A stretch of 64,000 nt of DNA from Malacoraja senta (Eukaryota). The stretch covers positions 1-64,000 of the forward strand of contig JAXLNO010004294.1 of the NCBI GenBank assembly GCA_038087875.1. The letters are read 5' to 3'. Position 1 is the first letter of the stretch. Every line of letters starts with the position of its first letter. Below, in pieces: positions 1-64,000 of this stretch. The notes under the pieces are model-generated. The model saw only the letters and a list, made by a program, of their open reading frames with translations, did not search any database and was not told the origin of the DNA. The position numbers were made by a program, and so were the translations under genes.

Positions 1-138
1 TTGGAAATGATCCAAAAGCATCTGTGGAAGTAAATAGAGTTGCAAACATTTTAGTTGCCAAATTAAATGATGAAGGTCTAGAATGTGAATTCAGATTTCC
101 CCTCCTTAAGTTTGAACTTTTCCTTGCTTTCTGGGTAT

Positions 139-410
139 TTAGTTTAATTTAGAGATACAGTGCAGAAACCTGTCCTTCAGCCCACTGAATCCTCGGCGAC
201 CAGCGATCCCCGCACACTATCACTATTGTATGCACGCTTGGGACAATTAGAATTTTACTAAGCCAATTGGTATGTCATTTGAATGTGGGAGGAATCCGGA
301 GCACCCGGAGGAAACCTGCGCCTGTCATGGGAAGTACGTACAAACTCCATGCAGAGATAAACCGTAGTCAGGATCAAACCCGGGTCCCTTGCGCTGTAAA
401 ACTACCGTGC
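139..410 (-). mobile_element. HE1-type V-SINE
   Basis: Reverse complement of the V-SINE consensus seen at 19847. Confidence 0.85.
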
Positions 411-1204
411 TCAACCATATTTTTAGCATTTCCTGCCAAATCCTAAACTGTATCAGAAGATGACTTCTCATGCAGTCTTGGTCTTATGCCATTTCAAATA
501 TTGTTTTGAAAATATTACTACAATGGTTTATGAATAATAGAAGTGACTTACTATACCAGTTAAAAATCATTGTGAAAAATGTAATTCCCTCCAAATTACA
601 TTCCCTTCTGTTGTGCAGCAAGTAAGAATTCATTGTCCTATCTGGGACATATGACAATAAAATACTCTTGACTCTTGAAGATGTGAGGAAGGGTCTCAAC
701 CTGAAATGTCACCTATTTCTTTTTGCCAGAAATGCTGCATGACCCACTGAGTTACACCAGCATTTTGTTTCTATCTTCGGTGTAAACCAGCATCTGCAGT
801 TCGTTCTTACAAAGATATACCTCTACCACCTGAGTTCCTACAGCAGTTGTTTTTATGATACTAGGTTGACATGCAATTGAGACATGCTGTGAGCTTCCTT
901 TCAAAGGAGGACAATTAAGCCCATATGCTCAATCCATGCACATTTTAACCAATGACGTATAGTAAAGCCTTAACAGTACAATTTACATTCAGCTTTCAGA
1001 TAATGCATTCGACCACAAACAGATGTCTATCTCATTAAATTCTACCAGATAAGGCTTGGAAAGTCTGAAAAGGGGTCTCGACCCGAAACGTCACCCATTC
1101 CTTATCTCCAGAGATGCTGCCTGTCCAGCTTTCTGTGTCTATCATTGAAAGACATTCTCCCTCCCCCACAATTCCTGCAGCTTAACATGCTTCTTTTTTT
1201 TCTC

Positions 1205-2080
1205 CTAGAAAAAGACACAAAGTGCTGGGGCAACTCGACGGGTCAGGCAGTATCATTGGAAAACATGGATATGTGGTGTTGTGGAACAGGATCCTTCTTC
1301 AGACTCATTGTGGGAGGTTGGGGGGGTGGTATGGGCATTGTAGAGGGGGAGGGGGTGGGGGAGATGAAGGAAACTGGATGAAAGGAGGGGCAGGTAATAG
1401 GTGAACATAGGTGAGGAGGCGGTAATGGGGGGAGTTGATAGGGAGATTATTGGACAAGGGCCAGAGATAAAATACAGAAGGTGTGCAACAAAATAATTGA
1501 AAAGTTGCAAATGGCAAATTTAGAAGGAAGGGGGTGAGGAGGGAACTAGGTGCAAGTCCAGGTGGGCTACAGGGGAGGGGGGCAACGGTGGGGAGAAATA
1601 TGGGTGTGGGGGAGAAAGGGGAGGAGGAGGAGAGTAGGGCTTAGGTTTCCTAAAATTGGCGAGTTCAATATTCACACCATCAGGTTGAAAGCTACCCAAG
1701 AAGAATATTAGGGGCTGTTTGCATGTGACCTCACACTGGCAATGGAGGAGACCCAAAACAGAAAGGTCAATATGGCAATGGGAAAGGAAGTTCAAGTGGT
1801 TAGCAACCAGGAGATCCAGAAGTCCATGGCAGATCCAGTGCATATTTTCGGCGAAATGGTCGTGGAGTCAATGCTTGGTCTCGTCGATATACAGGAGGCC
1901 ACATTGGGAACACCGGATGCAATAGATCAGTTTAGAGAAGGTGTACATGAACCTCTTGTCTCACCTAGAAGGACTGCCATGGTCCCTCGAGGCAGACCAC
2001 AGAGGAGGTACAGGAACAGATGTTACATCCGCAGTTGCAGGGGAGATTACCTGGGATGCGATGGTTTGGGTGGGAAGTGA
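1205..2080 (-). mobile_element. Penelope-like element 3' fragment (GIY-YIG region plus terminal repeat)
   Basis: Minus ORF 1520..1843 contains DLSVLGLLHCQ; terminal repeat ending TCTTCAGACT on +. Confidence 0.8.
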
Positions 2081-4059
2081 TGAGAATTTTAGGTAACCTA
2101 CCCCCATTTCTTCCCCTCCCCTGTGCCCCATCTGGACTTGCATCTATTTATGCCCTCCCCCGTCACCTTCATCCATTCCTCTATTCTCACAATTCACCAT
2201 TCTTTAATTCCTTTTTGTCTTTTTCATCTCTGTTCTTTGTTCAATCATTTGCCTGTCGGCAAATCCTCTCTGCAACATTTTAGTTTAGTTTATTGTTACG
2301 TGTACAGAGGTACAGTGAAAAGCTTTTGTTGCCTGCTAACCAGTCAGCGTAAAGACAATACATGATTACAAACTAACCATTTACAGTGTAGAGATACATG
2401 ATGAGGGAATACCATTTAGTGCAAGGTAAAGCCAGTAAAGTCCGATCAAAGAAAGTACGAGGGTCACCAATGATGCAGAAAGTAGTTCAGGACTGCTCTC
2501 TCATTTTGGTATCTATCACCTATCATCTGCCATACTTTGTTCTGCCCCTCCTCTCTTCCAGCTTTATTTACCCCCACAATCAGTTTGAAGAATGGTCCTG
2601 ACCCAAAACCTTAGCATCCCACGCTCTCCAGTAATGCTGTCCATCCCACTGAGTTATTCCAAAACTGTGTCTTTTTTTGTTAACCAGCATCTTCAGTTCC
2701 TCCTTTCTTCTTTCTCCTCCTTCCCAGTCCTGAAGGGTCTCTGGCCTGAAACATTAGCTCTGCTTTCCTGCCCACAGATGAGGCCTGACCTACTGCATAT
2801 TGCCAGTGTGTTCGGTATTTTACTAAAGTCAATTTTAATAATACTATTCCTGCATGCATTAATGAATTACTATCCTTTTCAACTATGTTCATGGTATGAA
2901 CATTTCAGCATTCAATTCTACCGTAAAAATATCATAAAAATACCAAACAACAGTGTTATTCAAACAAGTAGTTAATATCGAGACATGTTGGAATCTTGAG
3001 CAATGAAATACTGGAGGAACTCAGTGAGTCAGGGAGCATCTGTGGCTGGAATGGACAGGTAATGTTTTGAGTCAGGTCCCGTCTTCAGTAGTTTAAATAG
3101 TTTTGAATCTAGCTACTTGCAATAAATCAGTAATTTTAGTGGTTTTTATGGTTAGTTTAGAGTTACAGCGGAAACAGGCCCTTCGGCCCACTGAGTCCAT
3201 GCTGACCATTGATCTACCATTCACTCTAGTTATTCCACTTTCTCGTCCACTCTTTATACACTAGGGGCAATTTACATAGGCCAATTAACCTACAAAGCTG
3301 CATGCCTTTGGGTTGTGGGAGGAAACCGGAACACCTGGAGGAAACCCACAGTGAAAATGTGCAAACTCCACATAGACAGACCTGAAGTCAGGATTGAACC
3401 TGGGTCTCTGGCGCTATGAGGCAGCAACTCTCTCCCATTGCACCACTGTGCTGTACTTCACAAAACCCATTAGCCAGATCAACACACGTAAATGGCAAAA
3501 AAAAATCAAAGGAGCATTGGCGGCCATGGGTGCCTGTGTTATATGGAAAATAAATTGTGAGGAATAGGACTGATGAATGAAAGAATGATTGAATGATGCT
3601 CTATTGTCACATGTACCCAAGGTATATGTGTATAGTGAAATGCTTTGTTTTCCATACAACCTCGGTCTATCCTTGACCGGACTTTGCTGGCTTCACTTTG
3701 CACTAAACATTATTCCTTTTATCATTTGTCTCTACATTGTAAATGCATTGATTGTAATCATGTATTGTCTTTTTACTGACTGGTTAGTAAGCAACAAAAC
3801 GCTTTACACTGTACCTCGGTACACGTGACAATAAACTAAACTGAACCTAGGCTGTACAAAAATGTCGTCATGTGTTGGCGCAGACAAAGTTACAAAGTAC
3901 CGAACAGTCCTATCCACTGCCTGTTGCCGCACATGGCAGCAGACCCCATCCCCACCAGTTCCCCCTTCATTCTTGGTGGCGCCCCCACCCTCACAGTTCC
4001 CCATTTGTTCTCGTCCCCCTCAATGGGACAGCCTCTCTGTGCTGAATGATTTTGATTTG

Positions 4060-4850
4060 ATTTGATTTATTTCTTGTCATTTGAACCTCAAAGAGGCTCA
4101 AACAAAACTCTGTTTCCACAGCCATACAAAACAAACAATTCCTACAAGACACACAAACAATTCAATTTACAGAAAAACATCCATCACAGTGAATCTCCTC
4201 CTCACTGTGATGGAAGGCAAAGTCTTTTCTCTCCCTGCCCCATTTTTCTCCCGATGTTGAAGCCCCAGGCGGGCAATGTTAAGTCCCACGGCGTTGAGGC
4301 CGCGCCGGGGGCGGTATACAGCCTCGCTCCGGGCCCAAAAGTCACAAAGTTGGAGCCCCCCGGCGGGCGCTGGATTTACGCCCCGCTCCGGTCGTTCCAA
4401 CCCGCGACTCGAGCTGGAGAAGTTGCGTTGCGGAAGCTCCGGAAAGCGGTCTCTCACCCGGACCCGCGAACTCCCGATATCATAGTCCACAGGACTGCAG
4501 CTGGAGCTCCCGGAGTCGGGCCGCAGCAACGAGCCACCACCGCTCCCGCGCTCCGAGGCCGGCCAGCCCCACGATGGTGAGTCCGCAGCTCCACAGGCTC
4601 CACGACTGGAGCCCCAGGTCGTCCCGTCGGAGGCCGCTCCACGGAGCTAGGCCCCAACGACAACGGAGACCCGACAGGGAAAAGGTCGGGTCTCCCGTGC
4701 AGGGAAGAGATTTTTAAAGTTTCCCCCTCCCCCCACATATACACAATTAAAACAGTACAAAAAAAACACAAACAACTACATTTAACTAGACAAAATAAAA
4801 AAAAGACAGACGGGCTGTAGGGGCCGCTGCAGTAATCCGCGCCGCCGCAC
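4060..4850. repeat. Unclassified GC/CpG-rich interspersed repeat (relatives near 9350-9590, 35880-36420, 46930-47260)
   Basis: Shared motifs CATCCA(C/T)CACAG...CTCACTGTGATGGA(A)GGCAAA, GGAGCTCC and AAAGTTTCCCCC; ORFs here are low-complexity and GC-driven. Confidence 0.6.
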
Positions 4851-7800
4851 TCCGCCTGCCCTACGTCTACAATGTTCTAAGTATAAGATTAGATTAAGCA
4901 ATGCTCACTGTTGGACTTTGTACCTGCAAACCTTTATTACTTTGTTGGTCTCTTTGAATACAAACATTCTTGGGTGTTCTTGTCTGTACAAACTAAAATG
5001 TGTTGGTTTCTCTGTGACGTTTGAATTCGTGTATCATGCTCGCCAATCTTTTTTAGCAGATGCAGCATGGAAACAGGCCTTTCTGCCCACTGAGTCTTCA
5101 CTGACCATCAATCACCCATACACTAGTTCTATGTTTTCCCTGTTTCACATCCTACACACTCTGGCAATTTACAGCGGCCAATAAACCTACAAACACACAC
5201 GTCTTTGGAACGTGGGAGGAAACAATAGACAATAGACAATAGGTGCAGGAGTTGGCCATTTGGCCCTTCGAGCCAGCACCACCATTCAATGTGATCATGG
5301 CTGATCATCTCCAATCCAGTACCCCGTTCCTGCCTTCTCCCCATATCTCCTGACACCGTTATCTTTAAGAGGCCCATCTAGCTCTCTCTTGAAAGTATCC
5401 AGAGAACCTGCCTCCACTGCCCTCTGAGCACCCAGAGGAAGCCGAGCGGTCACAGGGAGAACGTATCAACTCCATACAAACAGAACCCATTGTTGGGATC
5501 CTTCTTGTGTCTGTGTAGGAAGGCACTGCAGATGCTGGTTTACACCAAAGATAGAGACAAAATACTGGAGTAACGCAGTGGAACAGGCAGCATCTATGGA
5601 TAAAAGGAATGTATCTTCTTGTACCCCACTCGTTATATATTAATTTATTGTAATTAGAGCAGTCTGCAAAACTCTCCCATAGATGAGAACAAGTGTTTAT
5701 GTGGATTGGCTACCATTAAACTCTAGTCCCCTGCAATGAAATGCAGATTTAGCATTTTACAGATCATTGCTTTGAGGGCCCCGTTTACAATGATATGTGC
5801 ATCCCATCATTTAGAATGCCCCTTCACCTACTCTTTCGAAGCATTCTCCACACATATAGTCACAGGGACACACAAACAGAACCATCAGCCGACAGTCCAC
5901 TCTGACCATGAAGCACTCATTCCATACCATTCCATCCCACCATTGATCTACAGGAGGTGCTGCCTCAGAAAGACAGCTAATATCATCAGAGACCCACACC
6001 ACCCTGGCCATACTCTCAGGGCCGGCCACCCTGGACCAGGAATTCGCCCGGAAGATCTGGCCCATCCATCATGGACCGAGTCTTGCTCGCTGTGGACCAA
6101 GGATGGAGGACCCACCTGGAAGGCCCAGCTCGCCCGCCCAGAGTGGAAGGAGTCAGATGGATGGCTTATAGGCAGACTGGCTGCGGGAGGGAATGGACTG
6201 CCTCAACAGTGGAGAGGGTGCTGGAGGCCCTGCAGCAGCCTGGGGCTTGGCTGTTCCAGGTGCTGTTCCAAGAGGCCGGGCACATGGACCAGTTGCACCC
6301 TGCAGCAGTAGAGGACACCACAGCTTCGATTGGCCAGGCCGACCCTGCAACACCAGGACAATGGGCCTCATGGTCAGGCCAAGAACCCTCACTTACACCT
6401 TGAGGGACTTGGAAATGGCACCATAAACTGGCGACACTGTATACTGTCTCAGCGTACTACTGCTATACACTTGTACTGTATCTGCGATGCTTATCTCAGA
6501 CGTATCTAAGGGCTTATATATAGCGATACCTGTGCTAAACTGTATACAATAATGAATTTCACTGTACCTCGGAACTTGCCACAAATAAAATACCGTTGAA
6601 CCAATCAACTGCCTCTGAGGTTAGAGAGCCTGAGAACTGTTAGCTCCAGGTTTAAGAGCAGCTTTTTTTCTCATGAGCAGCAGGCTTTTAAACACTGCAC
6701 AACACTAACCACAATCTTACCTCAACAACTCTGATTTGCAATAACTTTATTTTGGTTGCAGTAAGGACGTTTGTTTTTCCACTGTTATGGTCTGGTTACC
6801 TAGTATAACTAATATTAATTTATTTTACCATTGATTGTTGATATTTAATATGTGTATAAGAATGTCATTGTTCCATTGCCAGTACAGATGACAATTAAAC
6901 TCTTGCTCTTGACCAACCCATTCTTATTCTCTGCAAATTCCCATCATCTCTTTCCAGATTCTATCACTTACCTGCAAATGACAGTCAATTTACATTGAAG
7001 AAACAAGGAACTACAAATGTTGGTTCACAAAGAAAGAGACACAAAGTGCTGGAGCACCTTAGTGGGTCCGGCAGCATCCCTGGAGATCACGGATATGTGA
7101 TGATGGATAGAGGTTTCGGGTCAAGACCCCTTCTTCACTCTGTAGAAGGGTGTTTACCCTAAACGTCATCTAGCCACGTTCTCCGGAGATGCTGCCTGAC
7201 CAGCTGAGTTACTCCAGCACTTAGCGATAGACACAAAATGCTGGAATAACTCAGTGGGTCAGGCAGCATCTCTGGAGAATAGGAATGGGTGATGTAATCA
7301 GATTGAGGCCCTTCTTCAAACTTTGTCATCATTGTGCTAACTTGCTCCATCCCATTCACCCATCATCTTTCTGATTGAAAAATATTCAGATTTTAAACTC
7401 TGATCATTGTATTTCAATATCTAAGACCAACAGCTCTTTCATTCAAAGCAAATCTTTCAATCATTTGTTCTTATTATCTCTATATCACCCCCTGTATCTC
7501 TCATTTCCCTTTCCCCTGACTATCAGTCTGAAGAATCTCGACCTGAAACGCCACCTATTCCTTTTCTCCAGAGTCGCTGTCTGACCCGCTGAGTTACTCC
7601 AGCTTTTTGTGTCTATCTTCGGTTTAAACCAGCACCTGCAGTTCCTTCCTACGCAGCTCCTCCCTCGGCATGCATACAGTCCATACAAATTCACAGTTGA
7701 GGTTAGCGTTGTGTAGCGTTCAAGTGCATGATAGTTGTTGGGAAGAAGCTATTCTTGAACCTGGAGGTCATGGTTTTCAAACACCTATACTTTCCAACCC

Positions 7801-9189
7801 ATGGTGGGAGGTAATGAAAGCGTGGCCAGGGGGATGATGTTGGCTTCCTTTTTGAGGCAGCGTCTCGCGTGGATCCCTTCGATGGTGGTGAGGTCAGAAC
7901 CCACGAGACCGGGCAGTATAACTTCCTGATTATTCACAAATTTAAGTATTTCATCTGGAAGAGCAGGCCTAAGTCATAGAATTGCTCTCTAAATATCCCT
8001 TCCTTTAAGATGCACCTTAAATGTTTATTTTGCTAATTGTCATGTCATGCCATTATACTGCTCGAAGTAAAATGTTACAGAATAATATTCTTACGAATCT
8101 CATTGAAGCATTTTCCTACATTGGAACTGCTATAAATGTCATTCTTTATATCTAAGCCTGTTTCCCCATTCACCAAATTAGATTATTACCATCAAAGGAA
8201 ATGTCATTGTTTTGTTGGCTCTGGAGATGCGTGTTGGAATGTGATCATTAAAATGATGATTAATGAACAAAATAAAGACAAAGTGTTGGAGTAACTCAGC
8301 AGATCAGGCAGCATCGCTGGTGAGAATGGATAGGTAATGTGTCGAGTTGGACCCTGTAGACCTATGGACTGTCTTTGGTTAAACTAAGCATTTGCGGTGT
8401 ATTTGCACATGTATTGGGATTATCAATTAACTGGATTTTTAGTATGTTATCTATTTGTATTGTCTTACAGGTCTGCTAAGCTGCTACAAGAATGTCATTG
8501 TTTTGTAGTCAGCACATATGACAATTGAACATTCTATACTATCTTTCCTTCTGGACTCTCTTGTGGAGTGGGATCAAACCTAACATAAGCAAAATGTTGC
8601 CATTCATCCTTTGTTCCCAATCTCTGATATTCTATAAGATCATAACCGATCCTCTAGCAGACCACCATTTTTCCGTATTCTGGATTCCTTTTGTATCCAA
8701 GCATATTCCTATCCCTGCCTCAAGCATCTGATTGACTGAATGCCCACAGCCTTCTTGGACAGAGAATTTGAAAGACTAATTACCGTCTGGGTGAAAAGAT
8801 TTCATCTCATTACTGCACTGAATTCAATGATATTTTATTGTCACATGCACCTAGGTACAGTGAAATGCTTCGTTCCGTATACAACTCGGTATAATCATAT
8901 AGCAGACCTAACCTAGACAATACACAAGGGTCACCATGTTTTGGTGCCATAAGAATGTCTGAACCCTTATTTTTAAACTGTGAATTTTGGTTCCAGACAC
9001 ACCAGTCTGGGGAGAAATAAAAAGATCATCCCTCATGTTCTGAACTTTGACTCACTTCATAAGTCAAAGGTGCAGAATTTGGTTGTTCAGCCCATCGAGT
9101 TTACTCCACAATTTAATCATGGCTGACCTATCGTTACCTCTCAGTGCCGTTCTCCTGTCATCTCCCTGTGACCTTTGACACTCTTACAA

Positions 9190-10630
9190 ATCGGGCGGCA
9201 TTTTCTGTTTTTGTATTCCAGTCCTCTTGATATAAATCACCTTCCTGACTACCGATTCAATTTGCAAATTAACCTTTTGAGAGTCCTGCACCAACACTCC
9301 CATGTCACTGTGTGCCTCCGATTTCTGGATTCTCTCTCCATTTGTAAAATAATGAGATTAGAGATTCCTTTATTTGTCATTCAGACCTTTCGCTCTGAAC
9401 GAAATTTCGTTGCCTGCAGTCATACATATAATAATAAATAACAAAACACACAATAAACACAAATTAACATCCACCACAGTGAGTTCACCAGGCACCTCCT
9501 CACTGTGATGGAGGCAAAAGTCTTAAAGTCTCTGTCTCTTCCCTCCTTGTTCTCCCTCTGCGCTGAGGTGACCCAGGCTTCTGATGTTGTAATCTACGCC
9601 TTTATTCTTATTACCAAAATGCACGTCTCCACACTTTGCTATACTGGATTTCATCTGCCACTTCTCTGCCCACTCTCCTAACCTGTACACGTTCACATTA
9701 CAGGAGTAGAATTAGGCCATTCGGCCCATCGAGTCTACACCACCATTCCATTATGGCTGATCTGTGCCTCCTAATCCCATTTTCCTGCCTTCTCCCCATG
9801 ATAACCCGTTCTAATCAAGAATTTGTTGATCTCAGCCTTAACAATATCCACCAACTTGGCCTCCACAGCCCTCTGTGGCAATGAGTTCCACAGATTAACT
9901 ACCCTCTGACTAAAGAAATTCCTCCTCACCTCCTTTCTAAAAGAGCACCCTTTAATTCTGAGGCTATGACCTCTGGTCCTCGACTCACCCACCAGTGGAA
10001 ACATTCTTTCTACATCCACTCTATCTATGCCTTTCATTATTCTGTAAGTTTCAATTAGGTTCCCCCCTCAACCTTCTTACCTCCAGCGAGTAGGGGCCCA
10101 GTGCTGTCAAACGCTCATCATATGCTAACCCACTCATTCATGGAATTATTCTTGTAAACAACCTCCGAACCAGAGCCAGCACATCCTTCCTCAGATAGGG
10201 GGCCCAAATTTGCACACTGTACTCCAAACGTGGCCTGATCAGCGCTTTTGAAGCCTCAGAATGACATGTCTGTTTTTGTATTCCAGTCCTCTTGATATAA
10301 ATCACCTTCCTGACTATCGATTCAATTTGCAAATTAACCTTTTTGGGAGTCCTGCACCAACACTCCCATATCACTGTGTGCCTCCGATTTCTGGATTATC
10401 CCTCCATTTGTAAAATAATCTACGCCTTTATTCTTATTACCAAATGCATGTATCCCACACTTTGCTATACTGAATTTCATCTGCCACTTCTCTGCCCACT
10501 CTCCTAACCCGAACAAGTCCTTCTACAAAGTCCTTGCTTCCACTGCACTGCATGCCCCTCCACCTATTTTAGCATCATCTGCAAACTTGGCCACAAAACA
10601 TTCAATCCCCTTATCCAAATCACTACTAAA
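9190..10630 (-). mobile_element. CR1 LINE fragments with local duplication and nested insert
   Basis: ORFs 9771..10037 (ESRTRGHSLRIKG...NFFSQRVVNLWNSLP) and 10138..10374 (RPRLEYSVQIWAPYLRKD). Confidence 0.85.
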
Positions 10631-10789
10631 CAACATAAACGTGACGACGGCACGTTTGGAGCTAAGAGTTGTCACTCAATCAATAGCAAAATCCACAGTG
10701 TGTGCTAATCTTCTATTGATTTCGCATTGTACTAGTGCCTCACTATCTTCCCACATTTGGCCATAAACATGAACCTGTCAAACAATGCA

Positions 10790-11885
10790 CTTTGTGTAAG
10801 AAAGAACTGCAGATGCTGGTTTAACTCAAAGGTAGACACAAAATGCTGGAGTAACTCAGCAGGCAGGCAGCATCTCTGGAGAGAAGGAATGGGTGACCTA
10901 TCGGGTCGAGACCCTTCTTCAGACTGATGTCAGGGGAGTTGACAGGACAAAGATAGAATGTAGTTGAAGACATTAAGACTGGTGGGAGAACTGGGAAGGG
11001 GAGGGGATAGAGAGGGAACGCAAGGGCTATTTAAAGTTAGAGAAGTCAATGTTCATACAGCTGGGGTGTAAACTACCCAAGTGAAATATGAGGTGCTGTT
11101 CATCCAATTTGCACTAGGCCTCACTCTGACAATGGAGGAGGCCCAGGACAGAAAGGTCAGATTGTGAATGGGAGGGGAAGTTGAAGTGCTGAGCAACCAG
11201 GAGATCAGGTAGGTTAAGATGGACAGAGCGGAGTAGTTCAGTGAAATGATTGCCAAGCCTGTGCTTGGCCTCGCTGATGTAGAGAAGTTGGCTCCTGCAA
11301 CTGCAGATGCAGTAGATGAGGTTGGAGGAGGTGCAAGTGAACCTCTGCCTCACCTGGAAAGACTGTTTGGGTCCTTGGATGGAGTTGAGGGGAGAGGGAA
11401 AGGGACAGCTGTTGCATCTCCTGCGGTTACAGGGGAAAGTACCTGGGGAGGGGGTGGTTTGGGTGGAAAAGGACGATTTGATGAGGGAATTTCCGAGGGA
11501 ACGGTCTCCACGAAAAGCAGAAAAGGGGAGGAGATGGGAAGATGTGGCCAGTAGTGGGATCCCGTTGGAGTTGGCAAAAATGATGGAGGATTATATGCTG
11601 TATGCGACGGTGGAAGATGAGGACAAGGGGGACTCTGTCCTTGGTATGAATGGGGGGGGGGGGTAGGGAGAGCAAGAGCGGAGCATCGAGGAGACCCTAG
11701 TGAGTGCCTCATCTATAATGGAAGAAGGGAACCCCAGTTTCCTAAAGAATGAGGACATCTCCGATGCCCTGGAAAAGAAAACCTCATCCTGGGTGCAGAT
11801 GCTGCGTAGACAGAGGAAGTGGTAGTCGGGATAGAGTCTTTACAGGAAGCAGGGTGGGAAGAAGTGTAGTCCAGATAGCTATGGG
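10790..11885 (-). mobile_element. Penelope-like element 3' fragment (GIY-YIG endonuclease region plus terminal repeat)
   Basis: ORF 11114..11353: RQRFTCTSSNLIYCI...LLYISE...VAQHFN..SHSQSDLSVLGL. Confidence 0.88.
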
Positions 11886-11889
11886 AGTA

Positions 11890-12260
11890 TTGTATTGTAT
11901 TGTATTGTATACCTTTATTGTCATTTCCTGAGTATTCACATACCCAGAGGAAACAAAAAAACGTTCCTCAACCAGTGTCCATTTCAGTGTGCAGTAAAAA
12001 ATAAATAGAAGTAAAAATACATATATCATGAACAAATTAACACTCTACTCTCTACTAAACATCAACAGGCGTTCCGATCGGCAGCGGCACAACAGTGGCT
12101 CTGCTACAGTGTGTCCAGGTTGGTGGTTGGTGCACGATATTTTGGCAGGGGGGCAAAGTCCGTTTATCAGTCTTATAACCTGCGGGAAGAAGCTGAGGAG
12201 CATCCTGCTGGTTTTGCACCTAATGCTCCGGTACCTCTTCCCAGATGGCAGGATGGAGAA
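11890..12260 (-). mobile_element. Rex1/Babar LINE 3' end
   Basis: ORF 12045..12371 has SHHIFSILPSGKRYRSIRCKTSRMLLSFFPQVIRL. Confidence 0.8.
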
Positions 12261-12910
12261 TATGTGATGCGATGGCTGGTAGGTTTGTAGTAGATGTTGG
12301 TCAATAGTATGTTTCCTGTTATGGAGATGGTGAGATCTAGAAACGGTAGGGAGATGTCGGAGATGGTCCAATTGAATTGGAGTGCAGGATGGAAATTGGT
12401 GGTGAGGTTGATGAAGTCAGTGAGTGCTGCATGGGTGCAGGAAGTAGCACCAATGCAGTCGTCAATGTAGCGGAGGTAGAGTTCGGGGATCGGGCCAGTG
12501 TACCTCTGGAACAGTGATTGTTCGACGTTCCCTACAAAGAGGCAGGCACAGCCCTTTCACGCCTCTCCCACATCGTATTCCCATTCTTACAATTACAACT
12601 TGAAATCAAAGATGTTTTTGTTTCAAACCGCGTCGCTCCTGTTTGTTTTACACGAGTTAAAATCAGTTTAAACCAATATCTGTAGTTCCTTCTTCCACAA
12701 AGGAAACGGGGCATTGTGCAAATCAAAGCAGAAATTCCATCTGGATTGTACTGAAACAGTGGAGATTAAACCCTTTTAACGTCCGCATGAACCATGAACC
12801 AGATTGAATGTGTATTGCGCGCTTGTTTAAACTCAGTCGCCTCCGGTCAAGATTGAGATAAAGCCAAGACGCTTTTAGCCAGTAACGAATAAAATGAGTC
12901 ATTAACTTAC

Positions 12911-12962
12911 CTGCTTGAGCCCCTTGTACGCGGAAGATACTCAACAAGATGAACAGAATCAT
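12911..12962 (-). CDS. Leader exon of a second, probably class I-like gene (MILFILLSIFRVQGAQA)
   Basis: ATG at 12962, 17 codons + G, donor gtaagt. Same 52-nt length and phase as the gene 1 leader, with pattern M.LF.LL....V. Confidence 0.75.
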
Positions 12963-13036
12963 TTCACGCACAACCACTCGCATCAACAGCAGCAACTGAG
13001 CCAAACTTCACCAACATCAAAGCAGGATCTCATCAT

Positions 13037-13079
13037 GCAATCAGAATAAAAATACCACGGGTCGTCACCAGTTGTCGAG
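13037..13079 (-). promoter_or_regulatory. X1-X2-Y module upstream of the second leader exon
   Basis: Minus strand CTCGACAACTGG-TGACG (13067-13063), 21 nt, then ATTGC (13041-13037, in CTGATTGC). Same spacing as gene 1. Confidence 0.65.
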
Positions 13080-13602
13080 CGATGTCATTGAACCAGCAGG
13101 AAACAATTGACTGTAATGGAGACATGAGGAGGTGCTGATGCCGATTTACAACAACAAAAGACACAAAGCGCTGGAGTAACTCAACGGGTCGAGCAGCATC
13201 TTTGGAGAAAACGGATAGGTGACTATTGTCAGTCTGAAGTAGGGTCGCAATCTGAAACAGCGCCTGTCAATGTCCTCCAGAGATGTTGCCCGACCTGCTG
13301 AGTTACTCCAGCACTTTGTTTTTTTCGCACTCTATAGCAAATGGAATGGAAAGGCAGGGCGTAGTTGCCTGGAACTGTAATTACGTTTCAGATAACACTC
13401 CATTCTTGTGCTGCTAACTGCTCCTTATGTTATGATTCAAGAGACCCATAAATCCAATGCCTATGCTGACTTGAATCATTACAATGCAGAACAAAAAGGA
13501 GGAAACCATACACTGTACACAGCAGGTAGAGCTGCTGCCTCACAGCACCAGAGACCAGCGTTAGATCCTCACCTCTGGTATTGTCTATGTAGATTTTCTT
13601 TA

Positions 13603-13801
13603 AGAAAGAACTGCAGATGCTGGAAAAATCGAAGGTAGACAAAAATGCTGGAGAAACTCAGCGGGTGAGGCAGCATCTATGGAGCAAAGGAATAGGGGAC
13701 GTTTCCGGTCGAAACCCTCCAAGAAGGGTCTTGACCCAAAACTATTCCTTCGCTCCATAGATACTGCCTCACCCCCTGAGTTTCTCCAGCATTTTTGTCT
13801 A
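13603..13801. repeat. Head-to-head inverted pair of Penelope-derived terminal repeats
   Basis: Arms about 13636-13720 and 13721-13801 are reverse complements. Confidence 0.8.
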
Positions 13802-14394
13802 GCTACTGTATCGATTTTGTTCCTTCTTCCTGTGACCACCTGGGTTCTTCCCGGGTGCTCTGGTTTTCTCCCACATTCCACAGTTGTGTGGGTTTGTCAG
13901 TTAATTGACATCTGTAAATTTCCCCTAGCGTGTGTGGGGATTGGACAAAAAAGTGGGATAACATTGAACTAGTGTGAAGGGGTGACCGGTGGTCAGCATG
14001 GTGGGCTGAAGGGCCTGTTTCCATGTTGTATCTTTCAACTCAAAATGGAATTTTGTAAAAAAGTTATATTGGAAGCTAGTTTGGACATTGAAACTGTGCA
14101 GCAAATGGTGGTGGATATAGACGGCGATCACGGATCTATCTATCAGATATGGGGAGAACTTACACAATAGCATTGGTATTGGTTTATTATTGTCACTTGT
14201 ATTGTGATATAGTGAAAAGCTTTTATTTGCATCCTAATCAAACCAGATCAGGAATGACTGAGGGATTGTATTGAACAGGGCAGGCTTGTGGGCCTGTTTC
14301 AATGCAATAAACTCCATATTAATGTACCATATAAAGAATGCAGGTGATTGTATGGTTGGTGATGAGCCCAAAATATTGCTTTTGTAATTCAAGA

Positions 14395-14690
14395 TATCCT
14401 CAGTGTTGCAACAGTAGAGTTGCTGCCTATAGCAGCAGAGACTCGGGTCGATTCAGACTAACGGTGCTGTCTGTACGGTGTTTGTACATTCTCCCTGCAT
14501 CCCCATTCGTCACTGCATTGTTTTTCTCTGGGTGCTCCAGTTTCCTCCCACATCTCTAAGAAGTACATGTTTTTAGGTTAATTTGCTTTGGTAAAATTGT
14601 GAATTGTCACCTGTCGTGGTATAGTACTATTGTACGGGGAGTTAGCGAGGACTCGGTGGGCCGAAGGGCCTGCTTCTGTGATGTACCTCT
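14395..14690 (+). mobile_element. HE1-type V-SINE
   Basis: tRNA head and V core. Confidence 0.8.
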
Positions 14691-15574
14691 GAAGTTTAAT
14701 GTCAAAATGTTAATTTCTATTCATTTTAATTTTCAGCTCTTAACCAAAATCATTTCAATCAACCCAAAGATGTCTGTGTTTCTCCCTCACTACACCAGAT
14801 TTAAGTCTGCATTTTAAAAAATGCTTTTAATTTTACTCGGAGAGTGCTGAACTAATTTGCTTATGTTACTGGAGTTATAACTCACAGCAGTGACCACAGT
14901 AAGCAAGAGACATCAAGTACATGAACACAAGAAAGGAGAAGCAGGAATAGGCCCACAAGCCACTGGCAGAATTAGTCCAAACCGATGTTTTAGTCCATAT
15001 TACTCAACCACTGATAGAGGCCACATTATTCTGCTCCCTTCTCCCTAAAGTTTAGTTTAGTTTATTATTGTAATGTGTACAAAAATACGGTGAAATACCA
15101 TGTTTTGCATGCTATCCAGTCATAATACACCATACGTGAGTGCAATCATAGGCAAGTAAGAGTGCAATGATTGTAGTGGGTAATTGTAGAGATCACAAGA
15201 AAAATGAAGTATTTGTTGGCCATGAGTAAAGTCTGTTCTGCAGCTCAATTAGGTCATGACTGATCTACTCTTGACCAGAAGAGTCTGTAGCCAGTAACCC
15301 ACAACTTCCCAAAGAAACAAATCCATCCTTCTCAGTAACGTAATGAATCTACAATCTGCAGTTGAAAATTCCCACCATTCGTTATCATCTGGGAGAAAAA
15401 TAAAACAATTTTCTCCTCAAACCTTGGCCACCAAGGTCTAGTTTCCTCCATGAGGGGAACTATCAACAACAGGAAATAGAACAGTAGTAGGCTATCAGCC
15501 CCTGAGAAGAGTCACCAAACTTGTCCCACCATTCAATAAAATGATCACTGTTCAGTTGGCCCCTGCTCCTTAGA

Positions 15575-16100
15575 TTAGTTTGGTTTAAAGGTACAGCCTT
15601 GAAACAGGCCCTTAGACCCACTGAGTCTGTGCTGACCAGTGACCCCCCCACACTAACACTATCCTACACACATCTGGGGCCAATTAACCTGCAAACCTGC
15701 ATGTCTTTGGAGAGTGGGAGGAAGCTGGAACCCTCAGAGAAAACCCACACAGGTCACGGGGAGAACGTAAAAAATCCATACATACAGCACCCATGGTCAA
15801 GATCAAACCTGGGTCTCTAGCACTGTAGCAACTCTACCGCTGCGCCTCCGTGCCACCCCTTTGCGTCACCGTGCTGCCTACACAGTTCTATTCTATACAC
15901 ATGGGACAATTTACAGATGACATTTAACCTATAAACCTGCAGGTCTTTGGAACTGGGAGGAAACCGAAGCACCAGGGGAAAACCCATGCGGTCACAGAGA
16001 GAACATACAAAGTTGGTACAGACAGCACCCTTAGTCAGGATCAAACCTGAGTCACAGGGACTGCAAGGAAGTAACTCTACTGCTGAGCCACTCTGAGGCC
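15575..16100 (-). mobile_element. Two tandem HE1-type V-SINEs
   Basis: Two antisense V-core copies, about 15575-15855 and 15870-16100. Confidence 0.8.
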
Positions 16101-17084
16101 CCTCTGATTGAAATGTTGGTTGCACGTTCTAACTTTATTCATGAGGGTAATCGTCAACAACACAAGTAAAAATAGCAGGAGTGGACTCCTCCTCTGTTCC
16201 ATTACCCCAAAACCCTCAATTGCCTGAATCTTTCAAAGATTTCTCTATCTGTTCATAAGCATATCTAATGCCTTAGCCACCACCACCTCTGGGCACAGAA
16301 TTCCAGCGATTCACACCCTTCTGAAAGAAGTAATTTTTATGTACCTCAGTTTTAAACAACTGGTCCCTTATTCTGTAGTTGTTTCCCATTGTTTTTAGAC
16401 TTTCCCACCAGTGAAACATCTCAACATCTATCATGAAAAGCCCCTTAAGATATTGCATGTGTGAATAAGGTCACTCATCACTTTCTACACTCCAAGGAAT
16501 GCAGACCTAAAATGTTTACCGCTCTTAATGGGACAACCTTTTCATCTCTTGACTTAGTTTGGTGAATTTCACCTGGTCTGCATCCAATGCTCCTATACCC
16601 TTTTTAATGTTAAACTGTGTGTGGTTTTCCAGTTATTGACTCACTATCATTCTGCATAATTCCAATATAACTTCCCTGTTCTTAAATTCCATCCCCTTTG
16701 CAGTAAAGACTGCATTTTTCCCATTGGTTACTGGGCCTGCTACTAACTTAATTTGATGCATGCACTTGAATACCAAGATCCCATCTGAACTTCACTCAGT
16801 TACAGTCTCTCTCCATTTAGACAAGAATCCACCATTTAAGGTTTAGCTTGAGGTTTGTTATTGTGATGTGTACCAAGGTACGGTGAAAAGCATTGTGTTT
16901 GCTGTTGTATACATAAATACTATCAAGCCAAACGCAAGTACAATAGGCAGACTGAAGGATAAGATGCAGAGTGAAGAATATAGCTCTCAACATTATTGTA
17001 CAACAGTTCCTGAGATAAAATTCAATGGCCATATTGAGGTAAAGGAGATTTTGGGAATGGGTCCTAGTACATGGAACATTCAAA

Positions 17085-17580
17085 AGCCTGATAACAGAGG
17101 AGAATAAGCTGTTCCTGTGTCTGGTGCTCTACACCTTTAAGCTCTGCATCTTCTGCCTGATGGAAGTGGAGAAAAAAGGAATCACTAATGTGAGAAAGGT
17201 CTTTGACAATGTTGGCTGTCTTCCTGAAAAGGCAGGAAGTGTAAATGGAGACAATGATGGGCAGTCTGGTCTGTGTGATGGACTGTGCTACATCCACACC
17301 TCTCTGCAATATCTTTTGGTCTTGGGCAAAGCTATTCTGAAAACAAGCTGTGATGTAACCTGATTGTATGCTTTCTATGGTGCATCTATGGAAGTTGGTA
17401 AGAGTCATTGGACACAAACCAAATTTCCTCAGTCGTCTGAGGAAATGGAGGCATTGGTGTGCCTTCTTGGCTGTCCCTTCAATGTGGTTGGTCCATCAAG
17501 GTTCGTTGGTAATATTTACACCAAAGAATTTGAAGCTCTCAACCATTTCTACTTTGGCACCATTGATACTGATTGGGGCA
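17085..17580 (-). mobile_element. Rex1/Babar LINE 3' fragment
   Basis: ORFs 17496..17738 (VESFKFFGVNI) and 17064..17417 (LTNFHRCTIESI). Confidence 0.8.
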
Positions 17581-18399
17581 AGCTGACTTGATTCCTCATG
17601 CCAAAGAGCATGACTCGAAACCTCACCAATTCTACCTAGAGATGCTGCTTGTCCTGCTAAGTTACTCCAGCATTTTGTGTCTATCTTCAGTGTGAAGCAG
17701 CATTTGCAGTTCCTTCCTACACAATTTGGCTGCTCCACTGAGAAATCTCCTCAAGTTATGCCTACTTTGAAGAAGTTCTCCTCCTCTCTCCAACGAGAGT
17801 TCTGCAGTCTGAAAATGGGTCTCGACCTGAAACGTCACCCATTCCTTCTATCTAGAGATGCTGCCTGTCCCGCTGAGTTACTCCAGCATTTTGTGTCTAT
17901 CTTCAGCATGACCTCACAGTTTCCCACATTAAACACATTAGCCACGTTTTGACTAATCACTCAAGCTATCTATATCCTGTTGTAAAATCATACTTTCCTC
18001 ATTAAACCGTGCCATTTCATCTATTTTTGTATCATTGCCAAAACTGAGTCCTTACATTGGTTCCCTGCTCCAATTAGTTGAGGGGAGTCCTGATAGAAGT
18101 ATGTAAAATTATGAAAGGCATGGATAGGTCTGGCTCCCGTCTGGCAGAAGGTGCAGAAGATTGAAGGCACGTACCACTAGCCTCAGTGACAGCTTCTTCC
18201 CCTCTGTTATCTGGCTACTGAACAGTTTTTCTGTAGGTTATGGTAAGTATGATTTACCTCTATCCACCGAGATCATTGGTGTTTCTCACTGGAACTGATG
18301 CACTACAATGCTGAGATCATTATTCTGCATGATATTATTCCCCTTTTAATTGATTATATCTGTGTATGGTATATCCAATCTGTTTGGACAGCATGGCAT

Positions 18400-19440
18400 G
18401 CCTAGGACCTTGGATGGAGTTCAGGGGGGAGGTAAAGCGACAAGTGTAGCATTTCCTGCGGTTGCAAGGGAAAGTACCAGGGGAGGGGGTGGTTTGGGTG
18501 GGAAGGGACAAATTGACCAGGGAGTTACAGAGGGAGCAGTCTCTTCAGAAAGCTGAAAGGGGAGAAGATGAGAAGATGTGGCCAGTGATGGGATCCCGTT
18601 GGAGGTGGCGAATATGTCGGAGGATTATCTTTTGTATGTGACGGCTGGTAGGGTGGAAGGTGAGGACAAGGGGGACTGGTCATGAGTTGGGGGGATGGGG
18701 AGTGAGAGCGGAGCAACGAGATATAGAAGAGATCCTGGTGAGAGCCTCATCTATAGTCGAAGAGAAGAAGCCCCGTTCCCTAACCTTCCCCTCCCCTGGC
18801 ACTTTCCCTTGCAACCGCAGGAAATGCTACACTTGTCGCTTTATCTCCCCCCTTGACTCCATTCAAGGACCTAAGCAGTCTTTCCAGGTGAGGCAGAGGT
18901 TCACCTGCCCCTCCTCCAACCTCATCTATTGCATCCGCTGCTCTAGGTGTCAACTGCTCTACATCGGTGAGACCAACGCAGGCTTGACGATCGCTTCGCC
19001 CAACACCTCCGCTCAGTCCGCATTAACCAACCTGATCTCCCGGTGGCTCAGCACTTCAACTCCCCCTCCCATTCAGAATCCGACCTTTCTGTCCTGCGTC
19101 TCCTCCACAGCCAGAGTAAGACCCTCCGCAAATTGGAGGAGCAGCATATCATTTTTCGCTTGGGTAGTTTACACCCCAGCGGTATGAACATTGACCTCCA
19201 TTTTCAGGTAGTCTTTGCTTTCTCCCTCCTTCCCCTCCCCTTCGAAGCTCTCCCACAGCCTACTATCTCCACCTCTTCCTTTCTTCTTCCCGCCCCCCAC
19301 CCCCATATCAGTCTGAAGAAGGGCCTCAACCCAAAACATCACCTATTCCTTTGCTCCATAGATGCTGCCTCACCGCTGAGTTTCTCCAGCATTTTTGTCT
19401 ACCTTGGATTTTTCCAGCATCTGCAGTTCTTTCTTAAACA
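18400..19440 (+). mobile_element. Penelope-like element 3' fragment with inverted 5' segment
   Basis: + ORF 18660..19187 contains CNRRKCYTC...NLIYCIRCSRCQLLYIGET. 18400-18780 is antisense Penelope sequence that partly duplicates 18796-18875 in inverted form. Confidence 0.88.
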
Positions 19441-19846
19441 TGTACTTGTTCCTTGTACTTTTCCCGAGTGTATGATGGGGGTAATATGGAGTGAGCTTTA
19501 CCCAAAATCAAATGTGAGGTAAGAGTTGTTTAATTGTCATATGTATCAACAATAGAACAACAAAATTCTGACTTGCTGCAGCTTCACCTGCATGTAACTG
19601 CAATAACACAGAGATAATATAAAACAACCAATATAACAATAAATTAATAACTGTAATACTGGACTATCATAATAGTGCAAAAAACTAAATTCATATTACA
19701 TTCAAAGACAGTCCGTAGATGATCATAGATGCTGAAGTTAGTTTTGTGTGGTGTTGAAGAGCCTGATGTTTGCTGAGAAGAGGCTATTCTTGAATCTGGT
19801 TGTCACGGTTTTCAGGCTGCTGTATCTTTCCCTATATCTATACTTA

Positions 19847-20158
19847 GGGGCGGCAGGGTGTCGCAGCGGTAGAGTTGCTGCCTTATAGCACCAGACACCA
19901 GGGTTCGATCCTGACTATGGGTGTGGTCCGCACGGAGTTTGTATGTTGGGTGAACGCATGGGTTTTCTCCGGGTGCTCCAGTTTCCTCCCACACTCCAAA
20001 GACGTACAGGTTTGTAGGTTAATTGGTTTGTAAATTGTAATTTGTACCTAGTGTGTGTAGGATAGTGCCAATGTAAAGGGATCATTGGTCTTCGCAAACT
20101 TGGTAGGCCGAAAGGCCTGTTTCCATGCTGTATCTCTATACTAAACTAAACTAAACTA
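19847..20158 (+). mobile_element. HE1-type V-SINE (tRNA head, V core, CR1-like tail); about 20 copies in the window
   Basis: GGCGCAGCGGTAGAG A box, GGTTCGATCC B box, V-domain GGAGTTTG...GGGTTTTCTCCGGGTGCTCCAGTTTCCTCCCACA, (CTAAA)n tail. Confidence 0.9.
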
Positions 20159-20205
20159 ATTCTGCCCTGAGAGTGTGTGCATGGACAACGCAGACACAGC
20201 TTAAA

Positions 20206-20520
20206 GGCCCTGTCCCACTGTACGAGCTAATTCAAGAGTTCTCCCGAGTTTCCCCTGATTCGAACTCGGAGAATTACGGTAATAGCCGCTCGTAGGTACT
20301 TTGGGCTCTCGTGGACTTTTTTCAACATGTTGAAAAATCTTCACGAGTCTTCACGAGCTTACCGCATTTCCCGAGTACCTGCCGTTAGCGTTACGAGCCG
20401 CTAGGAGCCTTCCCGAGCTCCGACGTACCCGCTACGTACATTCTACGTGCTTACCACGAGTTTAATTTTTTTTTTTACTCGGGAGAGCTCTTGAATTACC
20501 TCGTACAGTGGGACAGGCTT
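20206..20520. mobile_element. PIF/Harbinger-like MITE, copy A
   Basis: About 45-bp TIRs GGCCCTGTCCCACTGTACGAG(C/G)TAATTCAAGAG..., TAA/TGA-like flanks; closely matches the reverse complement of 36816-37129. Confidence 0.8.
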
Positions 20521-20767
20521 TGAATTTTCTTTTTAAAAGGCAGTACATTGAGGCAACTGGCAGAATTGGTGCCCCTCTGCTACAGCAACTTGGATTCAAT
20601 CCTGATCTCGGGTACAACATGTATCATTTTCTTGTTCTTCCTATGACACGTGGATCTCCACCAAATGCTCCGTTCCTCCTATATCTCAAAGACATGCGAG
20701 TTGGTTGGTTATAATTGAATTCTGTAAATTGCCCAGTGTGTGATTGGATGACAGATGTTGTCTATGT

Positions 20768-21065
20768 TTAGTTTAGTTTAGAGATACAGTGAGGAAACAG
20801 ACCCTACAGCCCACCGGGCCTGCACCGACCAGCGATCCCCGCATTTTAACGCTACCCTACACACACTAGGGGTAATTTTACCTTTTATACCAAGCCAATT
20901 AACGTACAAACCTGTACGTCTTTGGAGTGTGGGAGGAAACCGAAGATCTTGGAGAAAACCTACGCAGGTCACGGGGAGAACGTACAAACTCCATATAGAA
21001 AAGCACTTGTAGTCAGGATTGTACCCAGGTCTCTGGCACTGTAAAGCAGTAGCCTTACGACTATG
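20768..21065 (-). mobile_element. HE1-type V-SINE
   Basis: Antisense full-length copy. Confidence 0.85.
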
Positions 21066-21918
21066 CCTCCATGTCATCCTTCAGCAAGGTCCCACATGGG
21101 TGGCTGGTCCATTATGTTGGAAAACATGGGATCCAGAGTGAGCTAGTCAATTGGACACAAAGTTGGCTTGGTGGTAGGAGTCAGAGAATGGTAGTGCAGG
21201 GTTGTTTTTTACATAGGAAGCCTGTGACCAGTGGTGTGCCTCAGGGACTGATGCTCTGATGTCATTCAGTCACACACAGTGCTCTCAGACTGATTAATGA
21301 TTTCAATTTGGAGAGATAGAGCTGAGGGATGAGAGATGGAGAGAGATAGGGAGATAGAGAGAGAGAGATATATAGTGAGATGCAGAGAGATGATAGAGGT
21401 ATAATGTGATTGATACTTGTTGAGAGCAGAGCTGAGCACAGGTGAGGTGCCCTTGGGAAAGAGTGTGGACACAGGATGTCTGGGGATGGCCATTTTATAA
21501 AGGGACTACACTATGAAGCAAAATAGATCAAAGTTAAGAGTTGTCAAGCCAGATAAGCAAAACTAAGATGTGTTTTGTTATTCATTCCCTGGATGAGTGG
21601 CAACTTGAATTTCTTGATTTTCTTTTCAGAGTTCAGACCTTGGATTAGAGTCTATTGTGCAACAAATCAGCTGAGCCCCTGGACAGATTAATGGTTGCCT
21701 GTTCAACATTCTGTACAACTGTAACATGACACCCCAACCATAGTCCTCAGTACCATGGCTGAGGAAACAAGGCACAACATATACTCTGCGTAGGAATGAA
21801 CAGCAGATGCTAATTTAAACCGAAGATAGACACAAAAAGCTAGAGAGACTCAGCGGCAATATTTCTGGAGAGAAGGAATGGGTGACGTTTTGGATTGAGG
21901 CGATTCTTCAGACATATA

Positions 21919-23533
21919 CAGTGGCTTGCAAAAGTATTCATACCCCTTGAACTTTTCCACATTTTGTCACGTTACAACCACAAACGTAAATGTATTTTAT
22001 TGGGATTTTATGTGATAGACCAACACAAAGTGGCGCATAATTGTGAAGTGGAAGGAAAATGATACATGGTTTTCAAATTTTTTTACAAATAAAAAACTGA
22101 AAAGTGTGGCGTGCAAAAGTATTCAGCCCCCCTGAGTCAATACTTTGTGGAACCAGCTTTCGCTGCAATTACAGCTGCAAGTCTTTTGGGGTATGTCTCT
22201 ACCAGCTTTGCACATCTAGAGACTGAAATTTTTGCCCATTCTTCTTTGCAAAATAGCTCAAGCTCAGTCAGATTGGATGGAGAGCGTCTGTGAACAGCAA
22301 TTTTCAAGTCTTGTCAGAGATTCTCAATTGGATTTAGGTCTGGACTTGGACTGGGCCATTCTAACACATGAATATGCTTTGATCTAAACCATTCCATTGT
22401 AGCTCTGGCTGTATGTTTAGGGTCGTTGTCCTGCTGGAAGGTGAACCTCCGCCCCAGTCTCAAGTCTTTTGCAGACTCTAACAGGTTTTCTTCCAAGATT
22501 GCCCTGTATTTGGCTCCATCCATCTTCCCATCAACTCTGACCAGCTTCCCTGTCCCTGCTGAAGAAAAGCATCCCCACAGCATGATGCTGCCACCACCAT
22601 GTTTCACAGTGGGGATGGTGTGTTCAGGGTAATGTGCAGTGTTAGTTTTCCACCACACAACGTTTTGCATTTAGGCCAAAGACTTCAATTTTGGTCTCAT
22701 CTGACCAGATCACCTTCCTCCACATGTTTGCTGTGTCCCCCACATGGCTTGTGGCAAACTGCAAACGGGACTTCTTATGGCTTTTTTTCAACAATGGCTT
22801 TCTTCTTGCCACTCTTCCATAAAGGCCCGATTTGTGGAGTGCACGACTAATAGTTGTCCTGTGGACAGATTCTCCCACCTGAGCTGTGGATCTCTGCAGC
22901 TCCTCCAGAGTTACCATGGGCCTCTTGGCTGCTTCTCTGATCAATGCTCTCCTTGCCCGGCCTGTCAGTTTAGGTGGACGGCCATGTCTTGGTAGGTTTG
23001 CAGTTGTGCCATACTCTTTCCATTTTCGGATGATGGATTGAACAGTGCTCCGTGAGATGTTCAAAGCTTGGGATAGTTTTCTATAACCTAACCCTGCTTT
23101 AAACTTCTCCACAGCTTTATCCCTGAACTGTCTGGTGTGTTCCTTGGGCTTCATGATGCTGTTTGTTCACAAATGTTCTCTAACAAACCTCTGAGGCCTT
23201 CACAGAACAGCTGTATTTATACTGAGATTAGATTACACACAAGTGGACTCGATTTACTAATTAGGTTACTTCTGAAGGCAATTGGTTGCACTGGATTTTA
23301 TTTAGGAGTATCAGAGTAAAGGGGGCTGAATACTTTTGCACGGCACACTTTTCAGTTTTTTATTTGTAAAAAAATTTGAAAACCATGTATCATTTTCCTT
23401 CCACTTCACAATTATGCACCACTTTGTGTTGGTCTATCACATAAAATGCCAATAACATACATTTACGTTTGTGGTTGTAACGTGAAATAATGTGGAAAAG
23501 TTCAAGGGGTATGAATACTTTTGCAAGCCACTG
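21919..23533 (-). mobile_element. Tc1 (DD34E, IR/DR, Passport-like) transposon, full length (1615 bp), transposase with one frameshift and one nonsense codon
   Basis: TA flanks at 21917-18 and 23534-35; about 210-bp TIRs beginning CAGTGGCTTGCAAAAGTATTC. ORFs 22642..23154 and 22314..22670 give MKPKEH...WSDETK...QQDNDP...NPIENL*. Confidence 0.97.
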
Positions 23534-24175
23534 TATTCCCTTCACTACCCTATCAAACTATGATGCCATTTTCAGGGAACTATGTAATTGTACACCGAGG
23601 TACAGCTCCATTTACAATCCTGCAATAGATTTGGCCAGCCCTGATTTGACTTCCCAAATGCATCAAATCACACTTGTTTGAGTTAGATTTCAACTGGCAT
23701 TCCTTCCCCCCCCCTCACCTCCCATCCCCTCACCTCCATACCTTTCCGGTTGATCAACATTATTTTGTAATCTTAGACAACAATTATCATTACCTAATAT
23801 ACTTATCAATTTTGTTGTCAACTCTGGCAATGAAGAATCCAAAGATACTTTATGTACATTCAAGAATCAATATTGTTTTATTGTCATACCAGACCAAGTG
23901 CAGACCCGTTGGGTCTGCTCCCCAACGCAATATTCCAGCACTCACCCGTCCCCCAACGCAAACCGTTTGATCACTCGGCAGCTTGATAGCCCATTGTGAT
24001 TGGTGCACTGGAGGGGGGTGGGGAGGGGGGAGGGAGGGTTGGAGCACTGGAGTGTCCATCCCTCCTGGAGTGGCCCTGTCCTGCCTTGCGAGTGCATTGT
24101 GAAGTCACTCAGATTTTGTTTCCAAAATGGAAGAGTTTGAAGAAATCAGACTATTTTTAAAATTTAACGATTAAT

Positions 24176-25039
24176 TTTTTTTTAATTTAAAAAAAAAAAC
24201 TAGATAGAACAAAAAGATAGATGAAGTAAAGAAAGAAAAGAAAGAGAAGAAAAAGAGAGAAAAAAAAGAAGAAAAAAAAACTAAAAACACAAAAAAACAA
24301 ACAAAAAAAAAAAAGAAAAAGATGGTTAAAGAAGAATGGAAAAATTTATTAAAATAAAAAACTTCATTCGAGATATATTCGTACATTTCAGAATATAGCA
24401 TTTCATCCATTTTTTAGCCCGAGCATTAGTCAGGTTCCCGTACTGAACCATTCTGACCCTTTAAATAATCAATAAAGGGAGACCATGTTCCAACGAATAA
24501 TTCCTGTTTGTCCAACAGGGAAAATCTGATTCTTTCCATGTTTAAGGTCTCTATCATTTCTATAATCCACATTTTGATTGTGGGGGCCGTAGGGCCTTTC
24601 CAAAATTTTAGAATTAATTTTTTTCCTGTTATTATACTATAATCAATAAAGTTTCTTTGTGTTGTTGTAAATGTTTGATTTAATTCCGATGTTCCGAGTA
24701 TTATAAATTTTGGATCCGGGTCCACTTGTGTGCTGGTCACTTTAGATATTATACTAAAAATATTTACCCAGAATTTTTTAATTTTTGTACAGTTTGCAAA
24801 CATATGAGATAAGGTGGCTTCTAAATGTTGACATTTATCACATATAGGTGAGATATGTTGAAAGATTTTATGTAATTTTGTTTTTGAATAATGTAATCTA
24901 TGTATTACTTTAAATTGTATTAAAGAATGTCTGGCATTTAATGAACATTGATGTATATGTTGTAAACTTTCTTCCCAAGTATCTTTCGTTATTATTTCAT
25001 TTAATTCTTTTTCCCCAAAAAAAAAAAAAAAAAAAAAAA
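24176..25039 (-). mobile_element. 5'-truncated L1/Tx1-type LINE (ORF2 C-terminus with CCHC knuckle) with TSD
   Basis: Minus frame ...ICDKCQHLEATLSHMFANCTKIKKFW...KKLILKFWK...WSPFIDYL (ORF 24426..24803 plus upstream codons); T-rich 3' UTR, poly(A); 12-bp TSD TTAACGATTAAT at 24164-75 and 25040-51. Confidence 0.88.
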
Positions 25040-25316
25040 TTAACGATTAATAACTTCGGAAATATAGGAGGAAATGTGACGGGAAGATGTTTATCGCCAC
25101 CACGGGAAAAATGTGAGTAAGATTTGTGAAAATAGGAAGGCTGTGGCCTAGCATTAGGAAGAAGATAGGAATTAACCAGATTGACACACACAGAGACACA
25201 TCGTGGGCACAAACAAGCCAAAGACTTTTAGTTATATAGAGATGTCCTAGATAGAACAATGACATTCTTACTTGCAGCAGCACAACAGAATATGTAAACA
25301 TAGTACACTGTAAACA

Positions 25317-25500
25317 ATATAAGAAACAAGAAATAAAAATATCTGGGTGTGTATATATACGCATACTCACAAATACACATATATAGAGACCATATTCGTG
25401 TGTATATATATATACACACGAATATGGTCTCTATATATGTGTATTTGTGTGTATGCGTATATATACACACCCAGATATTTTTATTTCTTGTTTCTTATAT
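25317..25500. repeat. 184-bp spacer-less palindrome (92-bp arms, one mismatch)
   Basis: Symmetry centre between 25408 and 25409 in a (TA)6 run; the ORF track gives matching peptides on both strands (25228..25470 - and 25347..25634 +). Confidence 0.95.
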
Positions 25501-25914
25501 ATATATATACACCCACTCATATGTACACACAAAAAACAAACAATAATGGTGCAACAATAACAATAATAATCTATGTAGTTAAGAGCTTGTTTAAGGCTGT
25601 AGTGTTTAATAGCCTAAAGGATGTAGGGTATTAGTTATTGCTGAACCTGACGTTACAATTTTCAGGCTCCTGTACCTTCTACCCTATGGCAGGGGTGAAA
25701 TAAGTGTGTGGCCAGGGTGGTGTGGGTCTCTGATGATCCTTGCTGCCTTTTTGAGCTTCCTTCGATGGTGGGGAGGTCAGAACCCGTGATGGACTGGGCA
25801 GTGTTCACAAGTTTTTACAGTCGTCTTCGCTCCTATATTAAATGAATGAGGGTAACTTGATAAAGAATAAATCCACTGAGAAAATAAAAGCTGTCATCTC
25901 TGTGAGGAGCTGCA

Positions 25915-26820
25915 TGAGATGAGCAAGATCTTCAATGAGTATTTCTCCCCTGTTTTTACTGTGGAGAAAGATTTGAAGATGAGGGAGCTTGCAACAGGAA
26001 ATGGAGATGTCTGGAGGACAGTCCGTGTTATGGCCGATGATGTGCTGGACATCCTAAGACATATGAAAGTAGATAATTCACCCAGACCTGATCAGATATA
26101 TCTGAGGACAATGTGGGGAGCTAGAGAAGAAATTGCAAGCGCCCTGACTGAGAGATATGAATCGTTGTTAGACATGGGTGAGGTGCTGGATAACTGGAGG
26201 GTGACAAATGTGGTGCATCTATTTAAGAAGAACTACAGGGCAAAACCTAGAAACTATAAATCAGTGAGCCTACAATCTGCGGTAGGTAAGTTACTGGAGA
26301 GGATTCAGAGAGAGAAGATAAATATGCATTTGAAGAGACAGGGGCTGGTCAGCGTGGTTTTGGACGTGGGACATCATGCCTCACCAATCTGATAGTTTTT
26401 AGAAAAAGTAACCAAGAAGGTTGATGATGATAAGGTCATAGACATTGTACATATGGTCTTTAGCAAGGCCTTTGATAAGTTTCTGCATGGTAGGCTGCCC
26501 TTCATGATTAGAGCTCATGGCATTCAGGGAGAAGCTGCCTAACCAATGAATTAGGTTCATGGAAGCATAGGGTGATAGTGGAAGTGCTTTTCACACTGGA
26601 GGCCTGTGAATAGAGGTGTCCCTCAGGGTTCAGTGCTGGGCCCATTGCTGATTGTGGCTTATATAAGCAACTTAGATGAAAATGTGTGGCATGATTAGAA
26701 ACTTTGCAGATGACATTGACCTAGTTGGTATCATAAACAGTGAACAAAGTTATCAAAAATTACAGCTGGATGTGATCAGTGAGACAAGTGGGCTGAAGAA
26801 TGGTTAATGGAGCTTCCAGG
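25915..26820 (+). mobile_element. CR1 LINE RT fragment (degenerate)
   Basis: ORF 25919..26392: NEYFSPVF...VDNSPRPDQIY...WRVTNVVHLFKK...NYKSVSL. Confidence 0.9.
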
Positions 26821-27039
26821 CCTGACCTACTGACACTGTTGATCATGCCACCATCGGCCCACAAAGCTTCCAGGCCATGTTTGCCTCCAACCTTTACCTG
26901 TACTCTAGCCACTCGTGGGCCCATTGACTCCGCCGATCCTCGCCTCTTCACCGGCCACCAGCCGGCCAAAGACATCAACACATGGTTTGCAAGCCCCTTT
27001 TCCGGCCTTGGGCCTCTACGCTGCTGGCCCCGACAATAT

Positions 27040-27345
27040 ACAGTAAAGCTCTCCGGGGTCCTTCCCCCCTGACTTCCTTCTGATACAGAACAGTCAGTCT
27101 TCAACTGAGGCCTTATCTTTGTATCCCTACGACCCCACCTCAACAAATTCAGGGCTCACCATGATGTAGAGATCTTCTTCAGTTGCCTCCGCCTCCAAGC
27201 CTTTTTCTACGGGAAGGAGTCCTCGCCTCCCGGTGAAAACACAGTCCTCCTTATCCTACAAACCCCATCCTCTTTGACCCCCTGTGCCAGCCTTCTACCC
27301 TCTCCCGACCTCTTTATTTCGAACTGCTGGCATGACATATCTCTA
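27040..27345 (+). mobile_element. Penelope-like element N-terminal ORF fragment
   Basis: Degenerate GLIFVSLRPHLNKFRAHHDVEIFF resembles the LSKGLxFVP region of Penelope ORFs. Confidence 0.55.
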
Positions 27346-28559
27346 AACCAAACTCAATTATGAATAAATGGTGATTCATTTCTAAGTCAGGATGGATCCC
27401 AGGTCAGGTTCCCACACATCTGCTGACCATGTTGTTCTTGTGGTTGAGATGTTGAGTTTGGAATGTTCTGATGGGCTAGACGACATGTATCTGCAGTGTG
27501 TTTTGTCGCTGGTTAAAGCTTGTGGTGCAGTGAATAAATGAGGAAATGAAATTGAGCATTGTGCAATCAACAGCAGACTCTCACTTTTGACTTTATAATG
27601 GAAGGAAGGTCACTAAAGTACCAGATCTTGATTATTGAGTACTCCACATCTTCCAGGCACCTAACATTGATTTCCCTTGATTGGGTTACTTGGATCTGCA
27701 TAAGGAATGGGAACAGCTTCAAACAATCTACTTGATTGTCGTTAATTAATTTTATTAATAATATCATAGAGTCATAGAGTGATACAGTTTGGAAACAGGT
27801 CCTTCGGCCCAACTCGCCCACACCGGCCAACAATGTCCCAGCTACACTGGTCCCACTTGCCTGCGATTGTCTAACTGTTTCTTAAAAGATAGATTAGTCC
27901 CAGCCTCAAGTCCCTCCTCTGGCAGCTTGTTCCATACACCTACCACCCTTTGTGTGAAAATGTTAACCCTCGGATTCCTATTAAATCTTTTTCCCCTTCA
28001 CCTTGAACCTATGTCCTCTGGTCCTCGATTCCCCTACTCTGGGCAAAGTCTCTGTGCATTGAATAACAGTTGATTGCGTTATCATTTCAATGTGTGCTGA
28101 TCTTTCAGGAAACTTTCCAAGTCAATCCATGTTCATCACACTCAGTCACTTTGAGGTAACATTGGCTGGGCAGGTTGTCCCTTATGGTAATCTTGATAAG
28201 GAATGTCTGGCCAAGTGTACAATGGCCAATTAATTCATGAAATCAGATTCAAGTTGGGGCCGTGGACCAGTGTCTGTTCCATGCAAGATTAATCCTGATA
28301 TTGTGAACTTTACACTAATACCAAATAATGTGGGCTAAACCCTGCCGCTCCAAACCAGTGCTGCCACCAAAGCAATAGGTTATAAGGTCAAGTTAAATCT
28401 CTACATTGTTTACAACTTTGGAGTTTTGATTTATGTAAAATGTTAGTGGAAATGTGGTAACTCTTGTGTATTGTCTCAATGTAATCTATATTTCCTGTAG
28501 TCTTGTACTAAAGTATGATTGTCCTTGTGTATTGTAAATGTTTGACAGAACTGTAGGGG

Positions 28560-29345
28560 CGTCAGGGCGGCGTCAGGGCTACGTCTTGTCACCCTGGTTA
28601 TTCTCACTCTACACAATTCAACTCGCATCCCAGTATAGTTCAGTTAAAATATATAAATACGCAGATGACACAACCATCATAGGTCTCATCTCTAACAACA
28701 ACAAAACAGAATACCGCACTCAAACAAACAAAGCAGTCACTTGGTGCACAGATAATAACCTCCTACTCAACACATCAAAAACACATGAACTTATCATTGA
28801 TCTCAGACGGAAGGCACAACCCAAGACCCCCCTACTCATCTCTGGCAAACCCATATCCACCACTGACTCATTCAAATTTCTTGGCACTCACATAAGCAAT
28901 AACCTCAAATGGAAAATCAATTCAGATCACATTTATAAAAAAGCCAACCAAAGACTTTTCTTTCTCCGTCAGCTCAAGAAGTTCAGAGTGAGGAAACATC
29001 TCCTAATCCGATTTTACACAGCCATCATCCAAAGCATGCTCACTTCATCAATAACAGTTTGGTACAGCAGTTTAGACATTCACCCGTAATAAACTGCAGC
29101 GCATTGTCAACAAAGCATCCAAAATCATCCAAAATCATCAGCACTTCCCTCCCATCAATAGATTCACTCAATCTCAAACGGTCCGTGTCAAGGGTGAAGA
29201 AAATCATTTCTGATCCCTCCCACCCAGCTCACCACATCTTCCACCTGCTGCCGTCAGGAAGGCGCTACAGCTCACTGCCCGCCAAAACATCACGATTTTA
29301 AAACAGTTTCTACCCATATGCAATTCGAACTCTGAACACTCTATG
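28560..29345 (+). mobile_element. Rex1/Babar-clade LINE, RT C-terminal fragment
   Basis: ORF 28538..29089 has QGYVLSPWLFSLYT...KYADDTTIIGLI...LNTSKTHELIIDLRR...KKANQRLFFLRQLKKF; 29059..29301 has PSHPAHHIFHLLPSGRRY. Confidence 0.92.
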
Positions 29346-29784
29346 ACAACATCACACAGCCACCTCGTGCATGTACTGTATACTGTATGTTGTTGTGTTT
29401 TATGTTATGTTTGATGGGAATCAGCCTAATCAGCCTATTGTGTAACATCCTGAACATGAATTCCACCAGCTTGACTGTGTGGTTATTAAATAATCTGAAT
29501 CTGAATCTGTATGCAAAAAGTAATTTCACTGAACCCAGGTATATGCGACAATAAAGTACCATTGAACCATTGAATCAATGCACCCACTGTCACTTGAATA
29601 CATAAGCAGGTTATAGACAAGAATTATTTAAAAATTCATTTGCCCAGGTTTATGCACAGGTATGAAGTATTAATAGTCTCAGTTCAGTTTAGTTTATTGT
29701 GAAACAGTGAAAGCTGTTTACAGTGAAAAGCTTTTGTTGTGTGCTAACCAGTCAGCAGAAAGTCAATACATGATTGTAATTGAT

Positions 29785-29948
29785 CTGAAGATAGACACAA
29801 AAAGCTGGAGTAACTCAGCAGGACAGGCAGCATCTCTGGAGAGAAGGAATGGGTGACGTTTCGGGTTGAGACCCTTCTTCAATTCTTCTCTCCAGAGATG
29901 CTGCCTGCCCCGCTGAGTTACTCCAGCTTTTTTTGTGTCTATCTTCAG
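29785..29948. repeat. Inverted pair of Penelope-derived terminal repeats
   Basis: Arms 29785-29848 and 29883-29948; about 35-nt loop. Confidence 0.85.
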
Positions 29949-30139
29949 TTTAAACCAGTATCTGCAGTTCCTTCGTACACATTACAATCGATCCATTTAC
30001 AATGTATCACAGCAACTGGAGAAAGAATCTCATCCTTTAATCCCATTTTTTTCCCTCAGTCCAACACACTGAACACAATGGAAATTAGCTGACTGACCGG
30101 AGATGTGTTCTCCATGACTTTGCACAACTCAAGCTGTGG

Positions 30140-31360
30140 AAGCTCTACAGAGCTGTAGATGTTGTGTACATGGATTTCAGAAAGGTATTCGAAAAGGCTC
30201 CGCATGGCAGGCTGCTCTGGAAGATTTGATCACATGAGATCCAAGGAGAGATAGCTGAATGGATAGCAAATGGCTCCATGGAAGGAAGCAGAGGGTGATG
30301 GTGGAAGGTTGCTTCACTGATTGGAGGCGTGTGACTAGTGGTGTGACTCAGGGTTCGGTGCTGGGCCCGTTACTGTTTGTCATCTACATAATTGATTTGG
30401 ATGATATAATGTGGGGCAAGATTAGCAAGGTTGCTGATGATACAAGGTTGCGGAGTGGTTTTGCAGATAGTGAAGATGGTTGTGAACGATTGCAGGTAGA
30501 CAATGGTTGTGAACGATTGCAGCAGGATCTGGATCGATTGGCCAGTGGGCTGAGGAATGGTTGATGGAATTTAATACAGAGAAGTGTGATGTGTTGCTTT
30601 TTGGGATGTCTAACACAGTAAATGGTCGGTCTCTGGGGAGTGTTGAGAGGAGAGGGATCTAGGAGTACGAGTGCAAGGTTCCTTAAAGGTCGAGTCACAG
30701 GTAGATAAGGTGGTCAAAAAGGCTTTTGGCACATCGGCCTTCATCAGTCAGAATAATGAGTACAGAAGTTGGGAGGTCATGTTGCAGTGGTATAAGACGT
30801 TGGTGAGACCGCATTTAGAATATTGTGTTCAGTTCTGGGCACCATGTTATAGGAAGTATATTGTCAAGCTTGAAACTGGTCCGAAAATATTTACAAGGAT
30901 GTTGCCAGGACTAGAGGGTGTGAGCTACAGGGAGAGGTTGAGTAGGCTGGGTCCCTATTCCTTGGAGCGCAGGAGGATGAGGGGTGATTTTGTAAGAGGT
31001 ATATGAGAGGAATAGTTCGGGTAGATGCACAGTCTTTTGCCCAGAGTAGGGGAATCGAGGACCAGATGACATAGTTGACATAGTTTCAAGGTCAATGGGA
31101 TAAGATTTAATAGGAATCCGAAGGGTAACGTTTTCACACAAAGTGTGGTGGGTGTATGGAACAAGCTCCCAGAGGAGGTAATTGAGGCTGGGACTATCCC
31201 CTCGTTTAAGAAACAGTTAGACATGTACATTAATATGACAGGTTTGGAGGGATATGGACCAAAGGCAGGCAGGTGGGACTAGTGTAGCTGGGACATGTTG
31301 GCCGGTGTGGATTAGTTGGGCCGAAGGGCCTGTTCCCAAACTGTATCACTCTATGACTCC
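30140..31360 (+). mobile_element. CR1 LINE 3' part (RT to tail)
   Basis: ORFs 30259..30564 ([14 protein letters not shown]...ADDT) and 30671..31006 (YKTLVRPHLEYCVQFWAP). The tail GGGCCGAAGGGCCTG is shared with the V-SINE 3' ends. Confidence 0.92.
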
Positions 31361-33509
31361 ATAACTAAAAGTCATGGAAGGAAGGAGATAATTTTCATTG
31401 GAGATGGGTTGTATGATGTGAAAGTGTTCATCGAATGTAAAATTTCTGTTTGCATTCGACTAGGTCAGTTTATCTTGGCATTACATTCGGCATATACATT
31501 GTGGGCCAAAGGGTGAGTTCCTGACCTGTAATATTCTGTATCTGATAGTCTACAAAGCACACATTCACCCTGCCTCTGTTCCTGTACCTCTTCTGACTGA
31601 TCTGTTGGGCTGAGACTCCAGCCCCAACCTCTTACACAATGTGAGACTTGTGGAATGACAAATACATTTCCATCACTTAGTGACTGGAGTACATCAGGCA
31701 CTGGGCCAAGTGTTTGCTGATAAACTGTCCACTATTGCCTGGGTTCTTGAGTGAACAAGGCACTCTTTCAATACCTTCTCAACTATCTAAAAGATCAAGT
31801 AACAGGGTGGAACGTAATTAATTCAATTTGAAGTTCATATTTATGTTATAAAATTAAATATGATAAATATAGATTAATTGCATAAATGTATCTGTCATTG
31901 ATAAACTTGATCTGTTCACACCATTTTGAATCACATGCCCCGTTCAAAAATTCCTCCATTCACACCATTCTGAATCACATACCCCATTCAAAAATGCCCC
32001 CACCAACACCATTCTGAAGCTTATACCCATTCAAAAAATTATCCATTCACACAATACTGATTCACATACCAAATGTGTAGGAAGGAACTGCAGATGCCAG
32101 TTTACACGGGAGAGAGACACAAAATGCTGGAGTAACTCACAGGCAGCATCTCTGGAGAGAAGGAATGGGTGACATTGTGGGTCGAGACCCTACTTCAGAC
32201 CAAGATGTGTTCAGATCCAATAGACTACTTTTAAATTCTGTGCATTCACATTTCCATCCAAATCCCACTGACTCACATTTCAGTCAACATCTCCATTCTC
32301 ATTGACATGCGATTTACACATAGGCCAGGATGATTTTTTCCCCAAAGGATCTCAACCCAAAACATCACCCATTCCTTCTATCCAGAGCTGCTGCCTGTGC
32401 CTCTGAGTTACTACAACATTTTGTGTCTATCTTCAGCTTAAACCAGCATCTGCAGTTCCTTTGTTTACATTAAGAATTCCTTGGACTTGTTTAGCATGGT
32501 TTGAACTCATTGTTTGAAAGCAGAATTCATTAACATTGTCCAATAGGGAGTGTGAGTATTTCTTGAAGTAAATGCCACAATTTGTTTGCTTTTCCTTGTG
32601 AAAGGCTGTGTTTGGTATTGGGTTTCCTGAATTCAACTGTAATCAATATCAGACTGACAGACAAAAAGCCTTGATCTCACCATTAACTATAGAGTAGCAT
32701 GCAGTCTAGTTCAGGCTAGGCTGTGATGTCTCCCAGTAAATGGAAATAGCTCTCAAACATACCATGTGCAAACTGATCCTCAAAGTTCGGTCGTGTGAGA
32801 AAGGTATTGTAGAGAGTGTGTCTACTTACAGCTAAAGCAGAACAAGAGGTCAGTGCACTTGTATCAGAGAAATTGATTAAAACATTTTTAAATAACCTAC
32901 GCCTTTCCAGAGAATGCCATCTTGTAACAAAAGGCCTGTTATCAATAGATTATGAGAGGTGGCTGTTGATTGAATTGAATTGAATACTTTATTGTCACAT
33001 GTGACAAGTCTCAGTGACATTCTTTGCTTGCACACACAAGGTATGGAAATATTTGCTCATAAAGGGCGTTTACAAAGTTACAAATCTCCATCCCCCACGC
33101 CGGGTCCTCCTTTGCTCCTTCCCTCAGCAGCGGCGTCCTCAATTCCACGAGTCCGTTCTCGTCCATTGGTCGGCGCCATCATCGACCGCCACACTGGCCT
33201 TTTCATTAACGCTGCCGGGTCCTCTCCGGACACCTTTGTGGCACTGACCCAAGCCCCCGCTGCGGGCTCCATCCACCCAGGCAAGAAGTAACTGTGAGTT
33301 GTGTGCAAAACATTTTTTTCATGCGGTGTCAGCCACAGCATATCTCCATTCTCAGAGAGCCACGGGTCAATATCCCACCAAAGAAACACCAGTGGAATCT
33401 AGTGCTATACGGGACGTTCTGCAGAGTTTGTGATGCAATTTTACAACCACATGTTAAAACAAAATACTACCAGGCCGGCACAATGGCACAACTGGCAGAG
33501 CTGCTCCCT

Positions 33510-34050
33510 CAGTGCTAGAGAATATTGTGAGCAATTTTGGGCACTATATCTGAGAAAGGATGTCCTGGCTCTGGAGAGGGTCCAGAGGAGGTTTACAACA
33601 ATGATCCCAGAAATGAGTAGATTAACCTATCATGAACATTTGTTAGCACTGGGTCTGTACTCTCTGGAGTTTAGAAGAATGAGGGGGGACCTCATTAAAA
33701 CCTACAGAATAGTGAATGGTTTGGATAGAGTGGATGTGGAGAGGATGTATCCACTAGTGAGAGAGTCTGGGACTGGAGGCCATAGCCTCAGATTTAAAGG
33801 ACGTTCTTTTAGGAAGATGAGGAGAAATTTCTTAAGGCAGAGGGTGGCAAATCCATGGAATTTGTTGCCACAGAAGGCTGTGGAGGCCGTCTGGATATTT
33901 TTAAGTCGAAGATAGATAGATTCTTGATTGGTACAAGTGTCCGAGGTTATGGGGAGAAGGCAGGAGAATTGGGGTGAGGAGGGAGAGATAGATCAGTAAT
34001 GATTGAATGGTGGAGTGAACTAGATGGGCCGAATGGCCTAATTCTACACC
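33510..34050 (+). mobile_element. CR1 LINE 3' fragment
   Basis: ORF 33430..33915: CEQFWALYLRKDVLALERVQRRFT...RGDLIKTY. Confidence 0.9.
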
Positions 34051-36815
34051 CATTCCTTATGACCTGGCCTTGATCCTGCCCTCAAGTACTGTCCGTGTGG
34101 AGTTTGCACCTTCCCCCTGTGACTGCGCTGGCTACCTCCAGGTGGTCCAGCTTCCTCGTACACCACATGCTGGCTTGTTGCTTAATTGGCCTCCGTGAAG
34201 TCAAAATGTGATGCATAAATGTGATCACTCTGAACTGGTGTGAACGGATGGTCAATGACTGGTGTGGATTCGCTGGGCTGAATGGACTGATATATATTTC
34301 AGCCCTCTAAAAAATAATCCCAAAACGTTATTTAAGGAATACAGGTTAATCCCAGAATCCTCATTGATATTTATCTTGCAGTTGATACCACCGAAGAACA
34401 CAGATCATCTGTCGCTCATCACATTTCCCTTTGAATGAAAATTGAAAGCAGTGTTTGAGAGTGTCAGCTGTGAGGACAGGTTGGACAAACTTAGATCATT
34501 TGCTCTTGTGGAGTTGGAATATGAGGGGGGTGGGGGACACCTGATGGAAGTATATATAATTATGAGAGACACAGAGTAGAGAGGAGTAAATCTTAAATGA
34601 TTTTTTACACAGAGAGTGGTGGGTGCTTGGAGCATGCTGTCAGAGGAAGTAGTGGAAACAGATATGATAGCAATGTTTAAAGGCATTTAAACAGGCATGT
34701 ATGTGGTACTGCTCTATGTTTTATGTTAACTAATAAATTGATTTTGACTGTCGCGCCACACAGTGGCTCTTTTATTTTTTATTTTTATTATTATCTTGTT
34801 TATCTATTTATACTCTGTTTATGGGCCTGTTAGGCTGCTGCATGTAATAATGTAATTGTTCTGTTGTTGGAACATTTAATTAGACATTTCATTAAAGAAA
34901 CTTTCTCTTGTCTCTCTTGGGTCGTGACATGTGAACAGAGAGGAAATGAAGGGGTGTGTGGAAAGGAACAGCAGATGCCGGTTTAAACCAAAGGTAGACA
35001 CAAAAATCTTGAGTAACTCAGCGGGAAAGGCAGCATCTCAGGAGAGAAGGACTGGGTGATGTTTTGGATCGATGCCCTTCTTCAGTCTGGATAGACAATG
35101 TGCAGGAAGATGGGATTAGTTTGTAAAGGCAACATAGCCAGCACAGACGTTGTGATGCTAGGGCTTATCCCTGTGTGATCCTGCTCAATGTTCTCTGTTT
35201 ATTCATTCAATAGTGTTTACATTTCAAGAAATACTCAGTGGTTCTAAATGTTTTTAAAATGTTGTGAAAGGTTTTACAAGAATGAATCTATATATTTTAC
35301 TTTTTTCTCCGTTTTTCATATTCTGATTTACATTGTAAAGAATCTCATTGTGTACGCACACAGAAACCAACCAAACAGTATCATACTTCAAGGCCAGAGT
35401 TTATGTTGCACTTGAACCTGCAAACACCCTTGTTGGTATAACTTTATCAGTGTAACCATCTGTTGGCTTGTTACTTATTTGTTTATCGAAGCAGCTTGCT
35501 GTTAAATAAAGGTGATATATTTACCACAGCTTCTCACTATGTAGCAGATCCTCCCCCCTTGTCAATCTTTTCCGAGAGTTTCCCTTCTTTATCTCTTTCC
35601 TTTGCTGCTACATTTTCCTTGATCTCCATTCCCTTTGTCCTGTTTTCACATCTTACACGTCCTTATCTATACACTTCCTTATCTATCGACCTCCCATTCC
35701 CCTGACATCAGCCTGAAGAAGGGTCTCGACCCAAAATGTCACCCATTCCTTCTCTTCCCGACGAGTTACTCCAGCATGTTGTGTCTATGTTCTGATTGGA
35801 TCTCTTGTTGTTTCCTTGCATTCTTATTTTGATTGTCATTAAAGTTGTTGGCGTTGCCTGTACTGGATCCCACCCCTGGCCCAAGACAAGCAACAAGACA
35901 CAATGACATAAAAGTTAACATAAACATCCACCACGGCAGATTCCCACATTACTCACTGTGATGGAAGGTAACAAAGTCCAATCTTCTTTCTTTTTATTCT
36001 CCCGCAGTCGGGGCAGTTGAAGCACCTGTGTCAGGGCGATAGAAGCTCCTGTGTTGGGGTGGTCAAAGCATCTGCGGCTTGGAGCTCCCGAGGTCGGTCT
36101 CTGACCAGAGACCGCGAGCTCCGTGATGTTAAGTCCGCAAGCACCCACAGTTGGAGCTCCGAGGTCGATCCCTGGCAAAGAGATTGTGAGCTGCGTGATG
36201 GTAACTCCGCAGGCTCCCGTGGTGGAGCTGTCAAAAGTCGGCCTCCACCAAAGGACGGCAACTCCTGGATGTTAGGCTGCAGTGCGGACCGAGATACGAT
36301 ACAGAAAAAAATCGCATCTCCATCGAGGTAAGATATTAGAAAAGGTTTCCCCCAACCCCACACCCCACCCCACGTAAAACAAGCTAAAGAACACTAAAAA
36401 CATACATTTAACACATGGGTCAGCATCCTTGTTCTGCATAGGAGCCAGGACCCATGTCTGTGAGTGGATGGAGGGCCACATCTGTCACCATAGTTAATAA
36501 TTAATTAATTATAGTTTTAAAAAATCGTAACAAAAAGACAATTACCCCCGGGACAAATACGACTAAAGTGCAACACTGTGGCCGGAGCGGAATTGCTCAC
36601 CGACCTCGCTGATGCTTTGTTTTCCTCCAGCCCGTCCACCGCTGGGCTCCCGAAGAAACCGCTCCAGCACAGCGTTGTCGAAGTCGCTCTCATCCCGCTG
36701 CAGTTTCACACAAGCCGCAGCACCGAGGTGGGGGGGGGGGGGGGGCGCTTTCACTTCGGGTGGTCGGGAGGATGGAAGAGGGGGTGGAAGGGTAGGGACG
36801 GGGAGAAAGATTTAA

Positions 36816-37129
36816 GGGCCTGTCCCACTGTACGAGGTAATTCAAGAGCTCTCCCGAGTTAAAAAAAAATCAAACTCGTGGTAAGTACGTAGAATGTACG
36901 TAGCGGGTACGTCGGAGCTCGGGACCTCTCTTAGTGGCTCGTAATGCTAACGGCATGTACTCAGGAAACGCGGTAAGCTCGTGAAGACTCGTGAAGATTT
37001 TTAAACGTGTTGAAAAATGTCCACGAGAGCCCCGAGTACCTACGAGCGGCTATTACTGTAATTCTCCGAGTTCGAATCATGGGAAACTCGGGAGAACTCT
37101 TGAATTAGCTCGTACAGTGGGACAGGCCC
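36816..37129. mobile_element. PIF/Harbinger-like MITE, copy B (opposite orientation)
   Basis: GGGCCTGTCCCAC...GTGGGACAGGCCC termini; left flank TAA. Confidence 0.8.
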
Positions 37130-37161
37130 TTGAGTCGACAGGTATTGTGATATGGAATTGG

Positions 37162-37194
<33 letters not shown>

Positions 37195-37904
37195 AACTAC
37201 TCTCGGATAAGTGTTGTGTGTGTTTTGTGTTACGCCTGCGTGCCGGATGATTTCGAGTTACAGACCGGATCTGGGCCGTAGGTTGCCAACCCCTGATTTA
37301 ACACAAACTGTTAAAACACAAAGAAGGAAGGGACAGACAGACTGTTGGCGAGACAGCCATTGCTGGCGCCACCCAGTGGTTGGGTTGGTTAGTTAGTTTG
37401 CAGGCGCCACCAACATTGATGGAGTTGCGAACAGTGAAGAAGGCTGCCCAAGTGTACAATGGGAAATACATCAGATACAGAAATGGGCAGAAAATTGCAA
37501 ATGGAGTTCATTTTGAGCAAGTATGTTACACTTTGAGTGGTCGAATGTAAAGGAAAAGTATACAGTTATTGGCAAGACCCTTAACAGCATTAATCTACAG
37601 AGAGATCTTGGGGTTGAATCTTGGGTTTCTAGAGACAGGAAGTCATAATACAGTTTTATAGGGCTGGGTAGTCCACATTTGGAGTATTATGTGTAGTTTT
37701 TGTTGACCCATTACATAAAGGATGTAGAGGCATTGGAAAGGGTGCAGAGGTTTACAAGAATGATGCCTCAACTAGGGTGTGTTGGCTACATGAAACATAT
37801 GGACAGACATGGATTGCTTCCGCTACAATGCCGGAGTTTGATGGGACACCGGATAGAAGTACATAAAACTATGAGAGGTATAGATAGGATAGATAGTCAG
37901 AACA

Positions 37905-38230
37905 GGGGCAGTCACTGTGGCGCAGCGGTAGAGTTGCTGCTTTACAGCGCTTGCAGCGTGGGAGACCCAGGTTCGATCCCGACCACGGGTGCAGTACGTG
38001 TGGAGTTTGTACGTTCTCTCCATGACAGCATGGGTTTTCTCCGAGATCTTCGGTTTCCTCCCACACTCCAAAGATGTACAGGTATGTAGATTAATTGGCT
38101 TGGTGTATGTGTAAATCGTCCCGAGTGTGTGTAGGATAGTGCTAATGCCCAGGGATCACTAGTCGGTGCGGACTCGGTGGGCCGAAGGGCCTGTTTCCAC
38201 GCTGTATCTCTAAACTAAAATAAACTAAAC
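37905..38230 (+). mobile_element. HE1-type V-SINE
   Basis: Full-length copy with (CTAAA)n tail. Confidence 0.88.
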
Positions 38231-41059
38231 TCAACATGGATGGAAACATTGAATACAAGAGGGCATAGTTTTAAGATGAATGTTTAAAGGAAATGTGCAG
38301 GGCATGTTTTTTCACAGACAGTGACGAGTGCCTGGATGGCACTGTCTGAGGTGCGGTTGAGGCTGCTTGTAAATATATTGTCTTGCCTTCAGAGGTGTTG
38401 GGTCAAAATCTTGCAAACCCCTCCAAAAAGTCTGTAACAGTCAAGTTTCTGCCTCATCTCAGTCCTTGCGATGAATCTCACACCTAAGCAATAAATTCAG
38501 GGTCATCCAGATTGCAAACACTGATGGAAACAAGCCAATTATCATTTGGTGTAACATTAAACTCACAGTTAAATATTAACAGAAAATAAATATCAGTACA
38601 TCAAGAAAGTTGATGTTTCATGCTGACTAGGGTGTGGGAATTAGATGACTCGGGAATGGAATTTAGTTTTGTCTGAATATTTAATGTACCTAGTAAATAC
38701 ACTTAAGATATCAGCAATCAAGTAATTATTATGTGTTTTCACAATCACCACAATAGATCAGTACAACACAGGAACAGGCCCTTTGGCCCACAATGTCTGT
38801 GTTGAACATGATGCCAAGACCAATCTGCCGGCACATAATATACCTCCATTCCCTGCACATCCTACAACAATAAGGGCAACATGGTGATGCAACACTGGAG
38901 TTGCTGCCTTATGTGCCACACAGCCGGGTTTGATCTTGACTATGGGTATGTAGGTTAATTGGGTTGGTATAAATGTAAACCTGTTCCAAGTGTGTGTAGG
39001 ATAGTGTTGGTGTGCGGGAATTGGTGCGGACCCTGTTTCTGCCCTGTATCTCTAAACTAAACTAAACTAAATGTGCTAACCAGTCAGTGGAAAGACAATA
39101 CATGATTACAATCGAGCCATCCATAGTGTACAGATATATGATAAAGGGAATAACGTCAATAACGTTTGGTGCAAGATAAAGGCAGTAAAGTCCGATCAAA
39201 GATTGTCCAAGGATCTCCAATGCAGGAGACAGTAGTTCAAGACTGCACCCTGGTTGTAGGTAGGATGGTTTCAGTTACCTGATAACAATTGGGAAGAGAC
39301 TGTCCCTGAATGTGGAGGTGTGAGTTTTGACAATTGGTTATATGAAGAGTAAAGTTGTTGTTATTCTGTTCAAATGAGCATTTGACGGCACTAGGCCTCT
39401 ACTCGCTGGAGTTTAGAAGGATGAGGGAAACCTCATTGAAACTTACCTGATAGTGAAAGGCCTGGATAGAGTGGATGTTGAGAGGATGTTTCCACTAGTG
39501 TCAGCATCTCACCAGAGGGCAAAGCCTCACAATTAAAGTACACTCCTTTAGGAAGGAAATGAGGAGGAATTTCTTTATTCAGAGGGTGGTGAATCTGTGG
39601 AATTCTGCCACAGAAGGCTGTGGAGGCCGTCAATGGATATTTTTTTATGGCAGAGATAGATAGATTCTTGAATAGAACGGGTGTCGGGGGTTATGGGGAG
39701 AAGGTAGGAAAATGTGGTTTGGAGGATAGGATAGATCAGCCATGATTGATGGGACGAATGGCCTAATTCTGTTCCTATCACTTATGATCTTATGAACTTA
39801 TGATTGAGTAAATAGCTGTCTGTAGTATTAACAATGACAAAACAAGTATATAGGTCAGTGTAGCATGCGAACGTCTTGGTAAAACTCATTCAAAAGTATT
39901 TTATTAAATGCTCATAATTCAGAAATGACACTGGTGGATATACAATGAAATTCTCAGTCTGTTGCACATAAAACACTTCCACAGCTATTACACCACAGCT
40001 TTGATAATGAGTATTGTTCCCAGTGCTCTGTCAGGTCAACAAAACACAGCCCCCATACGTTACCATGTTCCATAAATATTCACTGGACATGGTACTGGGA
40101 TGTTGTCTATGTGGAGTTTGCATGTTCTCCCTGTGACCACGTGGGATTTCTCCCGGTGCTCCGGTTTCCTCGCACATCTCAGTGATGTACAGGTTTGTAG
40201 GTGAGTTGGCTTTTGTAAAATTGCCCTAGTGTATGGAAAGAGGATGTGAAAGAGGGATAACAGAACTGGTGTGTTGGATGGTTGGTATCAACTCGATGAG
40301 CTGAAGGCTCAGCATCCATGCTGTATCACTCAACTAAACTAAGCAATATTATCTAAGCTGTGGTGTAGAGCGTGGTTCGTATTGAAAACAAAGATCCTTG
40401 TTGACTTGCCCATCAAATACTTGAAGCACTGAGTGAAGCATTAAATGCAAAGGCAATTACTTCTCCACTACACCATCAGGTATGTGAACAAGGAATGCAG
40501 GTTACAGTATGTGACAAAGAGAAGTGGCAAAATAACTAGGAACGAACTGCAGATGCAGGTTTAACCCGAAGATAGGCTCAAAAAGCTGGAGTGACTCAGC
40601 GGGTCAAACAGCATTTCTGGAGTCTGAACAAGGGTCTCATCCCGAAATGTCACCTATGCCTTGTATCCAGAGATGCTGACTGACCCGGTGAGTTTCTCCA
40701 ACTTTTTGTGTCTATCTCTGGCAAGATATGTATATGATGTTTGAGAGGCTTTTAGATCGACAAACTGATCTGCAGGAAATAGAGGGATATGGATCATGTT
40801 GCAGTTGGATGGGATCAGTTTAGCATCTCATCATGTTCACCACAGACATTGTGGGCCAAAGGGCCTCTTCCTGAGATGAACATTTTTATGTTTTATATAA
40901 AATAAGATTAGTAATCAGCTGTAAGCCCCCTTGAACAGACTGCATCATTCAATAACATTATGTCCAATCTGATTTTGATCAGTTTACTGCATAATTCCTG
41001 CAATTTTTGATTCATTTCTGATCTAAAATTCTCTATATCTCAACCTAGAAAATATTCAT

Positions 41060-41110
41060 TCACCTTGTCTTCACAGCTGGAATAGAAAGTTCAGGCAAAT
41101 CATACACCTC
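41060..41110 (-). CDS. Class I-like gene 1, probable exon 6 (cytoplasmic tail EVYDLPELSIPAVKTR*)
   Basis: Strong acceptor tttattttccag, phase 0 matching the TM donor, ends in TGA at 41062-41060. Short exon in unique sequence, so less certain. Confidence 0.65.
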   Translation of the reverse strand, partial: EVYDLPELSIPAVKTR

Positions 41111-41544
41111 CTGGAAAATAAATCTTCTTCGTAACTATTTTAAAGAGGGACCCAACATGGGAGGACTGCCGAGAACAAAGATAACAAAGAGGGTCCCGGG
41201 GTTGGGGGGGGAGGGGGCGCGGATAACACAGGTGAACCCAACATGGAGGGGCTGCCGAGAACAAAGAGGGACCATTGGGGACTGTAATGATTACTTTGTA
41301 ACTGTGTCGACACCCTATACATGGTGACTTGTGTATGTATACCTTGTGTATGTTATGCAAAGCAAAGAATTTCACTGTGACATGTCACATGTGATAATAA
41401 AGTATCAATCAATCAAATAGGCGACCTTTTATTCCAAAATGTGGCGCAATGTATGACTTTGGAATCACAGGGTAACTGCAGTGAAGACAGCATTTGAAAA
41501 ATTAATGGCTGAATGTAAAGTCATCAGTCAGCATTGATACAATA

Positions 41545-42030
41545 AAGAGCATAGAACAGTACAGCACAAGAACAGGCCCTTTGACCCACAATGTTTGTGC
41601 CGAACATGATGCCAAGACCAATTGTTATCTGCTTGCACATAATCCATATCCATCCATTCCCTGCATATACATGTGCCTATCTAAAAGTCTCTTAAATGCC
41701 ACTATCATATCTGCTTCCACCACCACCTCCAGCAGCACATTCCAGTCACTCACCACCCTTGGCGTAAAACACTTGTCCTGCACATCTTTTTTTAACTTTG
41801 CCACTCATTGTAAAGCAATACCTGCTCTTATTTGATATTTCCTTCCTGGGTAAAAAGTCTGATGGTCTACCCTATCTCTACTCCTCCCAGTTTGATATAT
41901 TACTGTCAGGTCTCCCCTCAATCCCCGACATTCCAGAGAAAACAATCCAACTGTCCAGTCTGTCCAACTTCTCCCTGTGGCTAATACCCCACTAATCCAG
42001 GCATCATTCCGGTAGACCTCCTCTGCATCC
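41545..42030 (+). mobile_element. CR1 3' remnant in the TM-cytoplasmic intron (CR1 sense on - strand)
   Basis: Starts with a CR1 tail complement (CATAGAACAGTACAGCACAAGAACAGGCCCTT) and matches other antisense CR1 3' ends in the window. Confidence 0.7.
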
Positions 42031-42090
42031 CAAAGGAAGCTGATTGTGCTTCATGGTCCTCTCCTGGTCTCTGCTGTTGTCAGCTGGTAC

Positions 42091-42224
42091 CTGTTCATTG
42101 AAAGGTTTTCTCTTTTTCCTCTTCTTCCAGCAACCAATTCCAAGGATGATCCCCAGGAGAATGAGAGGAACAATTACAGCTCCAGTCACGATCCTAATCT
42201 TCATATCTTCTTTCACTGCCCTCT
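42091..42224 (-). CDS. Class I-like gene 1, exon 5 (connecting peptide, transmembrane helix, basic stop-transfer)
   Basis: Acceptor caacag, phase 1 matches alpha3 donor. (E)RAVKEDMKIRIVTGAVIVPLILLGIILGIGCWKKRKKRKPFNEQ, then donor gtacca (phase 0). Within ORF 42004..42279. Confidence 0.85.
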
Positions 42225-42237
42225 CTGTTGGCATATA

Positions 42238-44215
42238 CAGTGGCTTGCAAAAGTATTCATACCCCTTGAACTTTTCCACATTTTGTCACGTTACAACCAC
42301 AAGCGTAAATGTATTTTATTGGGATTTTATGTGATAGACCAACATAAAGTGGCACATAATTGTGAAGTGGAAGGAAAATTATACATGGTTTTCAAATTTT
42401 TTTACAAATAAAAAACTGAAAAGTGTCGCGTGCGAAAATATTCAGCCCCCTTTACTCTGATACCCCTAAATAAAATCCAGTGCAACCAATTGCCTTCAGA
42501 AGTCACCTTATTAGTAAATAGAGTCCACTTGTGTGTAATCTCGGGACGACAGATGGCGCAATGGGCTAAGTGTTCGGCTGGCAACCGGAAGGTAGCCGGT
42601 TCGAATCCCGCTTGGAGTGCATACTGTCGTTGTGTCCTTGGGCAAGACACTTCACCCACCTTTGCCTGCGTGTGAATGTGTGTGAATGTGTGTGAGTGAT
42701 TGGTGGTGGTCGGAGGGGCGGTAGGCGCAGATTAGCAGCCACGCTTCCGTCAGTCTGCCCCAGGGCAGCTGTGGCTACAGAAGTAGCTCACCACCACCGA
42801 GTGTGACTGAGGAGTGAATGAATAATGCGATGTAAAGCGCCGAGTATTAGAAAGGCGCTATATAAATCCCATCCATTATTATTATTATTATTATTAATCT
42901 AATCTCAGTATAAATACAGCTGTTCTGTGAAGGCCTCAGAGGTTTGTTAGAGAACATTAGTGAACAAACAACATCATGAAGCCAAAGGAACACACCAGAC
43001 AGGTCAGGGATAAAGTTGTGGAGAAGTTTAAAACAGGGTTAGGTTATAAATAAATATCCCAAGCTTTGAACATCTCACGGAGCACTGTTCAATCCATCAT
43101 CCGAAAATGGAAAGAGTATGGCACAACTGCAAACCTACCAAGACATGGCCGTCCACCTAAACTGACAGGCCGGGCAAGGAGAGCATTGATCAGAGAAGCA
43201 GCCAAGAGGCCCATGGTAACTCTGGAGGAGCTGCAGAGATCCACAGCTCAGGTGGGAGAATCTGTCCACAGGAAAACTATTAGTCGTGCACTCCACAAAT
43301 CGGGCCTTTATGGAAGAGTGGCAAGAAGAAAGCCATTGTTGAAAAAAGCCCATAAGAAGTCCCGTTTGCAGTTTGCCACAAGCCATGTGGGGGACACAGC
43401 AAACATGTGGAGGAAGGTGCTCTGGTCAGATGAGACCAAAATTGAAGTTTTTGGCCTAAATGCAAAACGCTATGTGTGGCGGAAACCTAACACTGCACAT
43501 CACCCTGAACACACCATCCCCACTGTGAAACATGGTGGTGGCAGCATTATGCTGTGGGGATGCTTTTCTTCAGCAGGGACAGGGAAGCTGGTCAGAGTTG
43601 ATGGGGGAAGATGGATGGAGCCAAATACAGGGCAATCTTGGAAGAAAACCTGTTAGAGTCTGCAAAAGACTTGAGACCGGGGCGGAAGTTCACCTTCCAG
43701 CAGGACAACGACCCTAAACATACAGCCAGAGCTACAATGGAATGGTTTAGATCAAAGCGTATTCATGTGTTAGAATGGCCCAGTCAAAGTCCAGACCTAA
43801 ATCCAATTGAGAATCTCTGGCAAGACTTGAAAATTGCTGTTCACAGATGCTCTCCATCCAATCTGACTGAGCTTGAGCTATTTTGCAAAGAAGAATGGGC
43901 AAAAATTTCAGTCTCTAGATGTGCAAAGCTGGTAGAGATATACCCCAAAAGACTTGCAGCTGTAATTGCAGCAAAAGGTGGTTCTACAAAGTATTGACTC
44001 AGGGGGGCTGAATACTTTTGCACGCGACACTTTTCAGTTTTTTATTTGTAACAAAATTTGAAAACCATGTATCATTTTCCTTCCACTTCTCAATTATGCA
44101 CCACTTTGTGTTGGTCTATCACATAAAATCCCAATAAAATACATTTACGTTTGTGGTTGTAACGTGACAAAATGTGGAAAAGTTCAAGGGGTATGAAAAC
44201 TTTTGCAAGCCACTG
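42238..44215 (+). mobile_element. Tc1 (Passport-like) transposon, second copy, with nested SINE
   Basis: TA flanks at 42236-37 and 44216-17, same TIRs. ATG at about 42976, early TAA, +1 frameshift near 43605, ORFs 43066..43656 and 43611..43997; 34 residues between the D of QQD and the E of PIE. Confidence 0.97.
42542..42894 (+). mobile_element. tRNA-derived SINE with CORE-like segment, L2-type 3' end and (TTA)n tail; AFC-like
   Basis: A/B boxes (TGGCGCAATGG; GGTTCGAATCCC), GTTGTGTCCTTGGGCAAGACACTT, TGTAAAGCGC...AAAGGCGCTATATAAAT, TTA repeats. TSD taatct at 42536-41 and 42895-900; absent from the Tc1 copy at 21919. Confidence 0.9.
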
Positions 44216-45363
44216 TATAGTGCATTTTAAACATTTAGTGATCAATAACAACATTGTAATGATTTTATTATCTAAATTAAAGTAGCACTGTTCATATCTA
44301 ATTAAAAAGTAATAACGTTTTAGATTTAAGTATTTATACAGAGGATGGATGTGCTTAAAATGATCAATGAAAAATCATTAAGTTCATATTAGCATTGAGG
44401 TATTGAGATTTTATCTGCAGCATTTAATTAAGAATTTAAAGAATCAAGTACGTCAGAAATATATGACTATTTACAGTGTAGAGGTCAACAAGGCCATTTT
44501 CTTATGTTGATTGTTATTATAGCAAATAAAAGTGAACCCATTTATAGTTGATAAAACTTCAAAGGTTTTAATCTTTGCTGATATTTCAATGATATCTGAG
44601 TTTAATTTTCTCACATACACATGCTCTCTCTTTCTCTCTCTCTCCCCCTCACTGTCTCACACACATGAGCCCACACACACACACACACACATAGGCACAC
44701 ACAGACATTAACACTACTGTCTATTTGTACTGACCAGCAATCTTAACCATGTCAGCTTGGCCCTGGTGTGAAGATCTTTGCAGAGGTCTTGTCTGGAACA
44801 AATAAGTCAGCTACAGAACAGGTGCTGCTACTTCAGCCTGATAATATGGCACCACTATTGGTCTTTTGTGTAACTAGCTACTATCAGAAAATTAGCTAGA
44901 TGCCCAAGGAAGAAGATAAGAGACCTTGTCCAGGATCAGCCTATCTTGCTTCCACTGTTCCTACATTTGGATGGGTGAGTTAAGGGTGACATAAGAATAA
45001 TTTTGACCATAAGATATTGGAGCGGAATTATGCCTTTCAAGTCCATTGAGTCTACTCCACCATTCAGTCATAGCAGATCTATTTTTTACCGCTAAATCCC
45101 ATTCTCTAGCCTTCTCCCTGTAACCTTTGTCACCCGTACTCATCAAGAACCTATCAATCTCTGCTTGAAAAATATGCAATGACTTGACCCACACAGCTGT
45201 TTGTATCAATGAATTCCACAGATTCACCACCCTGTGACTAAAGAGATTCCTCCTCATCTCCATATTGAAGGTAGGTATTTTTATTGTGAGGCTGTGCTAG
45301 ACTCTCCCATTACTGAAAACTTCCTTTCCCATCAACTAACCAGGCATTTCATTATCTGGTAGG

Positions 45364-47156
45364 CAGGGCCGGATTTACATATAAGATGGACAAGCTTCAG
45401 TTTAGGGCCTGGAGATCTAGGAGGGGCTCGCAGAGCCGGATTTACCACTAGGCTTCATAGGCTGAAGCCTGGGGCCCTGAAATATAGGGGGCCTCCGGCC
45501 AAGGCAGGACACCAGCCGTTCAACTCTGGGCGGGGCGGCCCCCCTCTCTATCTCTATCTCCGTCTGTCACTCTCCGTGTCCGGGTCTCCGTTCTCCGCTC
45601 GCTCCTCATCCGCCAGCACGGCCGGCCGCCTTGCACATGCACACTGCTACGGCCAGCACGTCCTCCCCTGCACATGCGCACAACCACAGCCCGCACGTCA
45701 TCGGCCGCCCTGCGCATGCGCACTGCCACGGCAACTGGTCGGCGCTGGGCACTTTCTCCCTCGCTTTGAATTGTGGGAGATTTGGCCGCCATTGCTGCCT
45801 TGCCGCAACCGCTGAAAACTAACACAGAATCACTCCCTGACCCTGGATCAGGAGTATCTCCCTGGAGTAACTCTCGCTTCTGGTTTCCTGATCCTCCATA
45901 AATATTCTAAAAGGAATTTAAACTGGAGGTGGTAGAGGGCTGAACAATAACAGCCTATTGCATTTTATCTGTTTATTTATTGTGTATATATATGGTCTAT
46001 GGTATATAAACACACTGAACTTTTATCTCCTGTTCTGTATTATGTTCACATATTATGTTGTGCTGCAGCAAGCAAGAATTTCATTGTCCTATCTGGGACA
46101 CATGACAATAAAACTCTCTTGACTCTTGACTTGGACTTAAGCAAAAAAGGGTTCTTGGGGAAAAAAGAGGTACCTTAAATTTAGTTGCGTCTGGTTGGGT
46201 AACTATGGTAGGGTGAAGACTATTCCATGCTTTAATTGTGCGGGGGAACTCCATGGAGCAGCCAGCAACTCAGGATAGAAGAAATTGGGTGACGTTTCGG
46301 GTAGAAACACTTCTTTAGACTCCCTCTGGTTTTAGTGTCTTTAGCTTAATTTGAAGATACAGTGTGGAAACAGGCCCTTCAGCCCTCCGAGTCCACGCCG
46401 ACTATTGATCACCCGTACACTAGTTCTTTCCCACACATTAGCGAAGTAAGTCAAGAGTCAAGAGTTTATTCTCTCACGTCCCAGTTAGAACAATGAAATC
46501 CTTACTTGCAGCAGCACAACAGAATATGTAAACATAGTACTCTGTAAACAATGTTATAAACGAGAAAACAAAACGGTGTTTATTTATAGCTGTGGTGGAG
46601 ACAATCGCTGCTGCTACCCGACCCCCGGAGATTCGGAGGCTACAACCGCGGGTCTGGCGGACGGCAACACCGGAAGCCCGTGGGTCCCCTGGTGGGACAC
46701 CGCTTTTCGGGGCATCCGCAGCGGCGACTTCTCCCGCCCGAGTTGCGGGGTTGAAGAGCACCTGGAGGGGGGCTTTACATCACCGCCCCGCGCGGCTTGG
46801 AATGGCCGCCGGACTTTGCGAGCGCGCGCCGGGGCTCTAACACCAAGACGCGGTGCGCGACCCTGCATTAACCGGCGTGGCTTTAATGGCCGCGGGATAA
46901 TCACCATCGCCCGCCGGGGGCTTTGACTTTGACTCTGACATCGGGGGGGTGGGGGGGGGGGAGTGCAGTGGAGAGATACGTTTTTTTGCCTTCCATCACA
47001 GCGCTGTGATGGATGTATGTGTAAATTGTGTTGTGTCTCGGGTCTTCTTCGTTTTGTAATGTATGGCTGCAGAAACGACATTTCGTTTGGACCTCAACGG
47101 GGTCCAAATGACAAATTTGTCCAAAAGACAAATAAAATTGTATTGTAATTGTATTG

Positions 47157-47188
<32 letters not shown>

Positions 47189-48885
47189 CATAGTATATAT
47201 ACCCACACGCACACACACACAATTTCCCTCCTGGGATTAATAAAGTTCTATCGTATAGTATCGTGTGTGTAGGAAGGAACTGCAGATGCTGGTTTAAACT
47301 GAAGATAGACACACAAAGCTGGAGTAACTCAACAGGTCAGACAGAATCTCTGGACAAAAGGGAAATATTACGTTTAGGGTTGGTTCTGAAATAGGTTCCT
47401 GCACACCTTTGGAATGTGGAAGGAAACAAGAGCACCCGAAGAAAACCCATGCGATCAAAGTGAAAAGGAGCAAACTCCAAACAGACAACACCCATATTCA
47501 GGATCAATTCCAGGTCTCTGGCACTTTTAGGCAGCAACCTTATGGCCAATGTACAGCCCCATTGTCTTGAACTTAATTAAAACGCCAAGTGTAGCATTTC
47601 CTGCAGTCGCAATGGAAAGTGCCAGGAGAGGGGGTGGTTTGGGTGGGAAGGGACGAATTGACCAGGGAGTTACGGAGGGAGCGGTCTCTATGGAAAGCCA
47701 ACAGGGGAGGAGATGGGAAGATGTGGCCAGTTGTGGGATCCCATTGGTAGACAAAAAAGCTGTAGAAAATCAGCGGGTGAGGCAGCACCTGTGGAGCGAA
47801 GGAATAGACGATGTTTCGGGTCGAGACCCTTCTTCAGATTGATGTCGGGGGGGGGGGGGGAATGACATGAAAAATAAAGGAAGAGACGGAGACAGTAGGC
47901 TGTGGGAGAGCTGGGAATGGGAGGGGAAGGAGGGAGAAAGCAAGGACTACCTGAAATTAGAGAAGCCTATGTGCATAGCGCTGGGGTGTAAACTACCCAA
48001 GCAAATATGAGGTGCTGCCCCTCCAATATGCGGTGGGCCTCACTCTGGCCATGGAGGAGGCCCAGGACAGAAAGGTCAGATTCGGAATGGGAGGGGGAGT
48101 TGAAGTGCTGAGCCACCGGGAGATCAGGTTGGTTATTGCGAACTGAGTGGAGGTGTTGTGCGAAGCAATCGCCAAGCCTGCACTTGGTCTCACCGAGGTT
48201 GATCATACGCTGAATAATCCAACCACATTTTTTTTTGGAAGTGGAAAGAAATAATAGAAATTGCATTCATTGCAACGTGTAAAAAGAGTTAAGATACAGT
48301 ATTATAATTGTGCTGCATGTCATTGTGGTATATATCATGTCCTGATTGGTGAATATGTTTAGTTTGTGGCTTTATTTGAAGCAGAAATAATATGTGAATG
48401 CTTCATTGAGCATAATTCTGACTGGTCGTGTGAGCACATTATCGCACGTGTCATGCAAGCCATCTTAAATAACCACCTAAACTGTCATTTGGCAACTTAA
48501 AAAGCTACCAAGGTTGCCCGGCTGACAACAGAGAAAAAAAATTAAGTGAGAGCCCTGCAAGGTGTATAATATTTTTGACACTGTCATAGGCCTTTCTTAC
48601 ATATGCTGTCACAACGCACTGTAGTCTCTAAACAACACTTCAGTAATTTTCCTTGCCCTCCATTTCAGAATAATAGTGTTTTAAGCCAATAACTCGACAC
48701 TAGCAGTGGCAATAAATAAATAAATAAAGCCCAGCTTTCCAGCCCCTTATCTCATTGGCCACGCTCGGCTGCAAATCGGTGTCAATCTGGTGGACCATCT
48801 TCCTCTGGTCGTGGGGGTGGGGGATTGGGGGGGGGCCTCACAAGTGGAACAGCTTAGGGCCTCTCTTCATCTAAATCCGGCCCTG
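45364..48885. mobile_element. Non-autonomous hAT-type DNA transposon with nested insertions
   Basis: 14-bp TIR CAGGGCCGGATTTA / TAAATCCGGCCCTG; exact 8-bp TSD CTGGTAGG at 45356-63 and 48886-93; splits a CR1 fragment; no transposase ORF seen. Confidence 0.92.
47575..48200 (-). mobile_element. Rearranged Penelope-like fragments nested inside the hAT element
   Basis: ORF 47967..48266 contains GETKCRLGDCFAQHL...VAQHFNSPSHSESDLSVLGLL. Confidence 0.8.
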
Positions 48886-49339
48886 CTGGTAGGTTTCAAT
48901 GAGATTCCCACCTCATCCTTCTAAATCCCATGAGCACAGGCACAGAGACTTCAAACACTCCTCATACGTTAAATCAATCATCCCCAGGACATACATCCTC
49001 TCGACCCTCTCCAAAGCCAGCACATCCTTTCTAATATGGAGCCCAAAACTGCTCACAATATTCCAAATGTGTCTTCACCAGTGCCCGATAAATCCTCAGC
49101 ATTATATCATTGTTTTTATATTCTACGCCCCCCGAAATGAATGCTGGCATTGCATTTGCCTTACTTACCACTGACTCAATCTGCAAATGAACTATTTGGG
49201 AATCCTGCACTAGTACTCCCACTTTGTAGCTCAGGTTTCTCAATTCTCTCCCCATTTAGAAAATAGTCTATGTCTTTATTCCGACTGCCAAAATGTAAAA
49301 CCAGACACTTGCTACACTGTATTCCATTTGGCTCTGCTT

Positions 49340-49985
49340 TGCCCACTCGGTGGAACTGCTGCCTTACAGCGCCAGAGACCCGGTTCAATTCTGACTACGG
49401 GTCCCGTCTGTACAGAGTTTTGTACCTTCTCCCCGGGACTTGCGTGGGTTTTGCCTGGATCTCCGGTTTCCTCACTCAGTCCAAAGACATACAGGTTTGT
49501 AGGTTAATTGGCTTGGTATTATTGTAAATTGTCCCCTAATAAGTAAGATAATGTAAGTGTGCAGGGATCGCTGGTTGACGCAGACTCGGTGGGCTGAAGG
49601 GCCGGTTTCTGCGCTGTATCTCTTAAACTAAAACCACATTCCATTGACTATCAATAATTATGAGCAATTAGATAACCACAAATTAATAATGGGTGGCACA
49701 GTGGCGTAGCGGTAGAGCTGCTGCCTTACTGCACCAGAGACCTGGGTTTGATCCTGACTACAGGTGCTGTCTGCAAGGACATTGTATGTTCTCCCTGTGA
49801 CTGCGTGGGTTTCCTCCCACACTACAAAGACATACAGGTTTGTAGGTTACTTGGCTTAGGTAAAATTGTAAATTGTCCGTACTGTGTAGGTTAGTGTAAA
49901 TGTATGGGTTGATCACTATTCAGCGAGGACTCAGTGAGCTGAGGGGCCTGTATCTGCAGCATATCTCTAAAGCCTAAAGTCTAAA
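49340..49985 (+). mobile_element. Two tandem HE1-type V-SINEs just downstream of the alpha3 exon
   Basis: Copies at about 49340-49635 and 49691-49985. Confidence 0.85.
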
Positions 49986-50079
49986 TCCACAGCTTAGTTA
50001 AGAGTGTGAGTTGAGACTGTTATCTCAGTCCAGGAGGTTTATGGTCTCAAGTGATCAGCCTCATTGACTTGCCACTTAC

Positions 50080-50352
50080 CCTGTGGAACATTGACTCCCT
50101 GCAGCAGAGTTGCATGTTCGATGTAACAGGAGAATTTTGCCACATCTTCTCTATTCAGTTGAATTGTATTCTTCAGCTGGTAAGTCCCATCCCAATTGGG
50201 CAACAGATCACTGGATTCAGACTCATGGACCCCCTCACCATCTCTCAGCCACGTTACATCGATGGCCCGTGGCTAGAAGCCTGTGACAAGGCAGGAGAGT
50301 CTCAGTGATTGCGACCCATCACGTTTAATCCCAATAAACACCTCAGGGGTTT
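50080..50352 (-). pseudogene. Class I-like gene 1, exon 4 (alpha3, Ig C1-set) with in-frame TAG
   Basis: Acceptor ttgcag, donor gtaagt, 273 nt: (E)TPEVFIGIKRDGSQSLRLSCLVTGF*PRAIDVTWLRDGEGVHESESSDLLPNWDGTYQLKNTIQLNREDVAKFSCYIEHATLLQGVNVPQ. Stop at 50273-50275. Confidence 0.95.
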
Positions 50353-51166
50353 CTGCAAGTGTAAGAAGAGTCAGAATCAGTGAAGACATGAACAAAAGCC
50401 TTCAATTGTAAGATCACTGCAACTCACCACTTTCCCAATCAGAGTTTTTTCTCTGGCTGAACTAAGTTTTCAGCCTAGACCCAAAATGCTGGAATAACTC
50501 AGCAGGTCAGGCAGCATTCTGGAGAGAAGGAATGCCCAGAGATGCTATCTGACCCACTGAGTTACACCAACATCTTCTATCTTCAGTGTAAACCATCATC
50601 TGCAGTTCTATCTTGCACAAAGTTTACAGCCTTTTCTCTTTTCATTTTGCATTTCTGGCAAAACAACAAAACATTTAGCTTTGATATCACTGACATGCTC
50701 CTTATCTTAGCTCCAGACTTTAACTGACAGCACAGATGAAAGGGGAATGCAGGCCCAATGGAGGAGTATAACTCACCATTGGGATTGATACTGTAGACAT
50801 GATTGCTTCTACCTGTTCATGAATCTCTGCTGAATAATAACACTAAATATTCCAAGAGGGAATGGGAGGAAGAAGTTCTTCAAATAGAGAACTGTTGGAA
50901 ATTGAATGTCACCATCCCAAGGAGTAATAGAGGCAAATAGAGAATCTGATTGGGTTTCTGATCAGTTCAGCAACAGACCCTTCAGGCCACAAGGTCGGTG
51001 CTAAACATAAGACCAAGATACATATTCCTCCATTTCCTGAATATCTATATGACTGTGGATAAAGGACACTGGTACAATATTTATCTTTCACTTGCACTTC
51101 CTACCCACTGGTTCCATCTAAGAGGCACGTTGCCAGACAATTTACTGATACCCACGTTGTAGAACA

Positions 51167-51457
51167 GGGTGGCGAAGCGGTCGAGCTACTGCCTTACAGC
51201 GCCAGAGACCTGGGTTTGTTACTAACTACGGGTGCTTGTCTTTACAGAGTTTGTACGTTCTCCCTGTGACCTGCGTGGGTTTTATCCGAGATCTTCGGTT
51301 TCCCCTCACACTCGAAAGACGTACAAATTTGTAGGTTAATTGGATTGGTATAAATGCAAATTGTCCGTAGTGTGTGTAGGATAGTGTTAGTGTGCGGGCA
51401 TGGCTGCTCGGTGCGGTCTCGGTGGGTTTCCGCGCTGTATCTCTAAACTAAACTAAA
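51167..51457 (+). mobile_element. HE1-type V-SINE in the alpha2-alpha3 intron
   Basis: Full-length copy. Confidence 0.88.
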
Positions 51458-51556
51458 TAATTACTCAAGTGACAGCCTGAAGTGCATGATATTTCCCACC
51501 TGATCTATCCAGAGGATATCCTCTGGCCCATCAGTCAGAGTGCCTACGTCGTGTAC

Positions 51557-51831
51557 CTCTCCTCTGTAGTGCTTCTTGTCCACACTCCAGATATATCCGC
51601 AGCCACTTCACACAGTCCTTCTCCAGGAGATCTTTAAAATACTTGTCATGAAGGTGTTGAAGTTCCACCGATCTGCTAGCATCTGGAAATCTGGACGTAG
51701 TGCAATCCAGCGCATTCTGTCCTTGTCAAAAGCACAGGCATCCTCCCCATCATAACCCAGTCTGACAAACCCATCAGTGGAATTGTCACTGTCCACTTCA
51801 CAGCCGCAGAAACCCTGCACAAAGCAAACAG
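51557..51831 (-). pseudogene. Class I-like gene 1, exon 3 (alpha2 domain) with 1-bp deletion
   Basis: Acceptor ccccag, donor gtacac, 275 nt (not a multiple of 3; class I alpha2 exons are typically 276 nt). Reads VCFVQGFCGCEVDSDNSTDGFVRLGYDGEDACAFDKDRMRWIALRPDFQMLADRWNFNTFM, then after a one-base shift near 51641-51647 KYFKDLLEKDCVKWLRIYLECGQEALQRR. Confidence 0.92.
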
Positions 51832-52879
51832 CTGGGGCTGAGGTAGGGGTGGAGGATTTGTGTTGGGGAGAGTGGATGGAAGGGAGAGGCAATTTACAAA
51901 TCAGTTCTCAGCATGGTACAAACAGGCATAACAGAACACAACATGGAGCTGTACAGCACAGGAGCAGGTTTAGCTCAGAGATACAGCGCGGAAACAGGCC
52001 CTTCGGCCCACCGAGTCCGCACCGACCAGTGGTCCCCGCATATTAACACTATCCTACACAGACTACTTTTCTTTTCCAGCTTTCTCCACTCTACCCCATC
52101 ACTCTAAATGGTCCTGGTCTCATATGTTTTCTGTCCATTTTTCCACAGCATGCTGCCTGACTCGTTGAGTTCCTCCTGTTTGTTTTAAATTCAGATTGGC
52201 AGCATCTGCAGTTTGCTGTGACTCCATCTTAGCACAATGGATGATCAATGTGGATTCAGTGAGCAGAAGGGCCGGTTTCCATGATGTGTGACTCAATGAC
52301 CCTTGGTCTATATACTGAGGGCATGGACTAACCTCAAGTGTTATGGGGGGGAGCTTTACTGTTGCGGATGTAACACTAAAGGAGTTCTGCTGTGTCAGAA
52401 GGGTGGAACTCAGATTCTGCACTGTCGTACATAAAGAACAGAGGAAGAAGTGCATTGTCAGATGGGCAATGCTACAGAGCCAACAGGTCAGTCTGAAGGT
52501 TAAGGCAATGCAGATGGGAAGTACATCAAGGCTGTTGCACTGTGTGGGATTGCTACACCCTCTGAGGATTGTTGCCAATATTGAGGGGATGCTGGATTAA
52601 CACAATATTATTACTGAGGGAATACCTCATAGTCACCATCAACCAGCTTAAATCAAGATCCCATCTCTAGATGATCAGGCTATAAATAAACTAATGGTTT
52701 CTTCCTCATTCCAGCCCAACAAAACAGATGATCCAATCCATCCACTTATTACTGGTGTTGAATATCAAATGCTTAACCCATAAAGAGACTATCACCAGCC
52801 AACTGTTATGACTGTGTGTTCAGCAGTTAGGACACATTAAATATAGACGATGGGCCGTGTCTCTATCAAAATGTGATGG

Positions 52880-53400
52880 AGTAAATGTCTGAAACAGCAT
52901 CAATGGTGCTGAAGTGAAAAAGGTTGAGAGTTTCTGGTTCCCCTACTGCCTCAGGAGACTAAGGAAATGCGGCATCTCCAATGACTCTTACAAACTTCTA
53001 CAAATGTGCCATAGAAAGCATACTGACAGGTTGCATCACAACTTAGTTTGGAAAGAGTTCTGCCCAAGACCGCTGGAAATGGCAGAGAGGTGGAGATGTA
53101 GCACAGTCGATCACACAAACATGATTCCCCACCAGTGAATCCATCTGTATTTCAACTGGTTCAGGAAAGCAGACAACATAATCAAAGATTTGTCCCGTTC
53201 TGGTCACTCCTTCTTCCTGCAGAAGGTACGTAAGCATTAAAGCGTGCACCACCAGACTCAGTAACTGTTTCCTCCCCTATGTTATCAGGTTTCTGAACAG
53301 TCCTCCCTTATGCTAGGGTTCACCTCAACCCCATTGTAGACACTGGACTTTGTCTCTGGCACTGGTACATTACAATGCTGAGAACTACATTCTGCACTCT
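52880..53400 (+). mobile_element. Rex1/Babar LINE 3' fragment in the alpha1-alpha2 intron
   Basis: YCLRRLRKCGIS... then LTNFYKCAIESILTGCIT-like sequence in a shifted frame. Confidence 0.75.
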
Positions 53401-53575
53401 TTGCTCTACCTATTGTACGAGTTTGGTTTGATTGTATTTATGAATAGTTTTCTTTGATGTGATTGACTAACGCAAAAAAAGTGTATCAGAGAATCATGTG
53501 ACAGCAACAAAACTATAACAAAATCCATCTGTGTCATCACTGGGTCTCTACCCCAGGTCCGCTCACGACACTTAC

Positions 53576-53836
53576 TCGAGATACCATGTTGCTGTTGGTA
53601 GACTATCTCAGCATTTCCTCTGACAATCCCATGAAAACCTGCAACTGTGATGGCCATTGAATCCCAGTGATCCTGCGGGAAAGACTGGGCCATCCATCGC
53701 TGTCTGGGAACAGCCCGCTCTAGTGTGCTGTCAAAATATGCTATCTGGACGTCATCCAGCATTGCTACCATACTGTACTCAGGCAGCTCATTCAATCCAT
53801 GGTTCAACAGGTAGTAAGATGCAAGATGGTGTAAAT
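53576..53836 (-). CDS. Class I-like gene 1, exon 2 (alpha1 domain)
   Basis: Acceptor ttgcag, donor gtaagt, 261 nt, open frame: (D)LHHLASYYLLNHGLNELPEYSMVAMLDDVQIAYFDSTLERAVPRQRWMAQSFPQDHWDSMAITVAGFHGIVRGNAEIVYQQQHGIS. Overlaps ORF 53406..53807. Confidence 0.93.
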
Positions 53837-54029
53837 CTGCAATGCATAAACAAAAATAAGTATGATTGTATCATTCACTGAAAATAACTAAGTTATTAAT
53901 GCTAAAACTGATAACAATACAATAACTTTGAATAAGGGAGTCACAAGGACCTGCAGATGCAAGTGCTGGATGAACTCAGTGGGGCAGGCAGCATCAATGA
54001 TCAGGTGACAATTTGGGTCAGGAGCCTTT

Positions 54030-54330
54030 AGTTTAGTTTTTAGCTTAGAGATACAGCATGGAAACAGGCCCTTCGTGCGAGTCCACACTGACCAGCAACC
54101 CCCACACAATAACACTATCCTACACACACTAGGGACAATTTACATTCTAGACCAAGCCAATTAACCTACAAACCTATACGTCTTTGGAATGTGGGAAGAA
54201 TCCGAACATCTCGGGAAAAACCCACACGGTAATGGGGAGAATGGACAAACTCCGTACAGACAGCATCCATAATCAGGATCCAACCTGGGTCTATGGTGCT
54301 GTAATCGAGTAAGTCTACCGCTGCACCACT
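54030..54330 (-). mobile_element. HE1-type V-SINE in class I intron 1
   Basis: Antisense full-length copy. Confidence 0.85.
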
Positions 54331-55404
54331 GAGCCTTCTTCAAGAGTTGGCATGATGGGCTCTGATACCTACTCCACCAATTATGGTCGAGGTATTGAAT
54401 GATCCTACTGGATTGTTTCCCATCTTCAAAGATCTATTATTGTCTATCATGTCGATAGGTTCTACTAGTTACAATATTCCAAAATTTGAAGAATATTTTA
54501 TTATATTAAGAAACTGGACAATGTCAAGGAGACTTTATAGAATCATAGAGAGGTAAAGTCAAAGAGTCATACAGCAGGGAATCAGGGCCTATGGCTCAAC
54601 TTGCCACACCAACCAACATGCCTCATCTACACTGCCTGTATTTCATCAGTACATAAGTTCTAGGAGAATAATTAGGCCATTCAGCCCATCGGCCATTCAA
54701 TCATGGCTGAGCTATCTCTCCCTATCAACCACATTCTCCTGCCTGCACCCCATAACCCTTGAAACCCATACTGATCAAGAATCTGTTAATCTCCACCTGA
54801 GAAATATCCATTGATGTGGGCTCTACAGCTGACTGAGGCCCATATCCTTATAAGCCTATCCTATCCATGTACCTGATTAAATGATTCTTAAATGTCGTGA
54901 TAGTACGCGCCTGAACTACCTTCTCCGGCAGTTCATTCAGTACACCCACCACCCTTTGTGTAACAATGCTATGCCTCAGGTTCCTATTAAATCATTCCCC
55001 CCTCATCTTAAACTTATGTCCACTGGGTACAGCACATAAAAGGCCCTTTAGCCCACCAAGTTCGTGGTGACCATCAAACACCTATTTATACCTGTGGTAC
55101 GCTAACCCTTTTAATATTTGCCAATCTCCCATTAACACCTCCCTCATCCCCTCCACCAATTCTAATACATATGCATGACCAATTCACACTGGCCAATTTA
55201 CCTTTCAGCCCGGCATTTTGGGGACGTGCGGGGAAACTGGAATAACCATAGCAAACACACGTTTGCAGGGGGAAAAAAAAGCCAGGTTGTAAGAGATCAG
55301 GATTGAGTCCAGGTCCTCATAGGCAGCTGCAACACAGCTCATAGAGATGGGGGGGGGGGGGGGGTGGTGGTGGAGACTGAGATAAACAGGGCCTAAATTG
55401 AAAC

Positions 55405-55930
55405 TCGACACAAAATACTGGAGTAACTCAGTGGGTCAGGCAGCATCTCCGGAGAAAAGGAAAAGGTGACGTTTTGTGTCGAGACCCTTCTTCAGAATGA
55501 GAGTCAGGGGACAGAGAACCGAGAGATATGACAAAGTACAATGAAATATATGCACCCCCGACTCTGTCTGATGCAGTGTCTTGACCTGAAACTCCACCTA
55601 TTCCTTTTCTCCAGCGATGCTGCCTGACTTGCTGAGTTACTCCAGCCTTTTGTATCTATCTTCGGTGTAAACCAGCATCTGCATCAGCAGTCAGAAGAAG
55701 GGTCTCGACCCGAAACGTCACCCATACCTTCTCTCTAGGGATGCTGCCTGTGCCGCTGAGTTACTCCAGCTTTATTGTCTATCTTTGGTTTAAATCAGCT
55801 TCTGCAGTTCCTTCTTACACATCTGCACTTCCTTCCTACACTTGTGTCAACTGAAACATCACCTAACCATGTTCTCCAGACATACTGCCTGACCTGCTGA
55901 ATTACTCCAGTATTTTATGTGTATTAACCA
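55405..55930. repeat. Cluster of four Penelope-derived terminal repeats (one -, three +) in class I intron 1
   Basis: Repeated GATGCTGCCTG...GAGTTACTCCAGC...TGTCTATC units; core TCAGAAGAAGGGTCTCGACCCGAAACGTC near 55691-55719. Confidence 0.8.
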
Positions 55931-57444
55931 GCATGTGCAGTTTCTTGTTTCCACATGCATAAGCAGTATTTGTTCTGTGATAAAGATTACATGCAGCACA
56001 CCAGACAGTGTCAAAGTTCATGTGTTTAAGTGAAGTGAGAAGGGGCCCCGAGGGCAGAGTTAGAAGTGTCTGTTTCAGTGTTACCAGGAGAAACATAAGA
56101 CGGCTAAGAGTGGAATACAGTAACGATAAAATCCATGTGGCTTCGCAAAACACTCCACAGCCAAGGATTTTTGTTTTATATGTTATTATTTCAACATGGC
56201 CATCACCATTATATGGTTTCGGCCCGAAACGTTGCCTATTTCCTTCGCTCCATAGATGCTGCTGCACCCGCTGAGTTTCTCCAGCATTTTTGTGTACCTT
56301 CGATTTTCCAGCATCTGCAGTTCCTTCTTTAACACCATTATATTTACTTTCATTTGATAACAATGGGATGAAACTTTCAGGACGAGTAGGTTTGTAATCT
56401 CCAAGCCTTGACGAATGTCAGAATAGTTAGAAAGGTACCATTGTGTGGGAAGAAATTGCTCATCAGATTCCCATTCAATCTTTCCCCCCTCAATTTAAAC
56501 CTATGTCCTCTGGTTCTCGATTCTGTAATCTGTTGAATATGTTGCCCACTTGAAAATTTCCAGATTGAGATTGATAGATTTTTGTTCATTAAGGGTGTAA
56601 TGGGCTGGAGTTCGGCCACAATGTCTGTGCCGAACATGATGTCAAGTTCAACTAAACTCTTCATGCTTGTAGATGATTCATATCCCTCAATTCCCTGCAT
56701 ATCCACGTGCCTATCCTCAAGCTTCTTAAATCTCATTATCGTCTTCTGGGGAAGTGGTGATGGGGTAATGGATAGGGTCTGCAGGACAGGAAGCATGCAA
56801 CAAACAACAAGATGGCAACAACATTAACACAACATTGATTGGTCATTTAATGCAGGCTGAATTTTACCATCATGTGGGTGTCTAACACCAGCTGAGGAAA
56901 TCTTGGAGAGGTGGAACACCTACTAATGCAGAAGTCACTTCTTTATTGAAAGTGCACATCACCTGAATTCTGTCTGAGGCATTAGTGCAAGGACAGATTG
57001 GACAAACATGGATTGTTTTCTCTTGTATACTGGAGGTTGAAGGGAGACCTGATGAAAGTGCACAACATGGTGAGAGGCACAGACAGAGTGGACAGCCAGA
57101 ACCTTTTTCCCAGGGTGGAAATGTTGAAGACCAGAGAACATCACTTTAAGGTTGGAGAAGCAATGTTCAAAGGAGATGAGCGGAGCAAGTTGTTTTATGT
57201 GGAGGGTGGTGGACATCTGTAACGCGCTGCCAGTGGTGGTTGTGGTGATGGTGGCAGATATAACAGTTACATTTCAGAGGCTTTTAGATAGGTACATAGA
57301 TAGGCAGGGAATGGCCGGATACAGATCACATACAGGTAGAGGAGATTAGTTTAGTTTGTTCGGCACAGACATTGTGGGCCGAAGGTAGACAAAATGCTGA
57401 GGTAACAGCGGGTCAGGCAGCATCTCTGGAGAAAAGGAACGGGT

Positions 57445-57472
57445 GACGTTTCGGGTCGAGACCCTTCTTCAG
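57445..57472 (-). ncRNA. Hammerhead-ribozyme-like core in a Penelope-derived terminal repeat (best-preserved copy)
   Basis: Minus strand CTGAAGA-A-GGGT(CTCG)ACCC-GAAA-CGTC: conserved CUGANGA and GAAA boxes, stem II, GUC triplet. Stem I pairing is weak. Confidence 0.6.
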
Positions 57473-57775
57473 ACTGAAGGACTGAAGGACCTGCTCCTGT
57501 GCTGTATTGTACTATGTTCTATGTTCATTATTTACATGTATTCAGTTCTTCTGTTCAATGGATTGCCAAGGTAACCATAGTATATATAACTTCCCACAGG
57601 AGCCTTTACAACTAAGGAAAGACCGTTACCCAAAATTATTAATACATTCAATTCAATCATTCAATTAATACATCCAAGACAATGAACCCAGGGCAAACAC
57701 AGGCACTGTGCAACAGTAAATATAATCAGTTTTGTTGTTTCCTCAAAGTTCACAGGTTGAAGCAGTATTGCTTAC

Positions 57776-57827
57776 CAGAGGAGACAGTGGCCACACCGTA
57801 AGTGTTCAGTAAGGTAAAAAGAAGCAT
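57776..57827 (-). CDS. Class I-like gene 1, exon 1 (signal peptide MLLFTLLNTYGVATVSS)
   Basis: ATG at 57827, 17 codons + G, then donor gtaagc (phase 1). Hydrophobic leader; promoter module directly upstream. Confidence 0.85.
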
Positions 57828-57848
57828 GTTTAACAGCCGCCCACAGCA

Positions 57849-58009
57849 CTATTTAACCAGCAGAGTAAATGCAGCAACAGTAACATAATCTCTTGTACGT
57901 TTTTAACAGAACTCTGGTGTGAAGGTAATTATTGGTCCATGTATACACAAACCTGATAACCAGATCCAATGGGAATGAGACCACTTGTTCTCGTCACTAA
58001 TTACCAGTG
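57849..58009 (-). promoter_or_regulatory. SXY-type MHC promoter of gene 1 (X1-like, X2/CRE half-site TGACG, Y box ATTGG, second CCAAT, TATA-like)
   Basis: Minus strand CACTGGTAATTAG-TGACG (57996-57992), 21 nt, then ATTGG (57970-57966). Second CCAAT at 57931-57935; TTAAATAG at 57849-57856. Confidence 0.75.
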
Positions 58010-59579
58010 AATACAGTTTACGGATTGGGTTTTATGGTAGGGATTGTATTGGTGTTTTAAGGACAACAATTACAAAATCATATTTCACATAGCATCTTAC
58101 AGCCGAATAGATGTTTCTCAAAGTATAATGATTTTACAATTCAGAATGCAGTCAATTCCACAAACTGCAGTGTTAGATAAACCAGATAGTCTACTTTACT
58201 GTGTAGGAAGGAACTGCAGATGCTTGTTTTACTGTAGGCAGATGCAAAAAGCTGGAGTAACTCAGCGGGTCAGGCAGCATTTCTGGGGAAAAGGAATAGG
58301 TGACATTTCGGGAAGGGTCTCAACACAAATCGTCACCTTTTCCTTTTTCCCAGAAGTGCTGCCTGACCTGCTGAGTTACTCCATCTTTTTATAAGCATAG
58401 AAAATAGGTGCATGAGGAGGCCCTTCGGCCCTTCGAGCCAGCACTGCCATTCATGGTGATCATGGCTGATCGTCCCCAATCAATGCCTGCCTTCTCCCCG
58501 TATCCCTTGATTCCACCAGCCTCTAGAGCTCTATCTAACATTTTTGTGTCTGTCTTTAGTCCACTTTACTGTTATTGCTTAAGTAATAAAAATTGGACAA
58601 TGCATGTGTAATAATTTCCCAGCCCTTATTTGAGGTAATACCATGCGTCTTTTTTTTCAGCTGGGAGGAGAGACATGAGCTCAGTTTAAAGTTGTGTCTA
58701 GGTGTAAATGTGCAGCTCAGTCTCAACATCAGTGCAGAAATCTCTCATTGAGCCTTCTGTTAATACATGGCCCTTTACACCATGTCCCACTCACCTGAAA
58801 ACTATGCTCTCCATTACTTTATATTTACACCCTGTGGAAAAGATTTTGACTCTCTATCCCATCTATGCCTCTCATAGTTTTATATACTTTTATCAACCTC
58901 CAGCATTCTAGCGATTACAATCTAAGTCTGTCCAACCTCTCCTTCCAGCTAATATCTAATCTGTGCATCATTCTGGCAAACCACCTCTGCACAAATTCCA
59001 TGCTTCCAAATTCATCCTGCATTGGGGCAACCAGAAATGCCGATAATATTCTAAAAGTGGCCTATCTGAAGTTCTATTCTCCGACCAGTCTGACTGTCCC
59101 CCTGATTAAAAATTATCTATGTATGCTTCGTTCACACCTACTCCTGGCTAATAATGATCTATTCTACATTTTCCTTGAACTACATCTCATTTGATGTCAT
59201 TCTTTCATACCTTACACTTCCTTATCTCCATGTCTCCCTTTCCTCTTCAGCCTGAAGGGACTCAACCAGAAATGTCAGCCATTCCTTCTATCCAGAGATG
59301 CTGCCTGTCCCACTGAGTTACTCCAGCATTTTGTGTCTATCTTTGAAGTTCCATAAAGCAGCATATGACTTCCTGACTCTTATACTCAATGCTATGAATA
59401 GTGTCTTTACCACTCTGGCTTTCAATTGATTGAAGGCGGAAAGGAGCCAAAGAATTATATAGCAAAAAATCTCTGTGGTGGGACTGGAACAGAATGTTTT
59501 TTTTTAAAGCAAAAAAATCAAGGATATTGTTCAATAAAAAAGTAAAATATTTCTTTTCCCGGTATGGCGGGACTAACAT

Positions 59580-60010
59580 ATGATGAAAGAATGGACTGAC
59601 TGGGCTTATATTCACTGGAATTTAGGATGAGATGGGATCTTATAGACGCATATAAAATTCTTAAGGGATTGGACAGTTAGATGCAGGAAAAATGTTCCCG
59701 ATATTGGGGGGAGTCCAGAACCAGGAGTCACAGTTTACGAGTAAAGGGTAGGCCATTTAGGAATGAGATGAAGAAAAACGCTTTCACCCAGATAGTTGTG
59801 AATCTGTGGAATTCTCTGCCACAGAAGGCAGTGGAGGCCAATTCACTCGATGTCTTCAAGAGAGAGTTAGATCTTAGGGCTACAGAATCAAGGGATATGG
59901 GGAGAAAGCAGGAACAGGGTATTGATTCTGGATGCTCAGCCATGATCATATTGAATGACGGTGCTGGCTTGAAGGCCATAATTTTCTACTCCTGCACCTG
60001 CTTTCTCTGT
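59580..60010 (+). mobile_element. CR1 LINE 3' fragment
   Basis: ORF 59681..60178: GESRTRSHSLRVKGRPFRNEMKKNAFTQIVVNLWNSLP. Confidence 0.88.
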
Positions 60011-60836
60011 TTCTATATTGCTGCAGATGGATTGTTAAACGTCCATTCTTTTAAAAGTTCTGCCCCAGTGACTAAAATGCAACAGGTTGTTCATGCCGAG
60101 GAATTTGAAGTTCTTCACCATTCCCACTTCAGCACTCGCACTTCTACAGTATTGATTCTGACTTCAATGTTTCAATGATTCTTTATTGTCACTTATGCAC
60201 TGCACAGTGAAATTCTTGCTCCCGTCGCCGTAATTTGGCAGTATTTACAAAAGAAAAAGAAAAAGTCCAATGTCCGGTCCGTATGTTGGATTTACTGGAG
60301 CGCCCCCGATCCACGTAAGCTCAGTTAAACCCCAGGCTATTGCCAGGGGGGCCTCCTCCGTCACCCTCGACCAGCTCGGCCAGCCAACAGACGTCCCTCT
60401 CCTCGCCCAACTGGCTCTGTGTCCCGGGAGGCAACTCCTCTCCTGGAGGTAATACCTCAGTCCCTCTCTTAGCGGCCCATTCCTTGCGTCCGTCGGCGGC
60501 AGCGGCTCCCTCCTCCACGACTCTCCGGGTTTCGGGGCCAAGCTCAGCAGCTTCCACCGGGTTGCTCTTCACACCGGCGAACCAAACCTGCCGCCACATA
60601 TGGCTGCAGGCGACCGGCCGAGTCCATGTTCGTTCTCGGCGGCCGCCTGGTCGATTCGTGTTGGGTTCCGTGGGGCGATCCGTGGTCATTTGCTTCTGCC
60701 GCTGCGGTGCATCCCAGAAGCTTATGGCTTGTACACCATCTTCCTTCCAGCAGTCGATAACTAGCTCCTTCAAATTCACCTTGCTGACATTGAGGGAGAG
60801 ATTGGAGATTCTGCAATAGAATAGTGAACATATTTA

Positions 60837-61146
60837 GGGGTGGCACAATGGCGCAGCGGTGGAGCTGCTGTCTTACAGCGCCAGAGACCCGGGTTCGATC
60901 CTGACAACGGGTGCTGTCAGTAAGGTGTTTGTACGTTCTCCCCGTGATCACATGGGATTTCTCCGGGAGCTCTGATTTCCTCCCACACTCCAAAGACATA
61001 CAGGTTTGTAAGTTATTGTCCTTCGGTAAAAACAATGGTAAATTGTCTCACCTGTGTCGGATGGTGCTGGTTTATGGGGATCGCTGGTCGGCGCGGACTC
61101 AGTAGGATGAAGGGACTATTTCAGCGCTGTATCTCTAAAACTAAAC
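60837..61146 (+). mobile_element. HE1-type V-SINE
   Basis: Full-length copy. Confidence 0.88.
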
Positions 61147-61722
61147 AAAATGGTCTGATTTTCTTTTTTGTGTTTTTGGAAGGAATTCTGTCCCTGATTT
61201 GTGTATTGGCCTTTATAACTTATTTTTTTAATTCTGATTATATGTTAACCATAAATCTCTGTAAGGTGTCCTTGAGACCTCGGTATAAGGCGCCCATAAA
61301 TAAAATTCATTATTATTCCCCGCACTTCCATGTGCCTATCTGAAAGTCTCTTAAATCCTACTATCATATCTGCACTACCACCACCCATACAGTGCGTTCC
61401 AGCCCCCCCCCCCCCCCGCCCGCCCACTGTATAAAGAAACATGCCCTCTACTTCTCCATTAAACCTTCCCCTTTTCACTTTCTAGCTCTGGCCTCTAAAG
61501 TTGAGCATTTCCAAACTGGTGAAATGGTTCTGACTGTCTACGCCTCTCATAATCTGGAGCAACAAACAAACTGCTGGAGCCTAGGGGAACTCAGCGGTCG
61601 AGCAGCATCTGTGGGGAGGGAGGAAATTATTGACATTCCGGGATGAGACTCAGCATCAATTTTGTTGTTCCAAATTTGTAATAAAATATCTGTGGACAGC
61701 AACCGCCAGATTACTGTCACTT

Positions 61723-61741
61723 TGACCACAAGAGGGCACCA
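61723..61741 (+). promoter_or_regulatory. Candidate CTCF site
   Basis: TGACCACAAGAGGGCACCA versus the CTCF core TGGCCACCAGGGGGCGCTA, in unique sequence about 3.7 kb upstream of the gene 1 promoter. Confidence 0.55.
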
Positions 61742-61894
61742 GATGCTACAGGGGCAGTGACAACATTGTTATGCACCTCCAGAACAAAGGAGATATTTTA
61801 CAAAAAGTTTTGCTTCCTGTCAGTTACGCATCAATTGTCGACATTGTTTAATCCCACTGCAGCATTCACATAATATTTATTAACCACCCTTTTG

Positions 61895-62420
61895 CAAGCT
61901 ATAGCTTACACTGAAGATAGACACAAAAAGCTGGAGTAACTCACCTGGTCAGATAGCATCTCTGGAGTAAAGGTGACATTTCGGTTTGAGACCCTTCTTC
62001 AGACTGCGGAAAGGGAAGGGAGATATAGACGGTGATGTAGAGAGCTATAGATCAAATCAATGAAAGATTTGCACAAAAGTAATGATGATAAAGAAAACAG
62101 GCCATTGTTAGCTGTTTGTTAGGTGAGAAGGGACTTTGAAGCTGGTACGACTTGGGTGGGGGAGGGATGGAGAGAGAGGGAATGCAGGGATTACGAAGTC
62201 AGAGAACTCAATATTCATACCACTGGTTGTAAGCTGCCCAAGTGAAATATGAGATGCTGTTCCTCTAATTTGCGTTTGGCCTCACTCTGACAAAAGAGGA
62301 GGCCCAGGACTGAAAGGTCAGTGTGGGAATGGGAAGGGGAAGTAAAGTGTTTGGGAACCGGGAGATCAGGTAGGTCCAGGCGGAATGAGTGAAGGTGTTC
62401 AGTGAAACAATCGGCCAGGC
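61895..62420 (-). mobile_element. Penelope-like element 3' fragment
   Basis: Terminal repeat followed by antisense GIY-YIG-region sequence matching 10790-11250. Confidence 0.8.
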
Positions 62421-63373
62421 TTATATCAAGGGCTTATTCAAGTTTTCGTTTTTGGACGGCAGCTTTCTTTTCCAGCTTTCTTCCCCCATACTACAATCAG
62501 TGTGAAGAATAGTCCCAACTAAAAATGTTGTCTGTCCATTCCCTCCACAGATGCTGCCTGACCTCTTGAGTTTCTCCAGCATTCTCTGTTATGCAGTGAT
62601 AGATCTGTCCCTATCAGTACACACTGCTGTGCCAGGACTAAACTGTACTCATCAGTACCATCTCCCAGTGCTACACAGTGGCTGATGACCTGTAAAGCAC
62701 CAACATGCCTTCCTAACTCAGTCCCGTACGAAGCTTTTCAAAAAGGGGGGTGGCATGACAGGATCACAAAAAGATTGTAATGTGAAATAATGTGCGCGCT
62801 GTGCATGATTGTAATGTGAAATAATGTGCGCGCTGTGCACATCACGAGCGTGAAGTGTGAAGTCCCTCGATGCCAGGGTCCAGGGGTTTTAGATGCTCTC
62901 TGATGCATTCTGAGCCTTATTTTGGAGCATTTTTGCATCAAATTCATGACCAATATTTCAGAAATTAACAGGAATCTGAGAGGTAGCTTTTTCACACAAA
63001 GGGTGGTGGGTATATGGAACAAGCTGCCAGAGGAGGTAGTTAAGGCTGGGACTATCCTAATGTTTAAGAGACATTTGGACACGTACATGGATAGGAGAGG
63101 TTTACATGGATATGGGCCAGACGCGTGTGAGTGGGACTAGTTTAGATGGGACATGTTGGTCGGTGTGGGCAAGTTGGGCTGAAGGGCCTGTTTCCACACT
63201 GCATCATTCTATGACTAAAAAGTTAAGAAGAAAAATGCATTTAGATAAGTAGAGCAGATTTGAAAGAGGAGTGAAATGTAAAGGTAGAGATAGGTTTATG
63301 GGTGGAAAGGAACATAGGAAAGGAGAGGGGAGAGTGGGCTTGGGCACATGGCTGAAGGGAAAATAGACACAAA

Positions 63374-63620
63374 GTGCTGGAGTAACTCAGCGGGTCAGGC
63401 AGCAACTGTGGAGAACATGGATAGGTGACATGTCACAGAGTGCTGGAGTAACTCAGTGGGTCAGGCAGCATCTCTGGAGAACATGGATAGGTGACATGTC
63501 ACAGAGCGCTGGAGTAACTCAGTGAGTCAGGCAGCATCTGCGGAGAACATGGATTGGTGACATTTCACAGAGTGCTGGAGCAAATCACTGGGTCAGGCAG
63601 CATCTCTGGAGAAAAGGTAT
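63374..63620. repeat. 66-bp tandem repeat (about 3.7 units) derived from the Penelope terminal repeat
   Basis: Units start at 63374, 63440, 63506 and 63572. Confidence 0.9.
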
Positions 63621-64000
63621 AGATTATATTTCGGGTCAAGACCCTTCTTCAGTTATATTCATGATGTGACATGCATAGACATTCCTGAATGTTACACAAA
63701 CCATCGTGAGCTACTTTGTGACGGTGCTTGCCCTCTCCTATAACGTCTCTGCTGCCTGGGTGAAGCAGGACAGGACACAAGCTTTGGGACACGGTGTGAA
63801 GCTGTTGCCGTCTGTCCCAGCCTGGTAAAAACCTGGATGGAGTGGATGTGGAGAGGATGTTTCCACTAGTGGGAGAGTCTAGGACCAGTGGCCACAGCCT
63901 CAGAATTAAAATACATTCCTTTAGGAAGAAGATGAGCAGGAATTTCTTAAGTCAGAAGGTGGTGAACTGTGGAATTCATTGCCACAGACAGCTGTGGAGG

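Follow-up and report, generated by a model that had tools for sequence, protein, structure and literature searches.

The leader exon and its surroundings

The window (the whole 64,000-nucleotide stretch of DNA analysed) carries a disabled class I gene, gene 1, on its minus strand and, about 28 kb downstream of it on the same strand, a leader exon preceded by a block of promoter-like motifs, which we read as the probable start of a second gene. The features are listed below in their order along the minus strand.

41060-58009, minus strand: gene 1, a disabled UGA-sister class I gene, with its leader at 57827-57777
13127-13325, no strand assigned: palindromic short repeat at the edge of the unique promoter stretch, with dozens of copies in the window
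13084-13094, minus strand: GGTTCAATGAC, reading TCAAT in place of a forward CCAAT box present in the other three skates (GGTCCAATGAC) about 45 nt upstream of the Y-like box
13062-13079, minus strand: X1-like CTCGACAACTGG (13079-13068) and X2-like TGACGA, a CRE half-site (13067-13062); 20/22 between sawfish and thorny skate
13037-13054, minus strand: T-rich TATTTTTATT and Y-like CTGATTGC (13044-13037), with the core ATTGC and not ATTGG; 16/18 to sawfish
12984-13036, minus strand: 5' leader region with a 17-codon upstream ORF (ATGATG...TGA), the stop of which overlaps the ATG at 12983 as TGATG
12963-12983, minus strand: MRVVVRE, an in-frame upstream extension and the start in the RefSeq orthologue models of thorny and little skate
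12911-12962, minus strand: coding exon 1, MILFILLSIFRVQGAQA plus the first base of the next codon (phase 1); ATG conserved across batoids
12905-12910, minus strand: intron 1 splice donor GTAAGT in the perfect context CAG/GTAAGT; GGTAAGT invariant in 6/6 aligned loci
1-12904, minus strand: intron 1 over its first 12.9 kb, made up largely of transposon remains and collinear with thorny-skate intron 1

The coding exon reads on the minus strand from an ATG at 12962 to 12912 (MILFILLSIFRVQGAQA), with an extra G at 12911 that sets the intron in phase 1. The first-pass annotation had described a 52-nt phase-1 leader followed by a GTAAGT donor, and this description proved exact on the minus strand. 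A second in-frame ATG lies at 12983, 21 nt above the first, and yields the longer peptide MRVVVREMILFILLSIFRVQGAQAG (MRVVVREMILF...) from 73 nt of coding sequence. The exon was compared in an alignment of the window with thorny skate, two little-skate loci, longtail skate (Rhinoraja longicauda) and sawfish (Pristis pectinata). The ATG at 12983 is present in the window, thorny skate and little skate only and is absent in longtail skate and sawfish, whereas the ATG at 12962 is kept in thorny, little and longtail skate and in sawfish (all of the batoids compared). The leader start noted earlier, at 12962, is the conserved one, although the RefSeq models of the thorny- and little-skate orthologues begin at the equivalent of 12983. 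From either ATG a plausible signal peptide ending AQA/G is predicted, and exon 1 codes for the signal peptide alone.

Both strands of the 64-kb window were scanned for exons with an ATG, an open frame of 14-28 codons, a hydrophobic core, small residues at -1 and -3 and a phase-1 GTRAGT donor. A single exon was returned, the leader at 12911 with its two possible ATGs. When the window was simulated 100 times with a Markov model, the same scan found on average 0.05 exons per window, a chance test that is only indicative because the criteria were chosen after the case had been seen. The exon sits within 424 bp (12703-13126) that are single-copy within the window and have repeats on both sides, namely the palindromic repeat at one edge and another repeat fragment at the other. 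Copies of the palindromic, MITE-like repeat abound in the window (e.g., 7224-7322, 55410-55916, 63362-63622), and one directly adjoins the control block.

Homology, collinearity and the long first intron

A search of 1.8 billion protein representatives, with the gene 1 alpha1 exon as query, led to a little-skate (Leucoraja erinacea) protein, XP_055521884.1 (P0013), with the N-terminus MREVVREMILFILLSFFHVQGALAG. The window peptide read from the ATG at 12983 is identical to this N-terminus at 21 of 25 residues (84%), as it is to those of P0156 and P0157, and similar N-terminal matches were obtained for thorny-skate XP_032898133.1 and little-skate XP_055521885.1 and XP_055486429.1. Besides the thorny-skate (Amblyraja radiata) protein XP_032898133.1, the 90% cluster of P0013 contains three proteins derived from transcripts and two further little-skate models; each begins with this N-terminus and continues into a class I alpha1 domain. 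P0013 is itself a full class I chain; its top match among solved structures is 9ch4_A (E 2e-114), with the next, a beta-2-microglobulin/MHC class I-related protein fusion (4lcc_C, 6e-48), far behind.

In public records these proteins are named 'class I histocompatibility antigen, F10 alpha chain-like'; the UGA label used here follows a review (PMC12562908), in which UGA and UFA are listed as class I genes of sharks and rays that are CD1-like and linked to the MHC. A literature search on PDB 9CH4/8GM8 or a CD1-like elasmobranch structure returned no paper linking 9ch4 to UGA, just a review citing a personal communication. In sharks and rays UGA is the lineage of CD1-like, non-classical MHC class I genes, and the window gene would belong to it.

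At the DNA level, window positions 12703-13126 align with the exon-1 regions of thorny skate (89.6% identity over 415 nt) and little skate (88%). The similarity extends far beyond the exon, since window 1-20202 is collinear, in reverse, with positions 30366 to 73 of the thorny-skate locus (L002), a span that begins about 10 kb upstream of exon 1, runs through 20 kb into intron 1 and is unbroken to the edge of the window. Judged from these sequence comparisons, the minus-strand stretch 12911-13079 very probably comprises exon 1 of a skate UGA-lineage class I gene together with its proximal control region. The orphan exon would be accounted for as the beginning of a second class I gene in a CD1-like lineage that is already known. 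The tandem class I paralogue proposed in the first-pass annotation holds as far as a second same-strand class I gene is concerned, by homology, collinearity and tandem order, but the paralogue type is not new: the gene is a further member of a lineage already annotated in other skates.

No class I exon was recognised on the minus strand of 1-12910, either among stop-to-stop ORFs or by tblastn with four skate class I proteins, and the ORFs present there were transposon ORFs only, in agreement with the earlier statement that no alpha1 exon is recognisable in 1-12900. The distance from exon 1 to alpha1 is 31.8 kb in thorny skate and 18.1 kb and 21.9 kb on two little-skate contigs. With a skate intron 1 of 18-32 kb, the absence of alpha1 from 1-12910 is to be expected and is no sign of truncation; the gene looks truncated because skate UGA first introns are very long. 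Of the two possibilities raised at the outset, an intron 1 of more than 12.9 kb or a gene cut short within the window, the orthologous introns of 18-32 kb and the 20-kb collinearity support the former and put the predicted alpha1 exon about 7-12 kb to the left of the window. The window exon would then splice in phase 1, at 12911/12910, to an alpha1 exon outside the window.

The same evidence bears on the alternative that best survives, a solitary relic in which exon 1 and its promoter were left behind by a partial duplication or deletion, with the rest of the gene absent downstream. Such a relic would fit with the sight of exon 1 alone, with the disabled state of the adjacent gene 1 and with TCAAT in place of the skate CCAAT, a change found in this copy only. 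However, the collinearity with thorny-skate intron 1 continues to the window edge, 20 kb into an intron of 31.8 kb, with no break, and the ORF, ATG and donor are undamaged. We consider a relic improbable and keep to the reading of the exon as the start of a UGA gene with a long first intron.

Splicing of the orthologous exon was seen directly in little skate: in three RNA contigs (from SRR11241640, SRR13269358 and SRR13269316) exon 1 is followed at once by alpha1, with the junction precisely at the conserved donor. We infer that the window copy is spliced like its little-skate orthologue. Two sequencing runs were found to contain the stretch 7401-13400; their contigs were 100-280 nt long and of even depth, including over intergenic DNA, and none was spliced. 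One of these contigs passes unspliced through the donor, and as the contigs resemble genomic DNA they have no bearing on splicing. A search of runs with the exon only returned several organisms with 20-50% of the words, no run with all of them and no RNA run with the exon.

With the homology and the transcripts in hand, two further explanations of the exon lose nearly all of their probability. X-Y modules and phase-1 leader exons occur in class II chain and beta-2-microglobulin genes as well, and class II Y regions are similar to the CTGATTG with T-rich spacer found here, so that the exon might be the first of some other X-Y-promoter gene with a phase-1 leader, for example a class II chain or beta-2-microglobulin. 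The homology and 20-kb collinearity are, however, with the UGA class I loci of two skates, whose mRNA carries this exon in front of a class I alpha1 exon. A leader of the class II or beta-2-microglobulin kind is thereby refuted, and we give this explanation almost no credence. Equally negligible is a chance ORF next to a chance GT, with no exon at all: signal-peptide-like ORFs are short and the scan criteria were set post hoc, but the peptide is 84% identical to annotated N-termini, the DNA is 88-90% identical to exon 1 of three loci within a collinear region, the orthologous exon is spliced in mRNA contigs and 0.05 such exons were expected per window, which together refute it.

The conserved X1/X2/Y-like block

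The second part of the region is the motif block upstream of the exon. In the window, TGACG (13067-13063) is followed after 21 nt by ATTGC, and gene 1 carries TGACG-N21-ATTGG at 57996-57966. The pattern TGACG-N21-ATTGS occurs twice in the window, each time just upstream of a leader, where 0.08 occurrences would be expected; relaxed at its last base and sought in 450 kb of related loci, it was found at two UGA promoters and at two unrelated places. The earlier observation that the leader is preceded by an X1-like box, TGACG and a 21-nt spacer, with the same spacing as in gene 1, was confirmed (13079-13037 compared to 57996-57966).

Between sawfish and thorny skate, 20 of 22 positions are identical in the X1-like box with TGACGA and 16 of 18 in TATTTTxATTCTGATxG (blocks of 89-91%), compared to 27% identity in the upstream flank, 55% in the 5'UTR and 74% in the coding leader. 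On this alignment the block of about 40 bp is a clear phylogenetic footprint among batoids and the best-conserved part of the region, and it offers a lead on a possible MHC-type enhanceosome control of a CD1-like gene; it is the only point of the locus that is new, and only mildly so. TGACGA, which adjoins the X1-like box, is invariant in 6/6 batoid loci. The X1-like CTCGACAACTGG is likewise conserved, and its GACAAC is one base off the RFX half-site, RGYAAC. The Y-like box is more variable. Sawfish has a canonical Y box, CTGATTGG, and is the sole aligned locus with ATTGG, whereas the core is ATTGT in thorny and little skate, ATCGC in longtail skate and ATTGC in the window, which is not an inverted CCAAT. 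A spacer of 21 nt separates TGACG from ATTG in the window as in gene 1, thorny skate and sawfish; the little-skate spacer is one nucleotide shorter (20 nt). An S box lies about 16 bp upstream of X in an SXY module; none was recognised upstream of the X1-like box in the window, where the sequence reads TCAAT and that of the other skates CCAAT. In zebra shark the promoter contains GGACGA and, at a distance, an ATTGG, but it did not align with the batoid block.

The SXY (S-X1-X2-Y) enhanceosome module of MHC class I and II promoters (as defined in PMC7281430) is the known system that the block most resembles, in that an X1-like box abuts TGACG and is followed by a Y-like CTGATTG with a 21-nt gap between TGACG and ATTG. 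The X and Y boxes of mouse class I genes stand 20-22 bp apart (PMC4374748), in agreement with the 21 nt of the window, though the box edges were possibly counted otherwise. The likeness is not complete: the Y core of the window is ATTGC, no S box was recognised, X1 is one base off, the little-skate spacing is 20 nt and, finally, the block is contained in two mRNA contigs, while the SXY modules of NLRC5 targets sit upstream of the transcription start (PMC4374748). By analogy with the MHC module, the X1-like/TGACG/T-rich/CTGATTG block would bind RFX-, CREB/ATF- and NF-Y-type factors.

The two transcripts concerned are little-skate mRNA contigs. One of them (L005) begins directly after TGACGA, and the other (L010) spans the whole conserved block and continues into the orthologous upstream palindromic repeat; both are assembled contigs, the ends of which do not map a transcription start. 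The 17-codon upstream ORF of the 5' leader region (window 12983-13036, minus strand) encodes the peptide MMRSCFDVGEVWLSCCC, its frame and stop are the same by eye in the thorny-skate and little-skate alignment rows, and it would belong to the mRNA if transcription begins at the start of L005.

Since the Y core is not CCAAT, the little-skate spacing is 20 nt and the block lies within mRNA contigs, its role as an upstream promoter is that of a candidate only. The claim that the exon has its own X-Y promoter is therefore borne out in one part, the block being real and strongly conserved, and weakened in the other by these same three points.

A more far-reaching combined interpretation is that the block is a true SXY-type enhanceosome site on a CD1-like, probably lipid-presenting lineage, that the CCAAT of the skate Y box has decayed and been replaced, and that the window copy has been silenced; taken together this is speculative and in our view rather doubtful. 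If it were true, peptide-type class I genes and CD1-like ones would share control by RFX, CREB and NF-Y in cartilaginous fish, and in skates a new CCAAT, about 45 nt upstream, would have taken the place of the one in the Y box. As the window copy is without both CCAATs, it would, under this combined interpretation, be a silenced member of an expanding UGA/UGA-sister pair.

Gene 1, tandem order and status of the window copy

The disabled state of gene 1 is visible in two of its exons. In the alpha2 exon (51468-51907, minus strand) the reading frame flips between two frames and hits a stop, and in alpha3 the first half is not open in the frame of the second half. Gene 1 resembles the window UGA copy in its strand, in a 17-residue leader of similar pattern (MLLFTLL compared to MILFILL) with a phase-1 donor, and in the upstream GTGACGA-N20-ATTG, although its Y box is canonical (ATTGG) and its intron 1 measures 3.9 kb compared to more than 12.9 kb in the UGA copy. 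DNA similarity between the two was seen only in those motifs, and the alpha1 domains of the UGA and UGA-sister lineages are just ~40-47% identical.

The gene 1 region is collinear with the UGA-sister gene of little skate. On contig JAMYXN010000384.1 that gene and UGA share a strand, with the sister gene 42 kb upstream. This equal tandem order upholds the proposal of a same-strand class I cluster that includes gene 1. The UGA-sister/UGA pair is a conserved unit and as such an aid for annotating this unannotated skate genome. Two near-identical sets of Tc1/mariner-type transposase ORFs were also observed in the window, at 22314-23154 (minus strand) and 43066-43997 (plus strand), one of which lies between the two class I genes.

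The window copy is like the skate UGA genes (XP_032898133.1, XP_055521885.1, XP_055486429.1 and longtail-skate XP_078272153.1 with its paralogues) in exon 1, donor and upstream block, and shares with them the long first intron and the place downstream of a UGA-sister gene. It differs from them by four changed leader residues, by TCAAT for CCAAT and by a 3-nt deletion in the 5'UTR; the bases behind V3, I16 and Q23 of the 25-residue leader are among those specific to this copy. With the thorny-skate locus, as with each of the two in little skate, the window locus shares 88-89% identity, compared to ~95% among those three, and at several sites the window copy has the state of longtail skate and sawfish. 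On these comparisons the copy would be an older duplicate, or else the orthologous gene of a third skate that is more distant.

Divergence in the coding part (~11%) is at the neutral level of the flanks, with 4 of 25 residues different from the thorny- and little-skate genes, while the ORF, ATG and donor of the window exon are all intact. Given that gene 1 is broken and that exon 1 alone of the second gene is visible in the window, the chances that the window copy as a whole is intact and works, as the functional sister suggested earlier, are about even.

UGA has been described as single- or low-copy (PMC12562908). Ten distinct UGA-type proteins (XP_078272016 to XP_078272546, in the cluster of P0164) are encoded on longtail-skate chromosome CM130181.1 (41.5 Mb), which suggests that the UGA lineage has expanded in skates. 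The two little-skate loci, L001 (JAMYXN010000384.1) and L004 (JAMYXN010000161.1), are 95.7% identical over 20 kb, as far apart from each other as either is from thorny skate, and may be old duplicates or very divergent haplotypes. Finally, three RefSeq isoforms of L004 (P0152, P0153 and P0155) fuse a UGA class I chain to a GPR139-like 7TM receptor, which indicates that a GPR139-like gene lies downstream of UGA and was joined to it by read-through models.

Follow-up and report, generated by a model that had tools for sequence, protein, structure and literature searches.

A class I gene of Malacoraja senta, read on the minus strand of a 64,000-nt stretch of contig JAXLNO010004294.1 (the window; all positions follow its forward numbering), is very probably the skate orthologue of an old non-classical MHC class I lineage that is kept as a single copy and stands in tandem with its sister UGA; in this assembly the copy is broken, probably through recent inactivation. 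We use "X" as a working label for this lineage. No animals older than sharks and rays have an MHC, and the UFA and UGA molecules of these fishes, just solved, are reported to be CD1-like; X adds a conserved tandem sister of UGA with a greasier alpha1 helix and a slower-evolving platform, and is a candidate third ancient non-peptide-presenting molecule, for which the M. senta copy may provide a natural loss-of-function case in a skate. Taken alone, that copy is of modest interest, as a recently disabled version of a gene already in RefSeq for many species.

Gene structure of the M. senta locus

The gene has five coding exons spanning 42004-57827 (Table 1), with AG/GT borders read from the sequence, all in phase 1. 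Pfam matches MHC_I to the alpha1 piece (E 1.7e-5, 24.9 bits) and to both alpha2 frame pieces (E 2.3e-8 and 3.4e-3; 34.3 and 17.4 bits), and C1-set to alpha3 (E 6.9e-9, 36.4 bits); the cut-offs used were 28.3 bits for PF00129 (MHC_I), 21 bits for PF07654 (C1-set) and 35 bits for PF16497, and intact X orthologues score 81-92 bits for MHC_I and 54-62 bits for C1-set. The intradomain cysteine pairs of alpha2 (GCGCE...KDCVKW) and alpha3 (LSCLV...FSCYIEH) are present. Judged from its domains, exon layout, phase-1 borders and cysteine pairs, the locus qualifies as an MHC class I heavy chain gene, bearing out the matching phases and class I motifs of the original prediction.

The same prediction had counted six exons and extended the gene to 41060, neither of which we could sustain. 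A sixth exon near 41118-41068 would need a donor GT after the transmembrane exon; little skate has GG there, and the read-through tail is conserved in frame. In little skate the exon 5 tail stays in frame up to a shared stop codon, differing in length by a 9-bp in-frame indel, and transmembrane segment and tail form one exon in sawfish and zebra shark; coding sequence below 42004 is unsupported. We also rejected the upstream ATG at 57885 as the leader start, as its frame is closed by a TAA and offers no GT donor in phase 1, unlike the downstream leader, whose donor is perfect and which is conserved as far as sawfish. The leader peptide is identical in little skate and matches at 16 of 17 residues in sawfish, whose leader exon lies 5.4 kb upstream of its alpha1 exon; 5' flank and leader exon together align at 91% to little skate (225 bp) and 80% to sawfish (340 bp). 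A tblastn search with all exon peptides found no second copy of the X gene in the 64-kb window.

Table 1. Features of the M. senta window, listed from the 5' end of the X gene.
Feature	Position	Strand	Details
5' flank/promoter region	57828..58009	-	upstream ATG at 57885 opens a short signal-peptide-like ORF, with TAA just before the real start
Exon 1, leader	57776..57827	-	17 codons + 1 base; ATG at 57827; donor G/GTAAGC
Exon 2, alpha1	53576..53836	-	261 bp, phase 1 to 1; Pfam MHC_I
Exon 3, alpha2	51557..51837	-	281 bp (282 bp in little skate); both frame pieces match MHC_I
Exon 4, alpha3 (C1-set)	50080..50352	-	273 bp; in-frame TAG at 50275-50273
Tc1/mariner element	42238..44215	+	1,978 bp, in intron 4; Pfam HTH_Tnp_Tc3_2 and DDE_3
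Exon 5, connecting peptide, transmembrane segment and entire cytoplasmic tail	42004..42224	-	stop TGA at 42006-42004
UGA leader exon	12911..12983	-	tblastn with skate UGA proteins; ATG, donor G/GTAAGT

Relationship to UGA, UFA and other class I lineages

The little skate orthologue, XP_055486430.1, shares 93% amino-acid identity with M. senta alpha1 by tblastn (94% by phmmer; 96.2% at the nucleotide level), and its contig is collinear with that of M. senta through introns and flanks, in blocks of mostly 84-94% nucleotide identity. Under the RefSeq name "MR1-like", at least 15 shark and ray species each have a single X protein: Pristis, Mobula, Hypanus, Hemitrygon, Pristiophorus, Heptranchias, Scyliorhinus (2 species), Stegostoma, Hemiscyllium, Chiloscyllium (2 species), Mustelus, Cetorhinus and Carcharodon. 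These proteins match at 54-72% identity, and the next class I matches reach only 33-36%. Little skate carries a partial X duplicate in addition, and for the annotated skates A. radiata and Rhinoraja longicauda no X protein was returned, although their UGA proteins were. The protein collection held no curated lineage name for X, only RefSeq automatic names, and a 2023 paper shows the sawfish orthologue only as "MHC-Ib"; X is a conserved, already catalogued lineage that apparently has no name. Between rays and sharks, identity across alpha1, alpha2 and alpha3 is 68.5, 71.9 and 58.3% in X, against 61, 64 and 60% in UGA and 40, 36 and 53% in UFA; within X, the platform (alpha1 and alpha2) is better conserved than alpha3.

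In a tree of 83 rows and 270 columns, built without tetrapod MR1/CD1 and without labelled UBA, UCA, UDA or UEA sequences, X forms its own clade (support 100/100, starred), in which the rays make up a starred subclade (99/95) and the remaining members, the sharks, have weak support (84/54). X joins UGA (95/85, starred), and UFA is separate (100/100, starred). The M. senta gene lies outside the UGA clade, typed by PDB 9ch4 (shark UGA by its title), as a sister and not a member; it also lies outside the UFA clade, typed by 8gm8 (shark UFA), and its anchor residues (below) set it apart from the classical type. Lineage had earlier been left open, between the described UBA-UFA set and something new; that question now has a partial answer, the gene being neither classical nor a member of UFA or UGA and, by the criteria applied below, not of UDA or UEA either.

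Gene order places the same two genes together. A UGA leader exon lies 29 kb downstream of X on the same strand, with the rest of the UGA gene beyond the start of the window, and this tandem of X then UGA on one strand, seen in M. senta (42004 and 12983), recurs on the little skate contig, in sawfish (42 kb apart) and in zebra shark (28 kb apart). The M. senta UGA leader itself differs from those of A. radiata, L. erinacea and Rhinoraja longicauda.

Such closeness could mean that X is just a divergent member of the named UGA (or UFA) lineage, with nothing new about it. UGA is its best PDB match, both in sequence searches with M. senta exons (9ch4; alpha1 E 1.2e-21, alpha3 E 6.9e-15) and by structure with an AF2 model of little skate X (pLDDT 87.9; 9ch4 best, Z 27.9, 39% identity), and, besides sitting in tandem, the two share the helix motifs AGFHG..KG and N.YFK.LLE.DC. 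We nevertheless regard membership as very improbable: X and UGA are only 37-43% identical per domain, compared with 58-72% (X) and 60-64% (UGA) between rays and sharks within each lineage, and X and UFA only 21-37%; sharks and rays occur in both the X and the UGA clade, which are kept apart by stems, both starred, of 0.5 and 0.44; the two genes lie next to each other in the same species; and their signatures differ, with F7/H59/R146 in X against Y7/Y59/K146 in UGA and no YxxI motif in the X tail. A separate lineage, sister to UGA, fits these observations better.

Two further named lineages were set apart by the criteria applied. UDA reportedly keeps 8 of 9 invariant peptide-terminus residues, and X, with 2 of 8 anchors kept, is distinguished from it by this criterion. 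UEA is reported from sharks only; X, with one gene per species and carriers among skates, sawfish, stingrays and mantas, differs from it in copy number and host range. UDA is single copy and UEA is a multicopy family (PMC10751288).

Lesions in the M. senta copy

The gene had been called complete, with an allusion to two lesions; the lesions are real in the sequence, and "complete" is wrong because they disrupt the reading frame at two sites. The alpha2 exon lacks, at 51646/51645, one of the two adjacent A bases in the codon for the Asn of FMNKYFK; this is the single gap in a base-by-base alignment to the little skate exon, and the resulting frameshift reaches a TGA about 15 codons downstream. 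In alpha3, TAG replaces the Tyr codon of GFYP, which is TAC in little skate and encodes a residue invariant across X. This copy has no uninterrupted frame from ATG to stop, and the little skate ORF is intact. One end of the Tc1/mariner element, which has inverted ends of about 50 nt, a TA duplication and a transposase split into two ORFs, lies 13 nt upstream of exon 5, at a site that is empty in little skate.

The M. senta copy is otherwise intact, with its ATG, all splice sites and all four domain cysteines. The two lesions aside, F7S is its sole difference at 102 positions that are invariant in the lineage (other X members differ at 0-6), which points to a very young pseudogene or null allele with lesions that we infer to be biological. 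Inactivation was probably very recent, because the rest of the gene has been preserved no less well than its working orthologues. The copy would have been switched off by the alpha2 deletion and the alpha3 TAG, and the Tc1 insertion by the exon 5 acceptor may contribute. Exon nucleotide identity to little skate is 94.5-96.2%, and intron identity, counting substitutions only, 90-94%; pairwise dN/dS is 0.66 overall and 0.48 over alpha1 and alpha2, not strongly purifying over this short branch. Well-conserved sites of the groove region carry four derived residues in M. senta (F2L, F7S, F92C and L168R), which could reflect relaxation that began before the lesions, or noise.

The 1-bp deletion may be an assembly error, since it falls where two A bases stand together, and were both lesions assembly or consensus errors, or one null haplotype beside an intact allele, the gene would be functional in M. 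senta, in keeping with its preserved start, splice sites and cysteines, its 99 of 102 intact invariant positions and the better conservation of exons than of introns. That the gene still works is unlikely, however, given that the two lesions are independent and differ in kind, the C-to-G substitution being atypical of long-read error, that a transposon sits 13 nt from an acceptor, and that no X was among the proteins returned for two other annotated skates, A. radiata and Rhinoraja longicauda. We retain recent inactivation as the preferred reading.

The groove of X and its comparison with known class I molecules

Classical class I molecules anchor peptide termini with Y7, Y59, Y/R84, T143, K146, W147, Y159 and Y171 (HLA numbering). 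A MAFFT alignment that included classical-type sequences reproduces the S7, H59, Q84, L143, R146, W147, L159 and Y171 that had been read by eye for M. senta; across the lineage the residues are F7, H59, Q/R84, L143, R146, W147, L159 and Y171, so that two of the eight anchors are kept and six replaced, consistent with the non-classical nature proposed originally. The N86 glycan site is absent, as claimed, since alpha1 does not end in an N-x-S/T; alpha2 has instead an N-x-T sequon that is invariant in the lineage. The alpha1 helix, lined with small and hydrophobic residues, is as hydrophobic as had been suggested, its GRAVY of +0.37 (a sequence-based hydropathy) being the highest among the groups compared (UGA -0.31, UFA -0.53, other class I -0.58). 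Skate, sawfish and shark X proteins have no tyrosine motif in their tails, the cytoplasmic Y-x-x-I sorting motif included, whereas ray UGA tails carry YQNI, YQTI or YENI; CD1-like endosomal sampling is thus unsupported for X.

In MR1, Lys43 forms a Schiff base with vitamin-B-derived ligands. Taken literally, the RefSeq name would make X an MR1 or CD1 homologue in cartilaginous fish, and after UGA the best PDB sequence matches of a shark X member are indeed MR1 chains, at 160-206 bits compared with 142 for shark classical class I. CD1 is marked by a platform type of its own (PF16497) and by lipid-filled pockets; PF16497 matches X weakly, at 22.7-32.8 bits, below its cut-off and far from the 81-92 bits of PF00129. 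Ala occupies the Lys43 position in M. senta and its orthologues (...LERAVPRQRW...; our own alignment around PRQRW), and in a tree without MR1/CD1 sequences X falls beside UGA instead of outside the class I genes of elasmobranchs. Orthology to MR1 or CD1 is unlikely, and the literal reading of the name seems to us very improbable.

A non-peptide hydrophobic ligand for X is a reasonable inference, because its nearest solved relative, shark UGA, is reported to be CD1-like and lipid-binding, as a 2025 review has it; for UFA and UGA together, lipid binding is reported second-hand, as a personal communication (PMC12562908). Intact X would be a type I membrane protein built like an ordinary class I heavy chain, with a leader, a platform with the alpha2 disulfide, a C1-set alpha3, a transmembrane segment and a short basic tail. 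It would be monomorphic and presumably paired with beta2-microglobulin, and may display one conserved hydrophobic non-peptide ligand, probably lipid-like, or be recognised as such by innate-like T or NK receptors. Loading would take place in the secretory pathway or at the surface, and probably not in endosomes, because the tail has no tyrosine sorting motif. More tentatively, and with somewhat less than even confidence, we propose that X is an unnamed fourth "greasy-groove" class Ib lineage, which arose with UGA by tandem duplication before sharks and rays split and stayed single copy; its platform conservation above that of UGA and UFA would then imply that a single non-peptide ligand or receptor has stayed fixed for some 300 million years, and skates would be losing it (broken here, partially duplicated in little skate, not returned in two others).

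Among known systems, UGA (PDB 9ch4; skate XP_032898133.1 and XP_055486429.1) is the most alike: it is the sister clade and same-strand tandem neighbour, and shares L159, Y171, W147, the alpha1-helix motif AGFHG..(K/R)G, the alpha2-helix motif N(K/R)YFK.LLE.DC and the fold (rmsd 2.1 over 267 residues at the Z given above). It differs in Y7/Y59/F143/K146, where X has F7/H59/L143/R146, in its less hydrophobic alpha1 helix, its YxxI tail motif, its copy number (three genes in sawfish, X being single copy) and its less well kept platform between rays and sharks. UFA (PDB 8gm8; nurse shark A0ABF7PPZ1) is likewise an elasmobranch-wide class Ib lineage on the MHC chromosome that has lost the peptide anchors and has a hydrophobic binding region, and it shares the alpha1 stretch LPE.S..MLDD.QI.Y.DS.L...PRQ.WMA; it stands apart in its low identity and separate clade, in a radically different alpha2 domain whose helix (+0.21), not that of alpha1, is the hydrophobic one, and in its fast evolution (36-40% platform identity between rays and sharks). 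Classical class I (UAA; PDB 6lup) and the teleost U lineage have the same exon-domain layout, phase-1 introns, alpha2 and alpha3 disulfides, C1-set alpha3, W147 and Y171, but are only 31-33% identical to X, which has lost their other six anchors and the N86 glycan site. Mammalian MR1 and CD1 follow the same monomorphic class Ib logic, in which alpha3 is less conserved than the platform, the groove is hydrophobic and peptide anchors are missing, and MR1 chains are the best non-shark sequence matches for X; X differs from them in having no Lys43 equivalent, a CD1-type Pfam match below threshold and no endosomal sorting motif.

Exon structure and lesions of the window gene

Six-frame reading at 41-58 kb of the window located minus-strand exons resembling class I, and reading their borders base by base gave a gene of five exons, with AG at all acceptors, GT at all donors and phase 1 at junctions 1 to 4. 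The exon pieces match the Pfam MHC_I and C1-set models and PDB class I chains; no second copy of the gene was found within the window. Six exons had originally been predicted, but the claimed GT donor after the transmembrane exon reads GG in little skate (Leucoraja erinacea), where alignment to the locus L001 carries the read-through tail in frame to the same stop with a 9-bp indel. The connecting peptide, transmembrane segment and whole tail likewise lie within one exon in sawfish and zebra shark.

Coordinates of the class I exons and transposons in the window and of the little skate duplicate
Feature	Position	Strand	Details
Exon 1, leader	57827-57776	-	ATG, 17 codons + one base, donor G|GTAAGC
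Exon 2, alpha1	53836-53576	-	261 bp
Exon 3, alpha2	51837-51557	-	281 bp
Exon 4, alpha3	50352-50080	-	273 bp
Exon 5, connecting peptide, TM, tail, TGA	42224-42004	-	
UGA leader exon	12983-12911	-	MRVVVREMILFILLSIFRVQGAQA, donor G|GTAAGT
Tc1/mariner element	44215-42238		1,978 bp; matching inverted ends and TA duplication
Tc1/mariner copy (inside the 1,978-bp element)	43066-43997		
Tc1/mariner transposase fragment	22642-23154	-	
LINE-type reverse-transcriptase fragment	28538-29089	+	RVT_1 and ALKBH8_N-like match
Partial duplicate, little skate	L002 (JAMYXN010000412.1) 10226-14271		intron 2 to alpha3 only

With the alpha1 exon as query, a search of 1.8 billion representative proteins found little skate XP_055486430.1 at 94% identity. 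L001 is collinear with the window, introns and flanks included, in blocks mostly of 84-94% nucleotide identity, making the window the orthologous locus of another skate. Although the gene had been described as complete, comparison with L001 shows a broken frame: the alpha2 exon, whose length is not divisible by three, lacks an A from the AA pair at 51646/51645, within the FMNKYFK Asn codon, and the TAC encoding Tyr of GFYP in alpha3 has become an in-frame TAG at 50275-50273, whereas the little skate reading frame is intact at 366 codons including the stop once its overlooked leader exon is added.

The window copy is thus disabled. At 102 positions invariant in its lineage, hereafter lineage X, it departs only at F7S and the two lesions, and working orthologues depart at 0-6; its exons are 94.5-96.2% identical to those of little skate and its introns 90-94% (substitution-only identity), with dS 0.07 and dN/dS 0.66. 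Outgroup polarisation assigned 12 replacements to the window and 8 to little skate, those in the window including F2L, F7S, F92C and L168R at well-conserved sites. Together, these values point to a very recent death or a null allele; assembly errors are less likely. A possible third defect lies beside exon 5, where a Tc1/mariner element (42238-44215), one of several transposons surrounding the gene, with near-identical inverted ends of ~50 nt and a frameshifted transposase, has inserted 13 nt upstream of the acceptor, at a site that is empty in little skate.

Little skate shares the whole leader peptide, and sawfish 16 of its 17 residues. The promoter and leader region (window 57700-58060 against the sawfish locus, L004) retains 80% identity over 340 bp, suggesting putative regulatory elements conserved from skate to sawfish. 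An upstream ATG on the minus strand opens an 18-codon signal-peptide-like ORF (57829-57885, MLLLLHLLCWLNSAVGGC) that ends two bases short of the real ATG; its 3' part and in-frame stop are conserved in little skate, L001 ending before the ATG, and the ORF may act as a regulatory uORF or be what remains of an older leader. RefSeq models of lineage X lack the true leader exon (L001 100-150; L004 12581-12631), which is conserved, 17 codons long and 5-10 kb upstream of alpha1; in little skate the model is 'partial' and extends 12 codons into intron 3, and the sawfish model begins at an unrelated upstream exon.

A conserved lineage beside UGA

With the full-length little skate protein as query, close matches came singly, one to a species, at 54-72% identity, and RefSeq labels them all 'MR1-like'. 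They occur among rays in sawfish, two mantas and two stingrays, and among sharks in sawshark, sevengill, two catsharks, zebra, epaulette and two bamboo sharks, as well as in smooth-hound, basking shark and white shark; class I proteins outside lineage X fall to 33-36%. Foldseek with an AlphaFold model of the little skate orthologue (pLDDT 87.9) gave 9ch4, 'shark nonclassical MHC class I, UGA', as the best solved structure; 8gm8, 'shark nonclassical MHC class I, UFA', whose nurse shark sequence is P0288, was reached via a model of its basking shark orthologue. Searches seeded with members found UGA and UFA each in sharks and rays.

In a maximum-likelihood tree (83 ectodomains, 270 columns, LG+C20 PMSF; no labelled UBA, UCA, UDA or UEA sequences; the window entered with the character X at its two breaks), lineage X formed a clade at 100/100, comprising a supported ray subclade (99/95) and a weakly supported shark complement (84/54). 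UGA is its sister at 95/85 and UFA is separate at 100/100; per-domain identities are 37-43% to UGA and 21-37% to UFA. The gene is therefore neither UGA nor UFA. Two other lineages were rejected on their descriptions: UDA, absent as a labelled sequence from the tree, reportedly retains the peptide anchors, most of which are replaced here, and UEA is said to be confined to sharks, whereas lineage X has one member per species, rays included. UEA is also multicopy (PMC10751288).

The literature searched yielded no published name for lineage X. The sawfish orthologue LOC127585976, whose coordinates are those of the sawfish protein P0164, is entered only as 'MHC-Ib', after TRIM39-like genes and before three UGA-type genes (Verissimo et al. 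2023, supplement), and the single-copy class Ib genes listed in a 2025 review are UDA, UFA and UGA alone (PMC12562908). The original prediction's choice between a described and a new lineage thus becomes a conserved, catalogued and apparently unnamed sister of UGA.

The two lineages are also neighbours. A UGA leader exon lying on the same strand, 29 kb further downstream, explains an apparent orphan second leader exon; no further UGA exon lies within the window, so that its first intron exceeds 12.9 kb. Order and orientation, X then UGA, are kept in three other genomes, namely little skate (one contig), sawfish (X 13.956-13.978 Mb, UGA from 14.020 Mb) and zebra shark (X 6.711-6.726 Mb, UGA from 6.753 Mb), indicating that the tandem pair is older than the shark-ray split.

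Little skate carries a partial duplicate besides its intact gene, 82-87% identical to that gene and 87-89% to the window, with a RefSeq model (P0177) that has a junk N-terminus; it is thus plausible that a skate genome holds more than one copy. Protein searches returned no lineage X protein for A. radiata or Rhinoraja longicauda, both of which have annotated UGA proteins (A. radiata also a UFA protein), and the lineage may have been lost or pseudogenised more widely among skates.

Groove and probable ligand

MAFFT alignment with classical-type fish sequences reproduced exactly the residues read by eye at the anchor positions, S7 H59 Q84 L143 R146 W147 L159 Y171, the lineage consensus being F7 H59 Q/R84 L143 R146 W147 L159 Y171. 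The sequon at the alpha1 end is absent, as stated originally; lineage X has an invariant N-x-T sequon in alpha2 instead (DN.T.GF). The alpha1 helix has a mean hydropathy of +0.37 in lineage X, against -0.31 in UGA, -0.53 in UFA and -0.58 in other class I, so 'strikingly hydrophobic' was apt, and the trait belongs to the whole lineage; alpha2 helix means are -0.30, -0.92, +0.21 and -1.09, respectively. With the anchors replaced and the alpha1 helix this hydrophobic, a non-classical molecule with a hydrophobic groove remains the interpretation.

Ray-shark identity in lineage X is 68.5% in alpha1, 71.9% in alpha2 and 58.3% in alpha3; UGA is flat (61/64/60) and UFA has a fast-evolving platform (40/36/53). 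A platform kept better than alpha3, the lack of peptide anchors and the greasy helix lead us to propose, with moderate confidence, that lineage X is probably a monomorphic class Ib type with one fixed non-peptide ligand. UFA and UGA bind CD1d-type lipids, according to a personal communication (PMC12562908). Lineage X proteins score below threshold with the CD1-type Pfam model.

MR1 binds ligand through Lys43, and this position is Ala in lineage X, despite its RefSeq label. Ray UGA tails carry YQNI, YQTI or YENI, whereas the lineage X tail has no Y-x-x-hydrophobic motif, so endosomal sampling of the kind such sorting motifs serve is not indicated for lineage X.
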